Part shown: positions 1 through 64,000 of the stretch, in pieces
How positions within the stretch are numbered: position 1 is the first letter of the stretch
How the letters are laid out: each line of letters begins with the position of its first letter
Origin: Candidatus Hadarchaeum sp.
GTDB lineage: Archaea; Hadarchaeota; Hadarchaeia; Hadarchaeales; Hadarchaeaceae
DNA length: 64,000 nt
Direction of reading: 5' to 3'
NCBI RefSeq assembly: GCF_038871235.1
Contig: NZ_JAVZIN010000004.1
Location: 20,030-84,029, forward strand
Position numbers and translations under genes: made by a program
Notes under the pieces: model-generated
The model's database searches: none
Told to the model about the DNA's origin: nothing
Seen by the model: the letters and a program-made list of their open reading frames with translations, nothing else

Positions 1-361
1 AGCCAAGTTTATAGCCACTAACCTAGATCGCGTTTACCCTACAGAGCATGGATTTTTACCCGGAGCGGGAGCGATTGTTGCCGCTTTGGAAAGAAGCTCT
101 GGAAGAAGGCCGGACGTGGTAATTGGCAAGCCGTCGCCACATATGATTTTGTACGTTTTAAGGAGTCTCAGGACCAAGCCCGGTGAAACCGTCATTATCG
201 GCGACCAGATTGAAACCGACATCAAAGCAGGTAAGAGGACGGGCCTGTTCACGATATTGGTGCTCTCCGGCGTTGCCACTGAAGAGGACGTCAGAAAAAT
301 AAAAGGAACCAAAAACGCTCCGGATTGTGTTTTGGGCAGTTTGGCGGAGGTAGTTCGGTGA
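1..361 (+). CDS. HAD-superfamily hydrolase, C-terminal fragment (gene begins upstream of window)
   Basis: Frame open from nt 2 to stop at 359-361; translation ...VIGKPSPHMILYVL...GDQIETDIKAGKRTG... resembles the C-terminal HAD motifs of NagD/phosphoglycolate-phosphatase-type enzymes. Confidence 0.6.
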   Translation, partial: AKFIATNLDRVYPTEHGFLPGAGAIVAALERSSGRRPDVVIGKPSPHMILYVLRSLRTKPGETVIIGDQIETDIKAGKRTGLFTILVLSGVATEEDVRKIKGTKNAPDCVLGSLAEVVR

Positions 362-378
362 GTTCAGTGGGAAGTTCG

Positions 379-3300
379 ATGGAGGATTACTTCAAGGAGC
401 TGGAGCGAAAGACGGAGGAGCTATATAAAATAGCCAGCGAGGCTAGAGCCCAGGGAAAAGACCCCGAACTGGAGCCGGAGATACCTCGGGCGGGTGATTT
501 GGCCAGCAGGGTGGAAAAGCTGGTCGGTCCGGAAGGAGTTGCTGAGGTAATCAGACAGTTGGAGAAGCAGATGCCTCGGGAAGAGGTCGCGCTTAAGATC
601 GCCGAGATGATAGTCGATGGAAAGTTTGGCAAGTTTGACGAGCAGACGGTGGCCAAGCAAGCCGTTAGGACAGCGTTGGCAGTTTTAACTGAGGGGGTTG
701 TCGTGGCCCCGATAGAGGGAATAACAGATGTAAAGATAAAGAACAATTTTGATGGAACACAGTATCTGGCGCTTTATTTTGCCAGCCCGATAAGGGCCGC
801 CGGTGGCACCGCAGCAGCCCTTGCTGTTCTTGCTGGTGACTTCGTCCGCCGTCGACTTTACCTCAGCCCCTATAAGGCGACGGATCGCGAGATAGAGAGA
901 TTTGTCGAGGAAGTTGAAATTTATCGAACTTCAGTTGGCCGTGAGCAGTACACACCGCCGCCAGAGGACATAAGACTGGCCATGCAGAACATACCTGTTG
1001 AAATAACAGGTGATCCATCAGGTAAAGAAGCCGCCGTGATGGCGTTTCGAGATGTCGAAAGGGTTGAACACAACTGGGTTAGGGGCGGAGCCGTGCTGGC
1101 CATGGTGGAGGGAGTCCTGCAAAAAGCCCCCAAGATAATGAAATATGTTAATAAATTGAATATTGATGGTTGGTCTTGGCTTCAGGATATTATCGCCAAG
1201 GCTCCGAGGAAGGAGGAAACTGGACAGGCTTTTCCAAAAGGGGATAAATATCTTGAAGAGGTAATTGCAGGAAGGCCGGTTTTTTCGCATCCAGGAACTG
1301 AGGGACACAAGGGCCGTGAAGGTGGCTTCAGGCTTCGTTATGGCCGGGCAAGGAACACTGGGATTGCCGCCGTTGGTATTCATCCTGCCACCATGGCTAT
1401 CTGTGATGATTTTCTAGTTACCGGAACGCAGCTAAAGACGGAAAGACCGGGCAAAGGCGGAGCGGTTACTCCAGTGGACAGTATCAAGGGTCCCACAGTC
1501 AAACTCAAGGACGGATCAGTGGTCCAGATAAAAACACTGGAGCAGGCGCTGGAGCTGCGGCATCAGATCGAGGAGATACTGTTTTTGGGAGATATACTGA
1601 TCGGCTATGGAGAATTTCTGGAGAACAATCATCCACTGATGCCTGCTGGTTACTGTGAGGAGTGGTGGGCTCAGGAAGTTGAGCGAGCGTTGCAGAGCAA
1701 GAGCTTCGACCAAGCTTTAACCCCATATCTTTCTAGGCCGTACCCCAGCCCACCAGCAGCTCTAGCCATTAAGATCTCGGAAGACTTGGGAGTCCCGCTT
1801 CATCCTGCTTATACCTATTCTTACTCGGAACTGAGCGTAGAGGAACTTCAGGAGCTCTGTACTTGGCTGCTTCGCGGTGAGCCAACCTTTGTAGATGGTG
1901 AGCTTAAGCGATTGTGCTTACCTATGGATCTGGTTCCAAAGAGGGTTTTGGAAGAGATCGGAGTTCCGCACAAAGTTATCGATAATCAAGTGGTCATAGA
2001 AGATCACGCCCTACCGCTCTGTAGGTCTTTGGGAATTTTAGAGGGACAGCGTCTGAGTAAGGATAAATTTGATAGGACGCTTCGGGAGAGCCGGTTCAAA
2101 AGCATTATGGAGATAATTTGTGCTTTGGCTGGTTTTACCATCAGGGAGGAGGGTCCGACACGTATTGGAGCTCGGATGGGCAGGCCCGAAAAAGCAGATC
2201 CAAGGCGGATGAGTCCACCGGTTCACATGCTTTTCCCCGTAAGTCTTCGCGGCGGCATGACACGGAACTTGATAAAGGCCGCGCAGAAAGAGGGCGAAAC
2301 CTCCGTTGAGCTAGCAACTTTAAGGTGTACCAACTGCGGCGAGATCGGTTTCACTAGGAAGTGTCAGAAATGCGGCGGCTTTGCCGAATACGTGAAAAGC
2401 TGTTCCAAATGCAGACGCGTGGTACAGGGCGATGTTTGTCCGACCTGTAAGACCCGCGCCGAGTACTTCATCAAACAAACAATTGACCTTAAGTCGATGC
2501 TGGATTCCGCTGCACAAAAGCTGGGTGAGGAGCTTCCGGAACTAGTCAAAGGAGTGATAGGTATGACGAGTGATTTCAAGATTCCAGAGCCGATAGAAAA
2601 GGGCATTCTTCGCGCCAAGCATGGCGTTGAGGTCTTCAAAGATGGTACCATAAGATTTGATGCCACTGATGTGCCGCTCACCCATTTCATGCCGCGCGAG
2701 ATTGGCACACCGGTGGAACGTCTGCGGGAACTTGGCTACACAGTGGATAAAGATGGAAACCCGCTGGAGCGTGATGATCAACTTGTGGAGTTGAAGGTTC
2801 AGGATATCCTCTTGTCGAAGGATGGGGCCGATTATCTGTTTCGGGCTTCAAAATTCATTGACGATCTTTTACAGAAGTTTTACGGTTTGAGACCTTACTA
2901 TAATGCCAATCAACCATCGGACTTAGTTGGTCATCTAGTGATAGGCCTAGCCCCGCACACATCGGTGGGTGTCGTCGGTCGGATAATCGGTTTTACTGAG
3001 GCCACGGTGGGGTATGCGCACCCATACTTTCATGCTGCCAAACGAAGAGACTGTGATGGCGACGAGGACTGCGTGATGTTGTTGCTCGACGCGCTACTCA
3101 ACTTCAGCAAGCGGTTCTTACCATCCAAGCGGGGTGGGACGATGGACGCACCGCTTATTCTCAGCACTCGCATTGATCCAACCGAAATTGACAAGGAGGC
3201 CCATAATATGGACGTGATGGCTAGGTACCCGCTGGAGTTCTATGAGGCCACGTTGCGTTATGCCAGTCCGGTGGAAGTCGCAAAGATGATGGAAACCGTT

Positions 3301-3804
3301 GAGCGCAGGCTTGGCACAGAATCTCAGTACACTGGATTGAACTTTTCCTTTGATACCAACAATATAGTCGCTGGGGCCCGCTCGAGCAGGTATAAGACTT
3401 TGGAGACAATGGAAGAAAAGACCGATTATCAGCTAAACCTTGCCAGAAAGATCAGGGCAGTTGACGTCCAGGATGTGGCAGAGAGGCTTATCGAGCATCA
3501 CTTTATCCCGGATCTAAAGGGCAACATAAGGACCTTTGCCAGTCAAAAATTCAGGTGTATAAACTGCAATCAGATTCATCGCAGAGTCCCTCTCAGCGGA
3601 GTCTGTGTGAAGTGTGGTGGAAAGCTGGTCCTGACTGTGACTCGAGGTGGCGTGGAAAAATATATGCAGATTGCGATGAGGATTGCCGAGGATTATGGGG
3701 TTTCTGAGTACACCAAACAGCGTCTGGAGCTGACACGGCGTGATATTAGGTCTACTTTTGAAAGCGATGCGAGGAAGCAGATGAGTTTAGCTGATTTTAT
3801 GTAA
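379..3804 (+). CDS. polC: DNA polymerase II large subunit (PolD, DP2)
   Basis: 1142-aa ORF; N-terminus MEDYFKELERKTEELYKIA typical of DP2; multiple CxxC zinc clusters (CTNCGEIGFTRKCQKCG, CSKCRR..CPTC, CINCNQ...CVKCG). I set the start at ATG 379 rather than the track's 325 to avoid overlap with the upstream HAD gene. Confidence 0.9.
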   Translation: MEDYFKELERKTEELYKIASEARAQGKDPELEPEIPRAGDLASRVEKLVGPEGVAEVIRQLEKQMPREEVALKIAEMIVDGKFGKFDEQTVAKQAVRTALAVLTEGVVVAPIEGITDVKIKNNFDGTQYLALYFASPIRAAGGTAAALAVLAGDFVRRRLYLSPYKATDREIERFVEEVEIYRTSVGREQYTPPPEDIRLAMQNIPVEITGDPSGKEAAVMAFRDVERVEHNWVRGGAVLAMVEGVLQKAPKIMKYVNKLNIDGWSWLQDIIAKAPRKEETGQAFPKGDKYLEEVIAGRPVFSHPGTEGHKGREGGFRLRYGRARNTGIAAVGIHPATMAICDDFLVTGTQLKTERPGKGGAVTPVDSIKGPTVKLKDGSVVQIKTLEQALELRHQIEEILFLGDILIGYGEFLENNHPLMPAGYCEEWWAQEVERALQSKSFDQALTPYLSRPYPSPPAALAIKISEDLGVPLHPAYTYSYSELSVEELQELCTWLLRGEPTFVDGELKRLCLPMDLVPKRVLEEIGVPHKVIDNQVVIEDHALPLCRSLGILEGQRLSKDKFDRTLRESRFKSIMEIICALAGFTIREEGPTRIGARMGRPEKADPRRMSPPVHMLFPVSLRGGMTRNLIKAAQKEGETSVELATLRCTNCGEIGFTRKCQKCGGFAEYVKSCSKCRRVVQGDVCPTCKTRAEYFIKQTIDLKSMLDSAAQKLGEELPELVKGVIGMTSDFKIPEPIEKGILRAKHGVEVFKDGTIRFDATDVPLTHFMPREIGTPVERLRELGYTVDKDGNPLERDDQLVELKVQDILLSKDGADYLFRASKFIDDLLQKFYGLRPYYNANQPSDLVGHLVIGLAPHTSVGVVGRIIGFTEATVGYAHPYFHAAKRRDCDGDEDCVMLLLDALLNFSKRFLPSKRGGTMDAPLILSTRIDPTEIDKEAHNMDVMARYPLEFYEATLRYASPVEVAKMMETVERRLGTESQYTGLNFSFDTNNIVAGARSSRYKTLETMEEKTDYQLNLARKIRAVDVQDVAERLIEHHFIPDLKGNIRTFASQKFRCINCNQIHRRVPLSGVCVKCGGKLVLTVTRGGVEKYMQIAMRIAEDYGVSEYTKQRLELTRRDIRSTFESDARKQMSLADFM

Positions 3805-3854
3805 ATTAGGCTTCGCGAAAACATTTTACCCGATGAAGTGAAAAGCTCGTTTGT

Positions 3855-3953
3855 GCCGGGGTAGCCAAGCCAGGTAAGGCGCCAGTCATAAGGGGCGAAA
3901 CTCGAGATCTGGTTCTCCTTCGGAGAGCGGGGGTTCAAATCCCCTCCCCGGCG
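3855..3953 (+). tRNA. Intron-containing type II tRNA, most consistent with tRNA-Ser(CGA)
   Basis: Acceptor GCCGGGG/CCCCGGC, T-arm GGGGG-TTCAAAT-CCCCT, long variable hairpin TCTCC-TTC-GGAGA, discriminator G73. Removing 14 nt (3887-3900, cataaggggcgaaa) gives anticodon loop C-U-CGA-G-A. TATA-like box near 3818-3830. Confidence 0.6.
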
Positions 3954-4021
3954 CCTATTTTCAGCCACAAGCGCAGATTTTTCGAAATTTCTACTATTAT
4001 CCAGTTCAGAAACCATGCAGA

Positions 4022-4624
4022 TTAAGGTGACAGTAGTTGACGCTCCGTTACCTCGCCGCCAGGTTTTTTCTCGCAGAAAACCTGAGCCGAGAACCTGCTT
4101 ACACGAACGCCTCGTTCTAGCCAGCAATCGGGCATCAAACCTGCCTTGATACAGGTATTGGAGAGAAATTCTTCAGCATCCCAGCCGTACTCGACAGCGA
4201 CTTGGGGCAGCAGCAAACCTGCACACCCCATTCCTTCCACTATCAAGCCATCCCTTCCGATTTTTATTAGTTTAGGATATTCCTTAGGGTGTTCAGCTTT
4301 CAAAGTTTCCGGTTTTGTCAGAACACTAACTTCGATCCCTATATGTTGGAGTTCTTTAGGACTTACAGGGGGGAAACGGGGATCACGGGTGGCAGCGCTT
4401 ATCGCCGAGTCGATTAAAGCATCGATCAAGGGCAGGTTCGGCATCGGGTGTCCGATGCACCCTCTCAATTCACCATTTTTGGTGAGTGTGACAAAAACCC
4501 CGCCTGGCTCCAGAAGCTTAGTAGGTACTTTTGGTCTGGGGAGGATCTTACCACTGTAGAGATAGGTCTCTATTGTTCGCCGGGCAATCTTTACCAGCAG
4601 GGTACCTTCATCGAGAGTTAACAT
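4022..4624 (-). CDS. AMMECR1 domain protein
   Basis: 200 aa; ...LRGCIGHP... motif characteristic of the AMMECR1 family; length typical. Confidence 0.75.
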   Translation of the reverse strand: MLTLDEGTLLVKIARRTIETYLYSGKILPRPKVPTKLLEPGGVFVTLTKNGELRGCIGHPMPNLPLIDALIDSAISAATRDPRFPPVSPKELQHIGIEVSVLTKPETLKAEHPKEYPKLIKIGRDGLIVEGMGCAGLLLPQVAVEYGWDAEEFLSNTCIKAGLMPDCWLERGVRVSRFSAQVFCEKKPGGEVTERQLLSP

Positions 4625-4628
4625 AGTA

Positions 4629-5147
4629 TCACTTCATCATATTTTCATATTGATTCATCGTTTCAATTATGTTTTTCCAGTGCTTACCTTTCCAATATAT
4701 TTTGCGGCAATCAGTGCAGCGCCAGAAGCTATCGTTAGCAATTAAGACTTTTTCAGGGACCACGTTGTTTATTGCGTTTTTTTCCACAGAAGTTAGGGGG
4801 CCGTTGCAGATCGGACATCTAGAGTTCTCCGGGACAATTTCGATTCTTTTGCCAAGACGTCTTGAAATCTCAACCAATTGTTTGGCAATTTCAGTTTCTC
4901 TAATTAAGATGCTTTTCAATCCGGATTTGGTGGCGCGTTTATGCAGTACCACATCAGCTGTGAGTAGAACTCCCTTTTCCTTTGAGGCTATTTCCAGCAT
5001 CTCTTCGTCCTGCTTTTCAGAGGGCAGATTTAGTTTACCAATGTAGATGACGTCGTGGCCAGCCAAGCGCAGCCACCGCGCCAGTTTTCCCAGCATTCCG
5101 TCAGCTACAAACCTCATGTTCGATTTTAACTGATTGATTAATAGCAA
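4629..5147 (-). CDS. Mut7-C RNase domain protein (PF01927-like)
   Basis: N-terminal MRFVADGMLGKLARWLRLAGHDV and C-terminal CPICNG...CTDCRKIYWKGKHW zinc ribbon, as in Mut7-C/DUF82 predicted RNases; the start may be the internal MRF (5117). Confidence 0.6.
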   Translation of the reverse strand: MLLINQLKSNMRFVADGMLGKLARWLRLAGHDVIYIGKLNLPSEKQDEEMLEIASKEKGVLLTADVVLHKRATKSGLKSILIRETEIAKQLVEISRRLGKRIEIVPENSRCPICNGPLTSVEKNAINNVVPEKVLIANDSFWRCTDCRKIYWKGKHWKNIIETMNQYENMMK

Positions 5148-5197
5148 AAATAGTTGTCCTGTTTTCTCAAGCTTAAAAAGTAAGGTGAGAACTTAAG

Positions 5198-5572
5198 ATG
5201 GGTGTTGGAGTGCGTCAGCGAGTACAAGTGAAATGTCCCATCTGCGGCAAGATGTTTGATTTAGACTTAGATGTCAGTACTTATGTTACGGTCGAGACGG
5301 CACCTGTTCAACCAAAGAAGCAGGTGTCGCTGATACTTCGGGGAAATGAAGCCAAGGTTGATTTTGTCCTCCGCGCTATGCGGGCCTTAGCGAGCAAGGA
5401 GCCCAGCGGAATGGTCGAAGTTGAGGAAATAGTTGACCTCGCTGAGAAAGTTGGCTTGGAGAGAGAGGAGGTTAACGAAATAATCGCCGCTGAGAAAAGG
5501 GCTGGTCACGTCTATGAGCCTAAACAGGGCGTGGTGTGTTTCACGATCCCGCCTGAGCGCTCAAGAGGGTAA
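5198..5572 (+). CDS. Hypothetical protein with N-terminal CPICG zinc-ribbon-like motif
   Basis: 124-aa ORF divergent from the Mut7-C gene; no family recognised by eye. Confidence 0.4.
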   Translation: MGVGVRQRVQVKCPICGKMFDLDLDVSTYVTVETAPVQPKKQVSLILRGNEAKVDFVLRAMRALASKEPSGMVEVEEIVDLAEKVGLEREEVNEIIAAEKRAGHVYEPKQGVVCFTIPPERSRG

Positions 5573-5580
5573 AAGACAAA

Positions 5581-5691
5581 TTAACGATTTATCTCCAGCT
5601 CCTTATGAATTTCTTTGGTTTCCCTGATTTCGGCTTTCTTGCGGCCCTTGCGTTCTTTCTTTCGGCGCTTAAAACGTCGCAACCGAAACAC
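5581..5691 (-). CDS. Candidate small, highly basic protein (36 aa, GTG start); absent from the ORF track
   Basis: Minus-strand frame (M/V)FRLRRFKRRKKERKGRKKAEIRETKEIHKELEINR*; TATA-like box (fwd 5711-5722 aattataaaaag, minus-strand ctttttataatt) about 25 nt upstream, consistent with a leaderless transcript. Confidence 0.3.
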   Translation of the reverse strand: MFRLRRFKRRKKERKGRKKAEIRETKEIHKELEINR

Positions 5692-5756
5692 CAGTTTATT
5701 TTTTTCCTGAAATTATAAAAAGTGCCGCTTCAATTGGGGATGGAACCAATCTTTTT

Positions 5757-5766
5757 CTCTTATAAA
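5757..5766 (+). promoter_or_regulatory. TATA-like box about 26 nt upstream of the GTG start of the geranylgeranyl reductase gene (leaderless arrangement)
   Basis: tcttataaac followed 22-26 nt later by GTG 5788. Confidence 0.35.
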
Positions 5767-5787
5767 CAGCCGTAACCAAAATTAATT

Positions 5788-6996
5788 GTGGTGTTAATGC
5801 CAGAGAGATGGGATGTCATCGTTGTCGGGGGTGGAACCGCCGGCTTGTCTGCGGCCAAATCTGCTTCGTCTGAAGGTGGCAAGGTTCTCCTGCTTGAAAT
5901 GAGCGCCCGGATCGGGACCACTGCTCAGCTCGGTAGCTTGGTTTCATCGGATTTCAAATCTTTAGGTAAAAAACCGGTTGTTCAGCGTTTGAGGAAAATT
6001 GAACTATATGCGCCGCATGGAGAGCTGTCGGTAAATTACGATCGGGCGGTAGTAGTCGACCAAAGACGGCTTGATGAACATTTGGCAGCAGACGTTGCTG
6101 AACATGGGGGTGAAATTTGGCTGAATGCCCCGGTAAGGGATCTTTTGGTGAAGGATGGGGTCGTGGTGGGTGTTCGCATTGAGGCAGGCGGCTGGTCCGA
6201 GAATATTGAAGGTGAGGTGATTATTGACGCAACGGGCGCCCGGGGGGAAATGTCAAGCTTGTTTTTGAGGCATGTGGTCAAGAGGTATTGGAATCAGGAT
6301 TTTTTGGCTTTTAGTAACGAGTACCTAATGGCCAATGTTAAAGATGGAAAAAATGTGGAGATATTTTTTGATGCCTATTCAGCGCCAGGTGGCCATGCTT
6401 GGATATATCCGCTTTCTAGTGGATTTGCCGCAGCGGGCGTAATCGGCCTGAGAATACACCCGGATGCGGCGCTTGACGAGTTTTTGGGTAGAAGAAAGAT
6501 AAAAAAGCTTGCCCACGCGTTGCCGATAGCGTCCTCAAGAGGGCAGCTGCCGTTGGAAGGTCCACTTTGCCAGACCCACTCCGACGGAATACTCGCTGTA
6601 GGAGGTGCGGCGGGGCAAATTTATCCTCTTTCAGGGCAGGGGCTACTCTATTCCTTAAAGTGCGGGGAAATCGCCGGGAGGGTTGCCGTTGACGCCGTTA
6701 CTGAGGGTGACGTTTCTAAGAATCGGCTTTTAGAGTACGATCGAACTTGGAGGGCCGATTTTGGCAAGGACTTTGAAGTGGGAAGTATTTTTCGTTCTTC
6801 ACTAAGCGTTTCCCAGGATCGAAAGATGGATGCCATTATTTCATTACTTGACGGTAAACCAAGTCTACAGCGCGCCTTTGTAGATGTACTTTTTGGTTTC
6901 AACTTGAGGGCTTCGATGCCCAAGTTACTCGGGGATGAAGATATTTTGAAAATTCTCGGCAGAGAAATAACCGCCAAGCTGATTGGTTGGAGGTAA
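5788..6996 (+). CDS. Geranylgeranyl reductase family FAD-dependent oxidoreductase (digeranylgeranylglycerophospholipid reductase-like)
   Basis: N-terminal WDVIVVGGGTAGLSAAKSA dinucleotide-binding motif, about 400 aa, GGR-like middle region; alternative ATG start at 5797. Confidence 0.75.
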   Translation: MVLMPERWDVIVVGGGTAGLSAAKSASSEGGKVLLLEMSARIGTTAQLGSLVSSDFKSLGKKPVVQRLRKIELYAPHGELSVNYDRAVVVDQRRLDEHLAADVAEHGGEIWLNAPVRDLLVKDGVVVGVRIEAGGWSENIEGEVIIDATGARGEMSSLFLRHVVKRYWNQDFLAFSNEYLMANVKDGKNVEIFFDAYSAPGGHAWIYPLSSGFAAAGVIGLRIHPDAALDEFLGRRKIKKLAHALPIASSRGQLPLEGPLCQTHSDGILAVGGAAGQIYPLSGQGLLYSLKCGEIAGRVAVDAVTEGDVSKNRLLEYDRTWRADFGKDFEVGSIFRSSLSVSQDRKMDAIISLLDGKPSLQRAFVDVLFGFNLRASMPKLLGDEDILKILGREITAKLIGWR

Positions 6997-7000
6997 TTTG

Positions 7001-7891
7001 ATGAACTGTCCGCTGTGCAGCAGTTCTGCGGTTCTCTACGACGATGTCAGGGGCGAGCAGATTTGTACCCGCTGCGGTTTTGTGATTCAGGAGCGCCTTT
7101 ACGTCGCAGGACCCGAGAAAAGAATGGGGCTCGGGGAGAACAAGGAACGCGCGGATCTGTCGTCGGGTTTTGACCTGACTCAGCATGATTATGGGCTTGG
7201 CTCCAGGTTTAACGTTTCTCAGGGTTTACCCCCATCTGAACGGGCCCGGCTGCGAAGGATGCAAGTTCTTCACCAAAGAGCGCGCGTCTTGGATTGGGAG
7301 GACAGGAGCCTTCGTGAGGTTCTGATTGACCTCGACAAGATCTGCGAGGACCTCTCCCTGTCAAAAGGAATCAAGATTGAGATCAGCACTTATTATCGAA
7401 AGGCGAGGGCAAAAAAGCTGACGTCCGGGAGAAGCGCTCAGCAGGTTCTGGCAGCACTCATTCTGGCCGCATGTAGGTTGAGGGGCATACCGAGGACCGA
7501 CCATGAGATTTCAAACGCAGTGGCCGATCGTTTTGGGTTGAATAGGTCCGCAGTTCTGAAAGGTGTTCATAGGTATGTTAAATTATTCTCAAAGGAACTC
7601 GGGCTAAGGCTGCCCCGCGTTTCTGCCGAAAGTTTCATCGATAGATTTGCACCTCAATTGGGACTATCTAGAAAGGCTACCGTAAAGTCTCACGAGATCA
7701 TAGGAATTTTACCCAAGAGATTTGTCCAAGGCAAGCCGCCGCTTTTTCTCGCCGCAATCGCTATCTACAGCGGAGCCAACACCGTGGGCGAAAAGATTAC
7801 TCTGAAGAAACTAGCGGCGACATTGGGAGTTGGCGTTTCCAGCCTTTCCAACAGTGCCTCAAGGGTAAAAAATATTATTTCCTCGGTATGA
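7001..7891 (+). CDS. tfb: Transcription initiation factor IIB (TFB)
   Basis: N-terminal zinc ribbon MNCPLCSS...CTRCGFV followed by two cyclin-like repeats; GGAGGT ribosome-binding site at 6989-6994 before ATG 7001. Confidence 0.9.
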   Translation: MNCPLCSSSAVLYDDVRGEQICTRCGFVIQERLYVAGPEKRMGLGENKERADLSSGFDLTQHDYGLGSRFNVSQGLPPSERARLRRMQVLHQRARVLDWEDRSLREVLIDLDKICEDLSLSKGIKIEISTYYRKARAKKLTSGRSAQQVLAALILAACRLRGIPRTDHEISNAVADRFGLNRSAVLKGVHRYVKLFSKELGLRLPRVSAESFIDRFAPQLGLSRKATVKSHEIIGILPKRFVQGKPPLFLAAIAIYSGANTVGEKITLKKLAATLGVGVSSLSNSASRVKNIISSV

Positions 7892-8417
7892 TAATGATGC
7901 CTTCGTTTGGTGTCCCGATTTTTTCAGTTCTTTTTTCGAGGTAAAGAGATGCAGTCAGGGCGGCCAGAGCGGCATCGATTTCATGGCGGCTGGTTTCCCC
8001 TTTGAACTCGTAACCCCGACGCTTCAGCTCTTCCACCCACTTCTTTCTATCATCAGTTCCAAAGATGATCAAACCTGATGTCCTTGGATGAACTTCTATG
8101 ACGTCAATTTTGGCGTTTTTAATTTTGCTAGCCAGTTTCGTACCTCGTATCGTCAGCGATTTCATTCCGCCGAATTTTGGAGGAAAAACCCGAAAGCCAC
8201 TTTTGATTAGGGCTAGATCGGCTACTCTGAGGTTCCCTCGTTTGGGAAAGCTGAGGGGGGCATCTATCGCCACGACCAAGGGCTTGGCGGCAGCACAGTG
8301 TTCTAAAATTTGCTCATCGGTGTGCAGTGTTTGAGTTATAAATTTTTTATCAACCAAAATGGCAAAGCCGCTTGGGTTGGTCTCGAGCCCTGCCAGATCG
8401 ATCCCGATGACTTTCAC
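7875..8417 (-). CDS. RNase H-fold nuclease-like protein (DUF429/COG2410-like)
   Basis: MKVIGIDLAG..NPSGFAIL...AIDAPL pattern typical of DUF429 predicted nucleases; its 3' end overlaps the tfb 3' end by 17 nt (convergent). Confidence 0.5.
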   Translation of the reverse strand: MKVIGIDLAGLETNPSGFAILVDKKFITQTLHTDEQILEHCAAAKPLVVAIDAPLSFPKRGNLRVADLALIKSGFRVFPPKFGGMKSLTIRGTKLASKIKNAKIDVIEVHPRTSGLIIFGTDDRKKWVEELKRRGYEFKGETSRHEIDAALAALTASLYLEKRTEKIGTPNEGIIIIPRK

Positions 8418-8527
8418 AATTACAATTATTCTTTATCTTAACTTTAGGTTATCAACTTAGGCGCATTTGGCTTCAGGCATAGTTTCATTAATTTGGTGAA
8501 TGGTGGTTGGGTTTTTGAGTTCGATTT

Positions 8528-9451
8528 TCAGCCATTCTCCAGCACCGAAGCCACAATTATCGGTAGAATCACCGTGGTATCCCCAATCACAGTCACGGTT
8601 TTTGCGTTTTTTGAAATCTTGCCCCAAGATTTGGCTTCTTCAAGGGTGGCACCGCTCAGCCCGCCCGGCTCAGGCCGGTCCATTGTTATCTGAATCGCGT
8701 AGTCAAAGGACCGCGGCGTCAGAAGCATGCTCTGAAAAATGAAGTTCTTAGGTACTCCTCCGCCAAGTAGAACTGCTCCTGGTTTTTTTGCCTCGCTGGC
8801 CAATTCAAAAATTTCCTTGACATCCTTAAGTACGTCTATGGTCACTTCATGTTCTTGCGAGTAGAGCCAAGCCTGAAGTCCTAGTATGGAGTCAGCAATT
8901 GCGGGACAGAAAACCGGAACCCCTTTTTCCGCCGCAGCCTTTAGAAATGAGCTCTCATCGGTCAGCTTGAGTCCGATCCTGCGCAGTAGCTCCGCGGAAG
9001 AAATTCTTGAATCGCGTTGAAGGACGCTGGCAAAGATTGGTTGGATTTTCTCCTCGAAGATTTCAAAAGCACGTTGCGGCACGTAGACATCGTAAATGCG
9101 GCTTATTTTTTTGCTGCGCAGCGTAACATCATCGGCAAGTTCATTTCCCTGTACATGCCGTCCACCGAAGGCTTCGATCAAGTCGTGGGTGGCATTGGCC
9201 CCCGTCACCACCAATACGTTAACAAGGCCTTCCCTAATTGCCTTCACGAGAACATGCCTCAGGCCTCCCGGAATAACTGCTCCCCCAACCCCCATGAAAA
9301 TAGTGGATTTTTTTCTGAGCATTTCGCGGTAGATTTCCACGGCCTTTGCCACACGGCCCGCACTAAAAACGCCGCATTTTCCCATCTCTTCGACCAACTC
9401 TTTAACGCTGATCCCGGGCTCTAGCCGGATGTGCCTGACCCATCTCGTCAT
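8528..9451 (-). CDS. dys: Deoxyhypusine synthase
   Basis: 307 aa; conserved DHS blocks (VTGANATHD, GGGVPKNF, TMDRPEPGGLSGATLEEAKSWGKI). Confidence 0.85.
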   Translation of the reverse strand: MTRWVRHIRLEPGISVKELVEEMGKCGVFSAGRVAKAVEIYREMLRKKSTIFMGVGGAVIPGGLRHVLVKAIREGLVNVLVVTGANATHDLIEAFGGRHVQGNELADDVTLRSKKISRIYDVYVPQRAFEIFEEKIQPIFASVLQRDSRISSAELLRRIGLKLTDESSFLKAAAEKGVPVFCPAIADSILGLQAWLYSQEHEVTIDVLKDVKEIFELASEAKKPGAVLLGGGVPKNFIFQSMLLTPRSFDYAIQITMDRPEPGGLSGATLEEAKSWGKISKNAKTVTVIGDTTVILPIIVASVLENG

Positions 9452-9560
9452 CCTAACCGCTCCTAGAAAAGTTCAGTTTGCGTGGATTTAAATGGGCCAC
9501 TTGCCGTAGTCCAAGCGTTTTCAGAGGTTTTTTAAGTCTTGGTGCAAATTACTGGTCTGT

Positions 9561-9716
9561 GGGGCCGTGGTGTAGCTTGGCTAGCACTCCAGCACTGTCT
9601 GGGCTAAAAGCAGGCTCCAGTGGACCGTCGTGGGTCTGCTGACGTAAGGATGATGACCCATTGGAGCGGTGCGATGAGACCTGCGAACCCGGGTTCAAAT
9701 CCTGGCGGCCCCACCA
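9561..9716 (+). tRNA. tRNA-Trp(CCA) with a long intron after position 37 (9621-9678) and an additional ~21-nt insertion between D-stem and anticodon stem (9588-9609); CCA encoded
   Basis: Acceptor GGGGCCG/CGGCCCC, discriminator A, then CCA. D-arm GUGU-AGCUUGGCUA-GCAC. Anticodon stem GCAGG(9610-14)/CCUGC(9680-84) with loop C-U-CCA-G. T-arm CCGGG-TTCAAAT-CCTGG. TATA-like box at 9529-9536. Confidence 0.7.
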
Positions 9717-9772
9717 TAACTAATTTCTATCACCATCACCACAACAACTTTCTTAAGTAGCGGTAGGAATAT

Positions 9773-11050
9773 GTGTTGAGGCATATTATGGGAGCGAGAA
9801 TATCGAGCTTGAAGGCAAGAAAAATATTAGACAGCCGGGGTAATCCCACCATTGAGGTAGTGGTCGGTATCCGCGATAATGGGGGAGATTTGTTCTTTGG
9901 TAGGGCAGCGGCACCGAGCGGGGCGAGCAAGGGCAGGCTTGAAGCGGTGGACTTTCCCGTAGGCGGCGTAGACAAGGCGCTGGAAAAAGTCGTTGAAATT
10001 GCACCCAAGTTGTCTGGGATCGATGCCTTTGATCAGGTTAAGGTTGATGAAACTCTTCGCGAGCTTGATGGGACACCAAATTTGTCAGTTCTAGGTGGCA
10101 ATACTACCGTGGCCATTTCCATGGCAGTGGCCAAGGCGGCTGCTTCGGCCAGAAAAATGCCGCTTTATCAGCATCTTGGCGGAAATGGAGGGTTTGAGCT
10201 TCCCTATCCTCTGGGGAATGTCATTGGTGGAGGAAAACATGCGGGAGGATATGCCCCGGACATCCAGGAATACCTAGTAATAGCTACCGGGGCGAGAAAG
10301 ACTTCAGAGGCCATTTTTATCAATGCTAGAGTTCACAAGAAAGTTGGCGAAATGCTCAGCGAGGCAAATAGCTCATTTACTCGGGGAAAGAGTGACGAAG
10401 GCGCTTGGTCACCCAATATTTGTAATGAGGGCGCACTTGAGTTTTTGGCTAGGGCCTGTGAGCTGGTCAGCGACGAGACCGGCGTTGAGGTGAGGCCAGC
10501 GTTAGATGTTGCGGCGAGCAGCTTCTATGATAGCGAGAAAGATCTATATGTTTACAAGCGAGAGGCAGTGACACGAGATCGGGGAGAGCAGCTCGATTTT
10601 ATTCTCGGCTTGATTGAAAAGTTTAAGCTCTTTTTCGTTGAGGATCCCCTTCACGAGGGAGACTTTGAGGGATTCGCCGAGCTGACAAAAAAGGTTGGAA
10701 ATGAATGTCTCATCTGTGGCGATGACATTTTTGTAACCAACGTCGAAAGGATTGAGATCGGGATCAGGTCCAAGGCCGCTAACGCGATCATCATCAAACC
10801 AAACCAGATTGGGACGCTGACCGATACCTTTAAAGCGGTAGAGCTGGCAAGGCGAAATAAATACGTGCCGGTAATCTCTCACCGCTCTGGGGAAACCACG
10901 GATGAGACGATTGCCCACCTTGCAGTGGCGTGGCATTGTCCGATGATAAAAACGGGTGTGGTTGGCGGTGAGAGAATCGCTAAGCTTAATGAACTAATCC
11001 GCATAGAAGAAGAATTGGAAAATAAAGCAAGGATGAGTAGATTGAGATGA
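9773..11050 (+). CDS. eno: Enolase
   Basis: [12 protein letters not shown]..., [18 protein letters not shown] motifs; alternative start at ATG 9788. Confidence 0.9.
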
Positions 11051-11676
11051 ATGAGGCAGAATTTGGCGAGGGAGCGGCAGGTCTGATAGAATTTGATGTC
11101 TACCTGTCGAGCGGAGTGCACATAGGTACTAGGCAGAAGACCGGAGCCATGTCACCCTTCATCTTCCGGGCTAGGCCTGATGGACTTTATGTTTTGGATA
11201 TAAGGAAGACGGATGAGCGCATAGCCGTGGCTGGAAAGTTCTTGGCAAGATTTAACAAGTCCAAGATCGTTGTCGCTGCTGCGAGACAGTATGGACAGCG
11301 GCCGGCGCAGCGTTTTTGTGAGGTCACTGGAGCCATACCGATGATTGGGAGATTCATCCCGGGGACCTTCACCAACACCCACTATAAGGGATACATGGAA
11401 CCCGAGGTATTGGTCATTGCTGACCCGATAGCGGATGAACAGCCGCTTCGGGAAGCGGCTCAGGTGGGTATTCCCGTGGTGGGGCTTTGTGATACCGATA
11501 ACGAAACAGCGGACGTTGACTTGGTGATTCCTACCAATAACAAGGGACGCAAGGCGCTGGCGTTGGTTTTTTGGTTACTCGCCAGGCAGGTTCTCAGGGA
11601 GAGAGGTGAACTTTTACCAGACCAGCCGTTCGGAGTCCAGGTTGAGGAGTTCGAAACAAAGGCTGGCGGTGAATAG
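11047..11676 (+). CDS. rps2: 30S ribosomal protein S2 (uS2)
   Basis: [41 protein letters not shown] matches the archaeal S2 core; the eno-rps2 linkage is a conserved archaeal arrangement. Confidence 0.85.
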
Positions 11677-12516
11677 TTGAGACCACCTGTGGTTGCAGGC
11701 CAGTTTTATGCAGGCACAAGATCGGAGCTGTTGAGGCAGATAGAGCAGTGTTATCTCAGCAGGTATGGGCCAGGTAAGCTGCCAAAGGTGGGTAAGAGGA
11801 TGATGAGAACGATAGGGCTGGTTTCTCCGCATGCGGGCTACATGTACTCAGGACCGGTTGCTGCTCACGGCTTTTTCCGAGTTGCCGCGGATGGTCTTCC
11901 TGCTAGTGTCATCATTTTGGGCCCAAATCACACCGGCGCCGGGTCCGGAGTTTCGATAATGACATCGGGAAAATGGAAAACCCCCTTGGGTGAGGTTCAA
12001 GTCGACGAGGATTTGAGTAACAGGATAAGGATCGCCTCGGATATCATCGATGACGACGCTGTGGCCCACGCTTACGAGCACTCAATTGAAGTGCAGCTAC
12101 CGTTTCTCCAGCATCTCTTTGGAGGCGAGTTCAAGATAGTTCCCATCTGTATGATGCTGCAAGATGAGAGGACAAGCTTGGAGGTTGGAGATGCGATAGC
12201 CGGGGCCGCTGCGGAAAAGGACGTTCTCATTATAGCTTCAACCGATTTCACTCACTATGAGCCGCAAAGGACGGCCGTGGAGAAGGACAGAAAGGTAATT
12301 GAAAAGATAATAGGGATGGACCCTCGTGGCGTGATTAGGACAGTGGATGAGGAAGGGATCACTATGTGTGGTTACGGTCCTGTGTCTGCGATGTTACAAG
12401 CCGCGAAAAAGCTTGGGGCGACAAAGGCGGAACTGCTCAAGTATGCCACCAGCGGCGATACGGCAGGTCCGATGGCCCAAGTGGTCGGATATGCTTCAAT
12501 CGCTGTCTCAAAGTGA
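11677..12516 (+). CDS. Memo-like protein (AmmeMemoRadiSam system protein B family)
   Basis: TTG start; RPPVVAGQFYAG... and His-rich Memo1-like blocks (SPHAGYMYSG, HTGAG, EHSIEVQLPF). Confidence 0.7.
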   Translation: MRPPVVAGQFYAGTRSELLRQIEQCYLSRYGPGKLPKVGKRMMRTIGLVSPHAGYMYSGPVAAHGFFRVAADGLPASVIILGPNHTGAGSGVSIMTSGKWKTPLGEVQVDEDLSNRIRIASDIIDDDAVAHAYEHSIEVQLPFLQHLFGGEFKIVPICMMLQDERTSLEVGDAIAGAAAEKDVLIIASTDFTHYEPQRTAVEKDRKVIEKIIGMDPRGVIRTVDEEGITMCGYGPVSAMLQAAKKLGATKAELLKYATSGDTAGPMAQVVGYASIAVSK

Positions 12517-12520
12517 TGCG

Positions 12521-13309
12521 ATGAAACTCTTGATTGTGAAATTAGGAGGAAGTGTGATCACAGATAAAAGAAAACCGTTCGCCATCAAGCATACCGTTGT
12601 CAAAAGGCTGGCAAAGGAGTTGAAAGGGGTTCCGGGGCCTCTTGTCATAGTGCATGGGGGCGGTTCCTTTGGACACCCTTTAGCTCTGAAGTACAGGATT
12701 GCTGATGGATATCGTGAAAAGGACCAGCTCATGGGAGTTTCTCTCACCCATCTGGCCATGGAAAAACTGAACAAATATTTGATCGAAGCCCTGCAGAAAG
12801 AAGGCATACCTGCGATTGCCTTTCAGCCCTCAGCCTGCGTTCTATCTTCTGATGGCCGGATTAAATCTATGGAGCTTGGGCCGCTGAGGAGGATATTGGC
12901 GCTGGGGCTGGTCCCCGTTCTCTATGGCGATGTGGTCTTTGATGTTAAAAAGGGCTTTAGCATACTTTCTGGGGATCAGCTGGTCTCCTATCTGGCGAGA
13001 AAGTTGGGTGCTACGCGGGTGGTGTTTGGAGTTGATGTTGATGGGGTTTACACGTCCTGTCCTAAAAGAAATGACCGGGCCGAGTTGTTGCGGGTGATAA
13101 CTCCATCTGACGTGAAGCTGGTGGCTTCTATGGAGAAAGATGAAACCGGCGACGTGACGGGGGGTATGCAGGCCAAGGTGCGGGAACTGCTCGAGCTGGC
13201 AAAATTTGGCGTAGAGGCGGAAATAGTAAATGCAGCCAGAGCCAATGTTCTTAAGGAAGCGCTTCGGGGTAAAAGAGGTCTGGGGACAATAGTAACTGGG
13301 GGTAAATAA
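12521..13309 (+). CDS. ipk: Isopentenyl phosphate kinase
   Basis: [16 protein letters not shown] amino-acid-kinase fold N-terminus, about 260 aa. The track ORF 12347..13309 carries a spurious 58-aa N-terminal extension that overlaps the Memo gene in another frame. Confidence 0.8.
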
Positions 13310-13310
13310 A

Positions 13311-14393
13311 TTGGCAGATAAAACCAGCGGCAGGAAAGATGATCATATAAAAATATGTCTCAAAGAAGATGTTGAAAGCATCCTTAAAGACACGGGATTT
13401 AATGACGTAGAGTTGGTGCACAAAGCCTTGCCTGAGATGAATTTTGGTGATGTTGATCTCACGACTAGCTTTCTCGGTTTCAAACTCAGCGCCCCCATCA
13501 TGATTGCTTCGATGACTGGGGGGAGCGCGCAGGGGAAACGATTCAACACTATTCTAGCTTCCGCCGCTCAGGAGTTGGGTATAGGATTTGGGGTCGGCAG
13601 TCAGAGGGCAGCGATCGAGAACCCCAAATTGGCCGACACCTTTAAGGTGAGATCTGTGGCACCTGATGTTTTTCTGGTGGGCAACCTCGGGATGGCGCAG
13701 CTAGCCCAAGGCTATGGTGTCGCCGAAGCGCGAAGGGCAGTTGAGATGATCGATGCTGACGCGCTTTCCATCCACATGAATCCGTTACAGGAGTTGGTTC
13801 AGCCGGAAGGTGAACCCAGATATCGGGGCGCTTTGGAGAAGTTCTCCAAGGTCTGTGATAGTTTAGATGTTCCAGTTATTGCTAAAGAAACTGGCTGTGG
13901 AATAAGCGCTGAGGTGGCCAAGGAACTTGTCGAGGCCGGAGCTTCAGCCGTTGACGTCAGCGGCGCTGGAGGCACTTCGTGGGCGGGCGTGGAAGCTTTA
14001 AGGGCACCCTATGGTTCTGTTGTTGGGATAACCTTCTGGGATTGGGGCATACCCACCGTCGTTAGCACTGCGGAGGTTTGTATGGCGGTCAGCGTGCCGG
14101 TGATATCAAGCGGTGGCATCCGTTCGGGGCTCGATGCGGCAAAGGCTTTGGCGCTAGGCGCCGATCTGGTGGGAATTGCTTTACCAGTTCTTCGAGCCGC
14201 ACACGATGGTAAAAAAGCGGTCATTAGCTTTCTCAACGACTTCATGGCGGAACTCAGGGCGGCGATGTTTTTGACTGGGTGCAAACGAGTAGCAGACCTG
14301 CGCAGAGCCGGTTTAATAGTAACCGGAAGAACATGGGAGTGGCTCACAGCTCGCGGCTTCAGTCCGAAGAGATTGGGGAGGCGAAGACAATGA
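13311..14393 (+). CDS. fni: Isopentenyl-diphosphate delta-isomerase, type 2 (FMN-dependent)
   Basis: TTG start; [41 protein letters not shown] and [19 protein letters not shown] motifs. Confidence 0.9.
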
Positions 14394-15715
14394 GCGTTGA
14401 AGTGCTTCCCATCGGCGGTTTAGGTGAAGTGGGTAAAAACATGACGGCGCTGGGCTTCGATGGAAACTACATCATCGTTGATATGGGGATAAGACTGGAC
14501 AGCATCATGGCCTTTGAGGAGGCGGAGATAGGAAAGATGAGCCGGGAGGAGCTAATCAATATTAACGGCATCCCTGATGATAATATCCTCCACGGGCGAA
14601 AGGTTAAGGCAATTATCCTTACCCATGGTCATCTTGATCACATTGGTGCTGTGGGGAAGCTGGCCTATGCCTACAACGCCCCCATCTACGGAACCCCCTT
14701 CACGATTGAGTTGACCCGAAGACTATTGCGTGAGGAAAGCGGGGTCAAATTAAAGAACGAGCTCATCACAATTAATCCAGGGGACTCGATAAGAACCCAT
14801 GGAATTGATATTGAGTTCATTAACGCCACTCATAGCATCCTGCACACGGTCTTTGTTTTGGCTAAACGAGACGGTGACTCGGTGCTTTTTGCTAGCGATT
14901 TCAAGTTGGATGAACAACCTCTGCTGGGGGAGAAAACCGACTTAGCTAGGTTGAGACGTTTGGCCAGTGAAGGTCTCTTGGCTGCCTTGATTGGTGCGAT
15001 TAGACTGGATGAGCCGGGACCGACAAAATCAGAGGCGCATGCCCGCCAGATGCTAAAGGAGGTAATGGGTGAAGCTTGTTCCAATAATGGTCTAGTTATC
15101 GCCACGACCTTTTCCTCCCACATCGTCAGGTTGAAGTCCATTGTGGACCTTGCGTTTGATATTGGCCGCACCCCCGTTCTCGTTGGCCGTTCGCTACGGA
15201 ATTACTGCACAGCCGCGATGGATCTGGGCTTGGTGGACTTTCCTCCTGAGCTGAGCATTCACGGGCGTCCGAATGCGGTGTACAATTTGTTGAGGGAGAT
15301 AAACAAGTCCCGTTCTGATTATGTGCTTGTTTGTACGGGACACCAAGGGGAGCCCACTTCGGTGTTGTCAAAGATAGCGAACGGCCAGCTGCCTCTAGAT
15401 ATCCGTGATGGTGATGAGGTGATCTTTTCTGCCAGCGTTATACCTAATCCAATAAATGAATCCAATCGGGAGCTACTCGAGACTAAACTGATGGCAAAAG
15501 GGGCCCACATTTACCGTGGCGTGCACGTTTCTGGACATGCGGGCAGGGTGGATACTGCCGAGTTCATAGAGACGATTAAACCTGACCATTTGATCCCATG
15601 TCACAGCACCTTTGACAAGCTTCGATTGTTGTTTGAACTTGGCCGGGAACTTGGATATGATGACAACAGGCTGCACCAGCTCAGGAATGGTACTTCCCTA
15701 ATTTTGGGTGATTGA
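14390..15715 (+). CDS. Metallo-beta-lactamase/beta-CASP ribonuclease J-like protein
   Basis: [19 protein letters not shown]-terminus and HGHLDHIG motif; ATG overlaps the fni stop (ATGA); this MBL gene between idi and GGPPS is a recurrent feature of the archaeal isoprenoid operon. Confidence 0.75.
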
Positions 15716-16715
15716 TGTGGATGTATTGAAGTATCTGGAAGAATGTGCGGCTTTGGTTGAGCCTGAGATCAATCGCTGGATACCAAGGGAGGTTCAGCCT
15801 GAGGTGTTGGTCAGGGCCATGCGACATTTGATTGAGGCCGGCGGAAAAAGGCTGCGCCCCTGTTTGACTATGACTGCCTGCGAAGCAGTTGGTGGTAAAA
15901 AGGAGGACGCAATCGAGACAGCCGCTGCTTTGGAGCTGTTTCACAACTTCACCCTGATTCACGATGATATCATGGATCACGATGAGTTCCGAAGGAACGT
16001 TAAAACCGTACATGTCATCTGGGGTGAGCCAATAGCGATAATCGCTGGGGATGCGTTGTTTGCTAAGGTTTTTGAAGCAGCAGCGGCAAATGCCAGCCGG
16101 CTTGGGATGAACTTGGAAAGAACGGTGGAACTGTTCAACACATTGAGCAGGGCGAGCTTTGAGCTATGTCAGGGACAGGTGCTTGACATGTTGTTTGAAA
16201 AACGTGATGACGTCACCGAAGAGGAATACATGCGGATGATCAGTGGCAAGACTGGGGCCCTTACTGAAGCGGCCACAAGGGTCGGTGCCCTGTTGGGAAA
16301 TGCCTCGAGAGAAAAAATTCAAGCGCTTTCCAGTTATGGTCGGCTGATTGGGGTGGCTTTTCAGATGCAGGATGATCTCTTGGGAGTCTTGGGTAAGCAG
16401 GAAAAGTTTGGAAAGCCCATAGGCAGCGATATAAGAGAAGGAAAGAGAACATTGATAATTGTAAAGGCCCTCACCTCAGCCCCGGAACGGGAAAAGAGAA
16501 TTTTATTGAAAGCTTTTGGAAAGAGCAATGCGACTAATGAGGAGATTCGTAAGGCGATAGAAGTTCTGAAAAAAGTTGGGGCCGTTGAGTATGTCGCCGA
16601 GAAAGCCCGCAAAATGGTTGCTAAAGCAAAAATGAAACTGAAAGTTCTGCCTGACTCAAAGGCTAAGGAGGCGTTACTTGGGATTGCTGATTTTGTTGTT
16701 GAACGGGAATTCTGA
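15708..16715 (+). CDS. idsA: Geranylgeranyl diphosphate synthase (polyprenyl synthetase)
   Basis: GTG start overlapping the upstream stop; first and second aspartate-rich motifs (LIHDDIMDHDEFRRN; FQMQDDLLG). Confidence 0.85.
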   Translation: MIDVDVLKYLEECAALVEPEINRWIPREVQPEVLVRAMRHLIEAGGKRLRPCLTMTACEAVGGKKEDAIETAAALELFHNFTLIHDDIMDHDEFRRNVKTVHVIWGEPIAIIAGDALFAKVFEAAAANASRLGMNLERTVELFNTLSRASFELCQGQVLDMLFEKRDDVTEEEYMRMISGKTGALTEAATRVGALLGNASREKIQALSSYGRLIGVAFQMQDDLLGVLGKQEKFGKPIGSDIREGKRTLIIVKALTSAPEREKRILLKAFGKSNATNEEIRKAIEVLKKVGAVEYVAEKARKMVAKAKMKLKVLPDSKAKEALLGIADFVVEREF

Positions 16716-16720
16716 TAGTT

Positions 16721-18451
16721 TTGGCCCAGATTTTTCCCAAGAAACCTAAAGGGGGTAAATTGGTGGAAGAAATTAAAAGGACAGTGCTGAGGTGGACATT
16801 AGCCAACGCGACCGAGCATGGGGGAAAGGCTAGCTCCAAAGCAGTCATGGGTAAGATACTTGCCGAATTGCCGGGCTGGAAGTCGAGAATCGTAGAACTC
16901 TCGATCCTTGTCGATCAAATTGTTGATGAGGTTAACAGAATGAGTCCTGAGGAACAACAGTTTCAGATAAAGAAGGTTGGCCTCCCTGAGAGAAAGTCGG
17001 AGGAGAGGCGTGGACTGCCGGATCTGCCTAGTTTACAAGAGTACAAGACAATTGTGACTAGGTTTGCCCCTAACCCCAATGGTCCCTTGCATATCGGGCA
17101 CATCAGGGCGGCACTTCTCAGTCACGAATATGCCCGGCGTTATCAAGGAAAGTTCATCCTGAGATTTGAGGATACTAACCCTGAAAACGCGATGCTGGAA
17201 ATGTATGAATTCATAAAGCGTGATTTGAGATGGCTGGGTCTCAACTGGGATGAGGAATACTATCAGTCAGATCGCGTTGAAATCTACTACCACCACGCCG
17301 AACAGCTTATTAAAAGTGAAAAAGCCTACGTGTGCGATTGCGATGTCGAGATTTTTAGAAAGCTTCGTGATTCAGGTCAGCCGTGTCCCTGCCGTGGTCT
17401 TTCCGCTTCCGAGAATTTAATTAGATGGCAAAAAATGCTTGCCGGCGGTTATACGGAGGGAGGAGCCGTTGTTCGAATAAAAACAGATTTAAAACACCCC
17501 AATCCAGCGGTTCGTGATTGGCCAGCGTTGCGAATCGTCAAAGCCCCTCACCCGAGGGTCGGTAAGAAATATCCTGTTTGGCCCCTCTATAATTTTTCCG
17601 CAGGGATAGATGATCACCTTATGGAAGTGACTCATGTTATCCGGGGCAAGGAGCATGAGGTAAATGAAGAGCGCCAGCGGATTATGTATGAACATTTTGG
17701 ATGGAGATATCCGACCGCGGTTCAGTACGGTCGACTGTCGATGCCCGGCGTCGAACTGAGCAAAACTCAGACGATGGAAATGATCAGAAGTGGTCGGTTG
17801 TCTGGTTTTGACGATGTTAGGCTTGCGACCATAGCCGCTCTGCGCAGACGCGGGTTTCTGTCGGCCGCCATAAGGCAGATGATTTTTGACATTGGACTTA
17901 CCCCTGTTGATGCCTCCTTGAGTTGGGAAACTCTTTATGCGTACAACAGGAAAATTCTGGATCCAATCGCCGGTCGTTATTTCTTTGTGGCAAATCCAGT
18001 TAAATTGCTTGTTCGTGGTGGACCTAAGTTGAAGGAAGCCAGATTGCGCTTGCACCCGGGCAAGCCGGAGATGGGGGAACGCGTGCTTCCGCTGAGTTTT
18101 GAAAATAGCAGCTTAGTTTTTTACATCTCTAGAAGTGACGCTTCTGTTTTAAAAGTTGGAGATACCTTTAGGCTGAAAGACCTGATGAACGTTAAGCTTG
18201 AGAGCATGGACTCGGTGTTTGGGGCATCATTTCACAGCTTGGAAGTTATGGACGTGCCAAAGTTCCAATGGGTTTCTGGAGGAGCCGTTGTCCTCGAGGT
18301 GATTAAGCCAGATGCATCGGTGGAAACCGGGCTTGCTGAGCCTTCCGTGGCAGCTCTGAAGGTCGGCGATATCGTTCAGCTGGAGAGGTATGGTTTCGTT
18401 AGAATTGACTCAACGATACCGAAATTGACTGCCATATATGCGCACAGATGA
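16721..18451 (+). CDS. gltX: Glutamyl-tRNA synthetase (archaeal type)
   Basis: HIGH motif in RFAPNPNGPLHIGHIRAA, class I GluRS/GlnRS-like architecture, 576 aa. Confidence 0.85.
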   Translation: MAQIFPKKPKGGKLVEEIKRTVLRWTLANATEHGGKASSKAVMGKILAELPGWKSRIVELSILVDQIVDEVNRMSPEEQQFQIKKVGLPERKSEERRGLPDLPSLQEYKTIVTRFAPNPNGPLHIGHIRAALLSHEYARRYQGKFILRFEDTNPENAMLEMYEFIKRDLRWLGLNWDEEYYQSDRVEIYYHHAEQLIKSEKAYVCDCDVEIFRKLRDSGQPCPCRGLSASENLIRWQKMLAGGYTEGGAVVRIKTDLKHPNPAVRDWPALRIVKAPHPRVGKKYPVWPLYNFSAGIDDHLMEVTHVIRGKEHEVNEERQRIMYEHFGWRYPTAVQYGRLSMPGVELSKTQTMEMIRSGRLSGFDDVRLATIAALRRRGFLSAAIRQMIFDIGLTPVDASLSWETLYAYNRKILDPIAGRYFFVANPVKLLVRGGPKLKEARLRLHPGKPEMGERVLPLSFENSSLVFYISRSDASVLKVGDTFRLKDLMNVKLESMDSVFGASFHSLEVMDVPKFQWVSGGAVVLEVIKPDASVETGLAEPSVAALKVGDIVQLERYGFVRIDSTIPKLTAIYAHR

Positions 18452-18548
18452 GTGTTGAGCTGGGTTTTGGTCCGCTAAATTTTAAAAATCGGGATACAAC
18501 ACTCTTTTAACGGCAGCCTGCATAATAAAAATTACCAAAAACCGTTGA

Positions 18549-18567
18549 ATGATGAGGTCTAAACTGA
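18549..18567 (+). promoter_or_regulatory. K-turn/K-loop element (box C-like AUGAUGA + box D-like CUGA) in the rpl7ae 5' leader, likely an L7Ae autoregulatory site
   Basis: AAUGAUGA at 18548-18555 and CUGA at 18564-18567, 8 nt apart, directly upstream of ribosome-binding site GAAGGAGGTG (18566-18575) and GTG start 18582. Confidence 0.5.
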
Positions 18568-18581
18568 AGGAGGTGTTTGGA

Positions 18582-18953
18582 GTGGCCAAACCGATATATG
18601 TGCGCTTCGAGGTCCCGAAGGAGCTGGCGGATAGAGTATATGGGGCGGTAGAGGTCGCAAGGGATACAGGGAAGCTCAGAAAAGGGACCAATGAAGTTAC
18701 TAAAGCCATAGAACGCAAGCAGGCAAAGCTAGTTGTGATAGCTGAGGATGTTGAGCCAGCTGAAATAGTGGCCCATCTCGTTCCACTTTCTGAGGAAAAA
18801 GGAATTCCATATGTATACGTTCCGAGCAAGCGGGAGCTGGGTGCCGCCGCCGGTCTGGAAGTTGGTTCATCGGCTGTTGCCATAGTCGATGCCGGACAGG
18901 CGGCAAATGCGGTGAAGGACATAATCGAGAGCATCAAACAGCTTAAGAAGTGA
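18582..18953 (+). CDS. rpl7ae: 50S ribosomal protein L7Ae (eL8)
   Basis: [58 protein letters not shown]...[16 protein letters not shown] nearly canonical L7Ae. The track start (ATGATG at 18549) lies inside the box C motif; GTG 18582 is preceded by a strong Shine-Dalgarno sequence. Confidence 0.9.
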
Positions 18954-19177
18954 CGATAATGCCAGTCGAAGCAGACATGGGCTTTCCAGCAGAAGTTATC
19001 GAGATTCGTGCGCGTACCGGTGTCACCGGCGAAATAATGCAGGTTAGGTGCAGGGTGCTGGAAGGTCGTGATAAAGGCCGAATCATAACGAGGAATGTGA
19101 AGGGCCCGGTTAGAGTGGGCGACATTTTGATGCTTAGGGAAACGGAGCGCGAGGCCAAGGAGATAAGGGTGCCTTAG
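18950..19177 (+). CDS. rps28e: 30S ribosomal protein S28e
   Basis: [60 protein letters not shown] matches S28e. Confidence 0.9.
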
Positions 19178-19366
19178 ATGCCGGTGGCGAGAAAGTGTTC
19201 CTTCTGCGGCGGTCGAGTTGAGCCAGGCTCAGGGCTGATGTTTGTGAAGCGTGATGGTTCCATATTATTTTTTTGTTCTAGCAAATGTAGGCGCAACTTT
19301 TCCTTGGGACGAAAGCCAGCTCATCTGAAATGGACTCAGAGATCGAAATCCGGTGGTAAGGGTTGA
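19178..19366 (+). CDS. rpl24e: 50S ribosomal protein L24e
   Basis: [35 protein letters not shown] zinc-ribbon L24e signature. Confidence 0.9.
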
Positions 19367-19761
19367 ACGAGCAGACCTTCGTGATGATAAAGCCGGACGG
19401 GGTCAGAAAGGGACTGATCGATGAGATAATCTTCCGTATCCAGAGAGCCGGATTAAAGGTAGTTGCGCAGCGTCGTTTGAAAATGGATCGGGGGTTGGCT
19501 GAAAGGCTTTATTCTGTTCATAAAGACAAACCATTTTTTGAGAGATTGGTGGATCATGTGCTTTCAGGTGAGGTCGTGGTTATGCTCGTGGAAGGGGAAA
19601 ATGCAGTTTTAAGGACGAGGGAGCTGATAGGGGCAACAGACCCCGCAAAAGCCGCGAAGGGAACAATACGTGGTGATTTCGCCTCCAGCGTCACTGAAAA
19701 CATCATTCATGCGGCAGATTCCCCTGAAAACGCCAGACGTGAAGCTTCGCTATTCTTTTAG
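19363..19761 (+). CDS. ndk: Nucleoside diphosphate kinase
   Basis: TTG start overlapping the rpl24e stop; [20 protein letters not shown] motifs. Confidence 0.85.
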
Positions 19762-19815
19762 TTTATCCCATAAATCGAGAATTTGCTGGCAGCTGGTATT
19801 TTTTGACTTGTAGTT

Positions 19816-20034
19816 TTAGCCTCCAGCCAAAGGTACAACTCTAATGACTTTTTTCTTATCGACATTGACAAATCCAAAATTTTTAGCATATAACTTATTT
19901 CCTATTACGCAAACACCCTCGCCCGGGATGTACTCGCCTTTTTTCGCCAGTTCCATTCCAGGCGATACCCAAATATAGTCAGTTTCCGACTGGGGCGGCC
20001 TGCTCAGCTTTAATGTTTTTTTGGGTCTCATCAA
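19816..20034 (-). CDS. Small protein resembling only the N-terminal domain of exosome subunit Csl4 (no S1 or zinc-ribbon domains)
   Basis: ...VSPGMELAKKGEYIPGEGVCVIGNKLYAKNFGFVNVDKKKVIRVVPL fits the recalled Csl4 N-domain pattern VxPGDxLG..EEYxPGEGTY..NG.IYAS..G.V..D...R.V.V.P; TATA-like cttataaaaaat about 20 nt upstream on the minus strand. Confidence 0.4.
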   Translation of the reverse strand: MMRPKKTLKLSRPPQSETDYIWVSPGMELAKKGEYIPGEGVCVIGNKLYAKNFGFVNVDKKKVIRVVPLAGG

Positions 20035-20127
20035 TTAAAGCTTCATTATTTTTTATAAGACCTTTTTCATTCTAACAGAATTAAAAATAGGTCTGATGCT
20101 TTAAACTAGTCAGCATAAGATATTCTG

Positions 20128-21930
20128 GTGTTTAAGATGCAGAAGCCCAGAGTCAGACAGCCGTTGATAGCGGTGCTGGGCCATGTCGACCACGGCAAAA
20201 CATCTTTGCTGGATGCCATCAGAGGAACCAGAGTTGCCGCTAGGGAAGCCGGTGCGATTACTCAGCACGTTGGAGCCAGCGAGATACCTATAGATGCAAT
20301 TAGGAAGATTTGCGGAAAACTTCTGGAGAGGCTTAAGATAGAGCTTACTCTGCCTGGTCTTCTTTTTATCGACACACCGGGTCACGAAGCTTTCACCAAT
20401 CTTCGCCGGAGAGGCGGCTCTCTTGCTGATCTCGCCACCCTTGTTATTGATATCAATGAGGGGTTTATGCCCCAGACGTTGGAATCTTTGACAATTTTAA
20501 GAACATACAAGACCCCCTTCATGGTAATCGCCAATAAGATAGATCTAATTCCTGGTTGGAAAGCGATTCCTCGTGCCTGTTTTTTGGAATCCTTTGCGAA
20601 ACAACGCCCCGAGGTTCAACGTACACTGGATGAAAAAGTTTACGAACTCGTTGGGAAGTTGCACGAGCTAGGATTTGAATCTGAGAGGTTCGATCGGGTC
20701 AGCGATTTTCGCAGGCAAGTTTCTATAGTTCCCGCTAGCGCCAAGACTGGTGAGGGCATTGCGGAGATTTTAACCATTTTATCCGGACTTGCACAGAGGT
20801 ATTTGGAGAAGGAGCTGATGGTTGAGGTGACCGGCCCTGGGCGAGGAACTGTTCTTGAAGTGAAGGAAGAGGTTGGGTTGGGTAAAACAATAGATGTGAT
20901 AATATACGACGGTGTGGTGGCAAAGGGTGATCTTTTTGCGGTGGGCGGTCTGGATAAGGTGATCACTTCCAAGGTCAGATGCCTTCTTCAACCCAAGCCT
21001 CTTGATGAAATCCGAGATCCAGAGGATAGGTTCAATCAGGTTGAAATGGTTTACGCCGCCGCCGGGGTCAAGATTGCCGCGCCGAATCTTGAGGGAGTAG
21101 TGGCTGGTGCGCCTTTTTTAGTGATTAAAGATATAGCGGCGGCGGAAAAACTGTGGCAGGAAATGCAGCAGGAGCTGGAGCGCGTCAGGATAATTTCCGA
21201 TGTAAATGGCGTGGTTTTAAAGGCCGATGCTTTGGGCTCTCTTGAAGCTCTAGAGGGCCAGCTAAAGGCAAAGGGAATACCGATTCGCAAAGCCGATGTC
21301 GGCGATGTTTCTCGGCGGGATGTTATTGAAGCAGCCACGGTTGGCAAGAGTGATCAGCTTCTGGCTGTGGTGTTGGCCTTTAACGTCAAGGTCTTGCCAG
21401 ACGCCGTCTCCGAAGCCGAACGCGAGGGTGTTCAGATACTCCGGGATAATGTGATCTACAGGTTGCTGGAACAGTACGAAAGTTGGGTGAAGAAAAAGAG
21501 TGAAGAAGTTAGGGCGAATCGCTTGCAGGGATTCGTCAGGCCTGGAAAAATCGTCATCAAACCCGGCTATGTTTTCAGGCGTAGCGATCCAGCCATAGTA
21601 GGAATCGATGTTTTAGGCGGCGTCATTAGGACAAAGGCTCCGTTGATGAATAAGGAGGGCAAGTCGATCGGGTCCATCCGTGAGCTGCAAAAGGACAAGA
21701 AACCTATTCAAGAAGCAAAGCTTGGCGATGAGCTGGCTGTCTCCATAGATGGGCCAATGATCGGGCGCCAAGTTCAAGAGGGAGATGTTTTATATACAGA
21801 TGTACCAAGAGACCATGTGCTCGCACTGAGGAGAGATCTGCGTGATCTCCTTTCGGGTGATGAGCTTTCGGTGCTTGATGAGATAATCGCCATCAAGCAG
21901 AAAACAGATCCAACCTATGGAGTGATGTGA
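20128..21930 (+). CDS. infB: Translation initiation factor aIF5B (IF2 homolog)
   Basis: GTPase motifs [24 protein letters not shown]; 600 aa. Confidence 0.9.
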   Translation: MFKMQKPRVRQPLIAVLGHVDHGKTSLLDAIRGTRVAAREAGAITQHVGASEIPIDAIRKICGKLLERLKIELTLPGLLFIDTPGHEAFTNLRRRGGSLADLATLVIDINEGFMPQTLESLTILRTYKTPFMVIANKIDLIPGWKAIPRACFLESFAKQRPEVQRTLDEKVYELVGKLHELGFESERFDRVSDFRRQVSIVPASAKTGEGIAEILTILSGLAQRYLEKELMVEVTGPGRGTVLEVKEEVGLGKTIDVIIYDGVVAKGDLFAVGGLDKVITSKVRCLLQPKPLDEIRDPEDRFNQVEMVYAAAGVKIAAPNLEGVVAGAPFLVIKDIAAAEKLWQEMQQELERVRIISDVNGVVLKADALGSLEALEGQLKAKGIPIRKADVGDVSRRDVIEAATVGKSDQLLAVVLAFNVKVLPDAVSEAEREGVQILRDNVIYRLLEQYESWVKKKSEEVRANRLQGFVRPGKIVIKPGYVFRRSDPAIVGIDVLGGVIRTKAPLMNKEGKSIGSIRELQKDKKPIQEAKLGDELAVSIDGPMIGRQVQEGDVLYTDVPRDHVLALRRDLRDLLSGDELSVLDEIIAIKQKTDPTYGVM

Positions 21931-22325
21931 TGCCGTTCAAAATGGTGGTTGCAGACCCGAAGACGGGGAGGAGTTATAAGCTGGAGGCTCGAGAGCCGGA
22001 GGCCCGCAAATTGATCGGATTTAGGATTGGAGATAAGTTCGATGGTGGGGTAGTGGGATTACCCGGCTATGAGCTTCAGATAACCGGGGGTACCGATCGA
22101 GATGGATTCCCAATGCGTCCAGACATTGCAGGTTCGGGGCGGGCCAGTGTTTTGCTGGCTAGAGGACCGGGTTTCTCACCAAAGAGACCCGGTGAACGCC
22201 GTAGAAAGATGGTGCGTGGCTCCAGAGTTTCTGAGGACATCGTACAGCTCAACGTAGTGATAACGAAGTGGGGTGAAAAGCCCGTTGAGGAGATAATTCA
22301 GCCTAAGGAGACAAAGCAGGGCTAA
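21927..22325 (+). CDS. rps6e: 30S ribosomal protein S6e
   Basis: VVADPKTGRSYKLE...GFPMRPDIAGSGR pattern of S6e; overlaps the infB stop. Confidence 0.85.
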   Translation: MMPFKMVVADPKTGRSYKLEAREPEARKLIGFRIGDKFDGGVVGLPGYELQITGGTDRDGFPMRPDIAGSGRASVLLARGPGFSPKRPGERRRKMVRGSRVSEDIVQLNVVITKWGEKPVEEIIQPKETKQG

Positions 22326-22387
22326 CCGGTAACGGATTAAAATCACTGTGTTTTTAATGTGGGAGGAAAACTTGAACAAGGTGGAAA

Positions 22388-23602
22388 ATGCCCCAAGCTG
22401 AAGTCAATATAGGTCTTGTGGGTCACGTTGATCATGGCAAGACGACGCTGACGGAAGCGCTTTCGGGTATCTGGACAGATGTTCACAGCGAGGAAATACG
22501 CCGCGGGATATCGATTCGCTTGGGTTACGCCGACACCTCTTTTTATAAGTGCAAGGAATGCGACCGGTACACGACTAAGGAAAAATGTCCTTACTGTGGT
22601 GGTGCCACCCAGTTCCTGCGCCGTGTTTCTTTCGTTGACGCTCCAGGTCACGAGATGCTGATGGCCACCATGATCTCAGGTGCTGCGATAATGGATGGTG
22701 CCATATTGGTTGTGGCGGCAAACGAGACTTGCCCGCAGCCGCAGACGAAGGAACACTTGATGGCATTGGATATAATTGGTGTGAAAAATATCGTTGTGGC
22801 TCAAAATAAAGTCGAGTTAGTTTCGCGCGAAAAGGCTCTTGAGAACTATAAGCAGATAAAAGAGTTCTTGGCGGGGACCCCAGCAAAGGATGCACCGATA
22901 ATTCCCGTTTCAGCAATTCACAGGGCCAACATAGATAAGCTGATCGAGGCCATTGAAAAAGTGATTCCGACTCCAAAACGTGATGAGACCAAGCCAGCTC
23001 GCATGTATGTGGCTAGGTCTTTCGACGTTAATCGTCCGGGGACGAGGCCGGAGAATCTCCGCGGCGGTGTCGTGGGAGGGTCTTTACAACAGGGAAAGCT
23101 CAAGGTTGGAGATGAAATAGAACTCAAACCAGGCATAAAGATAACCCGGGAGGGCCGGACAGCCTGGCAGTCTTTAGTTTCAAGGGTGGTTAGCCTGCAT
23201 GCGATGGACAGCCCCCTGGAGGAGGCCAAGCCGGGCGGGTTAATCGGCGTTGGCACTCTGCTGGATCCCTCACTAACAAAGGGCGACTCACTCGTGGGCT
23301 CGGTTTTGGGCCTGCCTGGGTCACTCCCTGAAGTTCTCACCTCGCTGGAGCTGGATGTCAATCTTATGAAGCGCGTCGTTGGTTTGGAGGAGGAGTTGGA
23401 AATAAAGCCTCTAGTTACCGGCGAGGTTCTCATGTTGAATGTAGGCACGACCATGACTGTAGGTACAGTCGTAAGTGCAAGAGGAGATAAAGCTACAGTC
23501 AGGCTCAAGTTGCCGGTGTGTGTGGAAATCGGCGCGCGGGCAGCCCTGAGCCGCAGGATTGCCGGCAGGTGGCGTCTTGTTGGGTATGGTATCATCAAGT
23601 GA
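22388..23602 (+). CDS. eif2g: Translation initiation factor 2 gamma subunit
   Basis: [15 protein letters not shown], zinc knuckle CKECDR...CPYCGG, DAPGHE, NKVE motifs. Confidence 0.9.
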
Positions 23603-23996
23603 CGGAAGAATTCTTCAGGTAATTGCAGATACAAGTTTTCTCATGATTCCGGGTATGTTCGGGATTGACGTTTTTAGAGAACTAGATAGACTGCTTGATC
23701 GTTCTTATGAACTTCTGGTACCCAGCCCAGTGGTTTCGGAGCTCGAGAGGATCTCTAGGCAGGGTAAACCTAAAGAGAGATTGGCAGCAAAACTGGGCCT
23801 TACCTTAATCAAGCGCGGTTCTGTTATCGATGTCGGAGGAGAGGCGGATGAGTCAATAGTTAAGCTTGCTACGGAGAGGAAATGTATGGTTGGGACCTCC
23901 GACTTGGACCTCCGAAAGAAACTTCGTTCCCGCGGGATTGACGTAATCTATTTAAGGGGTAAGTCACACCTTGCTTTAAATAGTCATTTAGGGTGA
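23586..23996 (+). CDS. PIN-domain protein (conserved neighbour of aIF2gamma in archaea)
   Basis: [12 protein letters not shown]...SELERI...DESIV...[11 protein letters not shown] acidic-residue pattern of a PIN fold; start uncertain (ATG 23586 or later). Confidence 0.55.
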
Positions 23997-24000
23997 AATC

Positions 24001-25974
24001 TTGTCGCTGGAAATTTTGCCGTTGTTGGCAGCGATGGCAGCAATTGCGGTGGCGGCTATATCGGCACGCGTTGTTTTGAAAGAAGATCAAGGTTCCCAGC
24101 GGGTCAGGGAGATCGCTGGCGCTATACAAGAGGGTGCCTCGGCCTTTTTGAGAAGGCAGTACACCACCATTTGGATTGTGATTATCATCATTGCCGGACT
24201 TCTTTTTGTTGCCCCTGGCTGGGGTTGGCAGGCGTCCCTCGTCTATGTGGGGGGGGCGCTATCATCAACCGCAGCTGGTTTCATAGGGATGTCCATCGCC
24301 GTTAGAGCCAACTCCCGGACAGCCACAGCCGCACTCACCGGCATCAGCAAGGCTTTAAAAGTTGCTTTTCGCGGCGGGCTGGTAATGGGTATGTCAGTAG
24401 TTGGCATAGGTTTGCTTGGCATCTTTTTGTGTTTTTCTTGGCTGGGCAATCCAACCTTGGTTCTCCCTTACAGCTTCGGAGCCAGCACGGTTGCGCTGTT
24501 CGCGCGCGTTGGCGGCGGGATTTTCACCAAGACAGCCGATGTTGGTGCAGATTTAGTAGGTAAGGTTGAGAAGGGCATACCTGAGGACGATCCGAGGAAC
24601 CCAGCTGTGATCGCTGACAACGTAGGCGACAATGTTGGTGATGTTGCTGGGATGGGGGCCGATCTTTTCGAATCATATGTTGCCAGCACTGTGGCGGCGA
24701 TGATAGTGGGTCTGGTTACCTATGGTTCTAATGGGATTCTGTTACCCCTGCTGATATCCGCTTTGGGAATAGTTGCCTCGATAATCAGCGTTCCCTTTGT
24801 TCGCGTCCGCGAGGGTAAAAACCCGAGCTATGCTCTAAACACCGCGACGATAGTTTCGGTTGTCGTTACGGCCATCTTTGCTATTTTAATCTCCTCAAAT
24901 ATTTTCGGCTGGGCAATTGGGTGGAAGTTATTTATCGCCGTTTTGGTCGGGCTGATCTCCGGTCTCGTCATTGGCCTCACCTCAGATTACTTCACCAACA
25001 ACCTCCACAGGCCGTCCCAGCTGATAGCTGAGTCGGACCAATCGGGAACCGCTATTGGAATACTGACTGGATTTTCCTACGGGCTGGTTAGCACCTTTCT
25101 ACCCATCATTTCAATAGCGGTGGCGGTGGTGATTGCCTTCATCGCTGCGGGTTTCTATGGGATTTGTCTGGCAGGGGTTGGAATGCTTGCCGTTACTGGT
25201 ATTGTGGTTGCATCTGACGCCTATGGCCCAGTAGCCGACAATGCCGGCGGAATTGTAGAGCAGTCGGGTATGTCCGAGGAAGTCAGAAAAGTGACTGACT
25301 CTCTCGACTCGGTGGGGAACACCACAAAGGCGATATGCAAAGGTTTTGCAATAGGTTCGGCCGCGCTGACAGCGGTGGCACTGTTTGCGACTTATCAGGA
25401 GGTTTCTAAAGTTTTGAGCTTGGATCTGTTGAATCCAAACGTGATGGCGGGGGTCTTCATCGGCGCCGGCGTCGTGGCACTTTTCTCCGCTTTAGTGATT
25501 TTGGCTGTAGGCAGGAATGCCTTTAAGATGGTTGAAGAGGTCAGAAGGCAGTTCAAGGAAATACCAGGGTTGATAGAAGGCAAAGCCAAGCCAGACTACG
25601 CTAGGTGTGTTGACATTGCTACAAAGGGAGCATTAAAGGAACTGATGGGTCCGGGCGTGCTGGCTTTGGCAATACCGATTGTAGTCGGCTTGGTGCTGGG
25701 CAAGGCCGCATTAGGTGGCTTCTTGGCGGGCAGCATCGTTACTGGGCTCATTTTTGGTTTGCTCATGGCCAATGCCGGCGGTGCTTGGGATAATGCCAAG
25801 AAATATATTGAGATGGGCCACTTCGGTGGTAAGGGCACTCCCACACACGCCGCCGCTGTAGTCGGCGACACTGTCGGCGATCCTTTCAAGGATACTGCGG
25901 GACCTTCGCTGAATATTCTGATAAAGCTGATGTCGATGGTTGCTCTGATCGCGGTGCCGATGTTGTTAATGTAG
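24001..25974 (+). CDS. hppA: Membrane-bound proton-translocating pyrophosphatase (H+-PPase)
   Basis: [71 protein letters not shown] signatures; TTG start. Confidence 0.9.
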
Positions 25975-25981
25975 CTTGACT

Positions 25982-25992
25982 GTTATTTTTAT
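25982..25992 (+). terminator. T-rich tract downstream of hppA (possible archaeal oligo-T terminator)
   Basis: ttatttttatt immediately after the stop codon. Confidence 0.25.
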
Positions 25993-26131
25993 TGAAGATG
26001 AATGAAAACACTTTTTTTCAGGGGTGAGGTTGGTTTAGAGTTTATAAGGAAAAAGAGGGTAAAGAATAGAGGTGCCGGGGTGGCCTTCGGCTTTTACTCT
26101 GGCGTCAAAACTAGTAGGTTTAGGTGGAATC

Positions 26132-26686
26132 GTGTATAAACTCCTGACGATTGAAGACACTGTCCGTGTGCCGCCAAATAGGTTTTCCGAGAAGCTAGAG
26201 GATGTTGTTTTGGACATTCTGAGGAAAAACTATGGCGGAATCACAGATAAGGATGTGGGGATGGTCTTGGTGGTCACGAAGGTATTGGATATCTCCATAG
26301 GCCGCATTATAATGGGCGACGGCGCCAGCTATCACGACGTTACTTTTGAGGCCTTGGTGTACAAGCCGGAAATAAATGAAATTGCAATGGGTGAAATAGT
26401 GGAAATAGTTGAGTTTGGCGCTTTTGTCAGGCTAGGTCCAATTGATGGGCTGGTTCACGTTTCCCAGGTGATGAACGATTTTGTTGGTTATGATAAAAAG
26501 AAGGGAGTTCTCTACGGAAAGGAGTCCAAACGTTCGGTGAAGGAGGGGGATAAGGTCAGGGCACGCATAGTTACCGTCAGTCTCAAGCGGGGAACAAAGG
26601 CTGGAAAGATCGGCCTTACCATGCGCCAGCCGGGGCTGGGCAAGCTTGAGTGGATTGAAGAGGCTAGGAAGGAGGCTAAAGCTTGA
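26132..26686 (+). CDS. rpoE: DNA-directed RNA polymerase subunit E' (Rpo7)
   Basis: (M)YKLLTIEDTVRVPP...GLVHVSQV S1-domain subunit; GTG start 26132 preceded by ribosome-binding site AGGTGG; the track start 26072 adds an unlikely extension. Confidence 0.85.
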   Translation: MYKLLTIEDTVRVPPNRFSEKLEDVVLDILRKNYGGITDKDVGMVLVVTKVLDISIGRIIMGDGASYHDVTFEALVYKPEINEIAMGEIVEIVEFGAFVRLGPIDGLVHVSQVMNDFVGYDKKKGVLYGKESKRSVKEGDKVRARIVTVSLKRGTKAGKIGLTMRQPGLGKLEWIEEARKEAKA

Positions 26687-26868
26687 AGTTGCTTGCCTGT
26701 CGCAACTGCAATTATATCACTGAGTCCAGCACCTGTCCCAACTGTGGCGGTGCCTCACTCTCTGAAGATTGGGCAGGCTATGTGATAGTACTGGATGTTG
26801 AGGGCTCGGAGATAGCTAAGAGGCTCAACATCACCAAACCGGGAAAATATGCCTTGAAAGTTAGGTAA
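26683..26868 (+). CDS. spt4: Transcription elongation factor Spt4 / RNA polymerase subunit E''
   Basis: MKLLACRNCNYITESSTCPNCGG zinc ribbon, 61 aa, overlaps the rpoE' stop. Confidence 0.85.
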   Translation: MKLLACRNCNYITESSTCPNCGGASLSEDWAGYVIVLDVEGSEIAKRLNITKPGKYALKVR

Positions 26869-26968
26869 ATCCTATTCAGAGCATAATTTTTGAGGCGTGA
26901 ATTTTCGCCAGCGACAGAATTTTTTTATGAAAATTTGATGAATGATGTTTTGACGTGAGGTGGCTTTG

Positions 26969-27178
26969 TCAAATACTCCAATTAAGTTGTGTTCGCTGAG
27001 ACATAACTTTCGTTTTGGTTAGCCCGACAACCTGTGTTGCGTTAGATGGCTTACTTTTCCTAACAAGTATTTTCAGTCTGCTTTTAGTGATTTTCCCCAT
27101 CTCACAGTTCACTAGTTCTCGTTCGGCTGTTGTGATCTCAAGACCTGCGGCTTCCGCAGTTGTCGGCTTATCCTCCAC
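26969..27178 (-). CDS. Hypothetical small protein (69 aa)
   Basis: GTG-initiated ORF with TATA-like aaatatttag about 25 nt upstream (directly after the pheT stop); no recognisable family. Confidence 0.3.
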   Translation of the reverse strand: MEDKPTTAEAAGLEITTAERELVNCEMGKITKSRLKILVRKSKPSNATQVVGLTKTKVMSQRTQLNWSI

Positions 27179-27208
27179 CTAATAGCGTTTTCCAGATCCG
27201 CTAAATAT

Positions 27209-28846
27209 TTACTCCAAATCGATTTCAAAGACAGAGACCGGATGTTCTAATTCGAAGCCGATGATTACCTCAGGATGCAGCTCCCCAACAACACCGATTT
27301 TTTTGCCCTCAGTGAGGAATTCTGCAACTCTGCCATCAATGAAGCTGGGGTGCGAAGAGGCTTTTACCTCCCATCTTTTTCCAAGTTCCCTGAGTACCGC
27401 TTCCGCGGCGGCTTTTATATAAGTAAACCCAAAGCCCTCGCCTGCAACTGCCGAGGCCGCTCTTCTCACATTTCTGGCCCCAGTTTCGGATTTTTCATCA
27501 AGCAACACCACATCACCGATCTCAAAAATTTTTTGTGGCAGCGGGTTTCTGCGGTTTTTCTTCAGTACCAACAACAAGGACGGAATCAAGGAATCCCTAA
27601 GTATCGTGTACTCTTCGGAAATAGGGTTGGCTATTTCTACGGCTTCCCCCTTCAACCTCATAAGGTCAAAGTTGACTTTGGGATTGGTCAGCGTGTAGGT
27701 CATCACTTCCATAAAATTCAATCCGGTGAGAACCCGCCTCGCTTTTTCGCTGATTTTTTCAATAGGTGCACGTTCTCCGATAGTTAAAACCTTCGGAAGC
27801 GTTGGCTCAAGCTTGTCGTATCCGTATCCTATTGCTATGTCCTCAATGATATCTATTTCGTGCATGATGTCGCAGCGGTAGGGCGGAATTAGTAGTCTCA
27901 GCTTGGCCCCGTTGATTTTTTCCACCCCGTAACGCATTGCCATCGCTAGTTTAGCGATCTGTTTTGAGTTGAGATCGATACCTATAGTTTTCTTCGCATT
28001 GCTGACGTTGAGGTTCAATTTGCTTGGCTTTAAGTTCGGGGTAGTGACCCGCCTCTTAGGATATTTTACCACAACGGTTTCTAGGGTAAATCCTCTTTCC
28101 CCCAATCCAGCCATAATTATCGTGAGTGCTTGGTTAACGGCTCGCTCGTCATGTCCGGTAACGTCGATAAAGAGTGAATCCGTTTTTTCAGTCACCCGCG
28201 TGTCCTCACTGTTGATTATTGGGGGCAGAGATAGCACCGTTCCTCGTCCGTCGATCAACAGCGGATATCTTGGCAGCCCCTGAAGCAAAGACCCGTATTC
28301 AATCCCTTTTGGATGCTCGTGAAGTATTTCCATAGGGGTAAGCTCGCGCCCGAAGTCAAGCGGCAAGAAGCGGATGCCTTCCGGTGTTGTGGTGGTGTAT
28401 ATCACATGAGGGGCGATGGTTTTGAGATCATAGATGCCGATAGATGCTTTTTCTCGTTTTCTGCCCAGCGATGCGTGCAGTTTTTCTTGAACCTGCATAA
28501 TTGAGGCGACAATGTCGTCTGTCATTTTTACGTTGCTAACGGCACCGGCGGCTATAAACGGTCGAATCGATTCAACGCTGGGGTCGACTTCAACGGTGAT
28601 GTTTGATGGCTTGGTTCTGTATCTTGGTAGGCCGGTTTCAATACGGAGAAATCCCTTAAGGACCCTAGCGACCCCCTCGCAGCTCAAGAGATCAGGACGA
28701 TTGTGGGCGATTTCTATTTTAATCTCGTCACCATTTGCTTCAGCTTCCATCCCCAGCATCCCCAGCCGCTCGCAAAGTCTGTCGATCTCAATAGTTTTAC
28801 CAAGCAGGCCGCAGAGATCACGGTAGCTGATGCTGATGGATGGCAC
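27209..28846 (-). CDS. pheT: Phenylalanyl-tRNA synthetase beta subunit
   Basis: Archaeal PheT architecture (545 aa from GTG 28846, (M)PSISISYRDLCGLLGK...); GTG overlaps the pheS stop; the track ORF extends 62 codons further, implausibly. Confidence 0.85.
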   Translation of the reverse strand: MPSISISYRDLCGLLGKTIEIDRLCERLGMLGMEAEANGDEIKIEIAHNRPDLLSCEGVARVLKGFLRIETGLPRYRTKPSNITVEVDPSVESIRPFIAAGAVSNVKMTDDIVASIMQVQEKLHASLGRKREKASIGIYDLKTIAPHVIYTTTTPEGIRFLPLDFGRELTPMEILHEHPKGIEYGSLLQGLPRYPLLIDGRGTVLSLPPIINSEDTRVTEKTDSLFIDVTGHDERAVNQALTIIMAGLGERGFTLETVVVKYPKRRVTTPNLKPSKLNLNVSNAKKTIGIDLNSKQIAKLAMAMRYGVEKINGAKLRLLIPPYRCDIMHEIDIIEDIAIGYGYDKLEPTLPKVLTIGERAPIEKISEKARRVLTGLNFMEVMTYTLTNPKVNFDLMRLKGEAVEIANPISEEYTILRDSLIPSLLLVLKKNRRNPLPQKIFEIGDVVLLDEKSETGARNVRRAASAVAGEGFGFTYIKAAAEAVLRELGKRWEVKASSHPSFIDGRVAEFLTEGKKIGVVGELHPEVIIGFELEHPVSVFEIDLE

Positions 28847-38707: not shown

Positions 38708-40002
38708 TCCAGATGCTCTTCGCTACCTGATTTTCTGATGATTCCTCTGGCCGCAAGTAACCCCGTGGCGGCGGCTGTGACGATTCCTCTTGAGAGACCG
38801 GCTCCGTCTCCTGCCACGAAAAGATTTGGAACGCTAGTTTCCATATTTTGGTCGACGTTTATCTGCATGGCGTAAAGCTTGACCTCAGGAGCGTAAAGCA
38901 ATGTTGAGTCAGAGGCAACTCCCGGAACCACTTTATCTAGACGTTCAAGTCCCTCGATGATGTCGGTTACTATTCTTCCGGGCAGGGCCATCGAGATGTC
39001 GCCGGGTGTGACGCTTTTGAGGGTCGGAACCACATGTCCTCTTTCAATCCTTTCCCAGGTCGAGCGTCTTCCTGCCCGAAGATCGCCCATGCGCTGGATT
39101 AATGGTCGCCCACCACCTATTGTGGTCGCGAGATAAGCGATGGACCTTCCATACGCGTTTGTATCGGTGACCGGTTGGGTAAGTCCAACGTGAACTAAAA
39201 AGGCGAAATTGGTGTTTTTGGATTTTTTATTGCGCAACGATTGCCCATTTACTCCAACGTGATCGTCGTAGCGTTCTTCCATCACCCATCCTTCAGCATT
39301 TGTACAGAAAGTACGCACAAAATCGTCGAAAGTTTTTGTCTGGATGTGAAATTTGGGGTCTCTGTTTACCCGGACAACCGGCTCGTAGACAACTGCCGGC
39401 ACTTCCACTCTGACGCCGATATCCACAGGGAGGTGGGTCAGTTTGACGCCTAGCGACTTTGCTTGTGCAGCGAACCAGTCGGCCCCGACCCTCCCGGGTG
39501 CAGCTAGAATGTAGTCAGTTTTTACTGTGGAACCGTTGATGATGACCTTACCCTGTCCGATACTTTCGACCTTTGTGTTCAGCATGATTTTGACTCCGCG
39601 CTTTTCGAGTTTTTGCCGGATGGAATTTATTACCTCAGGAAGATACTCACTGCCGATGTGCCTCTGCGGGATTGGTATAAACCTAATTCCGGCGGCGGCT
39701 GCTTTTCTAGCCAGTTCATCGATCCCGGCCGTGTCCTGTCCGTAAACTTCCTTTGGGGCCCCATTCTCGACAAAAATTTCGTCAACTTCTTTCACCAGTT
39801 CTTCGGCTTTTTCCACGCTTTTGGTGAACTTGCTCAGGTCTCCCCCGATGTCATATCTGAGGTTCAGAATGCCGCTCGACATTCCTCCAGCTCCGCCGAG
39901 TCCGGACATTATGTGACAGGGCACGCAACCGATACACTTGCCTGTCTTGGTTGCCGGACAATATCTCTTGGTTATGTCATTTCCCCAGTCAACTATAGTC
40001 AC
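38704..40002 (-). CDS. FAD-dependent oxidoreductase (COG2509-like); N-terminus disrupted (see findings)
   Basis: The same frame continues upstream to about 40097 encoding ...TDVLIIGAGPAGLFAAYEL (Rossmann motif) without an in-frame start; an ATG at 40111 is out of frame by one nt across a homopolymer. Confidence 0.6.
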   Translation of the reverse strand: MTIVDWGNDITKRYCPATKTGKCIGCVPCHIMSGLGGAGGMSSGILNLRYDIGGDLSKFTKSVEKAEELVKEVDEIFVENGAPKEVYGQDTAGIDELARKAAAAGIRFIPIPQRHIGSEYLPEVINSIRQKLEKRGVKIMLNTKVESIGQGKVIINGSTVKTDYILAAPGRVGADWFAAQAKSLGVKLTHLPVDIGVRVEVPAVVYEPVVRVNRDPKFHIQTKTFDDFVRTFCTNAEGWVMEERYDDHVGVNGQSLRNKKSKNTNFAFLVHVGLTQPVTDTNAYGRSIAYLATTIGGGRPLIQRMGDLRAGRRSTWERIERGHVVPTLKSVTPGDISMALPGRIVTDIIEGLERLDKVVPGVASDSTLLYAPEVKLYAMQINVDQNMETSVPNLFVAGDGAGLSRGIVTAAATGLLAARGIIRKSGSEEHLD

Positions 40003-40142
40003 CGATAATTTTGATTTTCGAGATAGCTCGTAGGCGGCGAAAAGTCCCGCCGGACCGGCTCCAATTATAAGAACGTCGGTCGTTTTATCCCCCGATGTTT
40101 AACTCTGCCATCTTATAAAAGCTTTTTTAGTCGGTTTTGCCC

Positions 40143-40916
40143 TCACTTGAGTGTTTTGATTTTTCCCAAGAAAGTTCCGTCAAGCAAGTAGGCCTCAGCC
40201 TCATCAAGCTTCACGGTACCAGAACGAAAGATAGGTCCGATCAGTTCCTTGGGCAATCTACGGTTCATGGCCGCGCCGCCGACGAGCTCGCTGAACGCAG
40301 GTACCACGATTAACTCCGGTAACTTTTGCTTGACCGATGGAATTAATTTTTTAGGTATTTTTTTTGGATTCAGTTTTGCCCGTAACCAGATGGGTTCGAT
40401 TGACCTGCCGCCAAGCTCGTCTCGAAATTCTATTGCCGGATGATTGTGTCCAGCTATGATGAACTCTGTGTTGAAGAGTTCCGGCGCTGGCCAAGTATGG
40501 CCATGCACGAGGCCGACTCTTTTTCTTTTTCCCAAGACAATGCCGTGCGGATCGTGAATGGTGACTTCATGCGGCACCATGCCCTCCAGATCACCGTCGT
40601 GGTTTCCTTTGACAATATCGATTCTAGCCAGCCGAGCCAGATCTTCGAAAAGAGAGGGCAACTCTCGCCACTCATGCCAAGTTGTTACCGGAATGTTATG
40701 TTTAACATCGCCCAAAATTATGAGTCGATTGGCTTTTTTCTCCTCGATGAGGGCAGTTAATCTCGCCTTCAACCCAGGTATCTGACTGGGCAGGGAGATG
40801 CCTCTATCTGCCAGCTCGTGCTCGATTCCTATATGCAAGTCTGAAATCACGATTATCTTTTCCTCATTTATTTTCAATATAAGAGCCGGCGTTCCATATA
40901 TCGGAACGGCTTTCAT
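40143..40916 (-). CDS. Metallophosphoesterase (calcineurin-like)
   Basis: ISDLHIG, GDVKHN, GNHD, GHNH motifs. Confidence 0.75.
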   Translation of the reverse strand: MKAVPIYGTPALILKINEEKIIVISDLHIGIEHELADRGISLPSQIPGLKARLTALIEEKKANRLIILGDVKHNIPVTTWHEWRELPSLFEDLARLARIDIVKGNHDGDLEGMVPHEVTIHDPHGIVLGKRKRVGLVHGHTWPAPELFNTEFIIAGHNHPAIEFRDELGGRSIEPIWLRAKLNPKKIPKKLIPSVKQKLPELIVVPAFSELVGGAAMNRRLPKELIGPIFRSGTVKLDEAEAYLLDGTFLGKIKTLK

Positions 40917-40958
40917 AAGAGTAAATTCGTCGACTAAAGTTATAGGTCTATTGGATAT

Positions 40959-42008
40959 TCAGAGCTTGAACCTCAGGAATGCGGCAATTCCGCCCAGCGC
41001 CGTGAGCTGTTTTCCAGCATCGTGTTCCGTACTTATCACAATAACTTCGGACCTTGTTTTTCTGGCATTTTCAAGGATTTTTGAGATATCTTCTCGGTTT
41101 GATCTTAACAACTCGTCGGCAACTAGAAGCCTTTCGACCGCTCCGGCAGCGACCGCTCGCTCCACCTCATTCTTACCATAGGTTGCCAGTCCTTCCTTGG
41201 TAATCTCACCCATTAATCGGTCCATCAGCGAAGTCTCAAGTGAAAGCCGGTCTTCTTTTGATACAAGCTCGACTAATCCTCGTCGTACTATTTCATAGAG
41301 TCCGGCGCTCCCGCCAGAGCTGGCGTCTCCAAGCCTAATGGTCTTAGATAGGTCGGGAAAGTTATCCCGCAAAAAAGATGTAAAATTATCCTTTGTGAAT
41401 CCGGGCCCGGCCACTATTGTCGTTTTTATGTTTTCCTTGGAAGTAACGTCTTTAATGGCATCCGCTAAACGGTGGAAAAATTTTTTCTCATCGGCCTCGT
41501 ACTCAACTAAGTATCTTTTCCCTGAGCGAGGACGCGATATAGTCCCGATTTCATCTAATCCGTACTGTCTCACCACTGCTAGATCAGCAGTTGAGTCATC
41601 AAGAGCAACGAGCAAAACTCGAGGCCGGTTGCTAGCTCGAACCGCTTCCTGAATTCTTCGGAGGTCCTCAGGATTCCATTCCTTGGTGATGGTTAGAACC
41701 GAACCCGGTTCAAAACTGAAGGAATGGTGTTTTCCAACGTCAGGACCTTCCAGTATCTTCCCCAAAACGCGCAGGCGGTTGCTGTGCTTGTGAAATTCGA
41801 TGTTCTCCGCTTGAATCGAGATGGTGATCGGTCTTTTTTCCATCCTTTCAGGACGGATTTTATCACTCATCTCTTGTTCTCTTCGCCAAGTGACGGCTGT
41901 GATAATATCACTTGGGCAGATTAAATGTTGCAGGTGCCATAGGTCGTCCAAAGTTTCCAATGCTAGCTTGATTTTCCCGTGCTTCAAGTCCTTGTGGATG
42001 ATTTTCAA
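40959..42008 (-). CDS. pelA: Pelota (Dom34) mRNA surveillance factor
   Basis: MKIIHKDLKHGKIKLALETLDDLWHL N-domain and eRF1-like central and C domains, 349 aa. Confidence 0.8.
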   Translation of the reverse strand: MKIIHKDLKHGKIKLALETLDDLWHLQHLICPSDIITAVTWRREQEMSDKIRPERMEKRPITISIQAENIEFHKHSNRLRVLGKILEGPDVGKHHSFSFEPGSVLTITKEWNPEDLRRIQEAVRASNRPRVLLVALDDSTADLAVVRQYGLDEIGTISRPRSGKRYLVEYEADEKKFFHRLADAIKDVTSKENIKTTIVAGPGFTKDNFTSFLRDNFPDLSKTIRLGDASSGGSAGLYEIVRRGLVELVSKEDRLSLETSLMDRLMGEITKEGLATYGKNEVERAVAAGAVERLLVADELLRSNREDISKILENARKTRSEVIVISTEHDAGKQLTALGGIAAFLRFKL

Positions 42009-42080
42009 ATTTATCCCTCAGTATTTACCCGTTCCGCAAATGATTTTATGTCGGGTGGTTTAAACTTGGTGAGGGATGTT

Positions 42081-42536
42081 ATGGTCACCCAGCGATTAAT
42101 AAATATCAGAGAGCTTAGGGCGGAGGACCTTAAAGCGATCATGTCAATTCAGTATAAGTGCTTTAAGGATCCCTACCCGGTTAGCCTTATAAAACGATTA
42201 CACCTGATGCACCCTGATGGTTTTTTGGTAGTTGATCTAGGTGGAATTGTCGCTGGCTATTTAATTGGAGTCATCCGCTGGAGCAATATAGGCCACATCC
42301 TTGCCATAGCCGTCGATCCAGCCTTTCAAAGGCAAAGTTTAGGTACCTTGCTGATGAACAACATTATCGAGCGTTTCAGGAAAAAAGGTGTTAAATTAGT
42401 TCGGCTTGAGGTGAGGAAAAGCAACGTTGGGGCGCAGCAATTCTACAAAAAACTGGGTTTTTTGGAAAGAGGGGAAATGCCGTTTTACTATGAGGACGGC
42501 GAGTCGGCTATTGCGATGGAGCTATCCCTTGATTAG
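42081..42536 (+). CDS. GNAT family N-acetyltransferase (RimI-like)
   Basis: HILAIAVDPAFQRQSLGTLLM..., RLEVRKSNVGAQQFYKKLGF acetyl-CoA binding motifs; ATG 42081 with upstream GGTGAGGG. Confidence 0.7.
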   Translation: MVTQRLINIRELRAEDLKAIMSIQYKCFKDPYPVSLIKRLHLMHPDGFLVVDLGGIVAGYLIGVIRWSNIGHILAIAVDPAFQRQSLGTLLMNNIIERFRKKGVKLVRLEVRKSNVGAQQFYKKLGFLERGEMPFYYEDGESAIAMELSLD

Positions 42537-43769
42537 TTATCTTTGATGTTTGATCCTGCGAAGGTCATCCAATGTCAGCACCCGCAGGTTTGGGGGCACT
42601 GACTCCACTCTTGATCTCATTCCGACTAAGTACTGAACTCCTCTCCCTGCAGCAAGTTCGGCGAGTTCTTGCGTTATTACGCCGTCGAACACGACCGCTT
42701 TTACATTTTGTGCTTGCGAAAGATGCTCCTTCAGCTCCCTCACTTGGATTTCTTCCATTAACTCCAGTTTTTCATTGAGCAGTTGGGCCTTGAGAGTACC
42801 GCGCAACTTGTTGGCCATATTTTCAAGCTCTTGTAATTCACCGTTACCTGTTTCAGCTGGTTGGACCGGCGCTGGTTTTGCCCTGTATTCCGCAGCTGCG
42901 ATTTCTACTGGAACTTTGTTTCTAAGCGCTTTGATTATTTCTTTTTTAGATAACTCTTCCACGCTTCTACCAGGAGGAGGTCGAGCCACGAAATCTATCT
43001 CCGCCACTTGGAGCAGTTCCTTCAAGATCAGGTCGCCGCCCCGGTCGCTGTCAACAAATGCAGTGACTGTTTTGTCCTTGGTTAAATCTATCACTGCCTT
43101 AGGTACGCTGGTGCCCTCTATACCGATGGCGTTTTTTATGCCCGCCCTCAGCAGGTTGAGAACGTCGGCACGCCCCTCGACGATTATAATGGCATCAGAG
43201 TCCTTAACACCCGGTCCCGCGGGGAGTCCCTCATATTCAGATATCTCTTCAACACGTACGGATTCCATTACTTTTTCCGTTATCTCTTGAGTTTCAGTAG
43301 CAGCTTCCTCAAAAGCCCCGAGAAGCTCTTTGGCTCTCTCCACCACAAACTTCCTCTTAATGTCCCTGACGTCCTCGATGCGTTCCACTTTTATGGTTGC
43401 TTCACAAGGGCCGACACGATCAATAGTTTCTAGGGAGGCGGCAATTATTGCCGTTTCAACTCTGTCAAGGCTTGAAGGGATCGTGATCGTGCCGGTCGAC
43501 TTTCCTTGGCTTGAGTTGATCTCTACTTTGATCCTCCCGATTCTACCACTCTTTAACAGCTCCCTTAGATCAAGGTCGCTTCCGAGCAGACCCTCCGTCT
43601 GTCCAAATATTGCACCCACGACATCTGGGCGCTCGACCACGCCGCTAGCCTCTATTTTGGCGTGGATAAGATACTTGGTCGTACCACTATCTTCACGCAT
43701 ATTTGAAACCTCCTTTTTGCCGAGCTTTTCGGCCACTAAATCCTGCAAACTTTTTTCTTCCACGGGCAA
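42537..43769 (-). CDS. dnaG: Archaeal DnaG-type primase (exosome-associated, TOPRIM)
   Basis: [32 protein letters not shown]-terminal signature plus [33 protein letters not shown]. Confidence 0.85.
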
Positions 43770-43892
43770 CAGCCCTCAATGGGCCAGAATTAGCTTGATC
43801 GTGATTCTGGCTTGATTTAATGATAATAAAAATAATACTGCTTATCTTAAAAAGCTGACGCTTGAGATACAGATGGTTGCTTCGGCCGGCCC

Positions 43893-44351
43893 TCAAAGCC
43901 CAGTTACGCCTTGAATATAAACTATTCCAAGAATTGCCAGTAGCATTATTACACTTGCCAGAAAAACACCGATTGCAATTGCCAGTGATGAGGTTTTGCG
44001 GTTGAAACCAGCGACGTAGGCTATAAGAACCCCACTATAGGCGCCAGTTCCCGGAAACGGCACTCCTACAAAGAGGGCAAGCCCTATCAAGCTTAGCCCT
44101 TGATACTTTTGTGCTCGTTTGACAGAAAATTGGAACAACCTGTTGACCAACTTCCATTTACGCCTGATCGGTGGCACGATTATGTCGAGCAGAAGGTAGG
44201 CTAGTGGTATGGCTAGCAAGTTGAGAATGAGGCAAATGGCAAATACTACAAGCGGAGGTAGTCCCGGATTGTAAATTGTAGCAAGTGGTAATGAAAAGCG
44301 CACCTCTAAAAAAGGCACCAGCGAAAGGAGAAAGGACAGCCATCCCATCAT
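43893..44351 (-). CDS. Small polytopic membrane protein (COG2426-like)
   Basis: 152 aa with 4 predicted TM helices. Confidence 0.45.
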   Translation of the reverse strand: MMGWLSFLLSLVPFLEVRFSLPLATIYNPGLPPLVVFAICLILNLLAIPLAYLLLDIIVPPIRRKWKLVNRLFQFSVKRAQKYQGLSLIGLALFVGVPFPGTGAYSGVLIAYVAGFNRKTSSLAIAIGVFLASVIMLLAILGIVYIQGVTGL

Positions 44352-44457
44352 CTTGGGCCCTATATTTCATCGTGACCGGAGAATAAATCCCTTGAGAAAA
44401 ACCGAAAACCGCATTTTAACGCTTATTATCGTTTTGGCAAAATTTAATTTGGTTCGC

Positions 44458-45093
44458 ATGCGCTACAAGCTCGTGGCATTTGACATGGACGGAACCTTGA
44501 TACTAGAGGACAGTTGTTGGGGATAATTCAAAGATTTGGCACCAAGACGGCCGCACTTGGGAACTTAATGGCGTATGAGTCGGGGCAGATTGATCATGCG
44601 GAGTTCATGCGTCGCGACATAGCGCTGTGGCAGCCGACCCCCCACTTTTAATGAGATTAGGAAAATTTTGTCTCAATATACCTTGGCCCCAAACGTGAAA
44701 AATGTGGTCGGGGAAATAGTTCGCAGAGGTTTTCAGACAGCGATTATTACTGGAGGCCTTGATGTGTTAGCCGGCAATGTGGCCCGAGACCTTGGTATCC
44801 CCCACATTATCGCAAATGGTCTGGAGGTGGATAAATCCGGTTATCTGACTGGAGAGGGTATTCTCAGGGTTGAACCACGTCATAAGGATAAAAATTTGGT
44901 TAAACTGGCGAAAGATCTGGAAATTTCCCCCGAAGAACGTGTCGCGATTGGTGACGGTAAATATGACGTAAATTTCTTAAAAAGCGCTGGTCTGGCGGTT
45001 GCGGTGGGAAAGAACCCTGAGTTAGCCCGGGTGGCTGATGTCGTTATAGAGGATTTTGATCACTTTCCTCGGTTGTTAGATTACCTGGTCTGA
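44458..45093 (+). pseudogene. serB: Phosphoserine phosphatase (SerB, HAD family) split over three frames by two compensating 1-nt frameshifts at homopolymers
   Basis: MRYKLVAFDMDGTLI (HAD motif I) in frame 1 to 44524; conserved middle segment IIQRFGTKTAALGNLMAYESGQIDHAEFMRRDIALWQP in frame 0; the C-terminal part (track ORF 44668..45093, ...AIGDGKYDVNFLKSAGLAVAV) back in frame 1. The breaks sit at GGGG (44519-44522) and CCCCCC (44638-44643). Confidence 0.7.
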
Positions 45094-45132
45094 AAAGTGT
45101 AGCTTTAATTAAACACTTTTGACAGAGAGACC

Positions 45133-45759
45133 ATGTGCAGGTGTGTTTGCATGGGTGTGATCAAAAAGCCCGTAAAGTATGAAGTTCCAGGCTGGGAATA
45201 CATTCATGAACTCTGCGTGGAACTAGCTGAACAGGTGAAGAGGAGCAAGTACAATCCAGACCTTATCGTCGCCGTTTCACGAGGCGGTTGGATACCGGGC
45301 CGGTTGATCTTGGATTTCTTAGGAGGGCCAGATATTGCCACGATTAAGGTGGAATATTATGTAGGGTTTTACAAAACCCGTGATAAACCTGAAATAACCC
45401 AACCACTTGCCGTGAATGTTAAAGGGAAAAAGATACTACTCGTCGATGATATTGCCGACACCGGTAGGAGCCTAAAGGTTGCTTTGGAATACCTCAGGGA
45501 ACAAGGAGCAAAAGAAGTTAAAACTGCCGCTCTTTATTTTAAGCCTTGGTCCCTGGTGGTCCCGGATTTCTATGCACGGAAAACGGATGCTTGGGTTTGC
45601 TTTCCTCATGAAACTTATGAATCCATTGACAAAATGTACTCCCAGCTGATAAAGCAGGGTAAAAGTAAAAAGGATGTAATGAAAAGGTTGGTGGAACTGG
45701 GCATAAGACCGTTTCATGTAGAAAAATTTCTTTCGAAAAAAGGCCCGAAAAGAGTTTAG
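45133..45759 (+). CDS. Type I phosphoribosyltransferase (purine PRTase-like)
   Basis: PRPP-binding motif KILLVDDIADTGRSL; probable start MGVIKK at 45151. Confidence 0.65.
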   Translation: MCRCVCMGVIKKPVKYEVPGWEYIHELCVELAEQVKRSKYNPDLIVAVSRGGWIPGRLILDFLGGPDIATIKVEYYVGFYKTRDKPEITQPLAVNVKGKKILLVDDIADTGRSLKVALEYLREQGAKEVKTAALYFKPWSLVVPDFYARKTDAWVCFPHETYESIDKMYSQLIKQGKSKKDVMKRLVELGIRPFHVEKFLSKKGPKRV

Positions 45760-45764
45760 CAGTT

Positions 45765-46163
45765 TTATCTCACTCTTTCTCTTTGCAGAAACTTTGCCAG
45801 CCCTTCCACGTCTTTCACACTTCTGCGCACCAGTGGCTTTAGCCTGTCTCTGAATTCAGATATTGGCTTAACACCAAGCCTTTTTGCATGTTTGATGATA
45901 AAACTTGCCAGTTCATCGCCAGCTTTGTCGAAATCGGTTAATATTACTATTTCCTTTGAGCCTGAAAGACCTTCAACGAAGTTCAGCAGGGAACCACCGT
46001 TTGAGATTTTGCGAACGCGTCCACTTATGCCCAGTGCACGCAAAGCTTTTTCATCATCCATACCTTCAACGATTATCGGTATACCATCTAAGGCTAACCT
46101 GTTCAGCTCAGAGAGCAGCTCATCAATCTGCTCAAGGACCTCTTCTGTTAGCAAGTTCATCAC
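45765..46163 (-). CDS. Small Toprim-domain protein (COG1658-like)
   Basis: IIVEGMDDEKALRALG...ILTDFDKAGDELA Toprim acidic motifs, 132 aa. Confidence 0.6.
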   Translation of the reverse strand: MMNLLTEEVLEQIDELLSELNRLALDGIPIIVEGMDDEKALRALGISGRVRKISNGGSLLNFVEGLSGSKEIVILTDFDKAGDELASFIIKHAKRLGVKPISEFRDRLKPLVRRSVKDVEGLAKFLQRERVR

Positions 46164-46337
46164 TTTTTATTCAGGACCTTTGTCGCTGATCCAGAGCCCT
46201 TTTCGCAAACATCTAGTGCAGACACCGATATCGCTGACAAAGTCACGGGAGCAAACAGTGGCTCCGCATATGCCGCAACGGTGCACATCGTAGCTGATTC
46301 TGCCGCATATCGCGCAAGTGCCGGCTATTCTTCCCAT
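46164..46337 (-). CDS. Zinc-ribbon protein, 57 aa (four Cys pairs); absent from the ORF track because it is under 60 aa
   Basis: Minus-strand MGRIAGTCAICGRISYDVHRCGICGATVCSRDFVSDIGVCTRCLRKGLWISDKGPE*; its stop abuts the ATG of the Toprim gene. Confidence 0.45.
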
Positions 46338-46397
46338 GGTCCATCCGATAAACCTTCAAATAACCAAGATTAAAAGTTTGCACATGGAAGCGAAAGC

Positions 46398-47312
46398 ATG
46401 CTGGAGCAAATTTCCACTTTCACTGATAGCCGCCTGAAAGCGAGTCGGAGGCTTATGCTGGCTTTCCTATTAACCGCTTCGGTGTTTGTAGCCGAGGTGA
46501 TTGGTGGAATTCTGAGCAACAGCCTTTCACTGATCGGTGACGCCGGGCACATGTTGGTGGACTCGGTAGCCTTAGCTGTTGGCGTGAGTGCTTTCAAGCT
46601 TGCGATGAGACCGGCAACCAAGAGAAAAACTTACGGTTATTATCGGCTGGAGATCCTAGCTGCTCTTTTTAATGGCTTATTGTTGTTTATCGTTGCGTTT
46701 TATATCTTTTCAGAGGCCTACAGAAGATTTACGACCCCCGCCGAAGTGAGGGCACCCCTGATGTTGGCAGTCGCCGTAGCTGGTTTGGCGGTAAATTTTT
46801 TATCACTAGGTATTCTTTGGAAGGTGAGAAAAGAAAATCTGAATGTGAAGGGTACCTTTTCCCACGTTTTCTCCGACACCATTTCTTCGGTTGGGGTCAT
46901 CGCCGCGGCGGTGATAATTTATTTCAGCCAATTGTTCATAGTTGATGCCTTAATAGGGATCTTGATCGGTGGAATAATACTAAGAAGTGCCGTCGCCTTG
47001 ATCAGTGAGTCAGGCCGTGTTCTTTTAGAAGCTGTCCCTGAGGGTATTGACCCCGATAGAGTGGTAGAAAAGATAAAAAAGATCGACGGTGTTCAGGATG
47101 TTCATGATTTGCATATCTGGTCGATAAGTTCAGGTATTAACTCATTGAGTGGGCATATTGTCATAGATGACCAAAAGCTGAGTAAAGCGGAGGAAATCTT
47201 AAGACAAGTAGACAAACTGCTTAAGGAAAATTTTAGCATAATCCACACAACGATTCAGCTAGAGTGCAAAGCTTGTCAGGAACCGTTTGTTTGTTCCCTC
47301 GGAGGAAAATGA
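46398..47312 (+). CDS. Cation diffusion facilitator family metal efflux transporter
   Basis: SLIGDAGHMLVDSVALAV and HDLHIWSISSG motifs, 6 TM plus a cytoplasmic domain. Confidence 0.8.
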   Translation: MLEQISTFTDSRLKASRRLMLAFLLTASVFVAEVIGGILSNSLSLIGDAGHMLVDSVALAVGVSAFKLAMRPATKRKTYGYYRLEILAALFNGLLLFIVAFYIFSEAYRRFTTPAEVRAPLMLAVAVAGLAVNFLSLGILWKVRKENLNVKGTFSHVFSDTISSVGVIAAAVIIYFSQLFIVDALIGILIGGIILRSAVALISESGRVLLEAVPEGIDPDRVVEKIKKIDGVQDVHDLHIWSISSGINSLSGHIVIDDQKLSKAEEILRQVDKLLKENFSIIHTTIQLECKACQEPFVCSLGGK

Positions 47313-47692
47313 AAAAGGTACCTATTAAACCCATTTGCATCATTTTACCAGAGTTTAGGTTGTGTATGCGGGTGTAGCTTTCAGCAGATCATCCTGAGCT
47401 ATGCAAGCGCGTGAATAACATTGAACTCATACCACTTCAGCTCCAGATTTTTGGCGTGCCTCAACAATTCCTTGCCCGCGTCTGAATGTTTTTCTAGGGC
47501 GAATCGTTGGGGATTTTCTGAAGTTACACATACAACCGCCATATCCTTCTGGATTCCGGCGGAACATCCACGTGAATAAGACACATTATGTATTGTGTGC
47601 ACACGTGTGCAGTGCTGACTTTGCCCGCTGTGGCATCTGGGCCGTGGCTCCAATCAGATCGGCCCGCTACTTACCAAAAAAGAAGGATATTT

Positions 47693-48640
47693 TCACAGCT
47701 TATTAGCTAAAGTGGCGCCGAATTTTTCCACTACTTTTTTTGCCAGCTGTGCTCCGAGGGTTCCAGATTCTTTGATGGACTTACCCCTGCTGAGACCGAA
47801 CAAGACTCCAGCCGCGTAGAAGTCACCGGCCCCTGTCGTATCCACGACATTTGCAGGTAGAGCCGGCACATGGAACTCTTCCTCCTTTGTGAATATCGAT
47901 GAACCCCTTTCTCCTTTCTTCAGACAAACGATGTCTATCTCTTTAGCCAGTTCTTTAGCGGCTTTTTCATCACTTGACCCCGTTAGTGCTTTGAGTTCTT
48001 CCTCATTCGTGAACAGCACATCGGCGCGGGTGAGTATTCTCCACAAACGATCTTTCTTTTTTTCCACCAAGGGCGGGCTCTCGAGCGAGATTGATATTCG
48101 AACTTCGTTTCCCTCGGCCACATCCATTGCGTCTCGAGCGCTTCTGGAGATGGCACCATCGGCAAAAAGAGTAATTGAAGTTAGATAAAGAAAAGCTGAA
48201 TTTTTTATTCCTGTGACCGGCAACCCGCCGTAGTCCTTGCCATTACCCAAGTCAACGGCAAAGGTTCTTTGGCCGTCCCGTGTGATAAGGGCAATTATCT
48301 TCCCGGTTCTGCCCGGTCCTTTCTCAAGAAAAGAGGCTATTTTTTGTTTTCGCAGGGATTCTTCAAAGATTTTACCCTCAGCATCTTCAGCGACTCTTCC
48401 AGCGTAGGCGGACCTACCTCCAAGATGGACTACCCCCTCACAGGTGTTGCGGGCATTATCCCCAGGAAAGCGGGCGAATATTGAGTCGGCCAGCCTTACT
48501 TGAATTTCATCAAGCCTTTCCCGCGAGACAAAATTGGATGCCCCTTTGATTAGGCCATTTTTCTCCAGAAAACTGTCCGTGGTTCTGCAGAAATGATCCA
48601 CTAGGGCGGTGCCGATTCCAAAGACATCATACTTGGGCAT
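47693..48640 (-). CDS. PfkB-family carbohydrate/nucleoside kinase
   Basis: N-terminal VFGIGTALVD and C-terminal DTTGAGDFYAAG motifs. Confidence 0.75.
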   Translation of the reverse strand: MPKYDVFGIGTALVDHFCRTTDSFLEKNGLIKGASNFVSRERLDEIQVRLADSIFARFPGDNARNTCEGVVHLGGRSAYAGRVAEDAEGKIFEESLRKQKIASFLEKGPGRTGKIIALITRDGQRTFAVDLGNGKDYGGLPVTGIKNSAFLYLTSITLFADGAISRSARDAMDVAEGNEVRISISLESPPLVEKKKDRLWRILTRADVLFTNEEELKALTGSSDEKAAKELAKEIDIVCLKKGERGSSIFTKEEEFHVPALPANVVDTTGAGDFYAAGVLFGLSRGKSIKESGTLGAQLAKKVVEKFGATLANKL

Positions 48641-48650
48641 AGTTATTACC

Positions 48651-49160
48651 TTAATATGGCCTGTCCTTCAGCTTGAGCTTATGTCCGATGAAATTCGTCG
48701 CTAGGTGTATCGGCGGCGTTATTATCAGGATGATTAAAATTATCTCCCATGAGGGCACGGATACTAGGCTGGCGAACAATAATGCCAGGACAACAAAACT
48801 GAGCTGGTCAAGGACAGGTGCGGCAGACCCTCTTTCTAAGTTAACTCTTCTTTTGATGAAGCTGCCTAGAAGATCTCCCACCAGTGCACCTAAGGCAAGC
48901 AGGAAACCAAGCGCTGAGTATAGGTGAAGCTGACCGGTGGCTAATCCCTGCAAAACACCGAGGACAAAGCCCGCGGCGAGTCCGGAAATGAAACCACGTA
49001 TTGTTTTTCCCGGTCCAAAGATGGGACGCCCATCGATGAAAGTATGCCCACCGTCGATAGGTTTCCCGCCGCCGAGGACAACCGGTGTGGCGTTGGCGAC
49101 ATAGGCCGGCAGAATAAACCAGATTGCCGCTACAATAAGTTGAATCAACTCCACGCACAC
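48651..49160 (-). CDS. carS: CDP-archaeol synthase
   Basis: 169 aa, 5 TM; pattern ...WFILPAYVANATPVVLGGGKPIDGGHTFIDGRPIFGPGKTIRGF matches CarS as I recall it. Confidence 0.7.
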   Translation of the reverse strand: MCVELIQLIVAAIWFILPAYVANATPVVLGGGKPIDGGHTFIDGRPIFGPGKTIRGFISGLAAGFVLGVLQGLATGQLHLYSALGFLLALGALVGDLLGSFIKRRVNLERGSAAPVLDQLSFVVLALLFASLVSVPSWEIILIILIITPPIHLATNFIGHKLKLKDRPY

Positions 49161-49161
49161 A

Positions 49162-49896
49162 TTAGGTCACCTTTGAGTCCTTCCAGAGGTATTCAAAATA
49201 TTCCTTGGCAAACTTGGCCAAGCCGATTTCATTCGACCATATTCCTAACAGTTCATTTCCGCTTCCTAGGATGAGCAGCACCTCTTGTCCATCCACGACG
49301 ACACCACCACCGAAGAGGTTTTCCCTTTTCCTGATTTCTAACTTTCGCGGCAGCTCCAAGCTGCGGAGATTAAGCTTCTTTGACGCCAAGATCCTGACGG
49401 GAATTTGTTTTGCTTCCAAGAGTGAGAGATAAGATTTCAGGCCGGATATCTCCTGAGGCACGTTCGGTAGCGAGAGCAGGACTTCAATCCCGGCGCGGGT
49501 AAGCATCTCTCCAATTTTGGTGAGGATATTTTTTTCACCACGAATCACCCAGACATCTGGTCGCTTTACCTCGGCTCTTCTTGAATAAAGCGGTTCAAGT
49601 TCCTTCAATAGCGCCTCTCCAGCCTCTTTGAGCCTTTTCTCCTCCTCAGTCTTCACGATTTTCACCACTTCAGCCGGATCCCTGGAGCGGTATCGGCTAG
49701 GTCTGCCAGCTTGGGCTTCTACCCATCCACGCGCCTCAAGCCTGGATAGAATGTCGTAAATTCTTGAGTAGGGGACGTTTGCCAGTTTGCTCAGTTCACC
49801 AGCGGTTGAAGGACCATTTGAAACTAAGGCACAGTAAACTCTCGCCTCATATTCGGTCAGGCCGAACTCACGCAGGAGCCGGTGAGCCTTCTCCAT
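49162..49896 (-). CDS. TrmB-family transcriptional regulator
   Basis: N-terminal wHTH LTEYEARVYCALVSNGPSTAGELSKLANVPYSRIYDILSRLEARGWV; start set at ATG 49896 (MEKAHRLL) to avoid overlapping the divergent radical SAM gene. Confidence 0.7.
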   Translation of the reverse strand: MEKAHRLLREFGLTEYEARVYCALVSNGPSTAGELSKLANVPYSRIYDILSRLEARGWVEAQAGRPSRYRSRDPAEVVKIVKTEEEKRLKEAGEALLKELEPLYSRRAEVKRPDVWVIRGEKNILTKIGEMLTRAGIEVLLSLPNVPQEISGLKSYLSLLEAKQIPVRILASKKLNLRSLELPRKLEIRKRENLFGGGVVVDGQEVLLILGSGNELLGIWSNEIGLAKFAKEYFEYLWKDSKVT

Positions 49897-49963
49897 AGCA
49901 CCACTTTTCATATTGAGAGAAGTTTGGCAATGCTTAAAAGTTACCCCTTTTAGTGGTAAATTG

Positions 49964-51565
49964 ATGGCCATGAAGGAATTGGCAAAGACCGGGTCCGTCT
50001 GCCCGCAGTGTTTGAGAATTCTTCCCGCGCAGATCATTGAGCGCGATGGAAAAGTTTGGATCAAGAAGGAATGTCCGGAGCACGGTGTTTTTGAGGACCT
50101 CTACTTTGGCTCTTATGAGTGGTATCGGCGAGCCCAGATCTTTGCCCGCGACGGCAGAGGGGTGCTGAATCCACAGGTTACCAAGGAAAACCCTGTTTGT
50201 CCTTCTGACTGTGGTTTGTGTAAGATGCACATGAGCCATACCGCTTTGGCGAACATTGTACTCACTAATCGTTGTGATCTTTCCTGCTGGTACTGCTTTT
50301 TTTATTCAGGCAGGGTGGGCTATGTTTACGAGCCCACTTTTGGTGAGATAGAAGAAATGGTTAAAACCCTGAAGTCGGAGCAACCGGTGCCGTGCAACGC
50401 AGTTCAGCTCACCGGGGGAGAGCCTTGTCTTAGGGAGGACCTAGTGGATATCATAAAGATGGTCAAGTCATATGGTGTGGATCACGTTCAGCTGAACACA
50501 AACGGCATCAGGCTGGCGTTAGACCCGGACCTCGTTGAAAAAGTTCGGGCGGCTGGTGTCAACACCCTTTATCTTAGCTTCGATGGAGTTACTGAGAAGA
50601 CTAATCCCAAGAATCACTGGGAGGTTCCCCAGCTCATAGAGAACTGTAGAAAGGTTGGCATGGGTATTGTTCTGGTGCCCACGGTGATAAAATCTGTAAA
50701 CGACCATGAAGTTGGTGACATCTTAAAGTTCGGGTTCAAGAACATTGACATCATCCGCAGCGTGAATTACCAGCCAGTTTCTCTTGTGGGCAAGATGCCA
50801 CGTGAGGAGCGCGAGCGCTACCGCATCACCATTCCTGATGTCATAAAGAATATTGAGGAGCAGACCGATGGAATTCTTAAGATGGATGATTTCTTCCCTG
50901 TTCCGACCGCGTTGATGATAAGCGATTTCGTCGAGGCCCTGACGAAAAAGCCAATGTACCAGATGAGCAGCCATTTTGCCTGCGGTGCTGCCACCTATGT
51001 TTTCAACGATAACGGCAAGATGCTGCCGCTGACTCATTTTATTGATGTCCAGGGCCTGCTTGAATACTTGGCTGAGAAGTCGGAGGAACTTCGTGCCGGA
51101 AAGAGCAAACTGCTAGTTGGGGCCAAATTGCTTTATAGCATCGGGAAGTTCGTTGATAAAAAGAAGAAACCGAAGGGTCTGGATATCGACCGCATAATAT
51201 TCAACGCGTTAATAAAACACGAGTACAACGCGATAGGTCAGTTTCACATGAAATCTCTTTTCATCGGGATGATGCACTTTATGGATCTCTATAATTACGA
51301 TATTGAGCGGGTCAAGAGATGCTGCATCCATTACGCGATGAACGACAATCGGATTATTCCCTTTTGCGCCTTCAACGTCATTCCGGAGTGGTACCGGGAC
51401 AAGAACCAGGCGGCGCAGGGTATCTCGTTTGAGGAGTGGGAGAGAAAGACAGGAAGACCGCTGAAACAGGACCTTTATAAGCGCGATGCGGAAAAATTAA
51501 AGGCATCTGAGGCTTACAAGAAGTTTGTTTGGCAGGTGGAGGAGATAAAGTCCGGCAAGTTTTGA
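49964..51565 (+). CDS. Radical SAM protein with N-terminal zinc-ribbon/rubredoxin-like CxxC...CPEHG motif; candidate tetraether lipid synthase (Tes/GDGT-MAS-like) family
   Basis: CxxxCxxC at NRCDLSCWYCFF, N-terminal VCPQC...ECPEHG, Cys-rich C-terminus (CGAATY, CCIHY, FCAF); about 530 aa. Family call is from recalled domain architecture and the adjacent carS, not an alignment. Confidence 0.5.
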   Translation: MAMKELAKTGSVCPQCLRILPAQIIERDGKVWIKKECPEHGVFEDLYFGSYEWYRRAQIFARDGRGVLNPQVTKENPVCPSDCGLCKMHMSHTALANIVLTNRCDLSCWYCFFYSGRVGYVYEPTFGEIEEMVKTLKSEQPVPCNAVQLTGGEPCLREDLVDIIKMVKSYGVDHVQLNTNGIRLALDPDLVEKVRAAGVNTLYLSFDGVTEKTNPKNHWEVPQLIENCRKVGMGIVLVPTVIKSVNDHEVGDILKFGFKNIDIIRSVNYQPVSLVGKMPREERERYRITIPDVIKNIEEQTDGILKMDDFFPVPTALMISDFVEALTKKPMYQMSSHFACGAATYVFNDNGKMLPLTHFIDVQGLLEYLAEKSEELRAGKSKLLVGAKLLYSIGKFVDKKKKPKGLDIDRIIFNALIKHEYNAIGQFHMKSLFIGMMHFMDLYNYDIERVKRCCIHYAMNDNRIIPFCAFNVIPEWYRDKNQAAQGISFEEWERKTGRPLKQDLYKRDAEKLKASEAYKKFVWQVEEIKSGKF

Positions 51566-51638
51566 AAGGGCAAGGTTTTTATATTCTAAAATTTTCTCAT
51601 TATAGTAGCGTAATTGAATAATTAATGGGAGGGATTTT

Positions 51639-53297
51639 ATGGCGAGTCAGTTAGGAGGACAACCAATACTCATTCTGCCGGAAAAAGTTCAGCGGTACCT
51701 GGGCCGAGATGCCCAGCGTATGAACATAATGGCCGCGAGGGTCATAGCGGAGTCGGTCCGCACGACCTTGGGCCCACGCGGAATGGATAAGATGTTGGTT
51801 GATAACTTGGGTGACGTCACCATAACTAACGACGGCGTCACCATTCTTGAGGAAATGGATGTTGAGCACCCGGCCGCAAAGATGATGGTCGAGGTCTCAA
51901 AGGCACAAGAGGACGAGGTCGGAGATGGCACCACAACAGCGGTGGTGTTGGCCGGAGAGCTGTTGAAGAAGTCGGAGGAGCTACTTGAGCAGGATATCCA
52001 TCCGACGGTCATCGTCAGCGGCTACAGGCTGGCAGCCGAGCAGGCTCAGAAGATCCTGGAGAAGATGGCAACTCCTGTCTCCAAGGATGACGACAAGATT
52101 CTCAAGCAGATTGCCAAGACATCAATGAGCAGCAAGGGCTCGGAAATGCACGGCGATAAGCTGGCCGAACTCTGCGTGAAAGCAGTCAAACAGATAGTTG
52201 AGGAAGTCGACGGCAAAATTGAGGCGGACATCGATAACATCAAGGTTGAGAAGAAAACTGGGGGCAGCTCTGCCGACACTCAGCTGATCAAAGGAATAGT
52301 TCTCGACAAAGAGGTGGTTCACCCCGGCATGCCGAAGAGGGTGGAAAATGCCAAGATCGCTCTGCTGAACCTTGCTCTAGAAGTCAAAAAGACCGAGACG
52401 GATGCCAAGATTAACATTACTGACCCTGAGCAGCTCAAAAAGTTTATCGATGAGGAACAGCGCATGCTGAAGGAGATGGTTGACCAGATAAAGAGCGTCG
52501 GCGCCAACGTTGTCTTCTGCCAGAAGGGTATCGACGATGTGGCCCAGCACTACTTGGCTAAGGCCGGAATCTTGGCGGCTCGAAGGGTGAAGGAGTCCGA
52601 TATGGAGAAGCTAGCCCGCGCCACCGGGGGCAACTGTGTGACTAACATCAAGGATCTCACCGTCAAGGACTTGGGCACAGCGGAGCTGGTGGAGGAGAGA
52701 AAGATTGCAGGTGATGAGATGATTTTTGTTGAGGGCTGTAAGGATCCGAGATCAGTGAGCATTCTGGTTAGGGGTGGCACCGAGCACGTCGTCGATGAGG
52801 TCGAGCGGGCAGTACATGACGCGGTTTCAGTGGTTTCAGCGGCCATTGAGGACGGAAAGATAGTCGGTGGTGGCGGAGCCCCCGAGATAGAGGTGGCCAA
52901 AGGACTTAGGGAGTATTCCGATTCCGTTGGCGGCCGCGAGGCTCTTGCGGTAAATGCTTTTGCCGATGCGATCGAGGTGATCCCAAGGACTTTGGCTGAA
53001 AACGCAGGGATGGATCCCATCGACATCTTGGTGCAACTTAGGGCAGCCCATGAGAAGAGCGATGGAAAGAATGTGGGTGTTGATGTCATCAGCGGCAAGG
53101 TCTTGAACACTCTCGAGAAGGGGATAGTGGAACCACTAAGGGTCAAGATCCAGGCAATCAAATCCGCAACTGAAGTCACCGAGATGATCCTTAGAATAGA
53201 CGACGTTATCGCCGCAGGAAAGCTGGAAAAAGAAGAGAAAGAAAAAGAGAAAGAGAAGGGAGCTGGCCCTGAGATGGGTGGCATGCCAGAGATGTAG
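51639..53297 (+). CDS. ths: Thermosome subunit (group II chaperonin)
   Basis: [28 protein letters not shown]-terminal GGMPEM tail; ribosome-binding site GGGAGGG before ATG 51639. Confidence 0.9.
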
Positions 53298-53512
53298 GGG
53301 GCCATCCCATTCTCCACAAAAAACACACTCGCTTTGAAAAGGCCCGCATTATTGGAGCTAGGGCGCTTCAGATACAGATGGGCGCCCCTGTTTTAGTTGA
53401 GTTGCCGAAGAACTTAGTTGACCCAATCGATATTGCCATGTATGAATACGAAAGGGATGCGATTCCGATTACGGTGGTGAGAAGGCTTCCTGGAGAGACC
53501 AGAGCTGCGTAA
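53294..53512 (+). CDS. rpoK: DNA-directed RNA polymerase subunit K (Rpo6); start codon unresolved
   Basis: Frame encodes ...[65 protein letters not shown], matching the Rpo6 core; no ATG/GTG/TTG in frame upstream of the conserved TRFEKAR motif before the stop at 53270. Not in the ORF track. Confidence 0.55.
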
Positions 53513-53598
53513 TAATGATCCCTTTTTATTTCACAATTAACCAGTTTTTTACCAGTTTTGATTTTAAGTAATGAATGTGAGCTTTAATTGGTGCCAAG

Positions 53599-54627
53599 AT
53601 GGGAGTGCAGCTTGGCGATTTAGTTTCCCGGGAGAAGGTTGAACTGGAAAGCTTGAGCGGCAGGATAATTGCCATAGATGCCCTGAACTCCCTCTATCAA
53701 TTCCTTTCCATAATCAGGCAGCGCGACGGCGAGCTGTTGCGGGACTCGAGAGGCCGCATAACCTCACATCTTTCTGGGATCTTCTACAGGACGGCCAATT
53801 TTGTCGAGGCCGGGATCAGACCAGTTTATGTCTTTGATGGAAAGCCACCGGCCCTGAAGCGTCTGACGGTCGAGCAGCGCCAGCTGGTGAGGCTGGAGGC
53901 AGAAAGCGAGTGGAAAAAGGCGCTGGAAGAGGGAAGGATACAGGATGCCAGAAAGTTCGCCCAGAGAGCGGGCCGTTTAGACACCGCCATGATAAAGCAG
54001 ACGCAGGAGCTTTTGAGTTATATGGGGCTTCCTTGGGTGCAAGCTCCCGGTGAGGGTGAGGCTCAGGCGGCGCTCATGGTTCAACGTGGTGATGCTTGGG
54101 CAGCGGCAAGCCAGGATTTTGACAGTCTGCTCTTTGGTGCGCCAAGGCTGGTTCGGAACTTGGCCATCACGGGCAGGCGAAAGCTTCCAGGTAAGGATGC
54201 TTATACCGAGGTCTATCCTGAGATCATCGAGCTGGAAAAGGTCCTAGCGGAGCTTGGAATAACTCGGGAGCAGTTGGTCGACATTGGGATTTTGGTGGGG
54301 ACGGATTACAATGAAGGCATCAAGGGCATCGGACCTAAGAAAGCGCTGGAGCTGGTCAAAAAATATGGTTCGATGGTGGAGATTCTCAAGACTGAGCTGG
54401 GCAAAAAGTTTGAGGTTGACCCGCTTGAGGTCAGGGAAATTTTTCTAAGACCAGATGTTACTACCAACTATAGCTTGGTCTGGGGTGATCCCGATCCTGA
54501 GGCCATTAAAAAATTCCTCTGTGATGAATATGATTTTTCTGAGGAGAGGGTGCGGTCGGGAATAGATAAGTTGACTAAGGGCAAGTTGGAGCGGGGACAG
54601 GCCAAGCTGGAGAAGTGGTTTAGCTAG
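53599..54627 (+). CDS. fen: Flap endonuclease 1
   Basis: N-terminal MGVQLGDLV...IAIDALNSLYQF, I-domain GEGEAQAA..., PCNA-binding C-terminus. Confidence 0.9.
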   Translation: MGVQLGDLVSREKVELESLSGRIIAIDALNSLYQFLSIIRQRDGELLRDSRGRITSHLSGIFYRTANFVEAGIRPVYVFDGKPPALKRLTVEQRQLVRLEAESEWKKALEEGRIQDARKFAQRAGRLDTAMIKQTQELLSYMGLPWVQAPGEGEAQAALMVQRGDAWAAASQDFDSLLFGAPRLVRNLAITGRRKLPGKDAYTEVYPEIIELEKVLAELGITREQLVDIGILVGTDYNEGIKGIGPKKALELVKKYGSMVEILKTELGKKFEVDPLEVREIFLRPDVTTNYSLVWGDPDPEAIKKFLCDEYDFSEERVRSGIDKLTKGKLERGQAKLEKWFS

Positions 54628-55283
54628 TCTTCCTTGTTCCAGCCGCATCTTCCAATGAGGGGCACGAAGGAGCAGCCACCGTGTTCGGTGATTGAGATTT
54701 CTCCCGACTCGGTTTTCTCTGCAATGGTCCAAGTTTGAAACATATAATCCCTACCCACCGGAGCACCCAATTTACCGCCGATCTTTAGCTGTTTTATCAG
54801 CGGCCTCGGCAACTCAGGGGCGCAGGCGGTTACCAAAATACGATCCCATGGGGCGCCCTCTTCGTAGCCAAGTGAGCCATCACCGATCACCACTTTCACC
54901 CAGCCGTACCCCGTTTTTTTCAGGTTTTCTTCGGCAAATTCCGCGAGTTCCTTGATTCTTTCCACGGTGACCACAACCCCCTTTTTTCCAACTACCTCGG
55001 CGATAAGGGCAGCGTTGTATCCTGAGCCAGCGCCGATCTCCAGCACGCGCATTCCCAGGGACAGGTCCAGCGTTTCCATCATAATCGCTATCATGCTGGG
55101 GGCAGAGATGGTCTGGCCTTTTCCAATGGGCAGCGGTTGGTCATAATAAGCGTAGCTTCTTTCGCTGTCCGGTATGAACTCGTGTCGGGGTACCTTCCTG
55201 AAGGCAGCGATGACATTAGGTTTGGTCAGATAACCCCATTTAATCAACCTTTCGACTAATTCCTCTCTCTCCCGGTCCAACAT
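54624..55283 (-). CDS. pcm: Protein-L-isoaspartate O-methyltransferase
   Basis: VLEIGAGSGYNAALIA SAM-binding motif and PIMT-typical pre- and post-regions. Confidence 0.85.
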   Translation of the reverse strand: MLDREREELVERLIKWGYLTKPNVIAAFRKVPRHEFIPDSERSYAYYDQPLPIGKGQTISAPSMIAIMMETLDLSLGMRVLEIGAGSGYNAALIAEVVGKKGVVVTVERIKELAEFAEENLKKTGYGWVKVVIGDGSLGYEEGAPWDRILVTACAPELPRPLIKQLKIGGKLGAPVGRDYMFQTWTIAEKTESGEISITEHGGCSFVPLIGRCGWNKED

Positions 55284-55305
55284 TCGATCAAAGTAATATT
55301 TTTCC

Positions 55306-55758
55306 TTGCTTCTTAAATTAGGTCGTGGTCAGATGAGATGGGTTCTCAAGGCGAGGGGCCATCCGATGGTGACCGCGAAGCACCGGACAACTTTTATGAT
55401 CACCAAGGATGAAACGCTTGGCCCTAGGGGAGATTGTGTCATTGGGGTGCGCGCGGATAGATCCGCTGCGGAGCTGGATCTCAAGCTGAAGAGGCTGGCG
55501 ATGCTAGGAGGGCCGGTTATCATCAGGCTCAGGGCCGGTGGGTTTTATGACGAGGTCAGAGCTTGGGGGCATCCGTTGTTGACCCTCAGCCATCCAACTG
55601 ATATTGTGGTGAGAAAGAGTCGGTTTATCTGCAGCCGGACTTTAGCGGTTGGTGCCAACAAGGCGGCCGCGGATCTGTCTAGAGAACTAGTGGCGTCTCT
55701 TCGCAAGCCAACGACCGAGTTAGAGATGGAGATAATCTTTAGCATTGGCCGCGTTTGA
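55306..55758 (+). CDS. DUF371-family protein
   Basis: VLKARGHPMVTAKHRTTFMITKDETLGPRGDCVIGV pattern resembles archaeal DUF371. Confidence 0.45.
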   Translation: MLLKLGRGQMRWVLKARGHPMVTAKHRTTFMITKDETLGPRGDCVIGVRADRSAAELDLKLKRLAMLGGPVIIRLRAGGFYDEVRAWGHPLLTLSHPTDIVVRKSRFICSRTLAVGANKAAADLSRELVASLRKPTTELEMEIIFSIGRV

Positions 55759-55827
55759 TTTCCAGTTTCAACCCAGTTGAACCTTGGCAAGTAATATTTA
55801 AGTTATTTCAGTTCGTTTTGTTGATGT

Positions 55828-56886
55828 GTGAAATTGATGAAAAAAAGGCTTGGTTTTTTTAACAAGAGGTCGATCTCAGTTTTCATACTTTTGTGTTTGC
55901 TGACAGTAATAGCGGCTTTTTTGTTGTTGCGGGAAAACTTGGACTCGATGCTGTGGGCCCTATACCGGGCTAATCTTTTTTTCCTGTTACTGGCGGTTTT
56001 CACGTATTTATTCGGATTGTTGTTTTGGTCTTTGCGTTGGCGTCTGACTCTCGCTACGTCAGGGTACATAGTTCCGATCAGGAGCATCTATGTCATCATT
56101 TTGGGCGGAATTTTCATAAACAACATAACGCCTTTCACCTACGCAGGCGGAGATCCGATTGCTCGGGCTTATATTCTTAGAAGAACCCAAAATGTGCCTT
56201 ATTCAAGCGGCTTTGCCACGATTCTGTCGGAATACATCATGGACTTGCCGGTATATGTTTCGCTGTTGATCTTCGGATTTTTAATTTCCCTGAAACAGTT
56301 TGATCTTTGGTATGGGATTTTCGTTTTTCTAGTCTGGCTGTTTTTTTTAGTTGGATGGAGCGTTTTCTTCTTCCATGTGTTATCAAGTGCCACAGGTGCC
56401 AAGCGGATAGCTAGGGTGACCTCAAAACTGGCGAAGATCTTTCATCGCAAAGTGAAAAAGGCGGGATTGGAGCGCAGCATAAAGAGGTTCTATCGGAGTT
56501 CCGAGGAAATCATAAAGGACGGTAGAACGATCTTTGGCATCACTGTTCTTACTGTCACCATCATAGCATTGGCCATTTCTAGGTTATACTTCATCTTCCA
56601 GGCTTTTGGCTACATGCCTTCTCTCCCGATGTTGTTCTTTGCCTTGACCCTTCCCGCGCTTGTGGGATTGATACCCGTGCTCCCTGGGGGATTGGGCACA
56701 GTGGATGCCACGATTTTGTCCGTTTTCCTTCTTTTCGGTGTCCCGCTTCAAGTGGCAATAAGCGCCACGTTGATCGAGAGGGCGATAACCCTTGTTTTCA
56801 GCACAATATTGGGGGCAGGTGCAATTTCCTATTTAGGGATAAAGCAGGGCAATGCTAGAATATCAAGAGCAAAACGGCCGCGATGA
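55828..56886 (+). CDS. Flippase-like membrane protein (UPF0104 / lysyl-phosphatidylglycerol synthase TM-domain family)
   Basis: Eight or more TM helices, positively charged loops, family-typical GG...P and GxxD patterns; heads a glycosyltransferase locus. Confidence 0.5.
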   Translation: MKLMKKRLGFFNKRSISVFILLCLLTVIAAFLLLRENLDSMLWALYRANLFFLLLAVFTYLFGLLFWSLRWRLTLATSGYIVPIRSIYVIILGGIFINNITPFTYAGGDPIARAYILRRTQNVPYSSGFATILSEYIMDLPVYVSLLIFGFLISLKQFDLWYGIFVFLVWLFFLVGWSVFFFHVLSSATGAKRIARVTSKLAKIFHRKVKKAGLERSIKRFYRSSEEIIKDGRTIFGITVLTVTIIALAISRLYFIFQAFGYMPSLPMLFFALTLPALVGLIPVLPGGLGTVDATILSVFLLFGVPLQVAISATLIERAITLVFSTILGAGAISYLGIKQGNARISRAKRPR

Positions 56887-57573
56887 AAAGCCCGCCCTCC
56901 AGCGCTAGGACCTTTTTGTCGGTCAGATAGGTCCAGAAGTCATAGGGTAGCACCCTGATTCCGTAGAACTTTTTGCTTAGCGGGTAAAGGAGGCGCCTTC
57001 CCTTTTCATCGAAGGACTCGGTTAAAACGTGGATTATTCCGCCCAGAGAAAATGAAATGGCAATATTCCAGCTGTTGCTCCAGCCGATGGCGCTTAGCCC
57101 CAGATAGAGGAACGGCAATATTATCAAGTAAAGAAAGATAGTGTGCAGGATTGTGGAGGCATGGGTTTCATTGATCGGGTTTTTAGGGGTTTTCTTCCTC
57201 AGCAGCGTTGGGAAGACGTCAAAGTTAGGAAAACCGCTTCCGATGAGTAAGGCCACCAGATTGATGTTCCCTGAGAAAAGGCCGTAGATGATTAGTGGGA
57301 TGGAAACGTGTCCTATTAACGTTTTCTCAGCTCCTTGGCCATCTTGATCATGGCTATGAGGAACGGCGGCAGAAAGGGCGCGATTACTACCAGCGTGTAG
57401 ATTCCTATTTCCCGTATCACCAGCGCTAGCAGGGTTAGACCCATGAAGATCCAGATGACAACGTAACCGGCATTTTCGCGCATCCATTTCCTGAGTTTGA
57501 CCCTCATACCTGATCCAACCTTTTTAAACTTCGTGTTTTGATTTAATGACTTTTGCGTCATCTCTTTAAGCAC
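56855..57573 (-). pseudogene. Membrane-bound metal-dependent hydrolase-like protein (YdjM/DUF457-like) split into two overlapping frames
   Basis: Track ORFs 57316..57573 (2-TM N-terminal segment ending ...MAKELRKR*) and 56855..57487 (...LIGHVSIPLIIYGLFSGN...) join into one continuous protein if the T4 run at fwd 57322-57325 were T5. Confidence 0.45.
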
Positions 57574-57599
57574 CCATCCAGATGAATTTAGCGGTAGGG

Positions 57600-58754
57600 A
57601 TGAGAATTCTACACGTTAACCCGTTTTACTATCCGTATCAGGGCGGTACTGAGAAATACCTTTACGATCTGTGCAAGCGGCTGGCTAGGAGGAATTCCGT
57701 GAGCGTGATATCCTCAAAGTTTGGGAACAATCCCGAGTTCGAGATTATCGAAGGAACCAAGGTTTACCGGATAAAGAGCATCGTCCTGGAGAAGCTACCT
57801 CCATTTTTACCGCCACCCCTAGCGATACCGATCTCATTTCGCCGCAACATTCTCAGGATCTGTGAAAAGGAAAGGCCTGACGTGGTCCACATCCACAACA
57901 GATTCTTTTTGAGCTATTCATCCATGGTGCTGTGGAAGAAATCGTTGGGTGCACCACTTTTTATCACCCTTCACAATGCTAGGCCTGTGGGCATAAATGA
58001 GGAGACTGATTTTCTAGGGCAGCTTTTTGATGATTACATTGGACATAGGATAATTCGAAGTTGTGACCGGGTTCTCGCCAACAGCCGGTGGACGCTGGAG
58101 ACAACCTTGCCCAAGGATTATCCTCGGGAGAAGGCAGAGATAATTTACAACGGAGTTGACACCCGGAGGTTCAGGCGGATAGATTCAAGTCTTAAGGACA
58201 AGCTGGGCTGTGAGTTTCTTTCCACGACCGTTTGCAGGTTGCTACCGCAGAAAGGGGTCAACTATCTCATTGCCGCCATCAAGGATATTGAGGAAGACTA
58301 CAAGGCTGTGATAGTGGGTCGGGGCCCATGCCTCGGTGAGCTAAAATCTTTGGCTAAAAAATTGGGCGTAGATAAAAAGGTTGAGTTTGTCACCAGTCAT
58401 CTGACGGATGAAGAGTTGGTTAAATATTACTCTGCCAGTGATTTCTCAGTACTTCCTTCCCTCTGGGAGCCTTTCGGGATAACCTTGATTGAGGCAATGG
58501 CCTGTGGCTGTCCCATAATCGCCACGAATGTCGGCGGAATTCCTGAGGTCGTCACCAGTGACTGTGGAATCTTGGTGAGTCCTAGAAGTTCCAATGAACT
58601 TGCTTTGGCCATTAACAGGCTCATCGGGGATAAGAACCTCAGGAGAAAAATGTCCAGAAATGCCCGTAAACGGGTTGAGAAGTACTTCGACTTTGATCTG
58701 ATTGCTGAAAAGGTTGAACAAAGCTATCGGAGTTATCTTGAGGAATCGGGTTGA
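57600..58754 (+). CDS. Glycosyltransferase family 4
   Basis: GT4 (GT-B) C-terminal EPFGITLIEAMACGCPIIATNVGG motif; ribosome-binding site GGTAGGG before ATG 57600. Confidence 0.8.
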   Translation: MRILHVNPFYYPYQGGTEKYLYDLCKRLARRNSVSVISSKFGNNPEFEIIEGTKVYRIKSIVLEKLPPFLPPPLAIPISFRRNILRICEKERPDVVHIHNRFFLSYSSMVLWKKSLGAPLFITLHNARPVGINEETDFLGQLFDDYIGHRIIRSCDRVLANSRWTLETTLPKDYPREKAEIIYNGVDTRRFRRIDSSLKDKLGCEFLSTTVCRLLPQKGVNYLIAAIKDIEEDYKAVIVGRGPCLGELKSLAKKLGVDKKVEFVTSHLTDEELVKYYSASDFSVLPSLWEPFGITLIEAMACGCPIIATNVGGIPEVVTSDCGILVSPRSSNELALAINRLIGDKNLRRKMSRNARKRVEKYFDFDLIAEKVEQSYRSYLEESG

Positions 58755-58783
58755 AGTTAGCATTTTTTCAAAGGTGATTTTTT

Positions 58784-59488
58784 GTGTATCAACTGTCTGA
58801 AAAACCGAAGATAACGATAGTGGTCCCGGCCCTAAACGAGGAGAGGCTGATTGCCCAGACATTGGAAAATGCTTGTTGCGTAGCCCCTGAAGCTGAGATC
58901 ATTGTTGTCGATAGTGGCTCCACAGACAACACAGCCAGAATAGCCGCCCAGTATGCGAGGGTCTATCACAAGGTTGGTAATGTGGCGCAGGCGAGAAACT
59001 TTGGCGCAAAGATGGCCACCGGAGAAATCATCGTTTTTTTGGACGCGGATACTCTTATAACCAAGCAATTCATGGATGAGGTTATTCGCGCTTTCAAGAA
59101 TCCTGAGGTCGTCGGAGCTGGAGGCTTGATTATGCCCCACTTCAAGGGGGTTTTGGTTGAACTCATCTTTTACTTTTTCAACCTTTTGGTACTAGCTTCT
59201 TTTGCTTTTTTAGGCCCCTTTCTTGCGGGAACTTGTGTCGCTTACAAGAGAGACCCGTTTTTTGAGGTTGGGGGTTTCAATGAGCAGCTGGTGGCCTCTG
59301 AGGATTTCGATCTGTGTCGGAGAATTTCCAAGAAGGGCAGGGTAGTCTTTCTTAGGAAGATTGTTGTAAGAACATCGAGGAGAAGGTTGGAGAAGCTGGG
59401 GTTAATGGGGCTGGTTCTTGACTGGGCCAAGGTCACGGTTCATTATCTGAGCGGCAGAAACCCCACGAAATACGGCAGTTTTAGGTGA
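58784..59488 (+). CDS. Glycosyltransferase family 2 (dolichyl/polyprenyl-phosphate sugar synthase-like)
   Basis: ITIVVPALNEE, VVDSGSTDNT, FLDADT (DxD) motifs. Confidence 0.8.
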   Translation: MYQLSEKPKITIVVPALNEERLIAQTLENACCVAPEAEIIVVDSGSTDNTARIAAQYARVYHKVGNVAQARNFGAKMATGEIIVFLDADTLITKQFMDEVIRAFKNPEVVGAGGLIMPHFKGVLVELIFYFFNLLVLASFAFLGPFLAGTCVAYKRDPFFEVGGFNEQLVASEDFDLCRRISKKGRVVFLRKIVVRTSRRRLEKLGLMGLVLDWAKVTVHYLSGRNPTKYGSFR

Positions 59489-59502
59489 CCCAACCGAACA
59501 AA

Positions 59503-60600
59503 TCAAAGATGGGCTTGGTAGAACTTCTCAAGTTTTTTCGTGCATTCGGTTACGGAAAATTTTTCGCTAGTTTTTATCGCCTGAGTCTGCATTTTGGGGG
59601 ACGGTTCATAGGAGTTTAAGATTTGCGCCAGCTCCGCGATGTTTCCAGGGCTAAAGAGGTAGCCATTTTTCCCATCTTTTATAATCTCAGGTATTGCGAG
59701 CGAGTTGGCACCGATCACTGGGCACCCGCAGGCCATTGCTTCCACCACCACCAAAGCCTGAGTTTCCCCAGTTGAGGCTATGACAAAAGCATCCGCGGCC
59801 GAATAGTAAAGGGGCTTTAGCTTTTCCGGAACATAACCAGTAAATTGGACCTTTTTCTTAAGCTTGAGCTTGTCCCTCAATTTTCTCAACTTTTCAGCGG
59901 CTGGACCTCGACCCGCAATGATCAGTTTACCATCAACCTCAACAAAAGCGCGGATGATGATATCTATATTTTTTTCGTGGCTTAGTCGCCCTAGGCTCAG
60001 GAAGATTTTTTCACCATCATCCAGTCCCAGCGATTCCCGGGCGGTTTCCTTTTTTTCTGGCCTGAAAAAGTTGGTGTTTATCCCTGTGGGTATGACTGAA
60101 ATGGTCTTTTTGATGTGGTGGGAGACCAAGACGCTCTTTAACGCACGGCTCGGGACAATGATCCCTTTCTGCTTGTTGTAAAAAATTTCACAATATTTCC
60201 AGATGACTTTTTCCATTATTTTTTTACCCAGTGGTGCCACATATCGGACGTATTCCGAGAGCAGGGTGTGGAAGGTCGTAACGCGGGGAATTTTTTGGAA
60301 ATTGGAGACCCGCCACCCGAAGAAACCCATCGTGAATGGAGAGTGGCTATGGATGATGTCCAGCTTGGGCACCGACTCTCTTCCCTGAGGCACCGCAATT
60401 CTGAACTCAGGATAGGGCTTGAAGGTTACCGCTGGATAGGAATAGACTTTCATCCCCCCGCATTCCCTGACCTTAGTCTTGGGGCAAAAGATGAAGACCT
60501 CATGCCCACGTCTAATCAGTTCGGGTCCTGTGCTTAACAGCGAGGTCACCACACCATTTTTCTGTGGTAGGAAGGTGTCCGTAAAGAAGCCTATGCGCAT
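59503..60600 (-). CDS. Glycosyltransferase family 4
   Basis: MRIGFFTDTFLPQKNGV N-terminus, ETQALVVVEAMACGCPVIGANSLAIPE C-terminal motif. Confidence 0.8.
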   Translation of the reverse strand: MRIGFFTDTFLPQKNGVVTSLLSTGPELIRRGHEVFIFCPKTKVRECGGMKVYSYPAVTFKPYPEFRIAVPQGRESVPKLDIIHSHSPFTMGFFGWRVSNFQKIPRVTTFHTLLSEYVRYVAPLGKKIMEKVIWKYCEIFYNKQKGIIVPSRALKSVLVSHHIKKTISVIPTGINTNFFRPEKKETARESLGLDDGEKIFLSLGRLSHEKNIDIIIRAFVEVDGKLIIAGRGPAAEKLRKLRDKLKLKKKVQFTGYVPEKLKPLYYSAADAFVIASTGETQALVVVEAMACGCPVIGANSLAIPEIIKDGKNGYLFSPGNIAELAQILNSYEPSPKMQTQAIKTSEKFSVTECTKKLEKFYQAHL

Positions 60601-60603
60601 GTT

Positions 60604-62028
60604 TTATCCCCCCCACAGCTGTTTGATTGATTTCAGCCCTCTTCCCGAGCGGAGGTTGGCCAGCAGAATTTTCATCCGGTATTCGCTCTTTAAGGTTTTC
60701 CATATCTGTGAGATCAGGTAGCTTGGTCTTTCGATAAATTCTTGATAAAATCCGTTCACCATTTCATTCAGTTCTCCTTCGTTGAGAAGGGAAGGGAGGA
60801 CACTGACAGCAGGTACGGCGGCATCCCAGTACTTTCCCTCGTCCAGTTGACCATCCTTTACAGCTCGGTTCCACAGCTCCATTCCGGGCGAGAGGTTTAG
60901 AAGGTTCATCTGGGGAAAGTCCATTTCCCTTAAGCTGAGGGCAAAATCAAAGGTTTTTCTGACGTCTTCTCTCGTTTCAATGGGTGCCCCGACGATAAAG
61001 GAGCCAATGACGTTCTCAATCCCTGCTTTCTTGGCGTTTGAGACCGCCTTTCTGCTCATCTCCGGAGTTATATTTTTTCCATAATAGTCCAGAACCTTTC
61101 GGCTGGCGCTCTCAATTCCAAAGTAAATAGTCCGACACCCGGCGCGGGACAATTTCTTCAAAGTCTCTTCAGACGCCTGATCAACCCGCCCCTCCGCCCA
61201 AAGGTTAAGCTTTACCTTGCGGGTCCTCAAAATTTCGCAGATTTTTTCGACGCGCTTTCTGTTGAGGAGCAGGTTATCATCCACGAAGCCAACTTCCTCA
61301 TACCCTTGGCTGTAAAGTTGCTCCATCTCCGCGGCAACGTTTTTCGGGGACCTGAATCTAACCCTTCTGAGGGAAAATGCTGAGCAGGCGCAGTACCGGC
61401 AGGCATAGGGGCAGCCTCTGGATGAGAGCAGGGTGGTGAATTTTCCTGAGGTGCCAAGTAGTCCGACCAGCTCCGAATGATACTCCTGTTCCAACAGCGA
61501 TCGGTCGGGGAATGGTAGCTTGTCCAAGTCCTGAATTGGTTCCTCAGGCGGGTTTTTTATCACCCTATTTTTCTTCCTGAAAGCGATGCCTTTTATCCGT
61601 TTTATTTCATTTTCCTTTTCAAGGGCCCGGACCAGTTCTGTGAGGGTTCTTTCGCCCTCGCCGAGAACAACGAAGTCAACGATGGAATAATTTTCCAGCA
61701 ACCTCTTGTACTCAAAAGTGGATTGATAATTTCCAAAGATGAGCCTCACTTCAGGATTTTTTTCTTTCACTGCTTTTGCGATTTTGATGGCTTGCCTAAA
61801 TGTGGGCGTCAGAGCGCTTATTCCCACGATGTCCGGTTTTTCACTTTTTACGCGGTCCGCGAGCCTCTCCACAGGTGATCCTTCTCGAGCGTTGTCTATG
61901 ATCTTGACCTCGTGACCATCCATCTGCAGCACCGATCCTAAATAAAGCAGACCTAGAGGAGGCCAAGCCGCTTCATTTTCAATCCGCTCTTTCTCCCCAG
62001 TATTGGAATTTATCAAGACCATCTTCAA
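60604..62028 (-). CDS. Cobalamin-binding (class B) radical SAM protein
   Basis: N-terminal B12-binding-like Rossmann region (KIIDN...DIVGISALT), CxxxCxxC at RGCPYACRYCAC, 474 aa. Confidence 0.7.
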   Translation of the reverse strand: MKMVLINSNTGEKERIENEAAWPPLGLLYLGSVLQMDGHEVKIIDNAREGSPVERLADRVKSEKPDIVGISALTPTFRQAIKIAKAVKEKNPEVRLIFGNYQSTFEYKRLLENYSIVDFVVLGEGERTLTELVRALEKENEIKRIKGIAFRKKNRVIKNPPEEPIQDLDKLPFPDRSLLEQEYHSELVGLLGTSGKFTTLLSSRGCPYACRYCACSAFSLRRVRFRSPKNVAAEMEQLYSQGYEEVGFVDDNLLLNRKRVEKICEILRTRKVKLNLWAEGRVDQASEETLKKLSRAGCRTIYFGIESASRKVLDYYGKNITPEMSRKAVSNAKKAGIENVIGSFIVGAPIETREDVRKTFDFALSLREMDFPQMNLLNLSPGMELWNRAVKDGQLDEGKYWDAAVPAVSVLPSLLNEGELNEMVNGFYQEFIERPSYLISQIWKTLKSEYRMKILLANLRSGRGLKSIKQLWGG

Positions 62029-62096
62029 ATATCCACAACCTGAATTAATATCCAGATTAGGTTAAATTTATCAGGTTAAAGGGATAGGTGGGACAG

Positions 62097-63005
62097 ATGA
62101 AAGTTCTGGTTACAGGTGGTGCGGGGTTTATCGGCTCGAATCTTGTTGAGGAGCTGGTCAGGTCAGGTGAGGATGTCATCGTTTTGGACGATTTCTCTAC
62201 CGGGTCGCTGGAGAATTTAAGAGCTGTAGAAAAGCAGGTGCAGATAGTGCGGGCCTCCTGCCAGCGGCTTTTGGAACTGAAACTTCCGGAGGTGAAGAAG
62301 ATATTCCACCTCGGGATCCCATCTAGCTCTCCGATGTATCGCGACAACCCGCTGCTGGTCGGGGAAGCCATTCGTGGCTTTATCAACGTCTTTGAGCTGG
62401 CGAGGAGAAACCGGGCCAAGGTAGTTTATGCTTCCACCTCCAGCCTGTACCGAGGCTGTCCAACGCCGCATCGTGAGGACAGAATATCCGAACCTTTTGA
62501 TTTTTACACCGAGGCCAGAATTGCCATGGAGCGCTTGGCCCGGGTTTATCACGAGCTCTATGGCATTCCTTCGGTGGGCATGAGGTTCTTCTCGGTTTAT
62601 GGTCCACACGAGCGCGCCAAGGGCAAATATGCGAACAACGTCTCCCAGTTTCTCTGGGCCATGCGCGAGGATAAGTCCCCTGAGATTTACGGTGATGGCG
62701 AACAGACGCGCGATTTTGTCCACGTCAGTGATGTGGTGCGGGCCTGTCTTAAAGCGGCCAATTCTGATTTGGGCTGTGAAGTGATAAACGTCGGCACCGG
62801 CAAGCAGACGAGCTTCAACCGTGTGATCGAGTTGCTCAACAAAGCGCTGGGAAAATCGATAAACCCCATTTATGTACCCAATCCGGTGAAAAACTATGTT
62901 TACCACACTTGTGCCGATCTGACCAAGGCAAGGAAGCTACTAGGATACGAGCCAACCGTGACCCTGGAGGAAGGCATCAAAAGACTAGTCGCGGTGGAAG
63001 GATAA
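62097..63005 (+). CDS. NAD-dependent nucleotide-sugar epimerase/dehydratase (extended SDR)
   Basis: VTGGAGFIGSNLV Rossmann motif, YxxxK region (YASTSSLY...). Confidence 0.8.
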   Translation: MKVLVTGGAGFIGSNLVEELVRSGEDVIVLDDFSTGSLENLRAVEKQVQIVRASCQRLLELKLPEVKKIFHLGIPSSSPMYRDNPLLVGEAIRGFINVFELARRNRAKVVYASTSSLYRGCPTPHREDRISEPFDFYTEARIAMERLARVYHELYGIPSVGMRFFSVYGPHERAKGKYANNVSQFLWAMREDKSPEIYGDGEQTRDFVHVSDVVRACLKAANSDLGCEVINVGTGKQTSFNRVIELLNKALGKSINPIYVPNPVKNYVYHTCADLTKARKLLGYEPTVTLEEGIKRLVAVEG

Positions 63006-63069
63006 AACCAGCTAATTTAGTGATGGTAGTAGGTTTAGAGGAAGACCACCAAAGCAATGTTGGGGTTCG

Positions 63070-63744
63070 TTGTTGAATAAAAACTGGCTGCACCGGCATA
63101 GAAAGCTGACAGCAATAGTTGGTGTTGTTATCGTTGGCCTCGGTTTTTCACTGTTGGCCGCCTACACCACCAATCTCCCCAGTGATTTCTGGAGAAGCAT
63201 TGGTTATCCTGGTATCTTCCTGTTAAGTTTTATCGGAACCAGCTCGATAATTATCCCTATACCCTACACAGTGGTTTTATTGGCGATATCGCCGGCCTTT
63301 GACCCTCTCCTCTTCACCTTAGCCGCCGGTGCTGGCTCGGCAGTTGGGGAAATGGTAGGATATCTCCTCGGATTCTTGGGTAGGAATGTGCTGGGGGAAA
63401 AGCGTCGCAACCAGATGGATGCGATGCTGAGAATTTTCAGGAGATTCGGACCAATTGCCGTGTTTGTTTTTGCGCTTACCCCGCTCCCCGATGACTTGAT
63501 TTTTATCCCGTTGGGGCTCATGCGATACAGTCCTTGGAGGACCTTGGCTGCCTGTGTTGCTGGTAAGTTTTCTATGGTCTTCATTATCGGGGTTGTGGGC
63601 AAGGCAGTGGGAGAATTGTCTGGTGATTTGCCCCTTACCATTTTGATATCTATCTTGTTGGTCTTGATCATCATCGTGATCTTCAAAATTGACTGGGTAA
63701 AGCTGGCCGAAAAGTACGCGCCGACATCGGGTCAGTGCTGCTAA
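63070..63744 (+). CDS. DedA/SNARE-associated (VTT-domain) membrane protein
   Basis: GYPGIFLLSFIGTSSIIIPIPYTVVLLA...GYLLG pattern of DedA-family proteins. Confidence 0.6.
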   Translation: MLNKNWLHRHRKLTAIVGVVIVGLGFSLLAAYTTNLPSDFWRSIGYPGIFLLSFIGTSSIIIPIPYTVVLLAISPAFDPLLFTLAAGAGSAVGEMVGYLLGFLGRNVLGEKRRNQMDAMLRIFRRFGPIAVFVFALTPLPDDLIFIPLGLMRYSPWRTLAACVAGKFSMVFIIGVVGKAVGELSGDLPLTILISILLVLIIIVIFKIDWVKLAEKYAPTSGQCC

Positions 63745-63780
63745 TTTGGAAATCCTTTAAATGATTCCAGTGAGGTCCTT

Positions 63781-64000
63781 TCACTTCTTTATGGGCTCAA
63801 AACGATCCTTCAGTTTTTTAATCACTTCTGGCAACGTGGTGTATTCCAGTTCTTCGGGGGAGAGCAGGTGGGGTTCGAAGGGCCCGTGTCTGCGTATATA
63901 TTCACTTACCTCGATGGCCTGCTGTCTAGCTAGGTCAAAAGAGGGGTCACCAAAGAGATCCACAGGACCGATCAGTTCTCCTTCGCACACTTGGAAGCCG
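63781..64000 (-). CDS. Hypothetical protein, C-terminal fragment (gene continues beyond window end)
   Basis: Frame open to the window edge; stop at 63781. Confidence 0.3.
   Translation of the reverse strand, partial: GFQVCEGELIGPVDLFGDPSFDLARQQAIEVSEYIRRHGPFEPHLLSPEELEYTTLPEVIKKLKDRFEPIKK

Follow-up and report, generated by a model that had tools for sequence, protein, structure and literature searches.

In the stretch of Candidatus Hadarchaeum sp. DNA analysed here (64,000 nucleotides, hereafter called the window), positions 3855-3953 of the plus strand very probably form a functional tRNA-Ser(CGA) gene of Hadarchaeum, carrying a 14-nt intron between tRNA positions 30 and 31 that is spliced by way of a motif of the bulge-helix-bulge (BHB) kind. 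Judged from the conserved PolD-linked locus and the pairing of the cloverleaf, the presence of a tRNA-Ser(CGA) gene is well beyond chance, and the intron boundaries at 30/31 are established, at the level of sequence, by comparison with intronless orthologues. The window corresponds to contig JAVZKV010000001.1 of NCBI assembly GCA_038884095.1, and its DNA is 91.5% identical over 4.4 kb to a metagenome-assembled genome (MAG) of Hadarchaeum, a genus of hot-spring archaea in the Hadarchaeota (kingdom Methanobacteriati). An earlier first-pass annotation of this DNA had remarked that non-canonical intron positions mark Thermoproteales, Korarchaeota and relatives, which is inapplicable since the host is a Hadarchaeum.

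Identity and extent of the tRNA gene

The gene matches the Rfam tRNA family (RF00005) at 3855-3953 on the plus strand with 45.4 bits (E=1.8e-06, gathering threshold 29), and the 38-nt block left unaligned in this match corresponds to the anticodon loop and variable arm region. ARAGORN run on the window with the intron option (-i) reported a tRNA-Ser(cga) whose intron, 14 nt long, begins at gene position 34, and the spliced product reached a score of 118.8. Without this option, ARAGORN returned no tRNA call in the whole window. From 5' to 3', the gene reads GCCGGGG-TA-GCCA...GGC-G-CCAG-[TCATAAGGGGCGAA]-A-CTCGAGA-TCTGG, followed by the variable hairpin TCTCC-TTC-GGAGA and by GGGGG-TTCAAAT-CCCCT-CCCCGGC-G. 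The following features were assigned:

3813 to 3831, plus strand: putative archaeal promoter, a BRE/TATA-like block tcgcgaaaacattttaccc, about -42 to -24 from the tRNA start
3855 to 3885, plus strand: 5' exon, tRNA positions 1-30 (acceptor 5' strand, D arm, G26, C27-G30)
3886 to 3899, plus strand: intron, 14 nt, TCATAAGGGGCGAA, between tRNA positions 30 and 31, seen as a gap against six intronless orthologues
3900 to 3953, plus strand: 3' exon, tRNA positions 31-73 (A31, anticodon loop, 3' anticodon stem, variable arm, T arm, acceptor 3' strand, G73)
3903 to 3905, plus strand: anticodon CGA, reading the serine codon UCG, from ARAGORN on the gene and on the spliced product
3913 to 3928, plus strand: long variable region (type II), 16 nt, with a 5-bp hairpin UCUCC-UUC-GGAGA
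3958 to 3961, plus strand: oligo-T tract, a likely transcription stop

The 5' exon was delimited by the Rfam match, the ARAGORN drawing of the spliced product and the alignment with intronless orthologues. G3953 is G73, the serine discriminator (leucine uses A73), which together with the long variable arm would serve as an identity element for archaeal SerRS; the CCA end is only partly encoded (GCG-CCT). Upstream of the gene, the tcgcgaaaacattttaccc block hardly changes across all Hadarchaeum loci that carry the intron, in contrast to the variable spacer around it, and its position and A/T-rich, TATA-like composition point to a putative promoter. Downstream, a T-run is present 3-8 nt after G73-C-C in all Hadarchaeum loci, which suggests its likely role in transcription stop.

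Much of this had been read correctly in the first-pass annotation: a tRNA at exactly these coordinates and on this strand; its acceptor stem, T arm, variable hairpin and G73, all seen in the sequence and in the ARAGORN drawing; its type II serine identity with anticodon CGA and loop C32-U33-CGA-G37-A38, returned by ARAGORN on both gene and spliced product; a 14-nt intron at a non-canonical site, borne out by ARAGORN -i and by the gap against the six intronless orthologues; and the expectation that a default gene finder would miss the gene. For annotation this means that a default finder (ARAGORN) overlooks the gene, or that a wrongly placed junction predicts a mismatched anticodon stem.

A mechanically predicted open reading frame (ORF) of 144 aa runs antisense across the tRNA (window 3693-4127, minus strand). 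In a Logan assembly of the same organism (L002), a 107-aa hypothetical protein without any Pfam match was called over the tRNA at 3609-3932; this call is probably spurious, because the intron-containing tRNA was not recognised.

Homologous loci with and without the intron

In a scan with one genome per species, 19 stretches turned up in which a Ser(CGA)-like gene has additional sequence inserted upstream of C32; the search pattern required such an insertion and is thus uninformative on intronless genes in the named genomes. Four of the 19 are near-identical to the window, namely those of Ca. Hadarchaeum yellowstonense YNP_45, two Hadarchaeum MAGs and Hadesarchaea MAG-18. Metagenome contigs, scanned with the D arm and CTCGAGA as anchors, contributed two further intron carriers and six intronless genes.

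The tRNA lies downstream of the gene for the PolD large subunit in 13 loci, and immediately downstream of it in all intron carriers. In the latter, the PolD protein is 88-97% identical to that of the window, the gap between PolD and tRNA is about 50 nt and AMMECR1 comes next, so that in all seven intron-carrying loci the tRNA sits directly between PolD and AMMECR1 with zero insertions. The intronless loci have a PolD protein 59-68% identical to that of the window, and their distance from PolD to the tRNA is about 35 nt at the lower end (L029) and reaches 1-5 kb in others (L030, L023, L026). Since all of them are downstream of PolD, and given this level of PolD identity, the intronless genes can most probably be regarded as positional orthologues in more distantly related lineages.

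In a MAFFT alignment, the intronless genes read GGCG(C/G)CAG-ACTCGAGATCTG and share their 5' half with the window gene. Around the site itself, the six intronless genes read ...GCCAG^ACTCGAGA..., and the alignment gap is exactly 3886-3899. This is the only single 14-nt deletion by which the empty-site sequence can be reached from the window sequence. At position 31 the six intronless genes have A throughout, T being found in none.

Among the seven carrier sequences, variation within the intron is confined to 3889-3892, and three carriers (L010, L024, L028) have a 13-nt intron with one loop nucleotide fewer. The UCA, G3893, GGCG and AA of the intron are invariant. All four variable intron columns fall within the five loop positions 3888-3892, for which we estimate a chance of about 5/1001. 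A fixed helix, fixed bulges and a fixed closing pair combined with a drifting loop make up the pattern expected if the former are constrained and the loop is free. The nucleotides of the proposed central helix are identical in 7/7 carriers, and with zero variation there is hence zero covariation signal for this helix.

The cloverleaf, with A3900 taken as nucleotide 31, is paired in 99.6% of cells over 10 distinct rows, compared to 33-58% in shifted-partner controls. Six of its pairs changed on both sides in a compensatory way, including 3/5 pairs of the variable hairpin between the Hadarchaeum clade and the intronless orthologues, and A31-U39 is kept in 10/10 distinct rows.

These comparisons also bear on the possibility that the locus is a decaying, non-spliced tRNA pseudogene, inactivated by insertion of the 14-nt block, with another copy supplying tRNA-Ser(CGA). 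The weakness of the helices flanking the BHB, which compete with the D stem, would fit such an explanation. The exons, however, hardly vary between Hadarchaeum lineages, even though the DNA next to the gene is only 77-92% identical among them; two exon positions alone vary, one of which changes the pair G49·U65 to A49-U65. Moreover, the insertion retains exactly the nucleotides required for the BHB while its loop drifts, and both the promoter-like block and the T-tract are conserved. We therefore consider a pseudogene highly improbable and retain the reading of a functional, intron-containing gene.

Bulge-helix-bulge motif and splicing

Every 14-nt excision and every 4/4 central helix in the anticodon arm was enumerated, using a rule in which a 4-bp helix is flanked by a 3-nt bulge on each strand and the cut follows the second bulge nucleotide. 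This rule fits canonical pre-tRNAs because anticodon nucleotides 34-35 are part of their central helix (PMC4090602), and it also results in clean cloverleaves for the tRNA-Pro and tRNA-Trp genes of the window. Within the anticodon arm, 3886-3899 is the sole 14-nt block whose excision has two 3-nt bulges together with a central helix in which all 4 bp are formed. The motif consists of the following elements (^, cut):

3878 to 3879, plus strand: 5' strand of outer helix h, 2 bp (G3878·U3902, G3879-C3901)
3880 to 3883, plus strand: 5' strand of the central helix, CGCC (tRNA C25, G26, C27, C28)
3884 to 3886, plus strand: 5' splice-site bulge A-G^U, cut after G3885 (position 30) by the geometry rule
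3887 to 3893, plus strand: intron-internal closing pair C3887-G3893 (minimal h') around a variable loop of 4-5 nt
3894 to 3897, plus strand: 3' strand of the central helix, GGCG, invariant in the seven carrier sequences
3898 to 3900, plus strand: 3' splice-site bulge A-A^A, cut after A3899, A3900 becoming A31

All pairs of the central helix (CGCC 3880-83 with GGCG 3894-97) are Watson-Crick, and excision of 3886-3899 shows the defining arrangement of a BHB: two opposed 3-nt bulges, which hold the splice sites, on either side of a 4-bp helix. The strict hBHBh' form, with h and h' of at least 2 bp each, is not present, h having 2 bp including a G·U pair and h' 1 bp. As h' consists of a single pair, the 5' site is effectively located in a loop and the motif is relaxed, resembling a bulge-helix-loop (BHL). 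C3887 and G3893 are nonetheless invariant in all carriers, while the positions that they enclose differ in sequence and length. In four named relatives (L010, L015, L016, L018), the same BHB is the best single-excision solution.

Removal of the 14 nt restores A31-U39, with a 5-bp stem CCAGA/UCUGG and a 7-nt loop CUCGAGA. Over the 16 possible 14-nt excisions, the ARAGORN score has its maximum of 118.8 at 30/31, compared to 112.2 for the 31/32 junction and 106.9 for the canonical 37/38 junction (the A33 'Leu-UAA'). For splicing at 30/31, the predicted mature junction is GGCGCCAG-ACUCGAGAUCUGG and the predicted excised 14-nt intron RNA is UCAUAAGGGGCGAA.

The first-pass annotation had placed the intron of the same tRNA-Ser(CGA) at 3887-3900 or 3888-3901 (31/32 or 32/33), which keeps U3886 as nucleotide 31 and, for 31/32, would result in the mature junction GGCGCCAGU^CUCGAG. 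The anticodon loop produced is identical, and the intron start given by ARAGORN -i at gene position 34 is equivalent to 32/33; thus the proposed ARAGORN check confirmed the isoacceptor and the intron length while its reported start coincides with a shifted junction. A tRNA-Ser(CGA) of a Thermofilaceae MAG (L004), in addition, has a BHB-supported 13-nt intron at 32/33. Against these positions, the 31/32 junction leaves a U31·U39 mismatch with the lower ARAGORN score given above, the 4-nt segments needed for a central helix (GCCA/GCGA and CCAG/CGAA) do not pair, and A is found at position 31 in 6/6 intronless orthologues. We consequently regard the shifted junctions as very unlikely and place the block 1-2 nt further 5', at 3886-3899. 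A BHB-supported splice at another position with a different anticodon, which the first-pass annotation had named as speaking against its reading, is thus found as far as the position is concerned, the anticodon remaining CGA.

A canonical 37/38 intron, GGGCGAAACTCGAG, would instead turn the gene into a type II tRNA-Leu(UAA) with the loop C-A-U-A-A-G-A. Such a product would need A33 in place of U33, which is universal in tRNAs, and would combine a leucine anticodon with the serine discriminator G73 rather than the A73 of leucine tRNAs. ARAGORN does call the excisions at 3890-3895 as Leu(taa), but with lower scores (104-110); the BHB is absent, CAUA and CUCG being unpaired, and the intronless orthologues, with their loop CTCGAGA, refute it. 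Even though no other archaeal tRNA intron site is nearly as common as 37/38 (PMC4090602), we give this placement practically no credence, in agreement with the first-pass annotation, which had already dismissed it, and the 30/31 intron is retained.

Folding of the pre-tRNA, which the first-pass annotation had suggested as a check for a relaxed BHB, gave a temperature-dependent outcome. The BHB is absent from the minimum free energy (MFE) fold of the whole pre-tRNA at 37 C, where a constrained fold with the BHB central helix forced lies 1.7 kcal/mol above the MFE, and the helix is part of the MFE fold at 75 C. Folding of a 30-nt fragment at 37 C favours a shifted register and not the BHB; this register was rejected, as it depends on G3892, which is A or U in relatives. 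G3878 and G3879 are G23 and G24 of the D stem, so that the D stem must open to form the outer helix h, and by these models formation of the BHB would require melting of the 3-bp D stem as well as of the anticodon stem. Such refolding is normal for non-canonical introns. The flanking helices are weak and the motif is relaxed, and cleavage by an alpha4-type enzyme would not be guaranteed.

We propose that the pre-tRNA adopts an alternative local fold in which C25-G26-C27-C28 would pair with the GGCG of the intron, so that the bulges AG^U and AA^A, each of 3 nt, would expose the splice sites. The 2-bp outer helix would close this fold on one side and the single C-G pair, around its loop of 4-5 nt, on the other, making it effectively a bulge-helix-loop. 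The tRNA splicing endonuclease EndA would presumably cut both bulges, after G3885 and after A3899, and a tRNA ligase (RtcB) would join G30 to A31. The expected product is a tRNA of 85 nt whose anticodon arm has the stem CCAGA/UCUGG and the loop CUCGAGA, and which G73 and the long variable arm would direct to SerRS for charging with serine. A crude motif scan of the 64-kb window detected no EndA catalytic motif. According to Kaneta et al. (2018, PMC5829648), Hadesarchaea combine an alpha4 EndA having an L3 insert with many disrupted tRNA genes.

Integrating elements and known tRNA introns

In one intronless orthologue, on metagenome contig Ga0065719_116775 (L025), the stretch 1289-4058 holds the integration site of a 2.7-kb element, on one side of which lies a 39-nt 5' tRNA fragment and on the other the full gene. 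Its genes code for a tyrosine integrase (PF00589, 8.1e-13; archaeal phage integrase PF16795), a CcdA-like antitoxin and, with 298 aa, a protein of unknown function. The 43-nt direct repeat on either side of the element consists of TGGA (4 upstream nt) and tRNA positions 1-38. This att repeat spans 30/31, where the Hadarchaeum intron splits the stretch. Beside PolD, partial tRNA copies are present only in L025 and absent in L023, L026 and L030. In viral contigs, a scan for the att/tRNA 5' half in its forms with and without the intron yielded 0 matches.

Two further loci showed signs of rearrangement next to the tRNA. The 5' flank of the intronless tRNA in L027 (about 916-977, minus strand) is similar to the flank that, in L025, adjoins the full tRNA copy on the side of the element (3988-4015), with the common motif ...gtaaa.ctttatctct.cc...c.a..tgga, which suggests that the 5' half and promoter of the L027 tRNA may also derive from an integrated element or remnant. 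The distance from the PolD stop to the tRNA is about 2.1 kb in L023 and about 5.1 kb in L026 while their tRNA sequences are identical, suggestive of an insertion/deletion polymorphism beside the tRNA.

In Caldiarchaeum subterraneum, intron gain at an att site has been described for tRNA-Thr(GGU) (Sugahara et al. 2012, PMC3293823), by authors who stated direct evidence to be lacking for the idea of Randau and Soll that introns protect att sites. Like in that case, orthologous tRNA genes with and without a non-canonical intron occur here in related lineages and, in line with the Randau-Soll idea, an integrase-bearing element uses the intronless version as att site. Unlike in Caldiarchaeum, the intron-bearing and element-bearing alleles are found in fairly distant lineages (PolD about 68% identical), and our searches found no element with an intron-containing attP; on both grounds the link between intron and att site is correlative. 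The position of the Hadarchaeum intron within the att stretch is compatible both with protection as conceived by Randau and Soll and with the delivery model of Sugahara et al. That the 30/31 intron was fixed by breaking the att site of integrase-bearing elements, or was delivered by such an element, is a speculative scenario that we consider rather unlikely. If true, it would offer a natural paired comparison in support of the Randau-Soll hypothesis.

Each of the three tRNA genes in the window has at least one non-canonical intron. The tRNA-Pro(CGG) gene (34741-34859, plus strand) contains two: a 24-nt intron at 33/34 (34777-34800), in a strict hBHBh' motif with central helix TGGC/GCCG, h=4 and h'=5, and a 20-nt intron at 37/38 (34805-34824) with central helix UUCG/CGUA including one U·U. 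This second central helix exists only after removal of the first intron, which implies ordered splicing. With both introns removed, the sequence scores 124.0 in ARAGORN as Pro(cgg), and ARAGORN -i alone miscalls the gene as Leu(taa) with a 44-nt intron. An Orc1/Cdc6-like ORF (33491-34699, plus strand), recognised by eye from its Walker A motif GSVGVGKT, ends about 40 nt before tRNA-Pro, and a replication origin may be located near it.

The tRNA-Trp(CCA) gene (9561-9716, plus strand) has two introns and an encoded CCA end, and falls below the Rfam gathering threshold. Its first intron, at 25/26 (9588-9608), is a 21-nt BHB intron with central helix TAGC/GCTA, h=2 and h'=4. The second insert, at 37/38, is 58 nt long (9621-9678) and contains box C/D motifs (AUGAUGA 9650-56, CUGA 9639-42, GAUGAGA 9673-79) together with two 10-bp guide duplexes aimed at C34 and position 39, an arrangement shared with the known euryarchaeal tRNA-Trp intron sRNA. 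A clean BHB was looked for in this 58-nt insert and not found. After removal of both inserts, the sequence scores 121.9 as Trp(cca).

Insertions just upstream of C32 were also observed in tRNA-Ser(CGA) genes of other archaea. Those of two Thermoproteota MAGs, L007 ('Kor3') and L013 (B14_G2), have an apparent second insertion after position 38, and that of Pyrobaculum oguniense (L008) has an insert of 22 nt, for which no solution under the strict BHB rule was found by hand analysis.

The tRNA-Ser(CGA) intron at 30/31 is a well-bounded new example of an already documented intron type at an already documented site, and leaves current understanding unchanged. Position 30/31 is listed among the known non-canonical positions of archaeal tRNA introns, and archaeal BHB/BHL introns range in length from 11 to 129 nt (PMC4090602). 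Among the papers searched, none was found to describe the Ser(CGA) 30/31 intron. For Hadesarchaea YNP_N21, from the same lineage, a set of disrupted tRNA genes has been predicted (Kaneta et al. 2018, PMC5829648), of which the paper gives summary proportions only. To the richness of Hadarchaeota in non-canonical and multiple tRNA introns, the present gene adds a case with an empty-site control. It furthermore bears on the relation between endonuclease architecture and substrate range, as Hadarchaeota are reported to have an alpha4-type endonuclease; with its 1-bp h' and the melting of the D stem, the relaxed motif would be a convenient natural substrate for studying the specificity of L3-loop alpha4 enzymes.

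A close counterpart of the intron is that of the Thermofilaceae MAG L004, found in the same isoacceptor, of similar mini-intron size (13 nt) and obeying the same BHB rule, with central helix GUGG/CCAC and a loop-like h' of 1 bp. It differs in that its central helix lies 2 nt further 3', which moves the intron to 32/33, and in having an unrelated intron sequence in a different phylum. Like the non-canonical BHB/BHL introns surveyed before (Marck & Grosjean 2003; Sugahara et al. 2008; PMC4090602), the Hadarchaeum intron is short, lies outside 37/38 and, through pairing of exon with intron, forms a central helix of 4 bp set between two 3-nt bulges; whereas those are mostly from Crenarchaeota, Nanoarchaeota and relatives, the present one belongs to the Hadarchaeota, on the euryarchaeal side.

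Follow-up and report, generated by a model that had tools for sequence, protein, structure and literature searches.

The window analyzed here is a 64,000-nucleotide stretch of DNA from Candidatus Hadarchaeum sp., a MAG lineage of the Hadarchaeota, a phylum for which we know of no cultured representatives. The rpl7ae (l7ae) gene of the window is preceded by gltX and followed by the genes for S28e, L24e and ndk. The open reading frame from GUG 18582 encodes L7Ae, based on a match to Pfam PF01248 (5e-31) and an alignment of residues 1–123 with residues 1–123 of Pyrococcus L7Ae (E-value of 2e-49). The encoded protein begins with MAKP and conserves, in the alignment, a 12-residue RNA-recognition stretch of the Pyrococcus protein. 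The l7ae gene start is corrected here to GUG 18582 from ATG 18549. In the 5′ to 3′ direction, the leader and the first codons are arranged as ...AACCGUUG AAUGAUGA GGUCUAAA CUGA AGGAGGUG UUUGGA GUG GCC AAA CCG.... The preliminary description had located AAUGAUGA at 18548–18555 and CUGA at 18564–18567, separated by exactly 8 nt (18556–18563), and had placed the pair directly upstream of the rpl7ae Shine-Dalgarno (SD) sequence and the GTG start; the motif positions are correct, and the placement is confirmed by the SD sequence and the GUG codon listed in Table 1. Nucleotides of the leader are designated below by the last two digits of their positions (G47 is G18547).

Table 1. Features of the rpl7ae leader and gene, in window coordinates
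Feature	Position	Strand	Basis or remark
Predicted archaeal promoter: ACAACAG-like block (BRE side) and TATA-like TTTTAACG (18505–18512)	18494–18512	+	Conservation, inference
Predicted transcription start, ~18535 (leader of ~47 nt)	18532–18538	+	TATA start + 30
C-helix, bulged-strand side (CCAAAAACC)	18535–18543	+	Pairs with 18572–18580 at 8 of 9 positions; A40×G75 mismatch
Proposed Kt-2 3-nt bulge, G44 U45 U46	18544–18546	+	Base preferences in 44 leaders
Kt-2 bulged-strand G47 and A48, proposed partners A71 and G70	18547–18548	+	Pairing inferred
Two-position connector, A49·G69 and U50-A68	18549–18550	+	Proposed rest of Kt-2 NC helix and proposed Kt-1 C helix
Kt-1 3-nt bulge, G51 A52 U53	18551–18553	+	GAU conserved, as in the bulges reported for other l7ae leaders
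Kt-1 bulged-strand G•A nucleotides, G54•A67 and A55•G66	18554–18555	+	Register set by covarying hairpin
Kt-1 NC-helix hairpin, G56·U65, G57-C64 and U58-A63, loop CUAA	18556–18565	+	Covariation
Kt-1 non-bulged-strand GA (G66, A67)	18566–18567	+	Invariant in all matching leaders
SD sequence, GGAGGUG	18569–18575	+	Direct sequence reading; 6 nt before GUG 18582–18584
C-helix, non-bulged-strand side (GGUGUUUGG)	18572–18580	+	Pairing across leaders and MFE fold
rpl7ae coding sequence	18582–18953	+	GUG start, 123 aa; Pfam PF01248 and Pyrococcus L7Ae alignment

In most of the Hadarchaeota relatives, the anchor G (G18547) is preceded at a distance of 41–47 nt by a TATA-like element like that of the predicted promoter. 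The position 30 nt from the TATA start, which reflects the general geometry of archaeal promoters, falls 11–17 nt 5′ of the anchor G in the relatives and 12 nt 5′ of it in the window. The transcription start predicted in this way, at ~18535, would place the whole element inside the transcript. A second AT-rich stretch at 18520–18533 is not conserved; if it were the real TATA box, transcription would start inside the element.

To define the distribution of the element, a covariance model (R1) was built from a seed of 29 Hadarchaeota leaders including that of the window. Searched on both strands of the window (128 kb), which is itself part of the seed, R1 gave one strong match, at 18534–18584 with 66 bits. 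On 50 non-seed loci (248 kb), it produced 22 matches with E < 0.05, each of which ends at an l7ae start codon. The pattern TGA-NT-GAT-GA-hairpin-GA-NN-GA-GG is found in 51 of 81 leaders (80 loci and the window) from Hadarchaeota, Thermoplasmata/Methanomassiliicoccales and Methanocellales. The signature CC-NRU-GA-NU-GAU-GA ... GA-AGGAGG is displayed alike by the window and the Archaeoglobus fulgidus AF0764 and Methanosarcina acetivorans MA1521 leaders, and it also occurs in Methanocella, Methanosaeta and Methanomicrobiales. In an anchored alignment (A1) of 57 distinct leaders, the proposed structure obtained a covariation score of 0.302. Shuffles scored 0.186, with 0 of 500 attaining 0.302, and slid registers did not exceed 0.206. 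Because the sequences are related by descent, the leader counts overstate the number of independent events.

No Rfam family matched positions 18520–18590 at E ≤ 10, and the sole match between 18300 and 18800 at this threshold was the C/D family sR3 within gltX (18328–18361; 12.9 bits, below the gathering score of 41). At gathering thresholds, Rfam gave two tRNAs and nothing else in the whole window; ARAGORN found no tRNA in the window.

The region 18534–18584 is best read as the 5′ leader of the rpl7ae mRNA and as a member of the known L7Ae autoregulatory kink-turn family, with a probability of roughly 0.85. Self-repression by L7Ae through a kink-turn in the 5′ UTR, which the preliminary description had given as established for Sulfolobus, has indeed been characterized for the S. 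acidocaldarius l7ae leader by RIP-seq, EMSA and reporter data, and six of eight other archaeal UTRs were also repressed (Daume 2017, PMC5539422). The A. fulgidus leader has been characterized by crystal structure, FRET and in-line probing (Huang, Ashraf & Lilley 2019, PMC6298567). The suggestion that the window carries the same feedback element is supported by its sequence signature, which is that of the experimentally examined leaders of A. fulgidus and M. acetivorans.

The apical part of the element would form a kink-turn, Kt-1. Its NC helix is 82.5% paired overall across the 57 leaders, with many compensatory changes. The 4b:4n position is paired in all 57 leaders (GC 49, UA 4, AU 2 and GU 2) and 5b:5n in 48 (UA 17, GC 16, AU 6, CG 5 and UG 4), and 3b:3n is mixed, as is usual in kink-turns. 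The NC stems comprise 3–9 bp and vary in sequence between lineages. Because this covarying hairpin starts right after GAUGA and stops right before GA, the register of Kt-1 is fixed. The distance from the non-bulged-strand GA to the SD sequence is fixed at 0, and that from the SD sequence to the start codon ranges from 6 to 9 nt. At the level of sequence, Kt-1 exhibits the 3-nt bulge, which is GAU in every published case, and the tandem G•A and A•G pairs of archaeal l7ae kink-turns. Like those kink-turns, it is embedded in a hairpin whose terminal loop caps the NC or the C helix, here through the NC hairpin 56–58/63–65 and the closing helix 35–43/72–80. The element (18535–18580) lies directly upstream of the l7ae start and overlaps the SD sequence.

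Below Kt-1, the leader is closed by the C-helix. The first three pairs of this helix are well maintained in the 57 leaders (CG 48 and UG 7; CG 46 and UG 4; AU 24 and GU 14), and the positions past them are only ~50% paired across lineages. The C-stem whose presence was to be checked by folding is the MFE structure of 18534–18590, with energies of -6.6 kcal/mol at 37 °C and -1.4 kcal/mol at 60 °C; by 80 °C, no predicted structure is left. The longer region 18505–18600 is weakly structured (z = +1.28 against shuffles). Its MFE hairpin (18506–13/18542–49) was rejected as a candidate; it overlaps the predicted TATA element, lies upstream of the predicted transcription start and has lost its complementarity in one relative (L002). 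RNAalifold detected no stable consensus helix in the 29 Hadarchaeota leaders, a result that speaks neither for nor against the kink-turn model because nearest-neighbor energies do not model G•A kink-turns. The weak predicted structure agrees with the published requirement of protein for the folding of l7ae leader RNA.

Between the C-helix and Kt-1, a second set of conserved nucleotides is observed. UGA (18546–18548) occurs 2 nt 5′ of GAUGA in 41 of 44 leaders, and CC is found 3 nt further upstream in 35–39 of them. G47 is present in 44/44 and A48 in 41/44 leaders, at a fixed position 2 nt before GAUGA. This upstream UGA and the GA within the SD sequence had been missed in the preliminary description. 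In the putative bulge, where the alignment is unconstrained, L3 is U in 43 of 44 leaders, L2 is a purine in 41 of 44 (U in the window) and L1 is variable. A bulge of 3 nt gives at least two consecutive pairs in 44 of 49 leaders, compared with at most 17 of 49 for any other bulge size. One connector position is U-A in 56 of 57 leaders; the selection pattern imposes its U but not its A (56/57). At the other position, A·G predominates, and C-G occurs in 7, U·G in 6, G·U in 3 and A-U in 1 of the 57 leaders.

These nucleotides may form a second kink-turn, Kt-2, between the upstream UGA and the SD GA, closed by 18535–18543/18572–18580, so that the leader would contain a double kink-turn like that of helix P12 of RNase P RNA. 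We regard this reading as tentative, at odds just under even. The corresponding layout, CC | NRU | GA | NU | GAU | GA opposite GA | NN | GA | GG, is apparent in the sequences with a spacing conserved in 41 of 44 leaders. Besides Hadarchaeota, a double kink-turn in the l7ae leader is proposed, with the same near-even reserve, for Thermoplasmata, Methanocellales, Methanosarcinales, Methanomicrobiales and Archaeoglobus. Two points weigh against Kt-2. Kt-2 has C:G at -1b:-1n and G at 3n, and by the rules of PMC6298567 formation of the helix would then suffice for it to fold in the absence of protein, a behavior less suited to a protein-dependent switch. Moreover, conservation of the non-bulged-strand GA in GGAGG is explained by the SD function alone. 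A full-text search of the open-access literature retrieved no paper on a double kink-turn in the l7ae leader.

The strongest alternative is a leader with Kt-1 as its only kink-turn and with one L7Ae molecule bound at a time. Here, the upstream UGA and CC would constitute an irregular extension of the C-helix or a spare bulged strand that could compete for G66-A67, as has been drawn for A. fulgidus (PMC6298567). This arrangement is plausible, and its chance lies somewhat below one half. The two published studies assign a single kink-turn to each leader (PMC5539422, PMC6298567), a C helix of a single pair is already known from S. acidocaldarius (PMC5539422), and the first GAUGA of A. fulgidus was crystallized in a pairing with the GA 5′ of the SD sequence, drawn with A:U at 3b:3n and C:A at -1b:-1n (PMC6298567). 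The last register is unsupported for the window and most relatives. Across the 57 leaders, pairing in this register reaches only 30%, with 4b:4n unpaired in 53 of them, and the covarying hairpin would have to be looped out; the register was rejected as a general model. In contrast, a second kink-turn agrees with the spacing of strictly 2 nt on either strand, the optimum at a 3-nt bulge and the conserved CC opposite the SD GG. One clade of leaders (L010, L011, L016 and L019) has lost A2b of Kt-1 (GAUGG) and retains the upstream UGA, and a double kink-turn with two copies of L7Ae is documented in RNase P P12 (PMC5499556).

The two motifs had originally been described as the two halves of a kink-turn or K-loop of the box C/D type. 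The kink-turn in the l7ae leader stands, and the box C/D pairing does not, since the conserved register differs. In the box C/D register, AAUGAUGA (box C) and CUGA (box D) would form G51•A67, A52•G66, U53•U65 and G54-C64 around an 8-nt loop. Both consensus boxes are literally present, and G54-C64 is also compatible with this register (A1 pair 23:31, GC in 49/57 and GU in 4/57 leaders), but the pairs that follow are unpaired in 45 and 48 of the 57 leaders. The register is 43% paired overall with covariation no better than that of shuffles. The hairpin stems of 3–9 bp that abut GAUGA and GA fix the other register, and the guide region and C′/D′ pair of the box C/D type are absent. On alignment of related leaders, the GAUGA side and the upstream UGA proved conserved, and of CUGA only the GA did. 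The dinucleotide before the non-bulged-strand GA is CU in only 20, CC in 13 and CG in 4 of 44 leaders, so neither the U•U pair nor box D is conserved. The covarying pairs assign C64 and U65 of CUGA to the 3′ strand of the NC hairpin and not to a box D. The expected 3-nt bulge and tandem G•A pairs are discernible, but the bulge is GAU 18551–18553, and the AAUGAUGA interpreted as box C contributes G54-A55, the second GA of GAUGA, to the G•A pairs after this bulge. The box C/D register is very unlikely.

A chance meeting of GA-rich motifs beside a strong SD sequence, with no regulatory role, would suit the motif counts, which are at or near chance expectation, and the lack of both an Rfam match and a thermodynamic consensus structure. 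TGATGA-N4-14-CTGA occurs 8 times in the window compared with 1.8 expected, and the 7 other copies are inside long ORFs. TGANTGATGA occurs once (0.76 expected), and GATGA-N6-36-GANNGAGG occurs twice (1.7 expected). Motif frequency by itself carries no significance, with ~2 expected per window, and the element is judged to be real because of its position and conservation rather than the rarity of its motifs. The second GATGA-N6-36-GANNGAGG match (11032–11056) was considered and set aside; it lies at the enolase/rps2 junction, not at nop5-fibrillarin, and is consistent with chance. Coincidence is highly improbable, given that several archaeal orders keep the element at the same site before l7ae and show compensatory changes in its hairpin, that R1 matches are confined to l7ae leaders (the window and 50 non-seed loci) and that leaders with an equal signature bind L7Ae and repress translation (PMC5539422, PMC6298567).

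The ATG ATG at 18549–18554 could instead be the true start, and the motif would then encode an 11-residue N-terminal extension of L7Ae. The frame from 18549 is open and in frame with l7ae, and it is likewise open, at equal in-frame length, in 10 Hadarchaeota leaders, some of which belong to the closest relatives of the window. However, ATG ATG is out of frame in 16 of 33 Hadarchaeota relatives and blocked by a stop in 5 of 33, which bears out the earlier remark that it is not a real start. The hairpin length differs among leaders by non-multiples of three, the consensus SD sequence is 6 nt 5′ of GUG 18582, and the protein from 18582 matches solved L7Ae proteins that start with MAKP throughout residues 1–123. 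An N-terminal extension is therefore extremely improbable. A box C/D sRNA gene or fragment between gltX and rpl7ae can be virtually dismissed, as the C-like and D-like boxes are present but the 8 nt between them are too short for a guide, a second box pair is absent, no Rfam C/D family matches here even at E ≤ 10 and the element overlaps the l7ae SD sequence.

In the proposed mechanism, the rpl7ae product would be the regulator and rpl7ae itself the regulated gene. The leader would fold into a single hairpin with a standard kink-turn, Kt-1, at its apex; Kt-1 would comprise a one-pair C helix (U50-A68), the bulge G51-A52-U53 and sheared G54•A67 and A55•G66 pairs. Below Kt-1, U46-G47-A48 would face G70-A71 of the SD sequence behind a 3-nt bulge, and the closing helix 18535–18543/18572–18580 would follow; this lower part is most simply drawn as Kt-2, which would have a four-position helix in common with Kt-1. 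SD residues G70-A71 would serve as the non-bulged GA of Kt-2, and G72–U74 would belong to the C helix. In this model, G69–U74 would all be paired, through the connector, the G•A pairs and the C helix, and the SD sequence would be occluded. The RNA alone would be marginally structured, leaving the SD sequence (18569–18575) and GUG accessible, and L7Ae would be made. When free L7Ae exceeds the rRNA and sRNA sites, it would bind the kink-turn or kink-turns and lock the hairpin. The SD sequence would then be buried, and l7ae translation would decrease. By analogy with the published leaders, L7Ae is expected to bind to the Hadarchaeota leader and to repress translation through it. The published mechanism is of the same kind, with the SD sequence incorporated in the kink-turn hairpin and occluded upon L7Ae binding (PMC6298567).

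The element most closely resembles that of A. fulgidus AF0764, which occupies the same site directly before the l7ae SD sequence (gagCC-GAU-GA-AU-GAU-GA...GA-AGGAGGUG) and has the same GAU bulge and tandem G•A pairs. The logic proposed for it is also the same, in that the RNA is unstructured alone and L7Ae locks an SD-occluding hairpin (PMC6298567). In place of the 3-bp hairpin of the window, A. fulgidus has only the 6 nt UUUGAU. The autoregulatory leader of S. acidocaldarius saci_1520 shares with the window the GAU bulge, two G•A pairs, a short stem and a one-pair C helix beside the SD sequence, but its polarity is different, with the n-strand first and the SD sequence flanking the bulge on the 5′ side (PMC5539422). 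Sequence conservation of the saci_1520 leader was found within Sulfolobales only (PMC5539422).

Outside l7ae leaders, the euryarchaeal RNase P RNA helix P12 is the closest counterpart of the proposed double module, as it contains two kink-turns with bulges on one strand and L7Ae as the ligand (PMC5499556). The NC helix of its first turn is the C helix of its second, and the same is proposed for the leader. The shared helix comprises 3 bp in RNase P and would comprise four positions here (G47•A71, A48•G70, A49·G69 and U50-A68). The RNase P module is architectural, whereas the leader module would regulate translation, and occupancy by two proteins has been shown for RNase P (PMC5499556). The box C/D sRNA kink-turn or K-loop has in common with the leader a RUGAUGA-like bulged strand and, as proposed for the leader, sheared G•A pairs and binding by L7Ae. 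The leader differs in its register, which is shifted by 3 nt, in the lack of a conserved box D and of the U•U pair and in the absence of guides and a C′/D′ pair. In the yeast L30e/RPL30 system (cited in PMC6298567), a ribosomal protein of the L7Ae family similarly represses itself by means of a kink-turn in its own transcript; that system is eukaryotic, also involves splicing control and is unrelated in sequence.

The published l7ae leader kink-turns were identified by manual inspection (PMC5539422, PMC6298567), and the comparative set used here supplies covariation-based support for the hairpin register of l7ae leaders. Lai et al. (2017) called for other RNAs with a double K-turn module (PMC5499556). 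If the double kink-turn is real, the l7ae leader would answer this call and would provide a second natural double K-turn module, after RNase P RNA as the sole known case. The published secondary-structure drawing of the A. fulgidus leader would then need revision. Synthetic translational switches are commonly built from L7Ae/kink-turn pairs, and a natural two-site version could for this reason be of practical interest.

With this leader, a feedback circuit that is already known and appears to be ancient, the kink-turn-mediated repression of the l7ae mRNA by L7Ae, probably extends to the Hadarchaeota. The conserved upstream UGA is new here and may indicate two linked kink-turns instead of one. 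If so, the SD purines GA-AG-GA-GG would be the non-bulged strand of both turns, and the SD sequence itself would be bound by protein. The ribosome binding site would then be gripped directly by a pair of L7Ae molecules, whose cooperative binding could sharpen the response.

The ORF starting with the GUG at 18582 encodes L7Ae (Pfam PF01248, 5e-31). Its residues 1–123 align with residues 1–123 of Pyrococcus L7Ae (E 2e-49), including the 12-residue RNA-recognition stretch, and its nearest protein relatives are from Hadarchaeota MAGs (92–93% identity). The l7ae gene is preceded by gltX and followed by rps28e, rpl24e, ndk and aIF5B. The leader in the window reads AUUACCAAAAACCGUUGAAUGAUGAGGUCUAAACUGAAGGAGGUGUUUGGAGUGGCCAAACCG, and the AAUGAUGA and CUGA elements of the preliminary description were found on re-reading exactly where it had placed them, with the same gap.

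Features of the l7ae leader and related motif copies (two-digit numbers are the last digits of 185xx; Kt-1, apical kink-turn; Kt-2, proposed second kink-turn; NC, helix flanking a kink-turn; SD, Shine-Dalgarno)
Feature	Position	Strand	Remark
TATA-like TTTTAACG	18505–18512	+	window copy of conserved block
AAUGAUGA	18548–18555	+	read from sequence
CUGA	18564–18567	+	8 nt after AAUGAUGA
SD GGAGGUG	18569–18575	+	
GUG start of l7ae	18582	+	
Closing helix, outer	C35-G80, C36-G79, A37-U78, A38-U77, A39-U76		
Closing helix, inner	(A40×G75), A41-U74, C42-G73, C43-G72		
Kt-2 bulge	G44-U45-U46		
Kt-2 G•A pairs	G47•A71, A48•G70		
Connector Kt-2/Kt-1	A49·G69, U50-A68		
Kt-1 bulge	G51-A52-U53		
Kt-1 sheared pairs	G54•A67, A55•G66		
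Kt-1 NC helix	G56·U65, G57-C64, U58-A63		loop CUAA
TGATGA-N4-14-CTGA copies	21536–21559, 27688–27705, 41584–41601, 46103–46125, 56078–56098	-	
TGATGA-N4-14-CTGA copy	54522–54542	+	

The motif alone is uninformative. The window contains eight copies of TGATGA-N4-14-CTGA; dinucleotide shuffles predict 1.8, and none of 100 reaches 8. The seven copies other than the l7ae leader all sit within long ORFs, and the excess may reflect codon composition or mRNA-internal k-turns as Daume et al. found in Sulfolobus. TGANTGATGA occurs once (0.76 expected) and GATGA-N6-36-GANNGAGG twice (1.7 expected), and no Rfam family matches the leader site. A second GATGA...GA-NN-GAGG match at 11032–11056 (+), at the end of the enolase gene, overlaps the rps2 (S2) start codon and is consistent with chance at the expected 1.7. 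Evidence for the element must therefore come from position and conservation, and does.

Scanning a single genome for each species yielded 80 l7ae loci, 32 from Hadarchaeota and the others from Thermoplasmata/Methanomassiliicoccales, Methanocellales, Bathyarchaeia and DPANN lineages. The arrangement TGA-NT-GAT-GA-hairpin-GA-NN-GA-GG lies directly 5' of the start codon in 51 of 81 leaders (49 distinct cores), the window's among them. Between GAUGA and GA, the hairpin varies in sequence and length among lineages, with stems such as GGU...ACC, AGUUC...GAACU, CGCCC...GGGCG, AGCCCCUUC...GAAGGGGUU and CGAUGU...ACAUCG. With 29 Hadarchaeota leaders as its seed, a covariance model matches the window once, at 18534–18584 (66 bits; next best E = 0.14). 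Among 50 non-seed loci (248 kb), it gives 22 matches with E < 0.05, all ending at the l7ae start codon.

The register of Kt-1 is fixed by the covarying stem, which starts right after GAUGA and stops right before GA. An anchored alignment, trimmed of the hairpin apex, was made from 57 distinct leaders, of which the scan supplied 46 and the supplement of Daume et al. the other 11. In it, the 4b:4n position between the bulged (b) and non-bulged (n) strands is paired in 57/57 leaders (GC49 UA4 AU2 GU2) and 5b:5n in 48/57 (UA17 GC16 AU6 CG5 UG4); a mixed 3b:3n position, as seen here, is common in k-turns. The covariation score of the whole structure is 0.302 versus 0.186 for shuffles (0/500 reach the observed value), and slid registers score ≤0.206. 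The box C/D register proposed earlier (G51•A67, A52•G66, U53•U65, G54-C64) retains the G-C pair alone; the positions that follow fail to pair in 45/57 and 48/57 leaders, and covariation does not exceed that of shuffles. CU precedes the n-strand GA in only 20 of 44 leaders; CUGA thus comprises two hairpin nucleotides and the n-strand GA, not box D. Conservation and covariation uphold the kink-turn of the preliminary description but not its box C/D pairing.

Box C/D-like motifs are observed in the insert of a tRNA-like gene with long insert(s) at 9561–9716 (+): CUGA (9639–9642), AUGAUGA (9649–9655) and CGAUGAG (9671–9677). The insert resembles the C/D-guide-encoding intron of euryarchaeal tRNA-Trp. 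The gene has a GGGGCCG/CGGCCCC acceptor plus A-CCA, the T arm CCGGGUUCAAAUCCUGG and an anticodon-loop-like CUCCAG (9614–9619), which suggests Trp-CCA. Its Rfam matches are weak and sub-threshold, and ARAGORN called no tRNA there or elsewhere in the window. Rfam tRNA matches at 3855–3953 (+) and 34741–34859 (+) probably contain introns, given their lengths of 99 and 119 nt.

RIP-seq, EMSA and reporter assays showed that the 5' UTR of l7ae in S. acidocaldarius contains a kink-turn bound by L7Ae; it adjoins the SD and is made up of a GAU bulge, two G•A pairs and a short stem (PMC5539422). The same study reported repression with six other UTRs and, by manual inspection of 121 archaeal species, identified candidate strands in most of them (Daume et al., PMC5539422). 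In A. fulgidus, the protein-free leader is unfolded; L7Ae brings it into a standard k-turn, and the SD becomes protected (Huang, Ashraf, Lilley; PMC6298567). The tested leaders are gagCCGAUGAAUGAUGAuuugauGAAGGAGGug for A. fulgidus (supplementary primers and alignment, PMC5539422) and aCCUAUGAUUGAUGA-hairpin-GAAGGAGa for M. acetivorans (supplement, PMC5539422), and those of Methanocella, Methanosaeta and Methanomicrobiales resemble them (Daume et al. supplement). In Kt-1, the GAU bulge is arranged as in the published leaders. The window shares the signature of the two tested leaders and therefore belongs, at the sequence level, to the l7ae kink-turn leader family.

The upstream search was repeated on 44 distinct leaders without constraint on the sequence 5' of GAUGA. 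UGA is located exactly 2 nt 5' of GAUGA in 41 leaders (U 43/44, G 44/44, A 41/44); the nucleotides before it are a variable one, then a purine (41/44), with CC further 5' (39/44 and 35/44). On the opposite strand, the n-strand GA is followed by always two nucleotides and then the SD GA-GG, and the SD-to-start distance ranges from 6 to 9 nt. Pairing of the upstream CC with the SD GG is best with a 3-nt bulge, giving at least two consecutive pairs in 44/49 leaders versus ≤17/49 for other bulge sizes. When the predicted leader was folded, the closing helix was the MFE structure (-6.6 kcal/mol at 37 °C). Read from the sequence, the defining features of a second kink-turn (Kt-2) are present, and its NC helix would be the C helix of Kt-1. 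Such an arrangement is the 'double K-turn' of RNase P helix P12, which binds two L7Ae copies (PMC5499556); its shared helix has 3 positions, whereas that of the l7ae leader would have 4.

The two halves vary among lineages. One Hadarchaeota clade (scan leaders L010, L011, L016, L019) has GAUGG (or AAUGG) in place of GAUGA, lacking the essential A2b of Kt-1, and keeps the upstream UGA, CC and hairpin. In single-GAUGA lineages (Bathyarchaeia, Micrarchaeota, L023/L025), GAUGA pairs with the SD GA. The very short Bathyarchaeia leaders (L036, L043, L045, L047, L054, L055, L063, L066, L070, L071, L073–L075, L079) carry a single GCC-GAU-GA-GAGU-GA-GGC unit, which has a 4-nt loop instead of the NC helix, takes its n-strand GA from the SD (GAGG) and represents a minimal form of the element. 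Across the family, pairing reaches only 30% in the register published for A. fulgidus, where the first GAUGA faces the GA 5' of the SD. In the A. fulgidus study (PMC6298567), the Kt mutant still gave 'a different mode of binding', for which a second site would account. A double kink-turn in the leader is given slightly below even odds (about 0.45), because the SD GA is conserved in any case, pairing in the C helix is weak past three pairs, the leaders are phylogenetically related and Kt-2, once the helix has formed, would kink without protein by published folding rules (-1b:-1n C:G and 3n = G; PMC6298567).

Thermoplasmata/Methanomassiliicoccales leaders (L048, L049, L051, L056, L058, L060–L062, L064, L067, L076, L077) carry a conserved 5' hairpin, GCUCUU...AAGAGC, about 60–40 nt upstream of the l7ae start. 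This hairpin overlaps one of the two Cs proposed to pair with the SD GG, and may act as a competing, anti-sequestering structure or form a coaxial stack.

An ACAACAG-TTTTTATC-like block is conserved in most Hadarchaeota relatives 41–47 nt upstream of the anchor G (G18547). With the usual archaeal promoter-to-TSS spacing, the TSS is predicted near 18535, the first nucleotide of the closing helix. A second AT-rich stretch (18520–18533) lacks conservation among relatives. The ATGATG at 18549, which had been read earlier as RNA motif rather than start codons, is indeed not conserved as a start: of 33 relatives, 16 have it out of frame and 5 have it blocked by a stop, and an open frame occurs only in 10 leaders that share the in-frame length, some of them from the closest relatives. 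The predicted TATA region and the bulged strand share an 8-bp complementarity (18506–18513/18542–18549; UUUAACGG/CCGUUGAA), which dominates the MFE of a longer fragment, is lost in leader L002 and is probably fortuitous.

The leader has a folding z of +1.28 versus shuffles, nothing stable is predicted at 60–80 °C, and RNAalifold found no consensus structure for the leaders. The free leader would be at best marginally folded, so that the SD and GUG would be accessible and L7Ae made. Surplus L7Ae would bind the kink-turn(s) and stabilize the hairpin, which would bury SD nucleotides G69–U74 and reduce initiation. The anatomy, conservation, covariation and predicted instability come from this analysis, L7Ae binding and repression from published work on same-signature leaders of other species, and the TSS, the second kink-turn and any effect on downstream rps28e and rpl24e are inferred. 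The autoregulatory reading put forward initially is supported in substance, by conservation, covariation and the signature of tested leaders, with its register corrected. Hadarchaeota gain a new member of an already described class of regulatory element, which will not surprise a specialist. The real interest lies in the conserved second half of the element, which suggests a double kink-turn with the SD itself as the protein-bound strand.

Follow-up and report, generated by a model that had tools for sequence, protein, structure and literature searches.

Within the 64-kb window, which is the whole stretch of DNA analysed, a divergent gene arrangement is found with tes, the gene for a radical SAM tetraether synthase of 533 aa (49964-51565, plus strand; ORF, NF045702), on one side and three genes on the minus strand on the other. 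The latter encode a TrmB-family regulator of 244 aa (49162-49896; ORF, PF01978), the CDP-archaeol synthase CarS (48651-49160; ORF, NF003114 and PF01864) and a PfkB-family kinase (47693-48640; ORF and PF00294 match), the last gene of a trmB-like/carS/pfkB operon. The stop codon of the trmB-like gene and the start of carS are separated by 1 nt and the carS stop and the pfkB start by 10 nt, and a spacer of 67 nt (49897-49963) lies between the regulator gene and tes. All four genes are located where the initial annotation of this DNA had placed them, and the family of each is confirmed by Pfam and NCBIfam profiles. For the regulator, an alternative in-frame ATG at 49911 is chosen by one gene caller, which would make 'ATATGAAAAGTGG' conserved as coding sequence. 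This start was rejected, since the counterpart of this ATG is out of frame in the orthologous loci L002, L006, L008 and L012 and is absent in L007, and hence the regulator start is assigned to 49896. An Rfam E-value search of 47000-52500 revealed no known RNA element in the spacer. An identical contig is present in the public assembly Logan SRR27170999, and the names of homologous proteins assign the DNA to Hadarchaeota (Ca. Hadarchaeum).

Identity of the encoded proteins

The radical SAM protein scores 727.6 bits over its whole length against NF045702, for which the equivalog cut-off is 450, and contains a match to the radical SAM core (PF04055, 99.8 bits) as well as a PF23545 match at residues 6-48 (73.2 bits, cut-off 27). 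It aligns with the solved GDGT-MAS 7TOL_A over residues 8-495 with 464 bits and is 46% identical to the GDGT-MAS MJ0619, of whose 15 cysteines 14 are retained, the exception being C438, which is replaced by Met. The CX3CX2C motif is composed of C104, C108 and C111, corresponding to C98, C102 and C105 of MJ0619, and the N-terminal C13, C16 and C37 are also conserved between the two proteins. The remaining conserved cysteines are candidate ligands of auxiliary clusters. The N-terminal CxxC...CPEHG pattern formed by these three residues and the C-terminal cysteines (C340, C453, C454 and C468), from which the initial annotation had proposed a place in the Tes/GDGT-MAS family, are thus real, and the NF045702 score bears out this assignment. 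Its wording as a divergent Tes-like protein does not hold, as both this score and the extent of the alignment with 7TOL are those of a canonical Tes, and the rubredoxin-like N-terminus, although present, is no peculiarity, being PF23545, the standard hallmark domain of the Tes family. A better match to a pterin methylase, which had been considered as an outcome speaking against a Tes, is moot, because 'methylase' is an older annotation of the same protein, MJ0619, found in the UniRef name. Identification as either a divergent Tes or a pterin methylase was hence rejected.

As judged from its sequence, the window protein is a canonical tetraether synthase, predicted to carry out the tail-to-tail C-C coupling of archaeal diether lipids, with either GDGT or macrocyclic archaeol as the possible product, between which the sequence does not discriminate. 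Among Tes homologs, MA_1114 makes only trace macrocyclic archaeol (PMC8941075). In comparison with the known GDGT-MAS/Tes proteins (MJ0619, 7TOL/7TOM; MA_1486; Saci_0703), the window Tes belongs to the same family and has the same domain order, comprising an N-terminal Zn-ribbon (PF23545), the CX3CX2C radical SAM core and a Cys-bearing C-terminal part, without any structural difference. It differs in its placement, since it sits in a deep Tes clade together with Nitrososphaerales and many Bathyarchaeia sequences, whereas the euryarchaeal references including MJ0619 constitute the other deep clade.

The identity of CarS, as initially annotated, is supported by 207.2 bits against the NF003114 equivalog (cut-off 148) and by 187.5 bits against PF01864 over the full length (profile positions 1-175 of 175). 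The PfkB protein matches PF00294 with 145.7 bits, and its best solved match is the adenosine kinase 3UBO (145.9 bits, full length), suggesting a PfkB-family kinase most like adenosine kinases.

The regulator matches PF01978 with 86.4 bits (cut-off 25.6), in agreement with its earlier assignment to the TrmB family, and PF11495 with 24.9 bits in the N-terminal half only (profile positions 2-134 of 233). Its scores against the equivalog profiles of TrmB (NF040851, 73.7, cut-off 600), TrmBL1 (NF047390, 71.3, cut-off 650) and TrmBL2 (NF041141, 68.3 bits, cut-off 530) lie far below the respective cut-offs, and its length of 244 aa is to be compared with 338-341 aa in the sugar-sensing TrmB/TrmBL1. 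An AF2 model (pLDDT 84.5) contains a winged HTH, a long helix and a shortened PLD-fold effector-type domain, and the best Foldseek matches are the TrmBL2 structures 5BQT, 5BOX and 5BPD (E ~1e-19), with 5BQT as the top match (E 8.5e-20, 30% identity). Y47 is invariant in the family alignment of 24 homologs and is followed by D48 in the window protein, and both residues align with Y50-D51 of TrmBL2; such a Tyr-Asp pair constitutes the DNA-reading residues of TrmB (PMC4158304). The fold of the C-terminal domain resembles Nuc, Zucchini, PLD and PssA (Foldseek, E ~1e-7). The HxK(x)4D catalytic motif of PLD is absent from this domain, for which the family alignment shows neither a conserved His nor a conserved Lys; the invariant residues of the domain are E138, F195, G196, G198, D202, I219, S221, A230, Y233 and F234.

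The regulator thus resembles TrmBL2 (TK0471/PF0496; 264 aa) in its length, in the Tyr-Asp pair of its winged HTH, in its long coiled-coil helix and in an effector domain that is cut short and does not include the sugar-binding barrel, but it is only ~30% identical and remains far under the TrmBL2 equivalog cut-off. With TrmB, TrmBL1 (Tgr) and VNG1451C it has in common the DNA-binding domain and palindromic operators, and it differs from them in the lack of the sugar-binding subdomain and in its proposed target, an enzyme of lipid synthesis in place of sugar transport or glycolysis. Sequence and model together place the regulator in a subfamily of its own, which is built like TrmBL2 and has no sugar-binding subdomain.

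Conserved pairing of the regulator gene with tes

Orthologs of the 244-aa regulator were surveyed in 80 species-level genomes of Hadarchaeota, Bathyarchaeia, Nitrososphaerales and Caldarchaeales, representing the best 80 of at least 578 relatives, and among these tes is located within 10 kb of the regulator gene in 59 genomes, being divergently adjacent in 41, while no tes is found within 10 kb in the other 21. The latter 21 speak against the control of tes by the regulator that is proposed below. Near these 21 orthologs no consistent other partner was found, and their neighbours vary (RtcA, Mrp/NUBPL, HypF, Ldh_2 and MIPS among them). When 1222 neighbouring ORFs were clustered, tes was the sole widely shared neighbour, and all ten partner proteins sampled score above the Tes cut-off, with 38-66% identity to the window Tes. 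The pairing is scattered over the entire regulator tree, members of both deep Tes clades are paired with the regulator, in Hadarchaeota one syntenic slot beside it is filled by different Tes lineages, and the complete genome of Ca. Nitrososphaera evergladensis contains the pair. No TrmB-like gene was found beside tes in the six euryarchaeal loci inspected (M. jannaschii, Methanohalobium, M. fervidus, Methanoperedens, Hydrothermarchaeota and Methanofastidiosum). Across Hadarchaeota, Bathyarchaeia and Nitrososphaerales, tes is the conserved genomic partner of the regulator. In agreement with the initial annotation, the arrangement of carS and tes under a TrmB regulator is not described in the searchable literature, in which no link of a TrmB protein to Tes or GDGT was found either.

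The linkage of carS with tes, on which the initial annotation had focused, is real at this locus, and divergent direct carS/tes pairs recur in a few loci (Methanothermus and six metagenomic contigs), but the robust association is that of the trmB-like gene with tes. Among the loci compared, the regulator-carS operon is confined to Hadarchaeota, within which the block FEN1-thermosome-tes-trmB-carS is syntenic, and pfkB follows carS only in few close Hadarchaeum relatives. That CarS and Tes are controlled together, as the initial annotation suggested, would be plausible in this lineage in view of their common 67-nt promoter region.

The synteny of this whole block, together with the presence of the kinase gene in the regulator's operon, could also fit an ordinary sugar- or nucleoside-responsive TrmB regulator of its own operon, notably of PfkB, for which the proximity of tes and carS would be inherited without regulatory meaning; the TrmB family is indeed mainly known from sugar regulons and is commonly encoded next to the genes it controls (PMC4158304). 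However, the regulator has no C-terminal sugar-binding subdomain and falls far under the TrmB and TrmBL1 cut-offs, the kinase is adenosine-kinase-like, and its link to the regulator is limited to few close relatives, while the adjacency of tes spans phyla and outlasts the replacement of one Tes type by another, which makes such a sugar or nucleoside regulator very unlikely.

Conserved elements in the intergenic spacer

Three elements are found in the spacer, namely element B (ACCACTTTTC-atattga-GAGAAGTTTGG, 49900-49927, with the core ACTTTTC-N7-GAGAAGT), a TATA-like box cttaaaag (49933-49940), read from the sequence and presumed to function as TATA box, and palindrome A (TTACCCCT-TTT-AGTGGTAA, 49941-49959), located between the TATA box and the tes ATG. 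The box had been recognized in the initial annotation with the correct sequence but one base off, at 49934-49941, and TrmB-type palindromes, which it had proposed to look for in 49897-49963, are indeed present there. Elements A and B are operator-like, imperfect palindromes and were missed by a generic inverted-repeat finder. The TATA-like box is the single one in the spacer, lies about midway between both genes and ~26-27 nt from either candidate start point, and its TTTAA core does not vary among 8 Hadarchaeum-type loci. The spacer of Bathyarchaeia is ~100 nt long and contains two TATA-like boxes, and hence the design with one TATA box is not general.

The family consensus of palindrome A is TTACCACT-N3-AGTGGTAA (ACCACT-N3-AGTGGT), and its half-sites have the same geometry as those of the TrmB operator (CACT-N3-AGTG as compared with TACT-N3-AGTA). 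The copy in the spacer is the top match in the 64-kb window, with 1 mismatch to the consensus, and element B is the single zero-mismatch match to its own motif within the window, where further A or B sites that might hint at a regulon are limited to 2-mismatch matches, at chance level. Palindrome A with at most 3 mismatches of 12 positions is found at 46 orthologous loci, in all 46 of which five positions (A, C, C, G and G) do not vary. With at most 1 mismatch, 23 matches occur in 16.5 kb of regulator-upstream sequence as compared with 3 in the other 1.2 Mb, enrichment figures that are not independent tests, since the motifs were defined on the same, phylogenetically related loci that were later counted.

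Element B, which in the direction of tes precedes the TATA box and also covers part of the start of the trmB-like transcription unit, is conserved in the intergenic regions of Hadarchaeota and Bathyarchaeia, with a partial copy in Nitrososphaera evergladensis, and it aligns in tes upstream regions even when the regulator gene is elsewhere. The order B-TATA-A-ATG aligns in Hadarchaeota, in Bathyarchaeia with the divergent pair and in Bathyarchaeia in which tes is separated from the regulator. In lineages with a separated tes (such as L157 and L161), the regulator gene retains its own palindrome A beside a TATA box, and in the separated Bathyarchaeia this copy is situated upstream of the regulator's own TATA box. 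Both elements are absent from the six euryarchaeal tes promoters without the regulator, and the palindromes are eroded in five of the six contigs that lack the regulator between tes and carS (L112, L135, L146, L166 and L168), the sixth, L105, having an intact palindrome A. Element B moves with tes and not with the regulator, and hence may belong to a different factor.

The persistence of element B at tes when the regulator is elsewhere and of site A in L105 without an adjacent regulator would be compatible with a chromatin or global repressor of the TrmBL2 type with little sequence specificity, the palindromes being read by an unlinked factor or representing core promoter features of tes, and TrmBL2 is also the nearest solved structure and the closest architecture. 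TrmBL2 is a largely sequence-nonspecific chromatin protein (PMC4158304). It binds coding and intergenic DNA broadly, whereas the regulator family appears to be tied to tes and to specific palindromes, whose conservation beside the regulator gene argues against a chromatin-like mode of binding. Besides the regulator's low TrmBL2 equivalog score, a chromatin protein would not be expected to stay divergently paired with the gene of a single enzyme in several phyla, site A remains with the regulator gene after tes has moved off and has the geometry of a TrmB operator, and A and B are too rare to be general promoter elements, with no other good match in 64 kb and only chance-level matches in 1.2 Mb. 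A TrmBL2-type role is hence considered unlikely.

Proposed control of tetraether synthesis

The explanation that we favour, and consider probable as a whole, is that the locus constitutes a divergent lipid-biosynthesis module, with tes on the plus strand and the trmB-like/carS/pfkB operon on the minus strand, in which the regulator would be a transcription factor that is dedicated to tes and also controls its own gene, probably as a repressor acting at the transcription start. Operators of the TrmB family are palindromes, which mediate repression from a position behind the TATA box and activation from one in front of it (PMC4158304), and, by analogy, the position of the site relative to the TATA box would also determine repression or activation by this regulator, including its autoregulation. 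Most likely, the regulator binds palindrome A as a dimer. From a site that follows the TATA box and precedes the start codon of a gene, TrmB-family proteins block the recruitment of RNA polymerase, and the regulator bound ahead of tes would do likewise. Since palindrome A abuts the opposite-strand TATA box as well, the bound protein should restrict the regulator's own operon too, and this shared control would couple carS to tes in this lineage. Element B would represent a second part of the tes promoter, bound by the same regulator or by another protein.

The same promoter layout could instead support activation of tes by the regulator, or a two-way switch between tes and the carS operon operated from one TATA box according to the element occupied. 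The location of element B upstream of the tes TATA box corresponds to that of the activating sites of TrmBL1, Tgr and VNG1451C, the single TATA-like box is nearly equidistant from both candidate, presumably leaderless, start points, which are predicted near 49964 on the plus strand and at ~49909-49912 on the minus strand, and palindrome A lies upstream of the regulator's own TATA box in the separated Bathyarchaeia. However, site A takes up all of the interval from the TATA box to the ATG of tes, a position that is classical for repression, element B is no more than a candidate site of the regulator, and the Bathyarchaeia spacers with their two TATA-like boxes do not follow the one-TATA design. 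Activation or a two-way switch is thus regarded as rather unlikely.

For the favoured repressor, binding would be relieved or strengthened by an effector, for which the catalytically dead C-terminal domain of PLD fold is the presumed sensor. Tentatively, and with limited credence, this TrmB-like subfamily might be a lipid-sensing factor that has an intermediate of archaeal phospholipid synthesis, for example CDP-archaeol or a saturated diether phospholipid, as the ligand of its dead PLD-fold domain and sets the expression of tes via palindrome A, and in Hadarchaeota that of carS too. If so, the diether:tetraether ratio would be under feedback control by this regulator, which is conserved in Bathyarchaeia as well as in Nitrososphaera, soil ammonia oxidisers that are a GDGT source for palaeoclimate proxies.

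Membrane adaptation and the temperature proxies obtained from sediments both rest on GDGT abundance. How the formation of tetraether (GDGT) lipids is regulated in archaea was designated an open question in the work that described Tes (PMC8941075). The regulator and its putative DNA site would provide a first concrete candidate for on/off switching of tetraether lipid synthesis by a specific regulator at a specific site, in organisms that include the enriched ammonia oxidiser Ca. Nitrososphaera evergladensis and abundant uncultured Bathyarchaeia and Hadarchaeota, and would, if true, widen the role of the TrmB family beyond sugar metabolism to the control of membrane lipids. The gene identities as such are ordinary, and the value of the locus lies in the conserved pairing of regulator and target and in the cis-elements.

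Clustering of tes with an ether-lipid gene is likewise found in the Tes-ferredoxin-GGR cluster of Methanosarcina acetivorans (MA_1486-1485-1484), which provided a clue when Tes was discovered (PMC8941075). That cluster has no described regulator gene, whereas the neighbours of the window tes are the TrmB-like regulator and carS. In one lineage of Bathyarchaeia (L019-L035), tes forms an operon with GGR.

A canonical Tes gene divergent from a TrmB-family operon

The TrmB-family regulator gene (49162-49896), carS (48651-49160) and a gene encoding a PfkB kinase (47693-48640), all on the minus strand, constitute a tight operon, since only 1 nt separates the stop of the TrmB-like gene from the start of carS and 10 nt the stop of carS from the start of pfkB, and a 533-aa radical SAM protein is encoded divergently on the plus strand (49964-51565). 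All four ORFs are present where the initial annotation had placed them, with identical gene calls in the public-assembly copy of the same contig, and by the names of its close homologs the window belongs to Hadarchaeota (Ca. Hadarchaeum). The radical SAM protein reaches 727.6 bits with the NCBIfam equivalog for the tetraether lipid synthase Tes (cut-off 450), contains PF04055 and the N-terminal Zn-ribbon PF23545 in a profile search, aligns over residues 8-495 to the M. jannaschii GDGT-MAS structure 7TOL (464 bits; 46% identity in a global alignment) and retains 14 of 15 cysteines, including the CX3CX2C residues C104/C108/C111 and the N-terminal C13/C16/C37, and hence is, as judged from its sequence, a canonical Tes. 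Thus, the proposed membership in the Tes family holds but not the designation as divergent, and the supposed rubredoxin-like N-terminus is the PF23545 hallmark of the family. Pterin methylase was rejected as an alternative identity, as this name is merely the older annotation of MJ0619, the M. jannaschii GDGT-MAS itself (UniRef name of P0121). CarS exceeds its own equivalog cut-off (207.2 versus 148), and a TrmB winged HTH is found in the regulator with 86.4 bits. The initial observation is thus confirmed, and all four genes belong to known families as unexceptional members.

The product of the 47693-48640 gene, designated a PfkB sugar kinase, resembles adenosine kinases more than sugar kinases, with 3UBO as the closest match (146 bits, full length). 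A 141-aa HAD/SerB-like ORF starting with TTG (44668-45093, plus strand) covers no more of the phosphoserine phosphatase profile than its C-terminal portion (positions 84-210 of 219) and may be truncated or have a mis-called start.

Recurrence of the regulator-tes pair

For comparison, the best 80 loci of at least 578 relatives of the regulator were taken from one-genome-per-species contigs, covering Hadarchaeota, Bathyarchaeia, Nitrososphaerales, Caldarchaeales, Baldrarchaeota and a few others; ORFs were called by a simple longest-ORF procedure, 24 regulator homologs were aligned and trees were built by quick neighbour-joining. Using tblastn, a Tes homolog was found within 10 kb of the regulator in 59 of these best 80 loci, and 41 contain a divergently adjacent tes, typically across a gap of 60-130 nt. 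Upon clustering of the 1222 ORFs of the 80 loci, Tes was the sole widely shared neighbour (52 loci as complete ORFs), the second-largest cluster covering 14 loci. The divergent pair is scattered over the whole regulator tree, apart from subclades comprising a soil Bathyarchaeia clade, some Nitrososphaerales and Baldrarchaeota, and Ca. Nitrososphaera evergladensis has it in its complete genome, with a 166-nt gap. All ten partner proteins analyzed, 38-66% identical to the window Tes, exceed the Tes cut-off with 573-739 bits. In a rough tree, Tes proteins fall into two deep clades, one with the euryarchaeal references including MJ0619 and another with the window protein, Nitrososphaerales sequences and other Bathyarchaeia, and regulator partners are drawn from both. 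Among Hadarchaeota, one and the same syntenic slot beside closely related regulators is filled by different Tes lineages, which argues for selection acting on the pair rather than for frozen synteny. This slot, FEN1-thermosome-tes<->regulator, harbors three distinct Tes lineages, one of them grouping with MJ0619 and other euryarchaeal Tes (compared loci L007 and L012 versus L003, L002 and the window; also L008, L011, L013 and L015), and looks like a case of in situ replacement of tes.

Loci lacking the pair have other neighbours. The soil Bathyarchaeia loci L039, L042, L050, L052, L056 and L066 contain no tes nearby and carry a divergently adjacent gene for a Mrp/NUBPL-type Fe-S cluster carrier. 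In Nitrososphaerales without a nearby tes, the gene for myo-inositol-1-phosphate synthase, which provides a lipid head-group precursor, is convergent and immediately downstream of the regulator (L053:10801-11874, L070:10179-11258), and the regulators of these two loci have Pro-Val-Ser in place of Pro-Tyr-Ser in the recognition helix. The pairing was observed in Hadarchaeota and Thermoproteota, and no TrmB-like neighbour was found in any of six sampled euryarchaeal tes loci (M. jannaschii, Methanohalobium, Methanothermus fervidus, Methanoperedens, Hydrothermarchaeota and Methanofastidiosum). The divergent neighbour of tes in Methanohalobium evestigatum encodes a small regulator of the ArsR/HTH_5 type rather than a TrmB-like one (L083:3419-3775), and in a Methanoperedens contig 11 nt separate tes from a second, shorter radical SAM gene downstream of it (345 aa; L085:5500-6537).

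Linkage of carS with tes is recurrent but labile, based on three observations. In M. fervidus (M. fervidus-type contig L084, 3411-6452), tes and carS are directly divergent, with a GHMP-family kinase gene after tes and no TrmB-like gene, which represents an independent CarS/Tes linkage. Scanning metagenome contigs for CarS gave 80 loci, of which 13 contain tes within 6 kb of carS, all with a Hadarchaeota-like CarS 65-69% identical to that of the window; the regulator lies between tes and carS in seven, while the remaining six are directly divergent without it. Finally, L089 from a close relative (CarS 79% identical) has carS-pfkB with neither tes nor regulator within 6 kb upstream. Thus, the linkage of CarS, tes and TrmB noted initially exists in the window, but the cross-phylum partner of the regulator is tes, the regulator-carS operon being limited to Hadarchaeota among the compared loci.

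Conserved elements in the tes/regulator spacer

The search for TrmB-type palindromes in the 67-nt spacer (49897-49963), suggested initially, revealed palindrome A (49941-49959, TTACCCCT-TTT-AGTGGTAA; consensus across spacers TTACCACT-N3-AGTGGTAA) between the sole TATA-like box (49933-49940) and the tes ATG (49964). Across the TATA box from A lies element B (49900-49927, core ACTTTTC-N7-GARAAGT), ending at most 4 nt from the regulator ATG. Each is the best and sole good match within the 64-kb window. With at most one mismatch allowed, 1.22 Mb of loci contain A in the 205 nt preceding the regulator in 23 cases and only three times elsewhere, the latter near the chance expectation, with the counts being partly circular and the loci phylogenetically related; five positions are invariant over 46 sites. 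No Rfam family matched the spacer region. Conservation of B as coding sequence was ruled out, since in several loci its internal ATG does not share the reading frame of the regulator ORF and one locus has no such ATG, and hence B is considered a DNA element.

Comparison of these loci indicates that A accompanies both regulator and tes, and that B is a tes-promoter element. In one Bathyarchaeia lineage (L026:11162-14924, related L019-L035), tes is the first gene of an operon with geranylgeranyl reductase (GGR) and DUF3788 genes, convergent and 2-5 kb downstream of the regulator, with a 4HBT thioesterase gene divergent from tes. The region upstream of this tes can still be aligned to the spacers of divergent pairs in other Bathyarchaeia and in Hadarchaeota, in the order B, TATA box and an A-like GGTGGT immediately ahead of the ATG, and the regulator retains its own A copy directly upstream of a TATA box. 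A is also kept upstream of the regulator in two metagenomic contigs with regulator-carS and no tes. When the regulator is absent between tes and carS (metagenome contigs L105, L112, L135, L146, L166 and L168), five of these six show eroded A and B, L105 having an intact A. Part of B is kept upstream of the tes TATA box in Nitrososphaera, and neither element was found in the six euryarchaeal tes promoters, nor A in the soil Bathyarchaeia loci.

Proposed control of tes

Known TrmB-family operators are palindromes such as TACT-N3-AGTA, TATCAC-N5-GTGATA and TACT-N7-8-GAGTA (PMC4158304), the first sharing its core geometry with the CACT-N3-AGTG of A. Sites downstream of BRE/TATA and over the start site mediate repression and those upstream activation, and autoregulation occurs in the family (PMC4158304).

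A occupies the interval from the TATA box to the tes ATG. If tes transcription starts at the usual distance of about 25 nt from the TATA box, the gene would be leaderless with A over its start site, and as this is the repressing position in the TrmB family, the role of the regulator is most likely repression of tes. Since the spacer contains a single TATA-like box, which A abuts on the upstream side for the minus-strand operon, occupancy of A should also affect the regulator's own operon, including carS in this lineage, which would fit coordinated control of tes and the carS operon. All four loci whose regulators begin the recognition helix with Pro-His-Ser for Pro-Tyr-Ser (L008, L009, L011 and L013) contain ACTACT for ACCACT in the left arm of A, a weak hint of protein-DNA covariation, as they represent one clade and L015 breaks the rule.

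In the Tes discovery paper, adjacency of tes to ferredoxin and GGR genes in M. acetivorans served as a clue, and regulation of GDGT formation was described as not understood (PMC8941075). The synteny passages of a long review on phospholipid biosynthesis in archaea cover GGR and ferredoxin only, and the word 'transcriptional' is absent from it (PMC9385802), as is 'lipid' from the TrmB family review (PMC4158304). Openly searchable full-text literature yielded no publication that connects TrmB with Tes or GDGT, in line with the initial claim of novelty; conserved TrmB-like/tes pairing with position-specific candidate operators is hence apparently undescribed and provides a testable lead to the control of tetraether synthesis.

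By profile search, the regulator subfamily is real and moderately large, with 227 cluster representatives at E<=1e-30, the full-length ones nearly all of about 230-285 aa. The window regulator matches the TrmB effector domain in its N-terminal half only and scores far below the equivalog cut-offs of TrmB, TrmBL1 and TrmBL2, TrmBL2 being its nearest solved relative. No HKD motif was found in the C-terminal PLD-like fold, which follows the wHTH and a long helix in the AF2 model (pLDDT 84.5) and invites the idea of a phospholipid-type ligand.

Follow-up and report, generated by a model that had tools for sequence, protein, structure and literature searches.

An eight-gene block in the 64,000-nucleotide window analyzed here (the whole stretch of DNA, from Candidatus Hadarchaeum, an uncultured archaeon of the deep subsurface) is tentatively interpreted as a Hadarchaeales module that would build, tailor, and translocate a membrane-bound glycoconjugate, for which a glycosylated archaeol or tetraether lipid may be the likeliest product. 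We infer that the class B radical SAM enzyme (rSAM) of this module would tailor this lipid or the head group on it, with cobalamin-dependent C-methylation as the likeliest chemistry. All eight ORFs of the initial annotation were found at its coordinates, and every domain assignment was correct (ORF list, Pfam, and NCBIfam). They are listed here with one intergenic region and two context genes.

55828..56886, + strand: UPF0104/PplT/LPG_synthase_TM flippase-like integral membrane protein (352 aa; PF03706, 163 bits; TIGR00374, 169 bits)
56855..57487, - strand: YdjM-like (DUF457) membrane-bound putative metal-dependent hydrolase (210 aa; PF04307, 39 bits vs. a cut-off of 29)
57582..58754, + strand: GT4a, retaining GT-B glycosyltransferase (390 aa; Glycos_transf_1, 144 bits; Glyco_transf_4, 104 bits)
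58784..59488, + strand: GT2, small and soluble (234 aa; PF00535, 93 bits)
59503..60600, - strand: GT4b, second gene of the rSAM operon (365 aa; best NCBIfam match, Mgs)
60604..62022 (ORF to 62028), - strand: class B (cobalamin-binding domain) rSAM (472 aa; PF02310, 86 bits; PF04055, 103 bits)
62023..62087, no strand: AT-rich intergenic spacer separating the diverging rSAM-GT4b and SDR-DedA units (65 bp, from the sequence)
62088..63005, + strand: extended SDR, NDP-sugar 4-epimerase-like (305 aa; PF01370, 145 bits)
63070..63744, + strand: DedA/VTT-domain membrane protein (224 aa; PF09335, 55 bits)
49913..51565, + strand: tetraether synthase Tes, context gene (NF045702, 727 bits vs. a cut-off of 450)
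48651..49160, - strand: CDP-archaeol synthase CarS, context gene (PF01864, 187 bits)

The eight genes form five transcription units, namely UPF0104 (+), YdjM (-), GT4a-GT2 (+), rSAM-GT4b (-), and SDR-DedA (+). The earlier description of the locus as one block thus does not hold for its transcription, but it does for its arrangement, which recurs in independent Hadarchaeota contigs at 59-82% protein identity and is therefore not a chance juxtaposition. The rSAM gene, for which the ATG at 62022 is the probable start codon, is co-directional with and upstream of GT4b, with 3 nt between its stop codon and the GT4b start, and GT2 begins 30 nt downstream of GT4a. The SDR-DedA unit diverges from the rSAM across the 65-bp AT-rich spacer, presumed to be a promoter region shared by both units, and the YdjM 3′ end and the UPF0104 gene are convergent with a 32-bp overlap. 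DedA is the last gene of the block, with a class V FBPase just past the window end, and Tes and CarS are located about 4-7 kb upstream of the block.

The SDR/rSAM-GT4b arrangement, together with GT2, GT4, UPF0104, and YdjM genes, is kept in Hadarchaeota clade I (rSAM identity of 67-82%), and the same set occurs in a basal Hadarchaeales branch (L094, P0067, and P0077; rSAM identity of 59-60%) that splits first in a rooted neighbor-joining (NJ) tree with 100% and 86% support. Conservation of the block is at the order level, with both sides of the deepest split among the Hadarchaeales rSAM sequences retaining it. The rSAM-GT4b gap is 4-22 nt in relatives, and at a rearranged locus (L097) the two genes are still adjacent in swapped order. 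GT4b is the conserved anchor of the block, its orthologs (62-82% identity) always adjoining the SDR or rSAM, and the SDR adjoins rSAM or GT4b in all relatives. The UPF0104 gene is kept in the block at all Hadarchaeota loci examined; DedA occurs in most relatives and is missing from L105 and L106, two loci of basal Hadarchaeales. GT4a is a variable part, replaced in other Hadarchaeota, and GT2 also varies among relatives.

The neighborhood analysis proposed in the initial annotation thus bore out a GT context for the rSAM across Hadarchaeales, but not more widely: in Hadarchaeota clades II and III the rSAM is located at housekeeping loci and the GT cluster lacks it, and the ortholog is solitary in Bathyarchaeia, Asgard archaea, Methanomassiliicoccales, and Thermoplasmata, with no lipid or glycan genes beside it at the loci examined beyond Hadarchaeota. 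Likewise, the suggestion that the rSAM belongs to a modified-sugar or glycolipid pathway agrees with a GT context that is operonic and conserved in the order, but action on a sugar or head group was not established by it. From Tes to FBPase, gene order is conserved throughout, for housekeeping genes (thermosome, FEN1, and PCMT) as much as for GTs, so that slow rearrangement, and not selection, could account for part of the rSAM-GT adjacency.

The rSAM has class B architecture, with PF02310 at residues 21-132 followed by PF04055 at residues 202-363. Its CxxxCxxC motif (C204, C208, and C211) is invariant in 22/22 aligned homologs and in 198/198 of a larger alignment; C213 is an additional, clade-specific cysteine. 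An AF2 model (pLDDT of 87.6) matched AprD4 (best), MgmA, TsrM, CysS, OxsB, and TokK in Foldseek with a probability of 1.0, and by domain and fold the rSAM is a predicted cobalamin binder. AprD4 has a B12 domain yet is a non-methylating diol dehydratase. Both top NCBIfam matches are also non-methylases, and neither identity was accepted for the rSAM: BchE (TIGR02026) scored 215.6 bits vs. a cut-off of 481 and HpnJ (TIGR03471) 194.7 bits vs. 577.6, and no NCBIfam model exceeded its curated cut-off. Orthology to BchE or an antibiotic methylase, named beforehand as a possible refutation, was accordingly not found, these scores being far under the cut-offs. A Gmm-like protein ranks BchE and HpnJ identically, and methylation is not distinguishable from other chemistry at the level of sequence.

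Alignment and phylogeny place the rSAM in an uncharacterized archaeal orthogroup, clade H, with the signature residues N98, C213, Y241, W384, and P370. Clade H was monophyletic in 90-94% of replicates of an NJ tree (100 bootstraps), a distance method with poorly supported deep nodes that here covers neither Tg-Gmm nor the "Gmm2" clade of PMC11214058, and it fell inside the smallest Archaeoglobi plus Methanopyrus anchor clade in 0/100 bootstraps. The phylogenetic placement called for in the initial annotation therefore sets it apart from the Gms-adjacent clade, in a tree drawn without MoeK5, Cds, and GrsA/B. Clade H extends over Bathyarchaeia, Methanomassiliicoccales (including Methanomassiliicoccus MAGs), sediment Thermoplasmata, Hadarchaeota, and Asgard archaea; since Bathyarchaeia and Geothermarchaeota hold members of both clade H and the Gms-adjacent clade, the two are paralogs. 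Gms-adjacent Archaeoglobi rSAMs are among the best matches beyond clade H (39.5% identity, 299 bits) and, judged by similarity, appear to be its nearest functionally anchored relatives; they correspond to the GMGT methylase Gmm (PMC11214058). A Gms-like SPASM rSAM adjoins the homolog at 8 Archaeoglobi loci and at 0 Hadarchaeota or other clade-H loci, and the only Gms-like match in the window is weak (25% identity) and lies within Tes.

That class B rSAMs modify archaeal tetraethers, as stated in the initial annotation, is confirmed by GrsA/B and Gmm (PMC13459092, PMC11214058). Like Gmm of Thermococcus guaymasensis (Garcia et al. 2024, PMC11214058), the rSAM is an archaeal class B protein of about 450-475 aa with identical domain order; its NCBIfam ranking is shared by Archaeoglobi Gmm-like proteins, and some Gmm homologs likewise occur without gms (PMC11214058). 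It differs from Gmm, represented here by the Archaeoglobi/Methanopyrus anchors, in forming a separate clade with its own signature residues and in having no gms-like neighbor.

Among the glycosyltransferases, GT4b has the alpha-monoglucosyldiacylglycerol synthase Mgs as its best NCBIfam match (164 bits over a full-length alignment; cut-off of 400) and also matches GlcNAc-PG synthase and LTA-anchor GTs below cut-offs; a membrane-lipid glucosyltransferase as best family match supports a glycolipid product. GT4a matches no NCBIfam equivalog above cut-off. For GT2, the best NCBIfam match is TIGR04283 (122 bits vs. a cut-off of 182), and among solved structures the closest is 6yv7, a GT2 of Pyrobaculum (E 8e-13). 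Neither GT4a (104 bits) nor GT4b (105 bits) is a GpgS ortholog by NF053787 (cut-off of 480), and every GT match in the block is below its curated NCBIfam cut-off. The SDR is closest among solved structures to the Thermotoga UDP-glucose 4-epimerase 4zrm (E 3e-43), with WbpP, MoeE5 (6kv9, E 1.5e-34), and UXS among its top 15 solved homologs. The UPF0104 protein scores 169 bits with TIGR00374 (cut-off of 43) and only 36 bits with HpnL (cut-off of 196). The YdjM-like protein is conserved as a full 210-aa frame in Hadarchaeota relatives (44-81% identity across residues 12-209); MAG annotations cut this frame into pieces of 63 aa and 133-147 aa. For the GTs, UPF0104, and DedA, sequence comparison does not assign a glycolipid as opposed to a dolichol-linked glycan.

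In the scheme that we infer, in all its substrates and reactions, the SDR epimerase would provide an NDP-hexose epimer, the Mgs-like GT4b would add the first sugar at the free alcohol of an isoprenoid glycerol lipid, and the lineage-variable GT4a and GT2 would lengthen the glycan. Transfer of the lipid-linked product or its carrier across the membrane may fall to the UPF0104/PplT protein and DedA, with a presumed accessory role for the YdjM-like hydrolase. The rSAM, presumably co-transcribed directly upstream of GT4b, would use its CxxxCxxC [4Fe-4S] cluster for reductive cleavage of SAM; the 5′-deoxyadenosyl radical so formed would take a hydrogen from an unactivated sp3 carbon in either the lipid or the glycolipid. 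C-methylation, with methylcobalamin in the N-terminal Rossmann domain as the donor, would most likely follow. The isoprenoid chain, as for Gmm, is tentatively suggested as the site; the first sugar, as for MoeK5, is a somewhat doubtful candidate, non-methylating C-C chemistry is about equally doubtful, and the glycerol backbone is improbable. The 40-45% identity of rSAM orthologs across phyla with differing GT clusters argues for a conserved substrate, for instance a core lipid, and the solitary orthologs, together with the two Hadarchaeota clades whose GT cluster lacks an rSAM, suggest that this substrate is probably common to these archaea rather than cluster-specific. Tes and CarS nearby, and the synteny of Tes with the block in relatives (L090, L091, and L093), also support a lipid.

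Biosynthesis of moenomycin unit F involves MoeE5 (a UDP-GlcA 4-epimerase), MoeGT1, and MoeK5 (a B12-rSAM C-methyltransferase), acting on an isoprenoid-glycerate glycolipid. The present block resembles it in combining an epimerase, for which MoeE5 is a top solved homolog, with a lipid-directed GT and a class B rSAM, MoeK5 being compared by description; MoeK5 is in turn similar to Gmm (PMC11214058). In contrast, the moenomycin pathway is a bacterial antibiotic pathway with other GT families, and its phosphoglycerate-lipid genes are absent from the block. A cytoplasmic GT4 with a stand-alone UPF0104/PplT protein (COG0392) in one neighborhood is also found in GpgSDF/HexSDF and around arCOG00899, and such neighborhoods have been read as glycolipid synthesis followed by flipping (PMC12713373, PMC5898192, bioRxiv 10.1101/2022.03.11.483950). 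The bacterial GpgSDF and HexSDF operons make and probably flip glycolipids (PMC12713373), and arCOG00899 neighborhoods are glycosylation-linked in archaea (PMC5898192). The GT and UPF0104 part of the block is thus a module of known kind (PMC5898192, PMC12713373), contrary to the initial view of it as not a textbook cluster, although its GTs are not orthologous to those of GpgSDF/HexSDF, a YdjM-like hydrolase stands in place of their polysaccharide deacetylase, and DedA, the SDR, and the rSAM are extra.

It is possible, though unlikely, that the block makes a dolichol-linked N-glycan or envelope polysaccharide and that the rSAM modifies its sugar, for example by C-methylation of the GenK or MoeK5 type. 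DedA proteins fit polyprenyl-phosphate recycling, GT2 has an archaeal N-glycan mannosyltransferase-like GT2 (6yv7) as its closest solved homolog, and the SDR presumably shares its divergent promoter region with the rSAM. Furthermore, UPF0104 domains in archaea are fused to or located beside AglD-type N-glycosylation GTs, and dolichol-linked glycans suit UPF0104 and DedA no less than glycolipids do (PMC5898192). This counts against a glycolipid, as does a distant Omnitrophota homolog (L082) within a classic polysaccharide operon (WecG, Bac_transf, and epimerases). Nevertheless, Pfam detected no AglB oligosaccharyltransferase, Wzx/Wzy, or initiating phosphoglycosyltransferase in the block, lipid GTs are the closest likeness of GT4b, and the rSAM ortholog is conserved across phyla that lack these lineage-variable glycan clusters. 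A housekeeping enzyme of RNA, protein, or cofactor modification, unrelated to the GTs and fixed in a slowly rearranging region, is less probable still. Such a role would suit the rSAM of Hadarchaeota clades II and III, Bathyarchaeia, Methanomassiliicoccales, and Geoglobus, which is solitary or lies amid informational genes or genes of amino-acid biosynthesis. It would also suit the equal synteny of thermosome, FEN1, and PCMT, and the protein methylase MgmA among the structural neighbors. However, the tight rSAM-GT4b spacing is held over about 40% sequence divergence, the adjacency outlasts the order swap in L097, and the nearest anchored relatives are lipid methylases (PMC11214058).

Two further readings, each with little probability, concern the chemistry of the rSAM. 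Cds and the hopanoid enzyme HpnJ are ring-contracting rSAMs on lipid-bound hexoses (PMC13459092, PMC9385802), and a similar rSAM could contract or re-cyclize the GT4b-attached hexose to an ether-linked, calditol-like cyclitol head group for extension by a second GT. The proposed calditol route (GT, rSAM, GT; PMC9385802, PMC13459092), in which the rSAM works on a membrane lipid after one glycosylation and before another, mirrors rSAM-GT4b plus GT4a/GT2, the rSAM scores best in NCBIfam with BchE and HpnJ, and the hpn cluster also holds an SDR (HpnA), GT2 (HpnB/I), and UPF0104 (HpnL), each weakly matched here. Yet the HpnJ score (195 vs. 578) is far under cut-off, a Gmm-like methylase ranks identically, and Pfam placed a polysaccharide deacetylase in 0/8 ORFs of the block, YdjM being the only hydrolase-like protein. 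Cds, compared by description and literature distribution, is reported to have homologs in Crenarchaeota, Korarchaeota, and Marsarchaeota and in acidic habitats (PMC9385802) rather than in clade-H taxa, and HpnJ also differs in phyletic range. It is similarly improbable that clade H methylates the tetraether glycerol backbone to butanetriol and pentanetriol tetraethers (BDGT/PDGT), coupled in Hadarchaeales to a GT4 that would glycosylate the resulting secondary alcohol. Clade H overlaps the lineages shown or proposed as producers (PMC13003381, PMC12694404, PMC6147122), and the literature searched, which did not include key primary papers, names no BDGT/PDGT biosynthetic gene, though one may already be identified. 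Against this, published descriptions restrict BDGTs to a single bathyarchaeal genus, while clade H is widespread among Bathyarchaeia, and a clade-H copy in M. luminyensis itself was not confirmed.

To our knowledge, Hadarchaeota have no cultured member, and their lipids are therefore unknown. Archaeal tetraether modifications serve as environmental and paleoclimate proxies, and the literature searched assigns no gene to several of these, among them backbone methylation, certain chain methylations, and unusual head groups. Should the rSAM have a glycan substrate or a housekeeping function instead, the block would be an ordinary glycosylation cluster. The conserved operon joins a member of a widespread class B rSAM orthogroup to a lipid-type GT, which makes this rSAM a candidate, open to testing, for a new modification of membrane lipids, and a function found for the rSAM could be carried over to the gene in Bathyarchaeia, Asgard archaea, and Methanomassiliicoccales.

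All eight genes that the initial annotation had joined in one glycosylation or lipid-modification locus were recovered in the ORF list at the same positions, and each domain it had named was confirmed by Pfam and NCBIfam.

Genes of the block (domains by Pfam and NCBIfam)
55828-56886, + strand, UPF0104/LPG_synthase_TM protein, flippase-like
56855-57487, - strand, YdjM-like membrane hydrolase
57582-58754, + strand, family 4 glycosyltransferase (GT4a)
58784-59488, + strand, family 2 glycosyltransferase (GT2)
59503-60600, - strand, second family 4 glycosyltransferase (GT4b)
60604-62028, - strand, B12-binding radical SAM protein (rSAM), probable ATG at 62022
62088-63005, + strand, extended SDR
63070-63744, + strand, DedA/VTT protein

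The genes do lie together as one block, but ORF geometry divides them into five transcription units rather than one. The rSAM and GT4b genes run in the same direction with a 3-nt gap between them, and a 65-bp AT-rich spacer separates this unit from the divergent SDR-DedA unit. DedA is the last gene of the block; in the longer contig, beyond the window, a class V FBPase follows. The YdjM-like gene is a single ORF of 210 aa, conserved in relatives with 44-81% identity across residues 12-209, which MAG annotations break into a YdjM of 133-147 aa and a 63-aa ORF read in a different frame; at its 3′ end it shares 32 bp with the UPF0104 gene.

Upstream of the block are, in order, DUF371, PCMT, FEN1, Rpb6, a thermosome subunit, tetraether synthase (Tes), a TrmB-like regulator, and CDP-archaeol synthase (CarS). 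The last three adjoin each other 4-7 kb upstream of the block, and Tes and the block are syntenic in other Hadarchaeota.

Lipid-related genes upstream of the block
48651-49160, - strand, CarS
49162-50064, - strand, TrmB-like regulator
49913-51565, + strand, Tes (NF045702, 727 bits against a cut-off of 450)

Elsewhere in the window, an isoprenoid supply cluster at 12347-16715 (+) encodes an amino-acid-kinase-family protein (isopentenyl phosphate kinase-like), an FMN-dependent dehydrogenase (IDI2-like), RNase J, and a polyprenyl (GGPP-type) synthase, and a GGR-like FAD oxidoreductase lies further upstream (5788-6996, +). Rfam detected two tRNA genes (3855-3953, +, 99 nt; 34741-34859, +, 119 nt), whereas ARAGORN found no tRNA in the window; their lengths suggest that both probably contain introns.

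Among NCBIfam models, GT4b was most similar to alpha-monoglucosyl-diacylglycerol synthase (164 bits, full-length, under the cut-off) and also matched GlcNAc-PG synthase and LTA-anchor glycosyltransferases; the matches of GT4a were more generic. Among proteins of solved structure, the nearest to the SDR is a UDP-glucose 4-epimerase, followed by WbpP, MoeE5, and UXS. In the bacterial glycolipid operons GpgSDF and HexSDF, stand-alone UPF0104 proteins beside glycosyltransferases are predicted to act as the flippases (PMC12713373); UPF0104 is also the flippase domain of MprF (bioRxiv 10.1101/2022.03.11.483950), and archaeal UPF0104 proteins adjoin or are fused to N-glycosylation glycosyltransferases (PMC5898192). 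This part of the locus is therefore a module of a familiar type. The block contains no AglB, no Wzx/Wzy, and no initiating phosphoglycosyltransferase.

The rSAM has class-B architecture with an invariant C204xxxC208xxC211 motif, and its confident AF2 model (pLDDT 87.6) matched AprD4, MgmA, TsrM, CysS, OxsB, and TokK at the fold-class level only in a PDB fold search. It falls into no curated family, as all 36 NCBIfam matches lay far under their cut-offs. Assignment as BchE (216 bits, cut-off 481) or HpnJ (195 bits, cut-off 578) is ruled out by these scores; HpnR, PhpK, and other models scored lower still.

In eight Archaeoglobi loci (L051, L052, L053, L057, L059, L060, L062, and L063), an N-terminally extended, AhbD-like SPASM rSAM resembling GMGT synthase (Gms) lies just ahead of the rSAM homolog (36-39% identity) and overlaps it by 4 nt, as at 8547-10001 and 9998-11350 in L052. 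This arrangement corresponds to the gms-gmm pair described by Garcia et al. (PMC11214058), in which gmm encodes the GMGT methylase (Gmm). Geoglobus acetivorans carries the homolog without gms, as those authors state (PMC11214058), and in A. profundus (L089) a second B12-rSAM directly follows the homolog, in place of the Gms-like gene. That the window rSAM is simply Gmm was not upheld, since the family forms a dense cloud in which it belongs to a separate clade. With an Archaeoglobi protein as query, a full phmmer scan returned 20,702 representatives at E <= 1e-30, the best 150 all scoring at least 311 bits; the window rSAM gave 299 bits against the same protein by BLASTP, whose scoring differs from that of phmmer, which suggests that it would rank at or just below those 150.

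The placement was examined in a neighbor-joining tree of 198 sequences, a distance tree with deep branching unsettled, built without Tg-Gmm, MoeK5, Cds, and GrsA/B. The rSAM fell in an archaeal orthogroup, clade H (94% support; 90% in a second run), with members from Hadarchaeota, MSBL1, Methanomassiliicoccales/Thermoplasmata, Odin- and Promethearchaeota, Bathyarchaeia, and Geothermarchaeota, and with an uncultured Thermoplasmata clade as sister (81%). The Gmm-like part of the tree joins the Archaeoglobi anchors with Methanopyrus sp., Thermoprotei, Geothermarchaeota, Bathyarchaeia, Freyarchaeota (Asgard), and a few bacterial sequences, with names including Sedimentisphaerales and Chloroflexota; this make-up resembles that of the published Gmm family. 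In all 100 bootstraps, no clade-H sequence entered the smallest clade holding Archaeoglobi and Methanopyrus, and because Bathyarchaeia and Geothermarchaeota occur in both, clade H and the Gmm-like clade are paralogs. Residues conserved in clade H are N98, F195-T196, C213, Y241, P370, N373, and W384; C213, right behind the cluster motif (CxxxCxxCxC), is kept in 97% of clade-H proteins, where the Gmm-like and sister clades have Ser or Arg. In six sister-clade Thermoplasmata loci (L067, L070, L072, L074, L075, and L076) and one Elusimicrobia locus (L080), the rSAM adjoins a protein of ~470 aa that, judging by its sequence, may be an adenylating enzyme of the PaaK/F390-synthetase type, hinting at a different substrate there.

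Neighborhood conservation was assessed by scanning GTDB, with each species represented by one genome, using an alignment of 22 rSAM-family sequences, and searching the resulting loci by tblastn with all block proteins. Hadesarchaea homologs (64-67% identity) are flanked by genes for a YchF-type GTPase and for a 2-hydroxyacid dehydrogenase, and this search found no glycosyltransferases nearby; likewise, it found no block genes near homologs from Bathyarchaeia (40-45%), Asgard, Methanomassiliicoccales, Thermoplasmata, or Archaeoglobi. Neighbor clustering across 83 loci revealed no conserved neighbors beyond lineage-specific synteny. The impression that the glycosyltransferase linkage is limited to the nearest relatives was overturned by a metagenome scan with GT4b and by basal Hadarchaeales loci. 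The entire Tes-to-DedA region proved syntenic in Hadarchaeota: the rSAM lies between SDR and GT4b in L090, L091, L093, L094, and L099, directly follows GT4b in the rearranged L097, and is absent from the SDR/GT4b junction in L095, L096, and L100, where those two genes are ~60 bp apart.

Hadarchaeota rSAMs fell into four groups by identity matrix and rooted neighbor-joining tree: a glycosyltransferase-linked clade I (96.5% support), a YchF-linked clade II, a clade III whose two examined members (L005 and L030) had no block genes within 8-10 kb, and a basal branch (L094, P0067, and P0077; 100% support) diverging before the others (86%). Since the complete SDR / rSAM-GT4 / GT2-GT4-UPF0104 / YdjM arrangement persists in the basal branch, the linkage, retained down to 59% rSAM identity, is either ancestral in Hadarchaeales or was gained twice; it is lost in two Hadarchaeota clades and absent from other phyla. 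Because housekeeping genes of the region are equally syntenic, adjacency alone is weaker evidence than it appears, and the operon spacing and the order swap in L097 are the stronger evidence. The rSAM adjoins the his operon both in L005, a clade III Hadarchaeota MAG (his genes 2224-7127, rSAM 8001-9434), and in Methanomassiliicoccales L103 (1634-6837 and 7001-8419), an arrangement that may be due to chance or to ancient synteny.

Read most economically, the locus is a module for a lipid-linked glycoconjugate, probably a glycolipid, in which the rSAM would tailor the lipid or head group. We favor this reading, with cobalamin-dependent C-methylation as the reaction, at somewhat short of even confidence. 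A lipid is preferred because the rSAM shares an operon with a lipid-type glycosyltransferase, Tes and CarS are nearby, and lipid methylases are its closest anchored relatives; the ortholog is also conserved in phyla without this glycosyltransferase cluster, which speaks for a shared substrate such as the core lipid. C-methylation is favored since most class-B enzymes are methylases. The modified-sugar or glycolipid/GDGT head-group pathway proposed initially is partly supported: the conserved, operonic glycosyltransferase linkage stands, but sequence cannot decide between glycolipid and dolichol-linked glycan. It is unlikely that the rSAM instead modifies a sugar of a glycan or N-glycan, although a distant Omnitrophota homolog (33% identity; L082, 1361-15029) forms part of a typical polysaccharide operon (GT1-like, GT2, GT10, GT4, GFO/IDH oxidoreductase fusion, WecG/TagA, rSAM, SDR, UDP-GlcNAc 2-epimerase, and Bac_transf).

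A housekeeping role unrelated to the glycosyltransferases, set against the operon with GT4b, appears quite unlikely. Ring contraction like that of calditol synthase (Cds) or HpnJ is improbable, even though the block mirrors the proposed calditol route of glycosyltransferase, rSAM, and glycosyltransferase (PMC9385802). It would likewise be a long shot for clade H to be the missing glycerol-backbone methylase for butanetriol and pentanetriol tetraethers (BDGT/PDGT): its range overlaps known or proposed producers, and the literature searched reports no biosynthetic gene for these lipids, but BDGT is reported to be genus-specific within Bathyarchaeia, which argues against this role. The earlier description of the locus as not a textbook cluster does not fit its ordinary glycosyltransferase and flippase part. 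The rSAM orthogroup, and the operon that it forms at order level with a lipid-type glycosyltransferase, are uncharacterised and directly testable.
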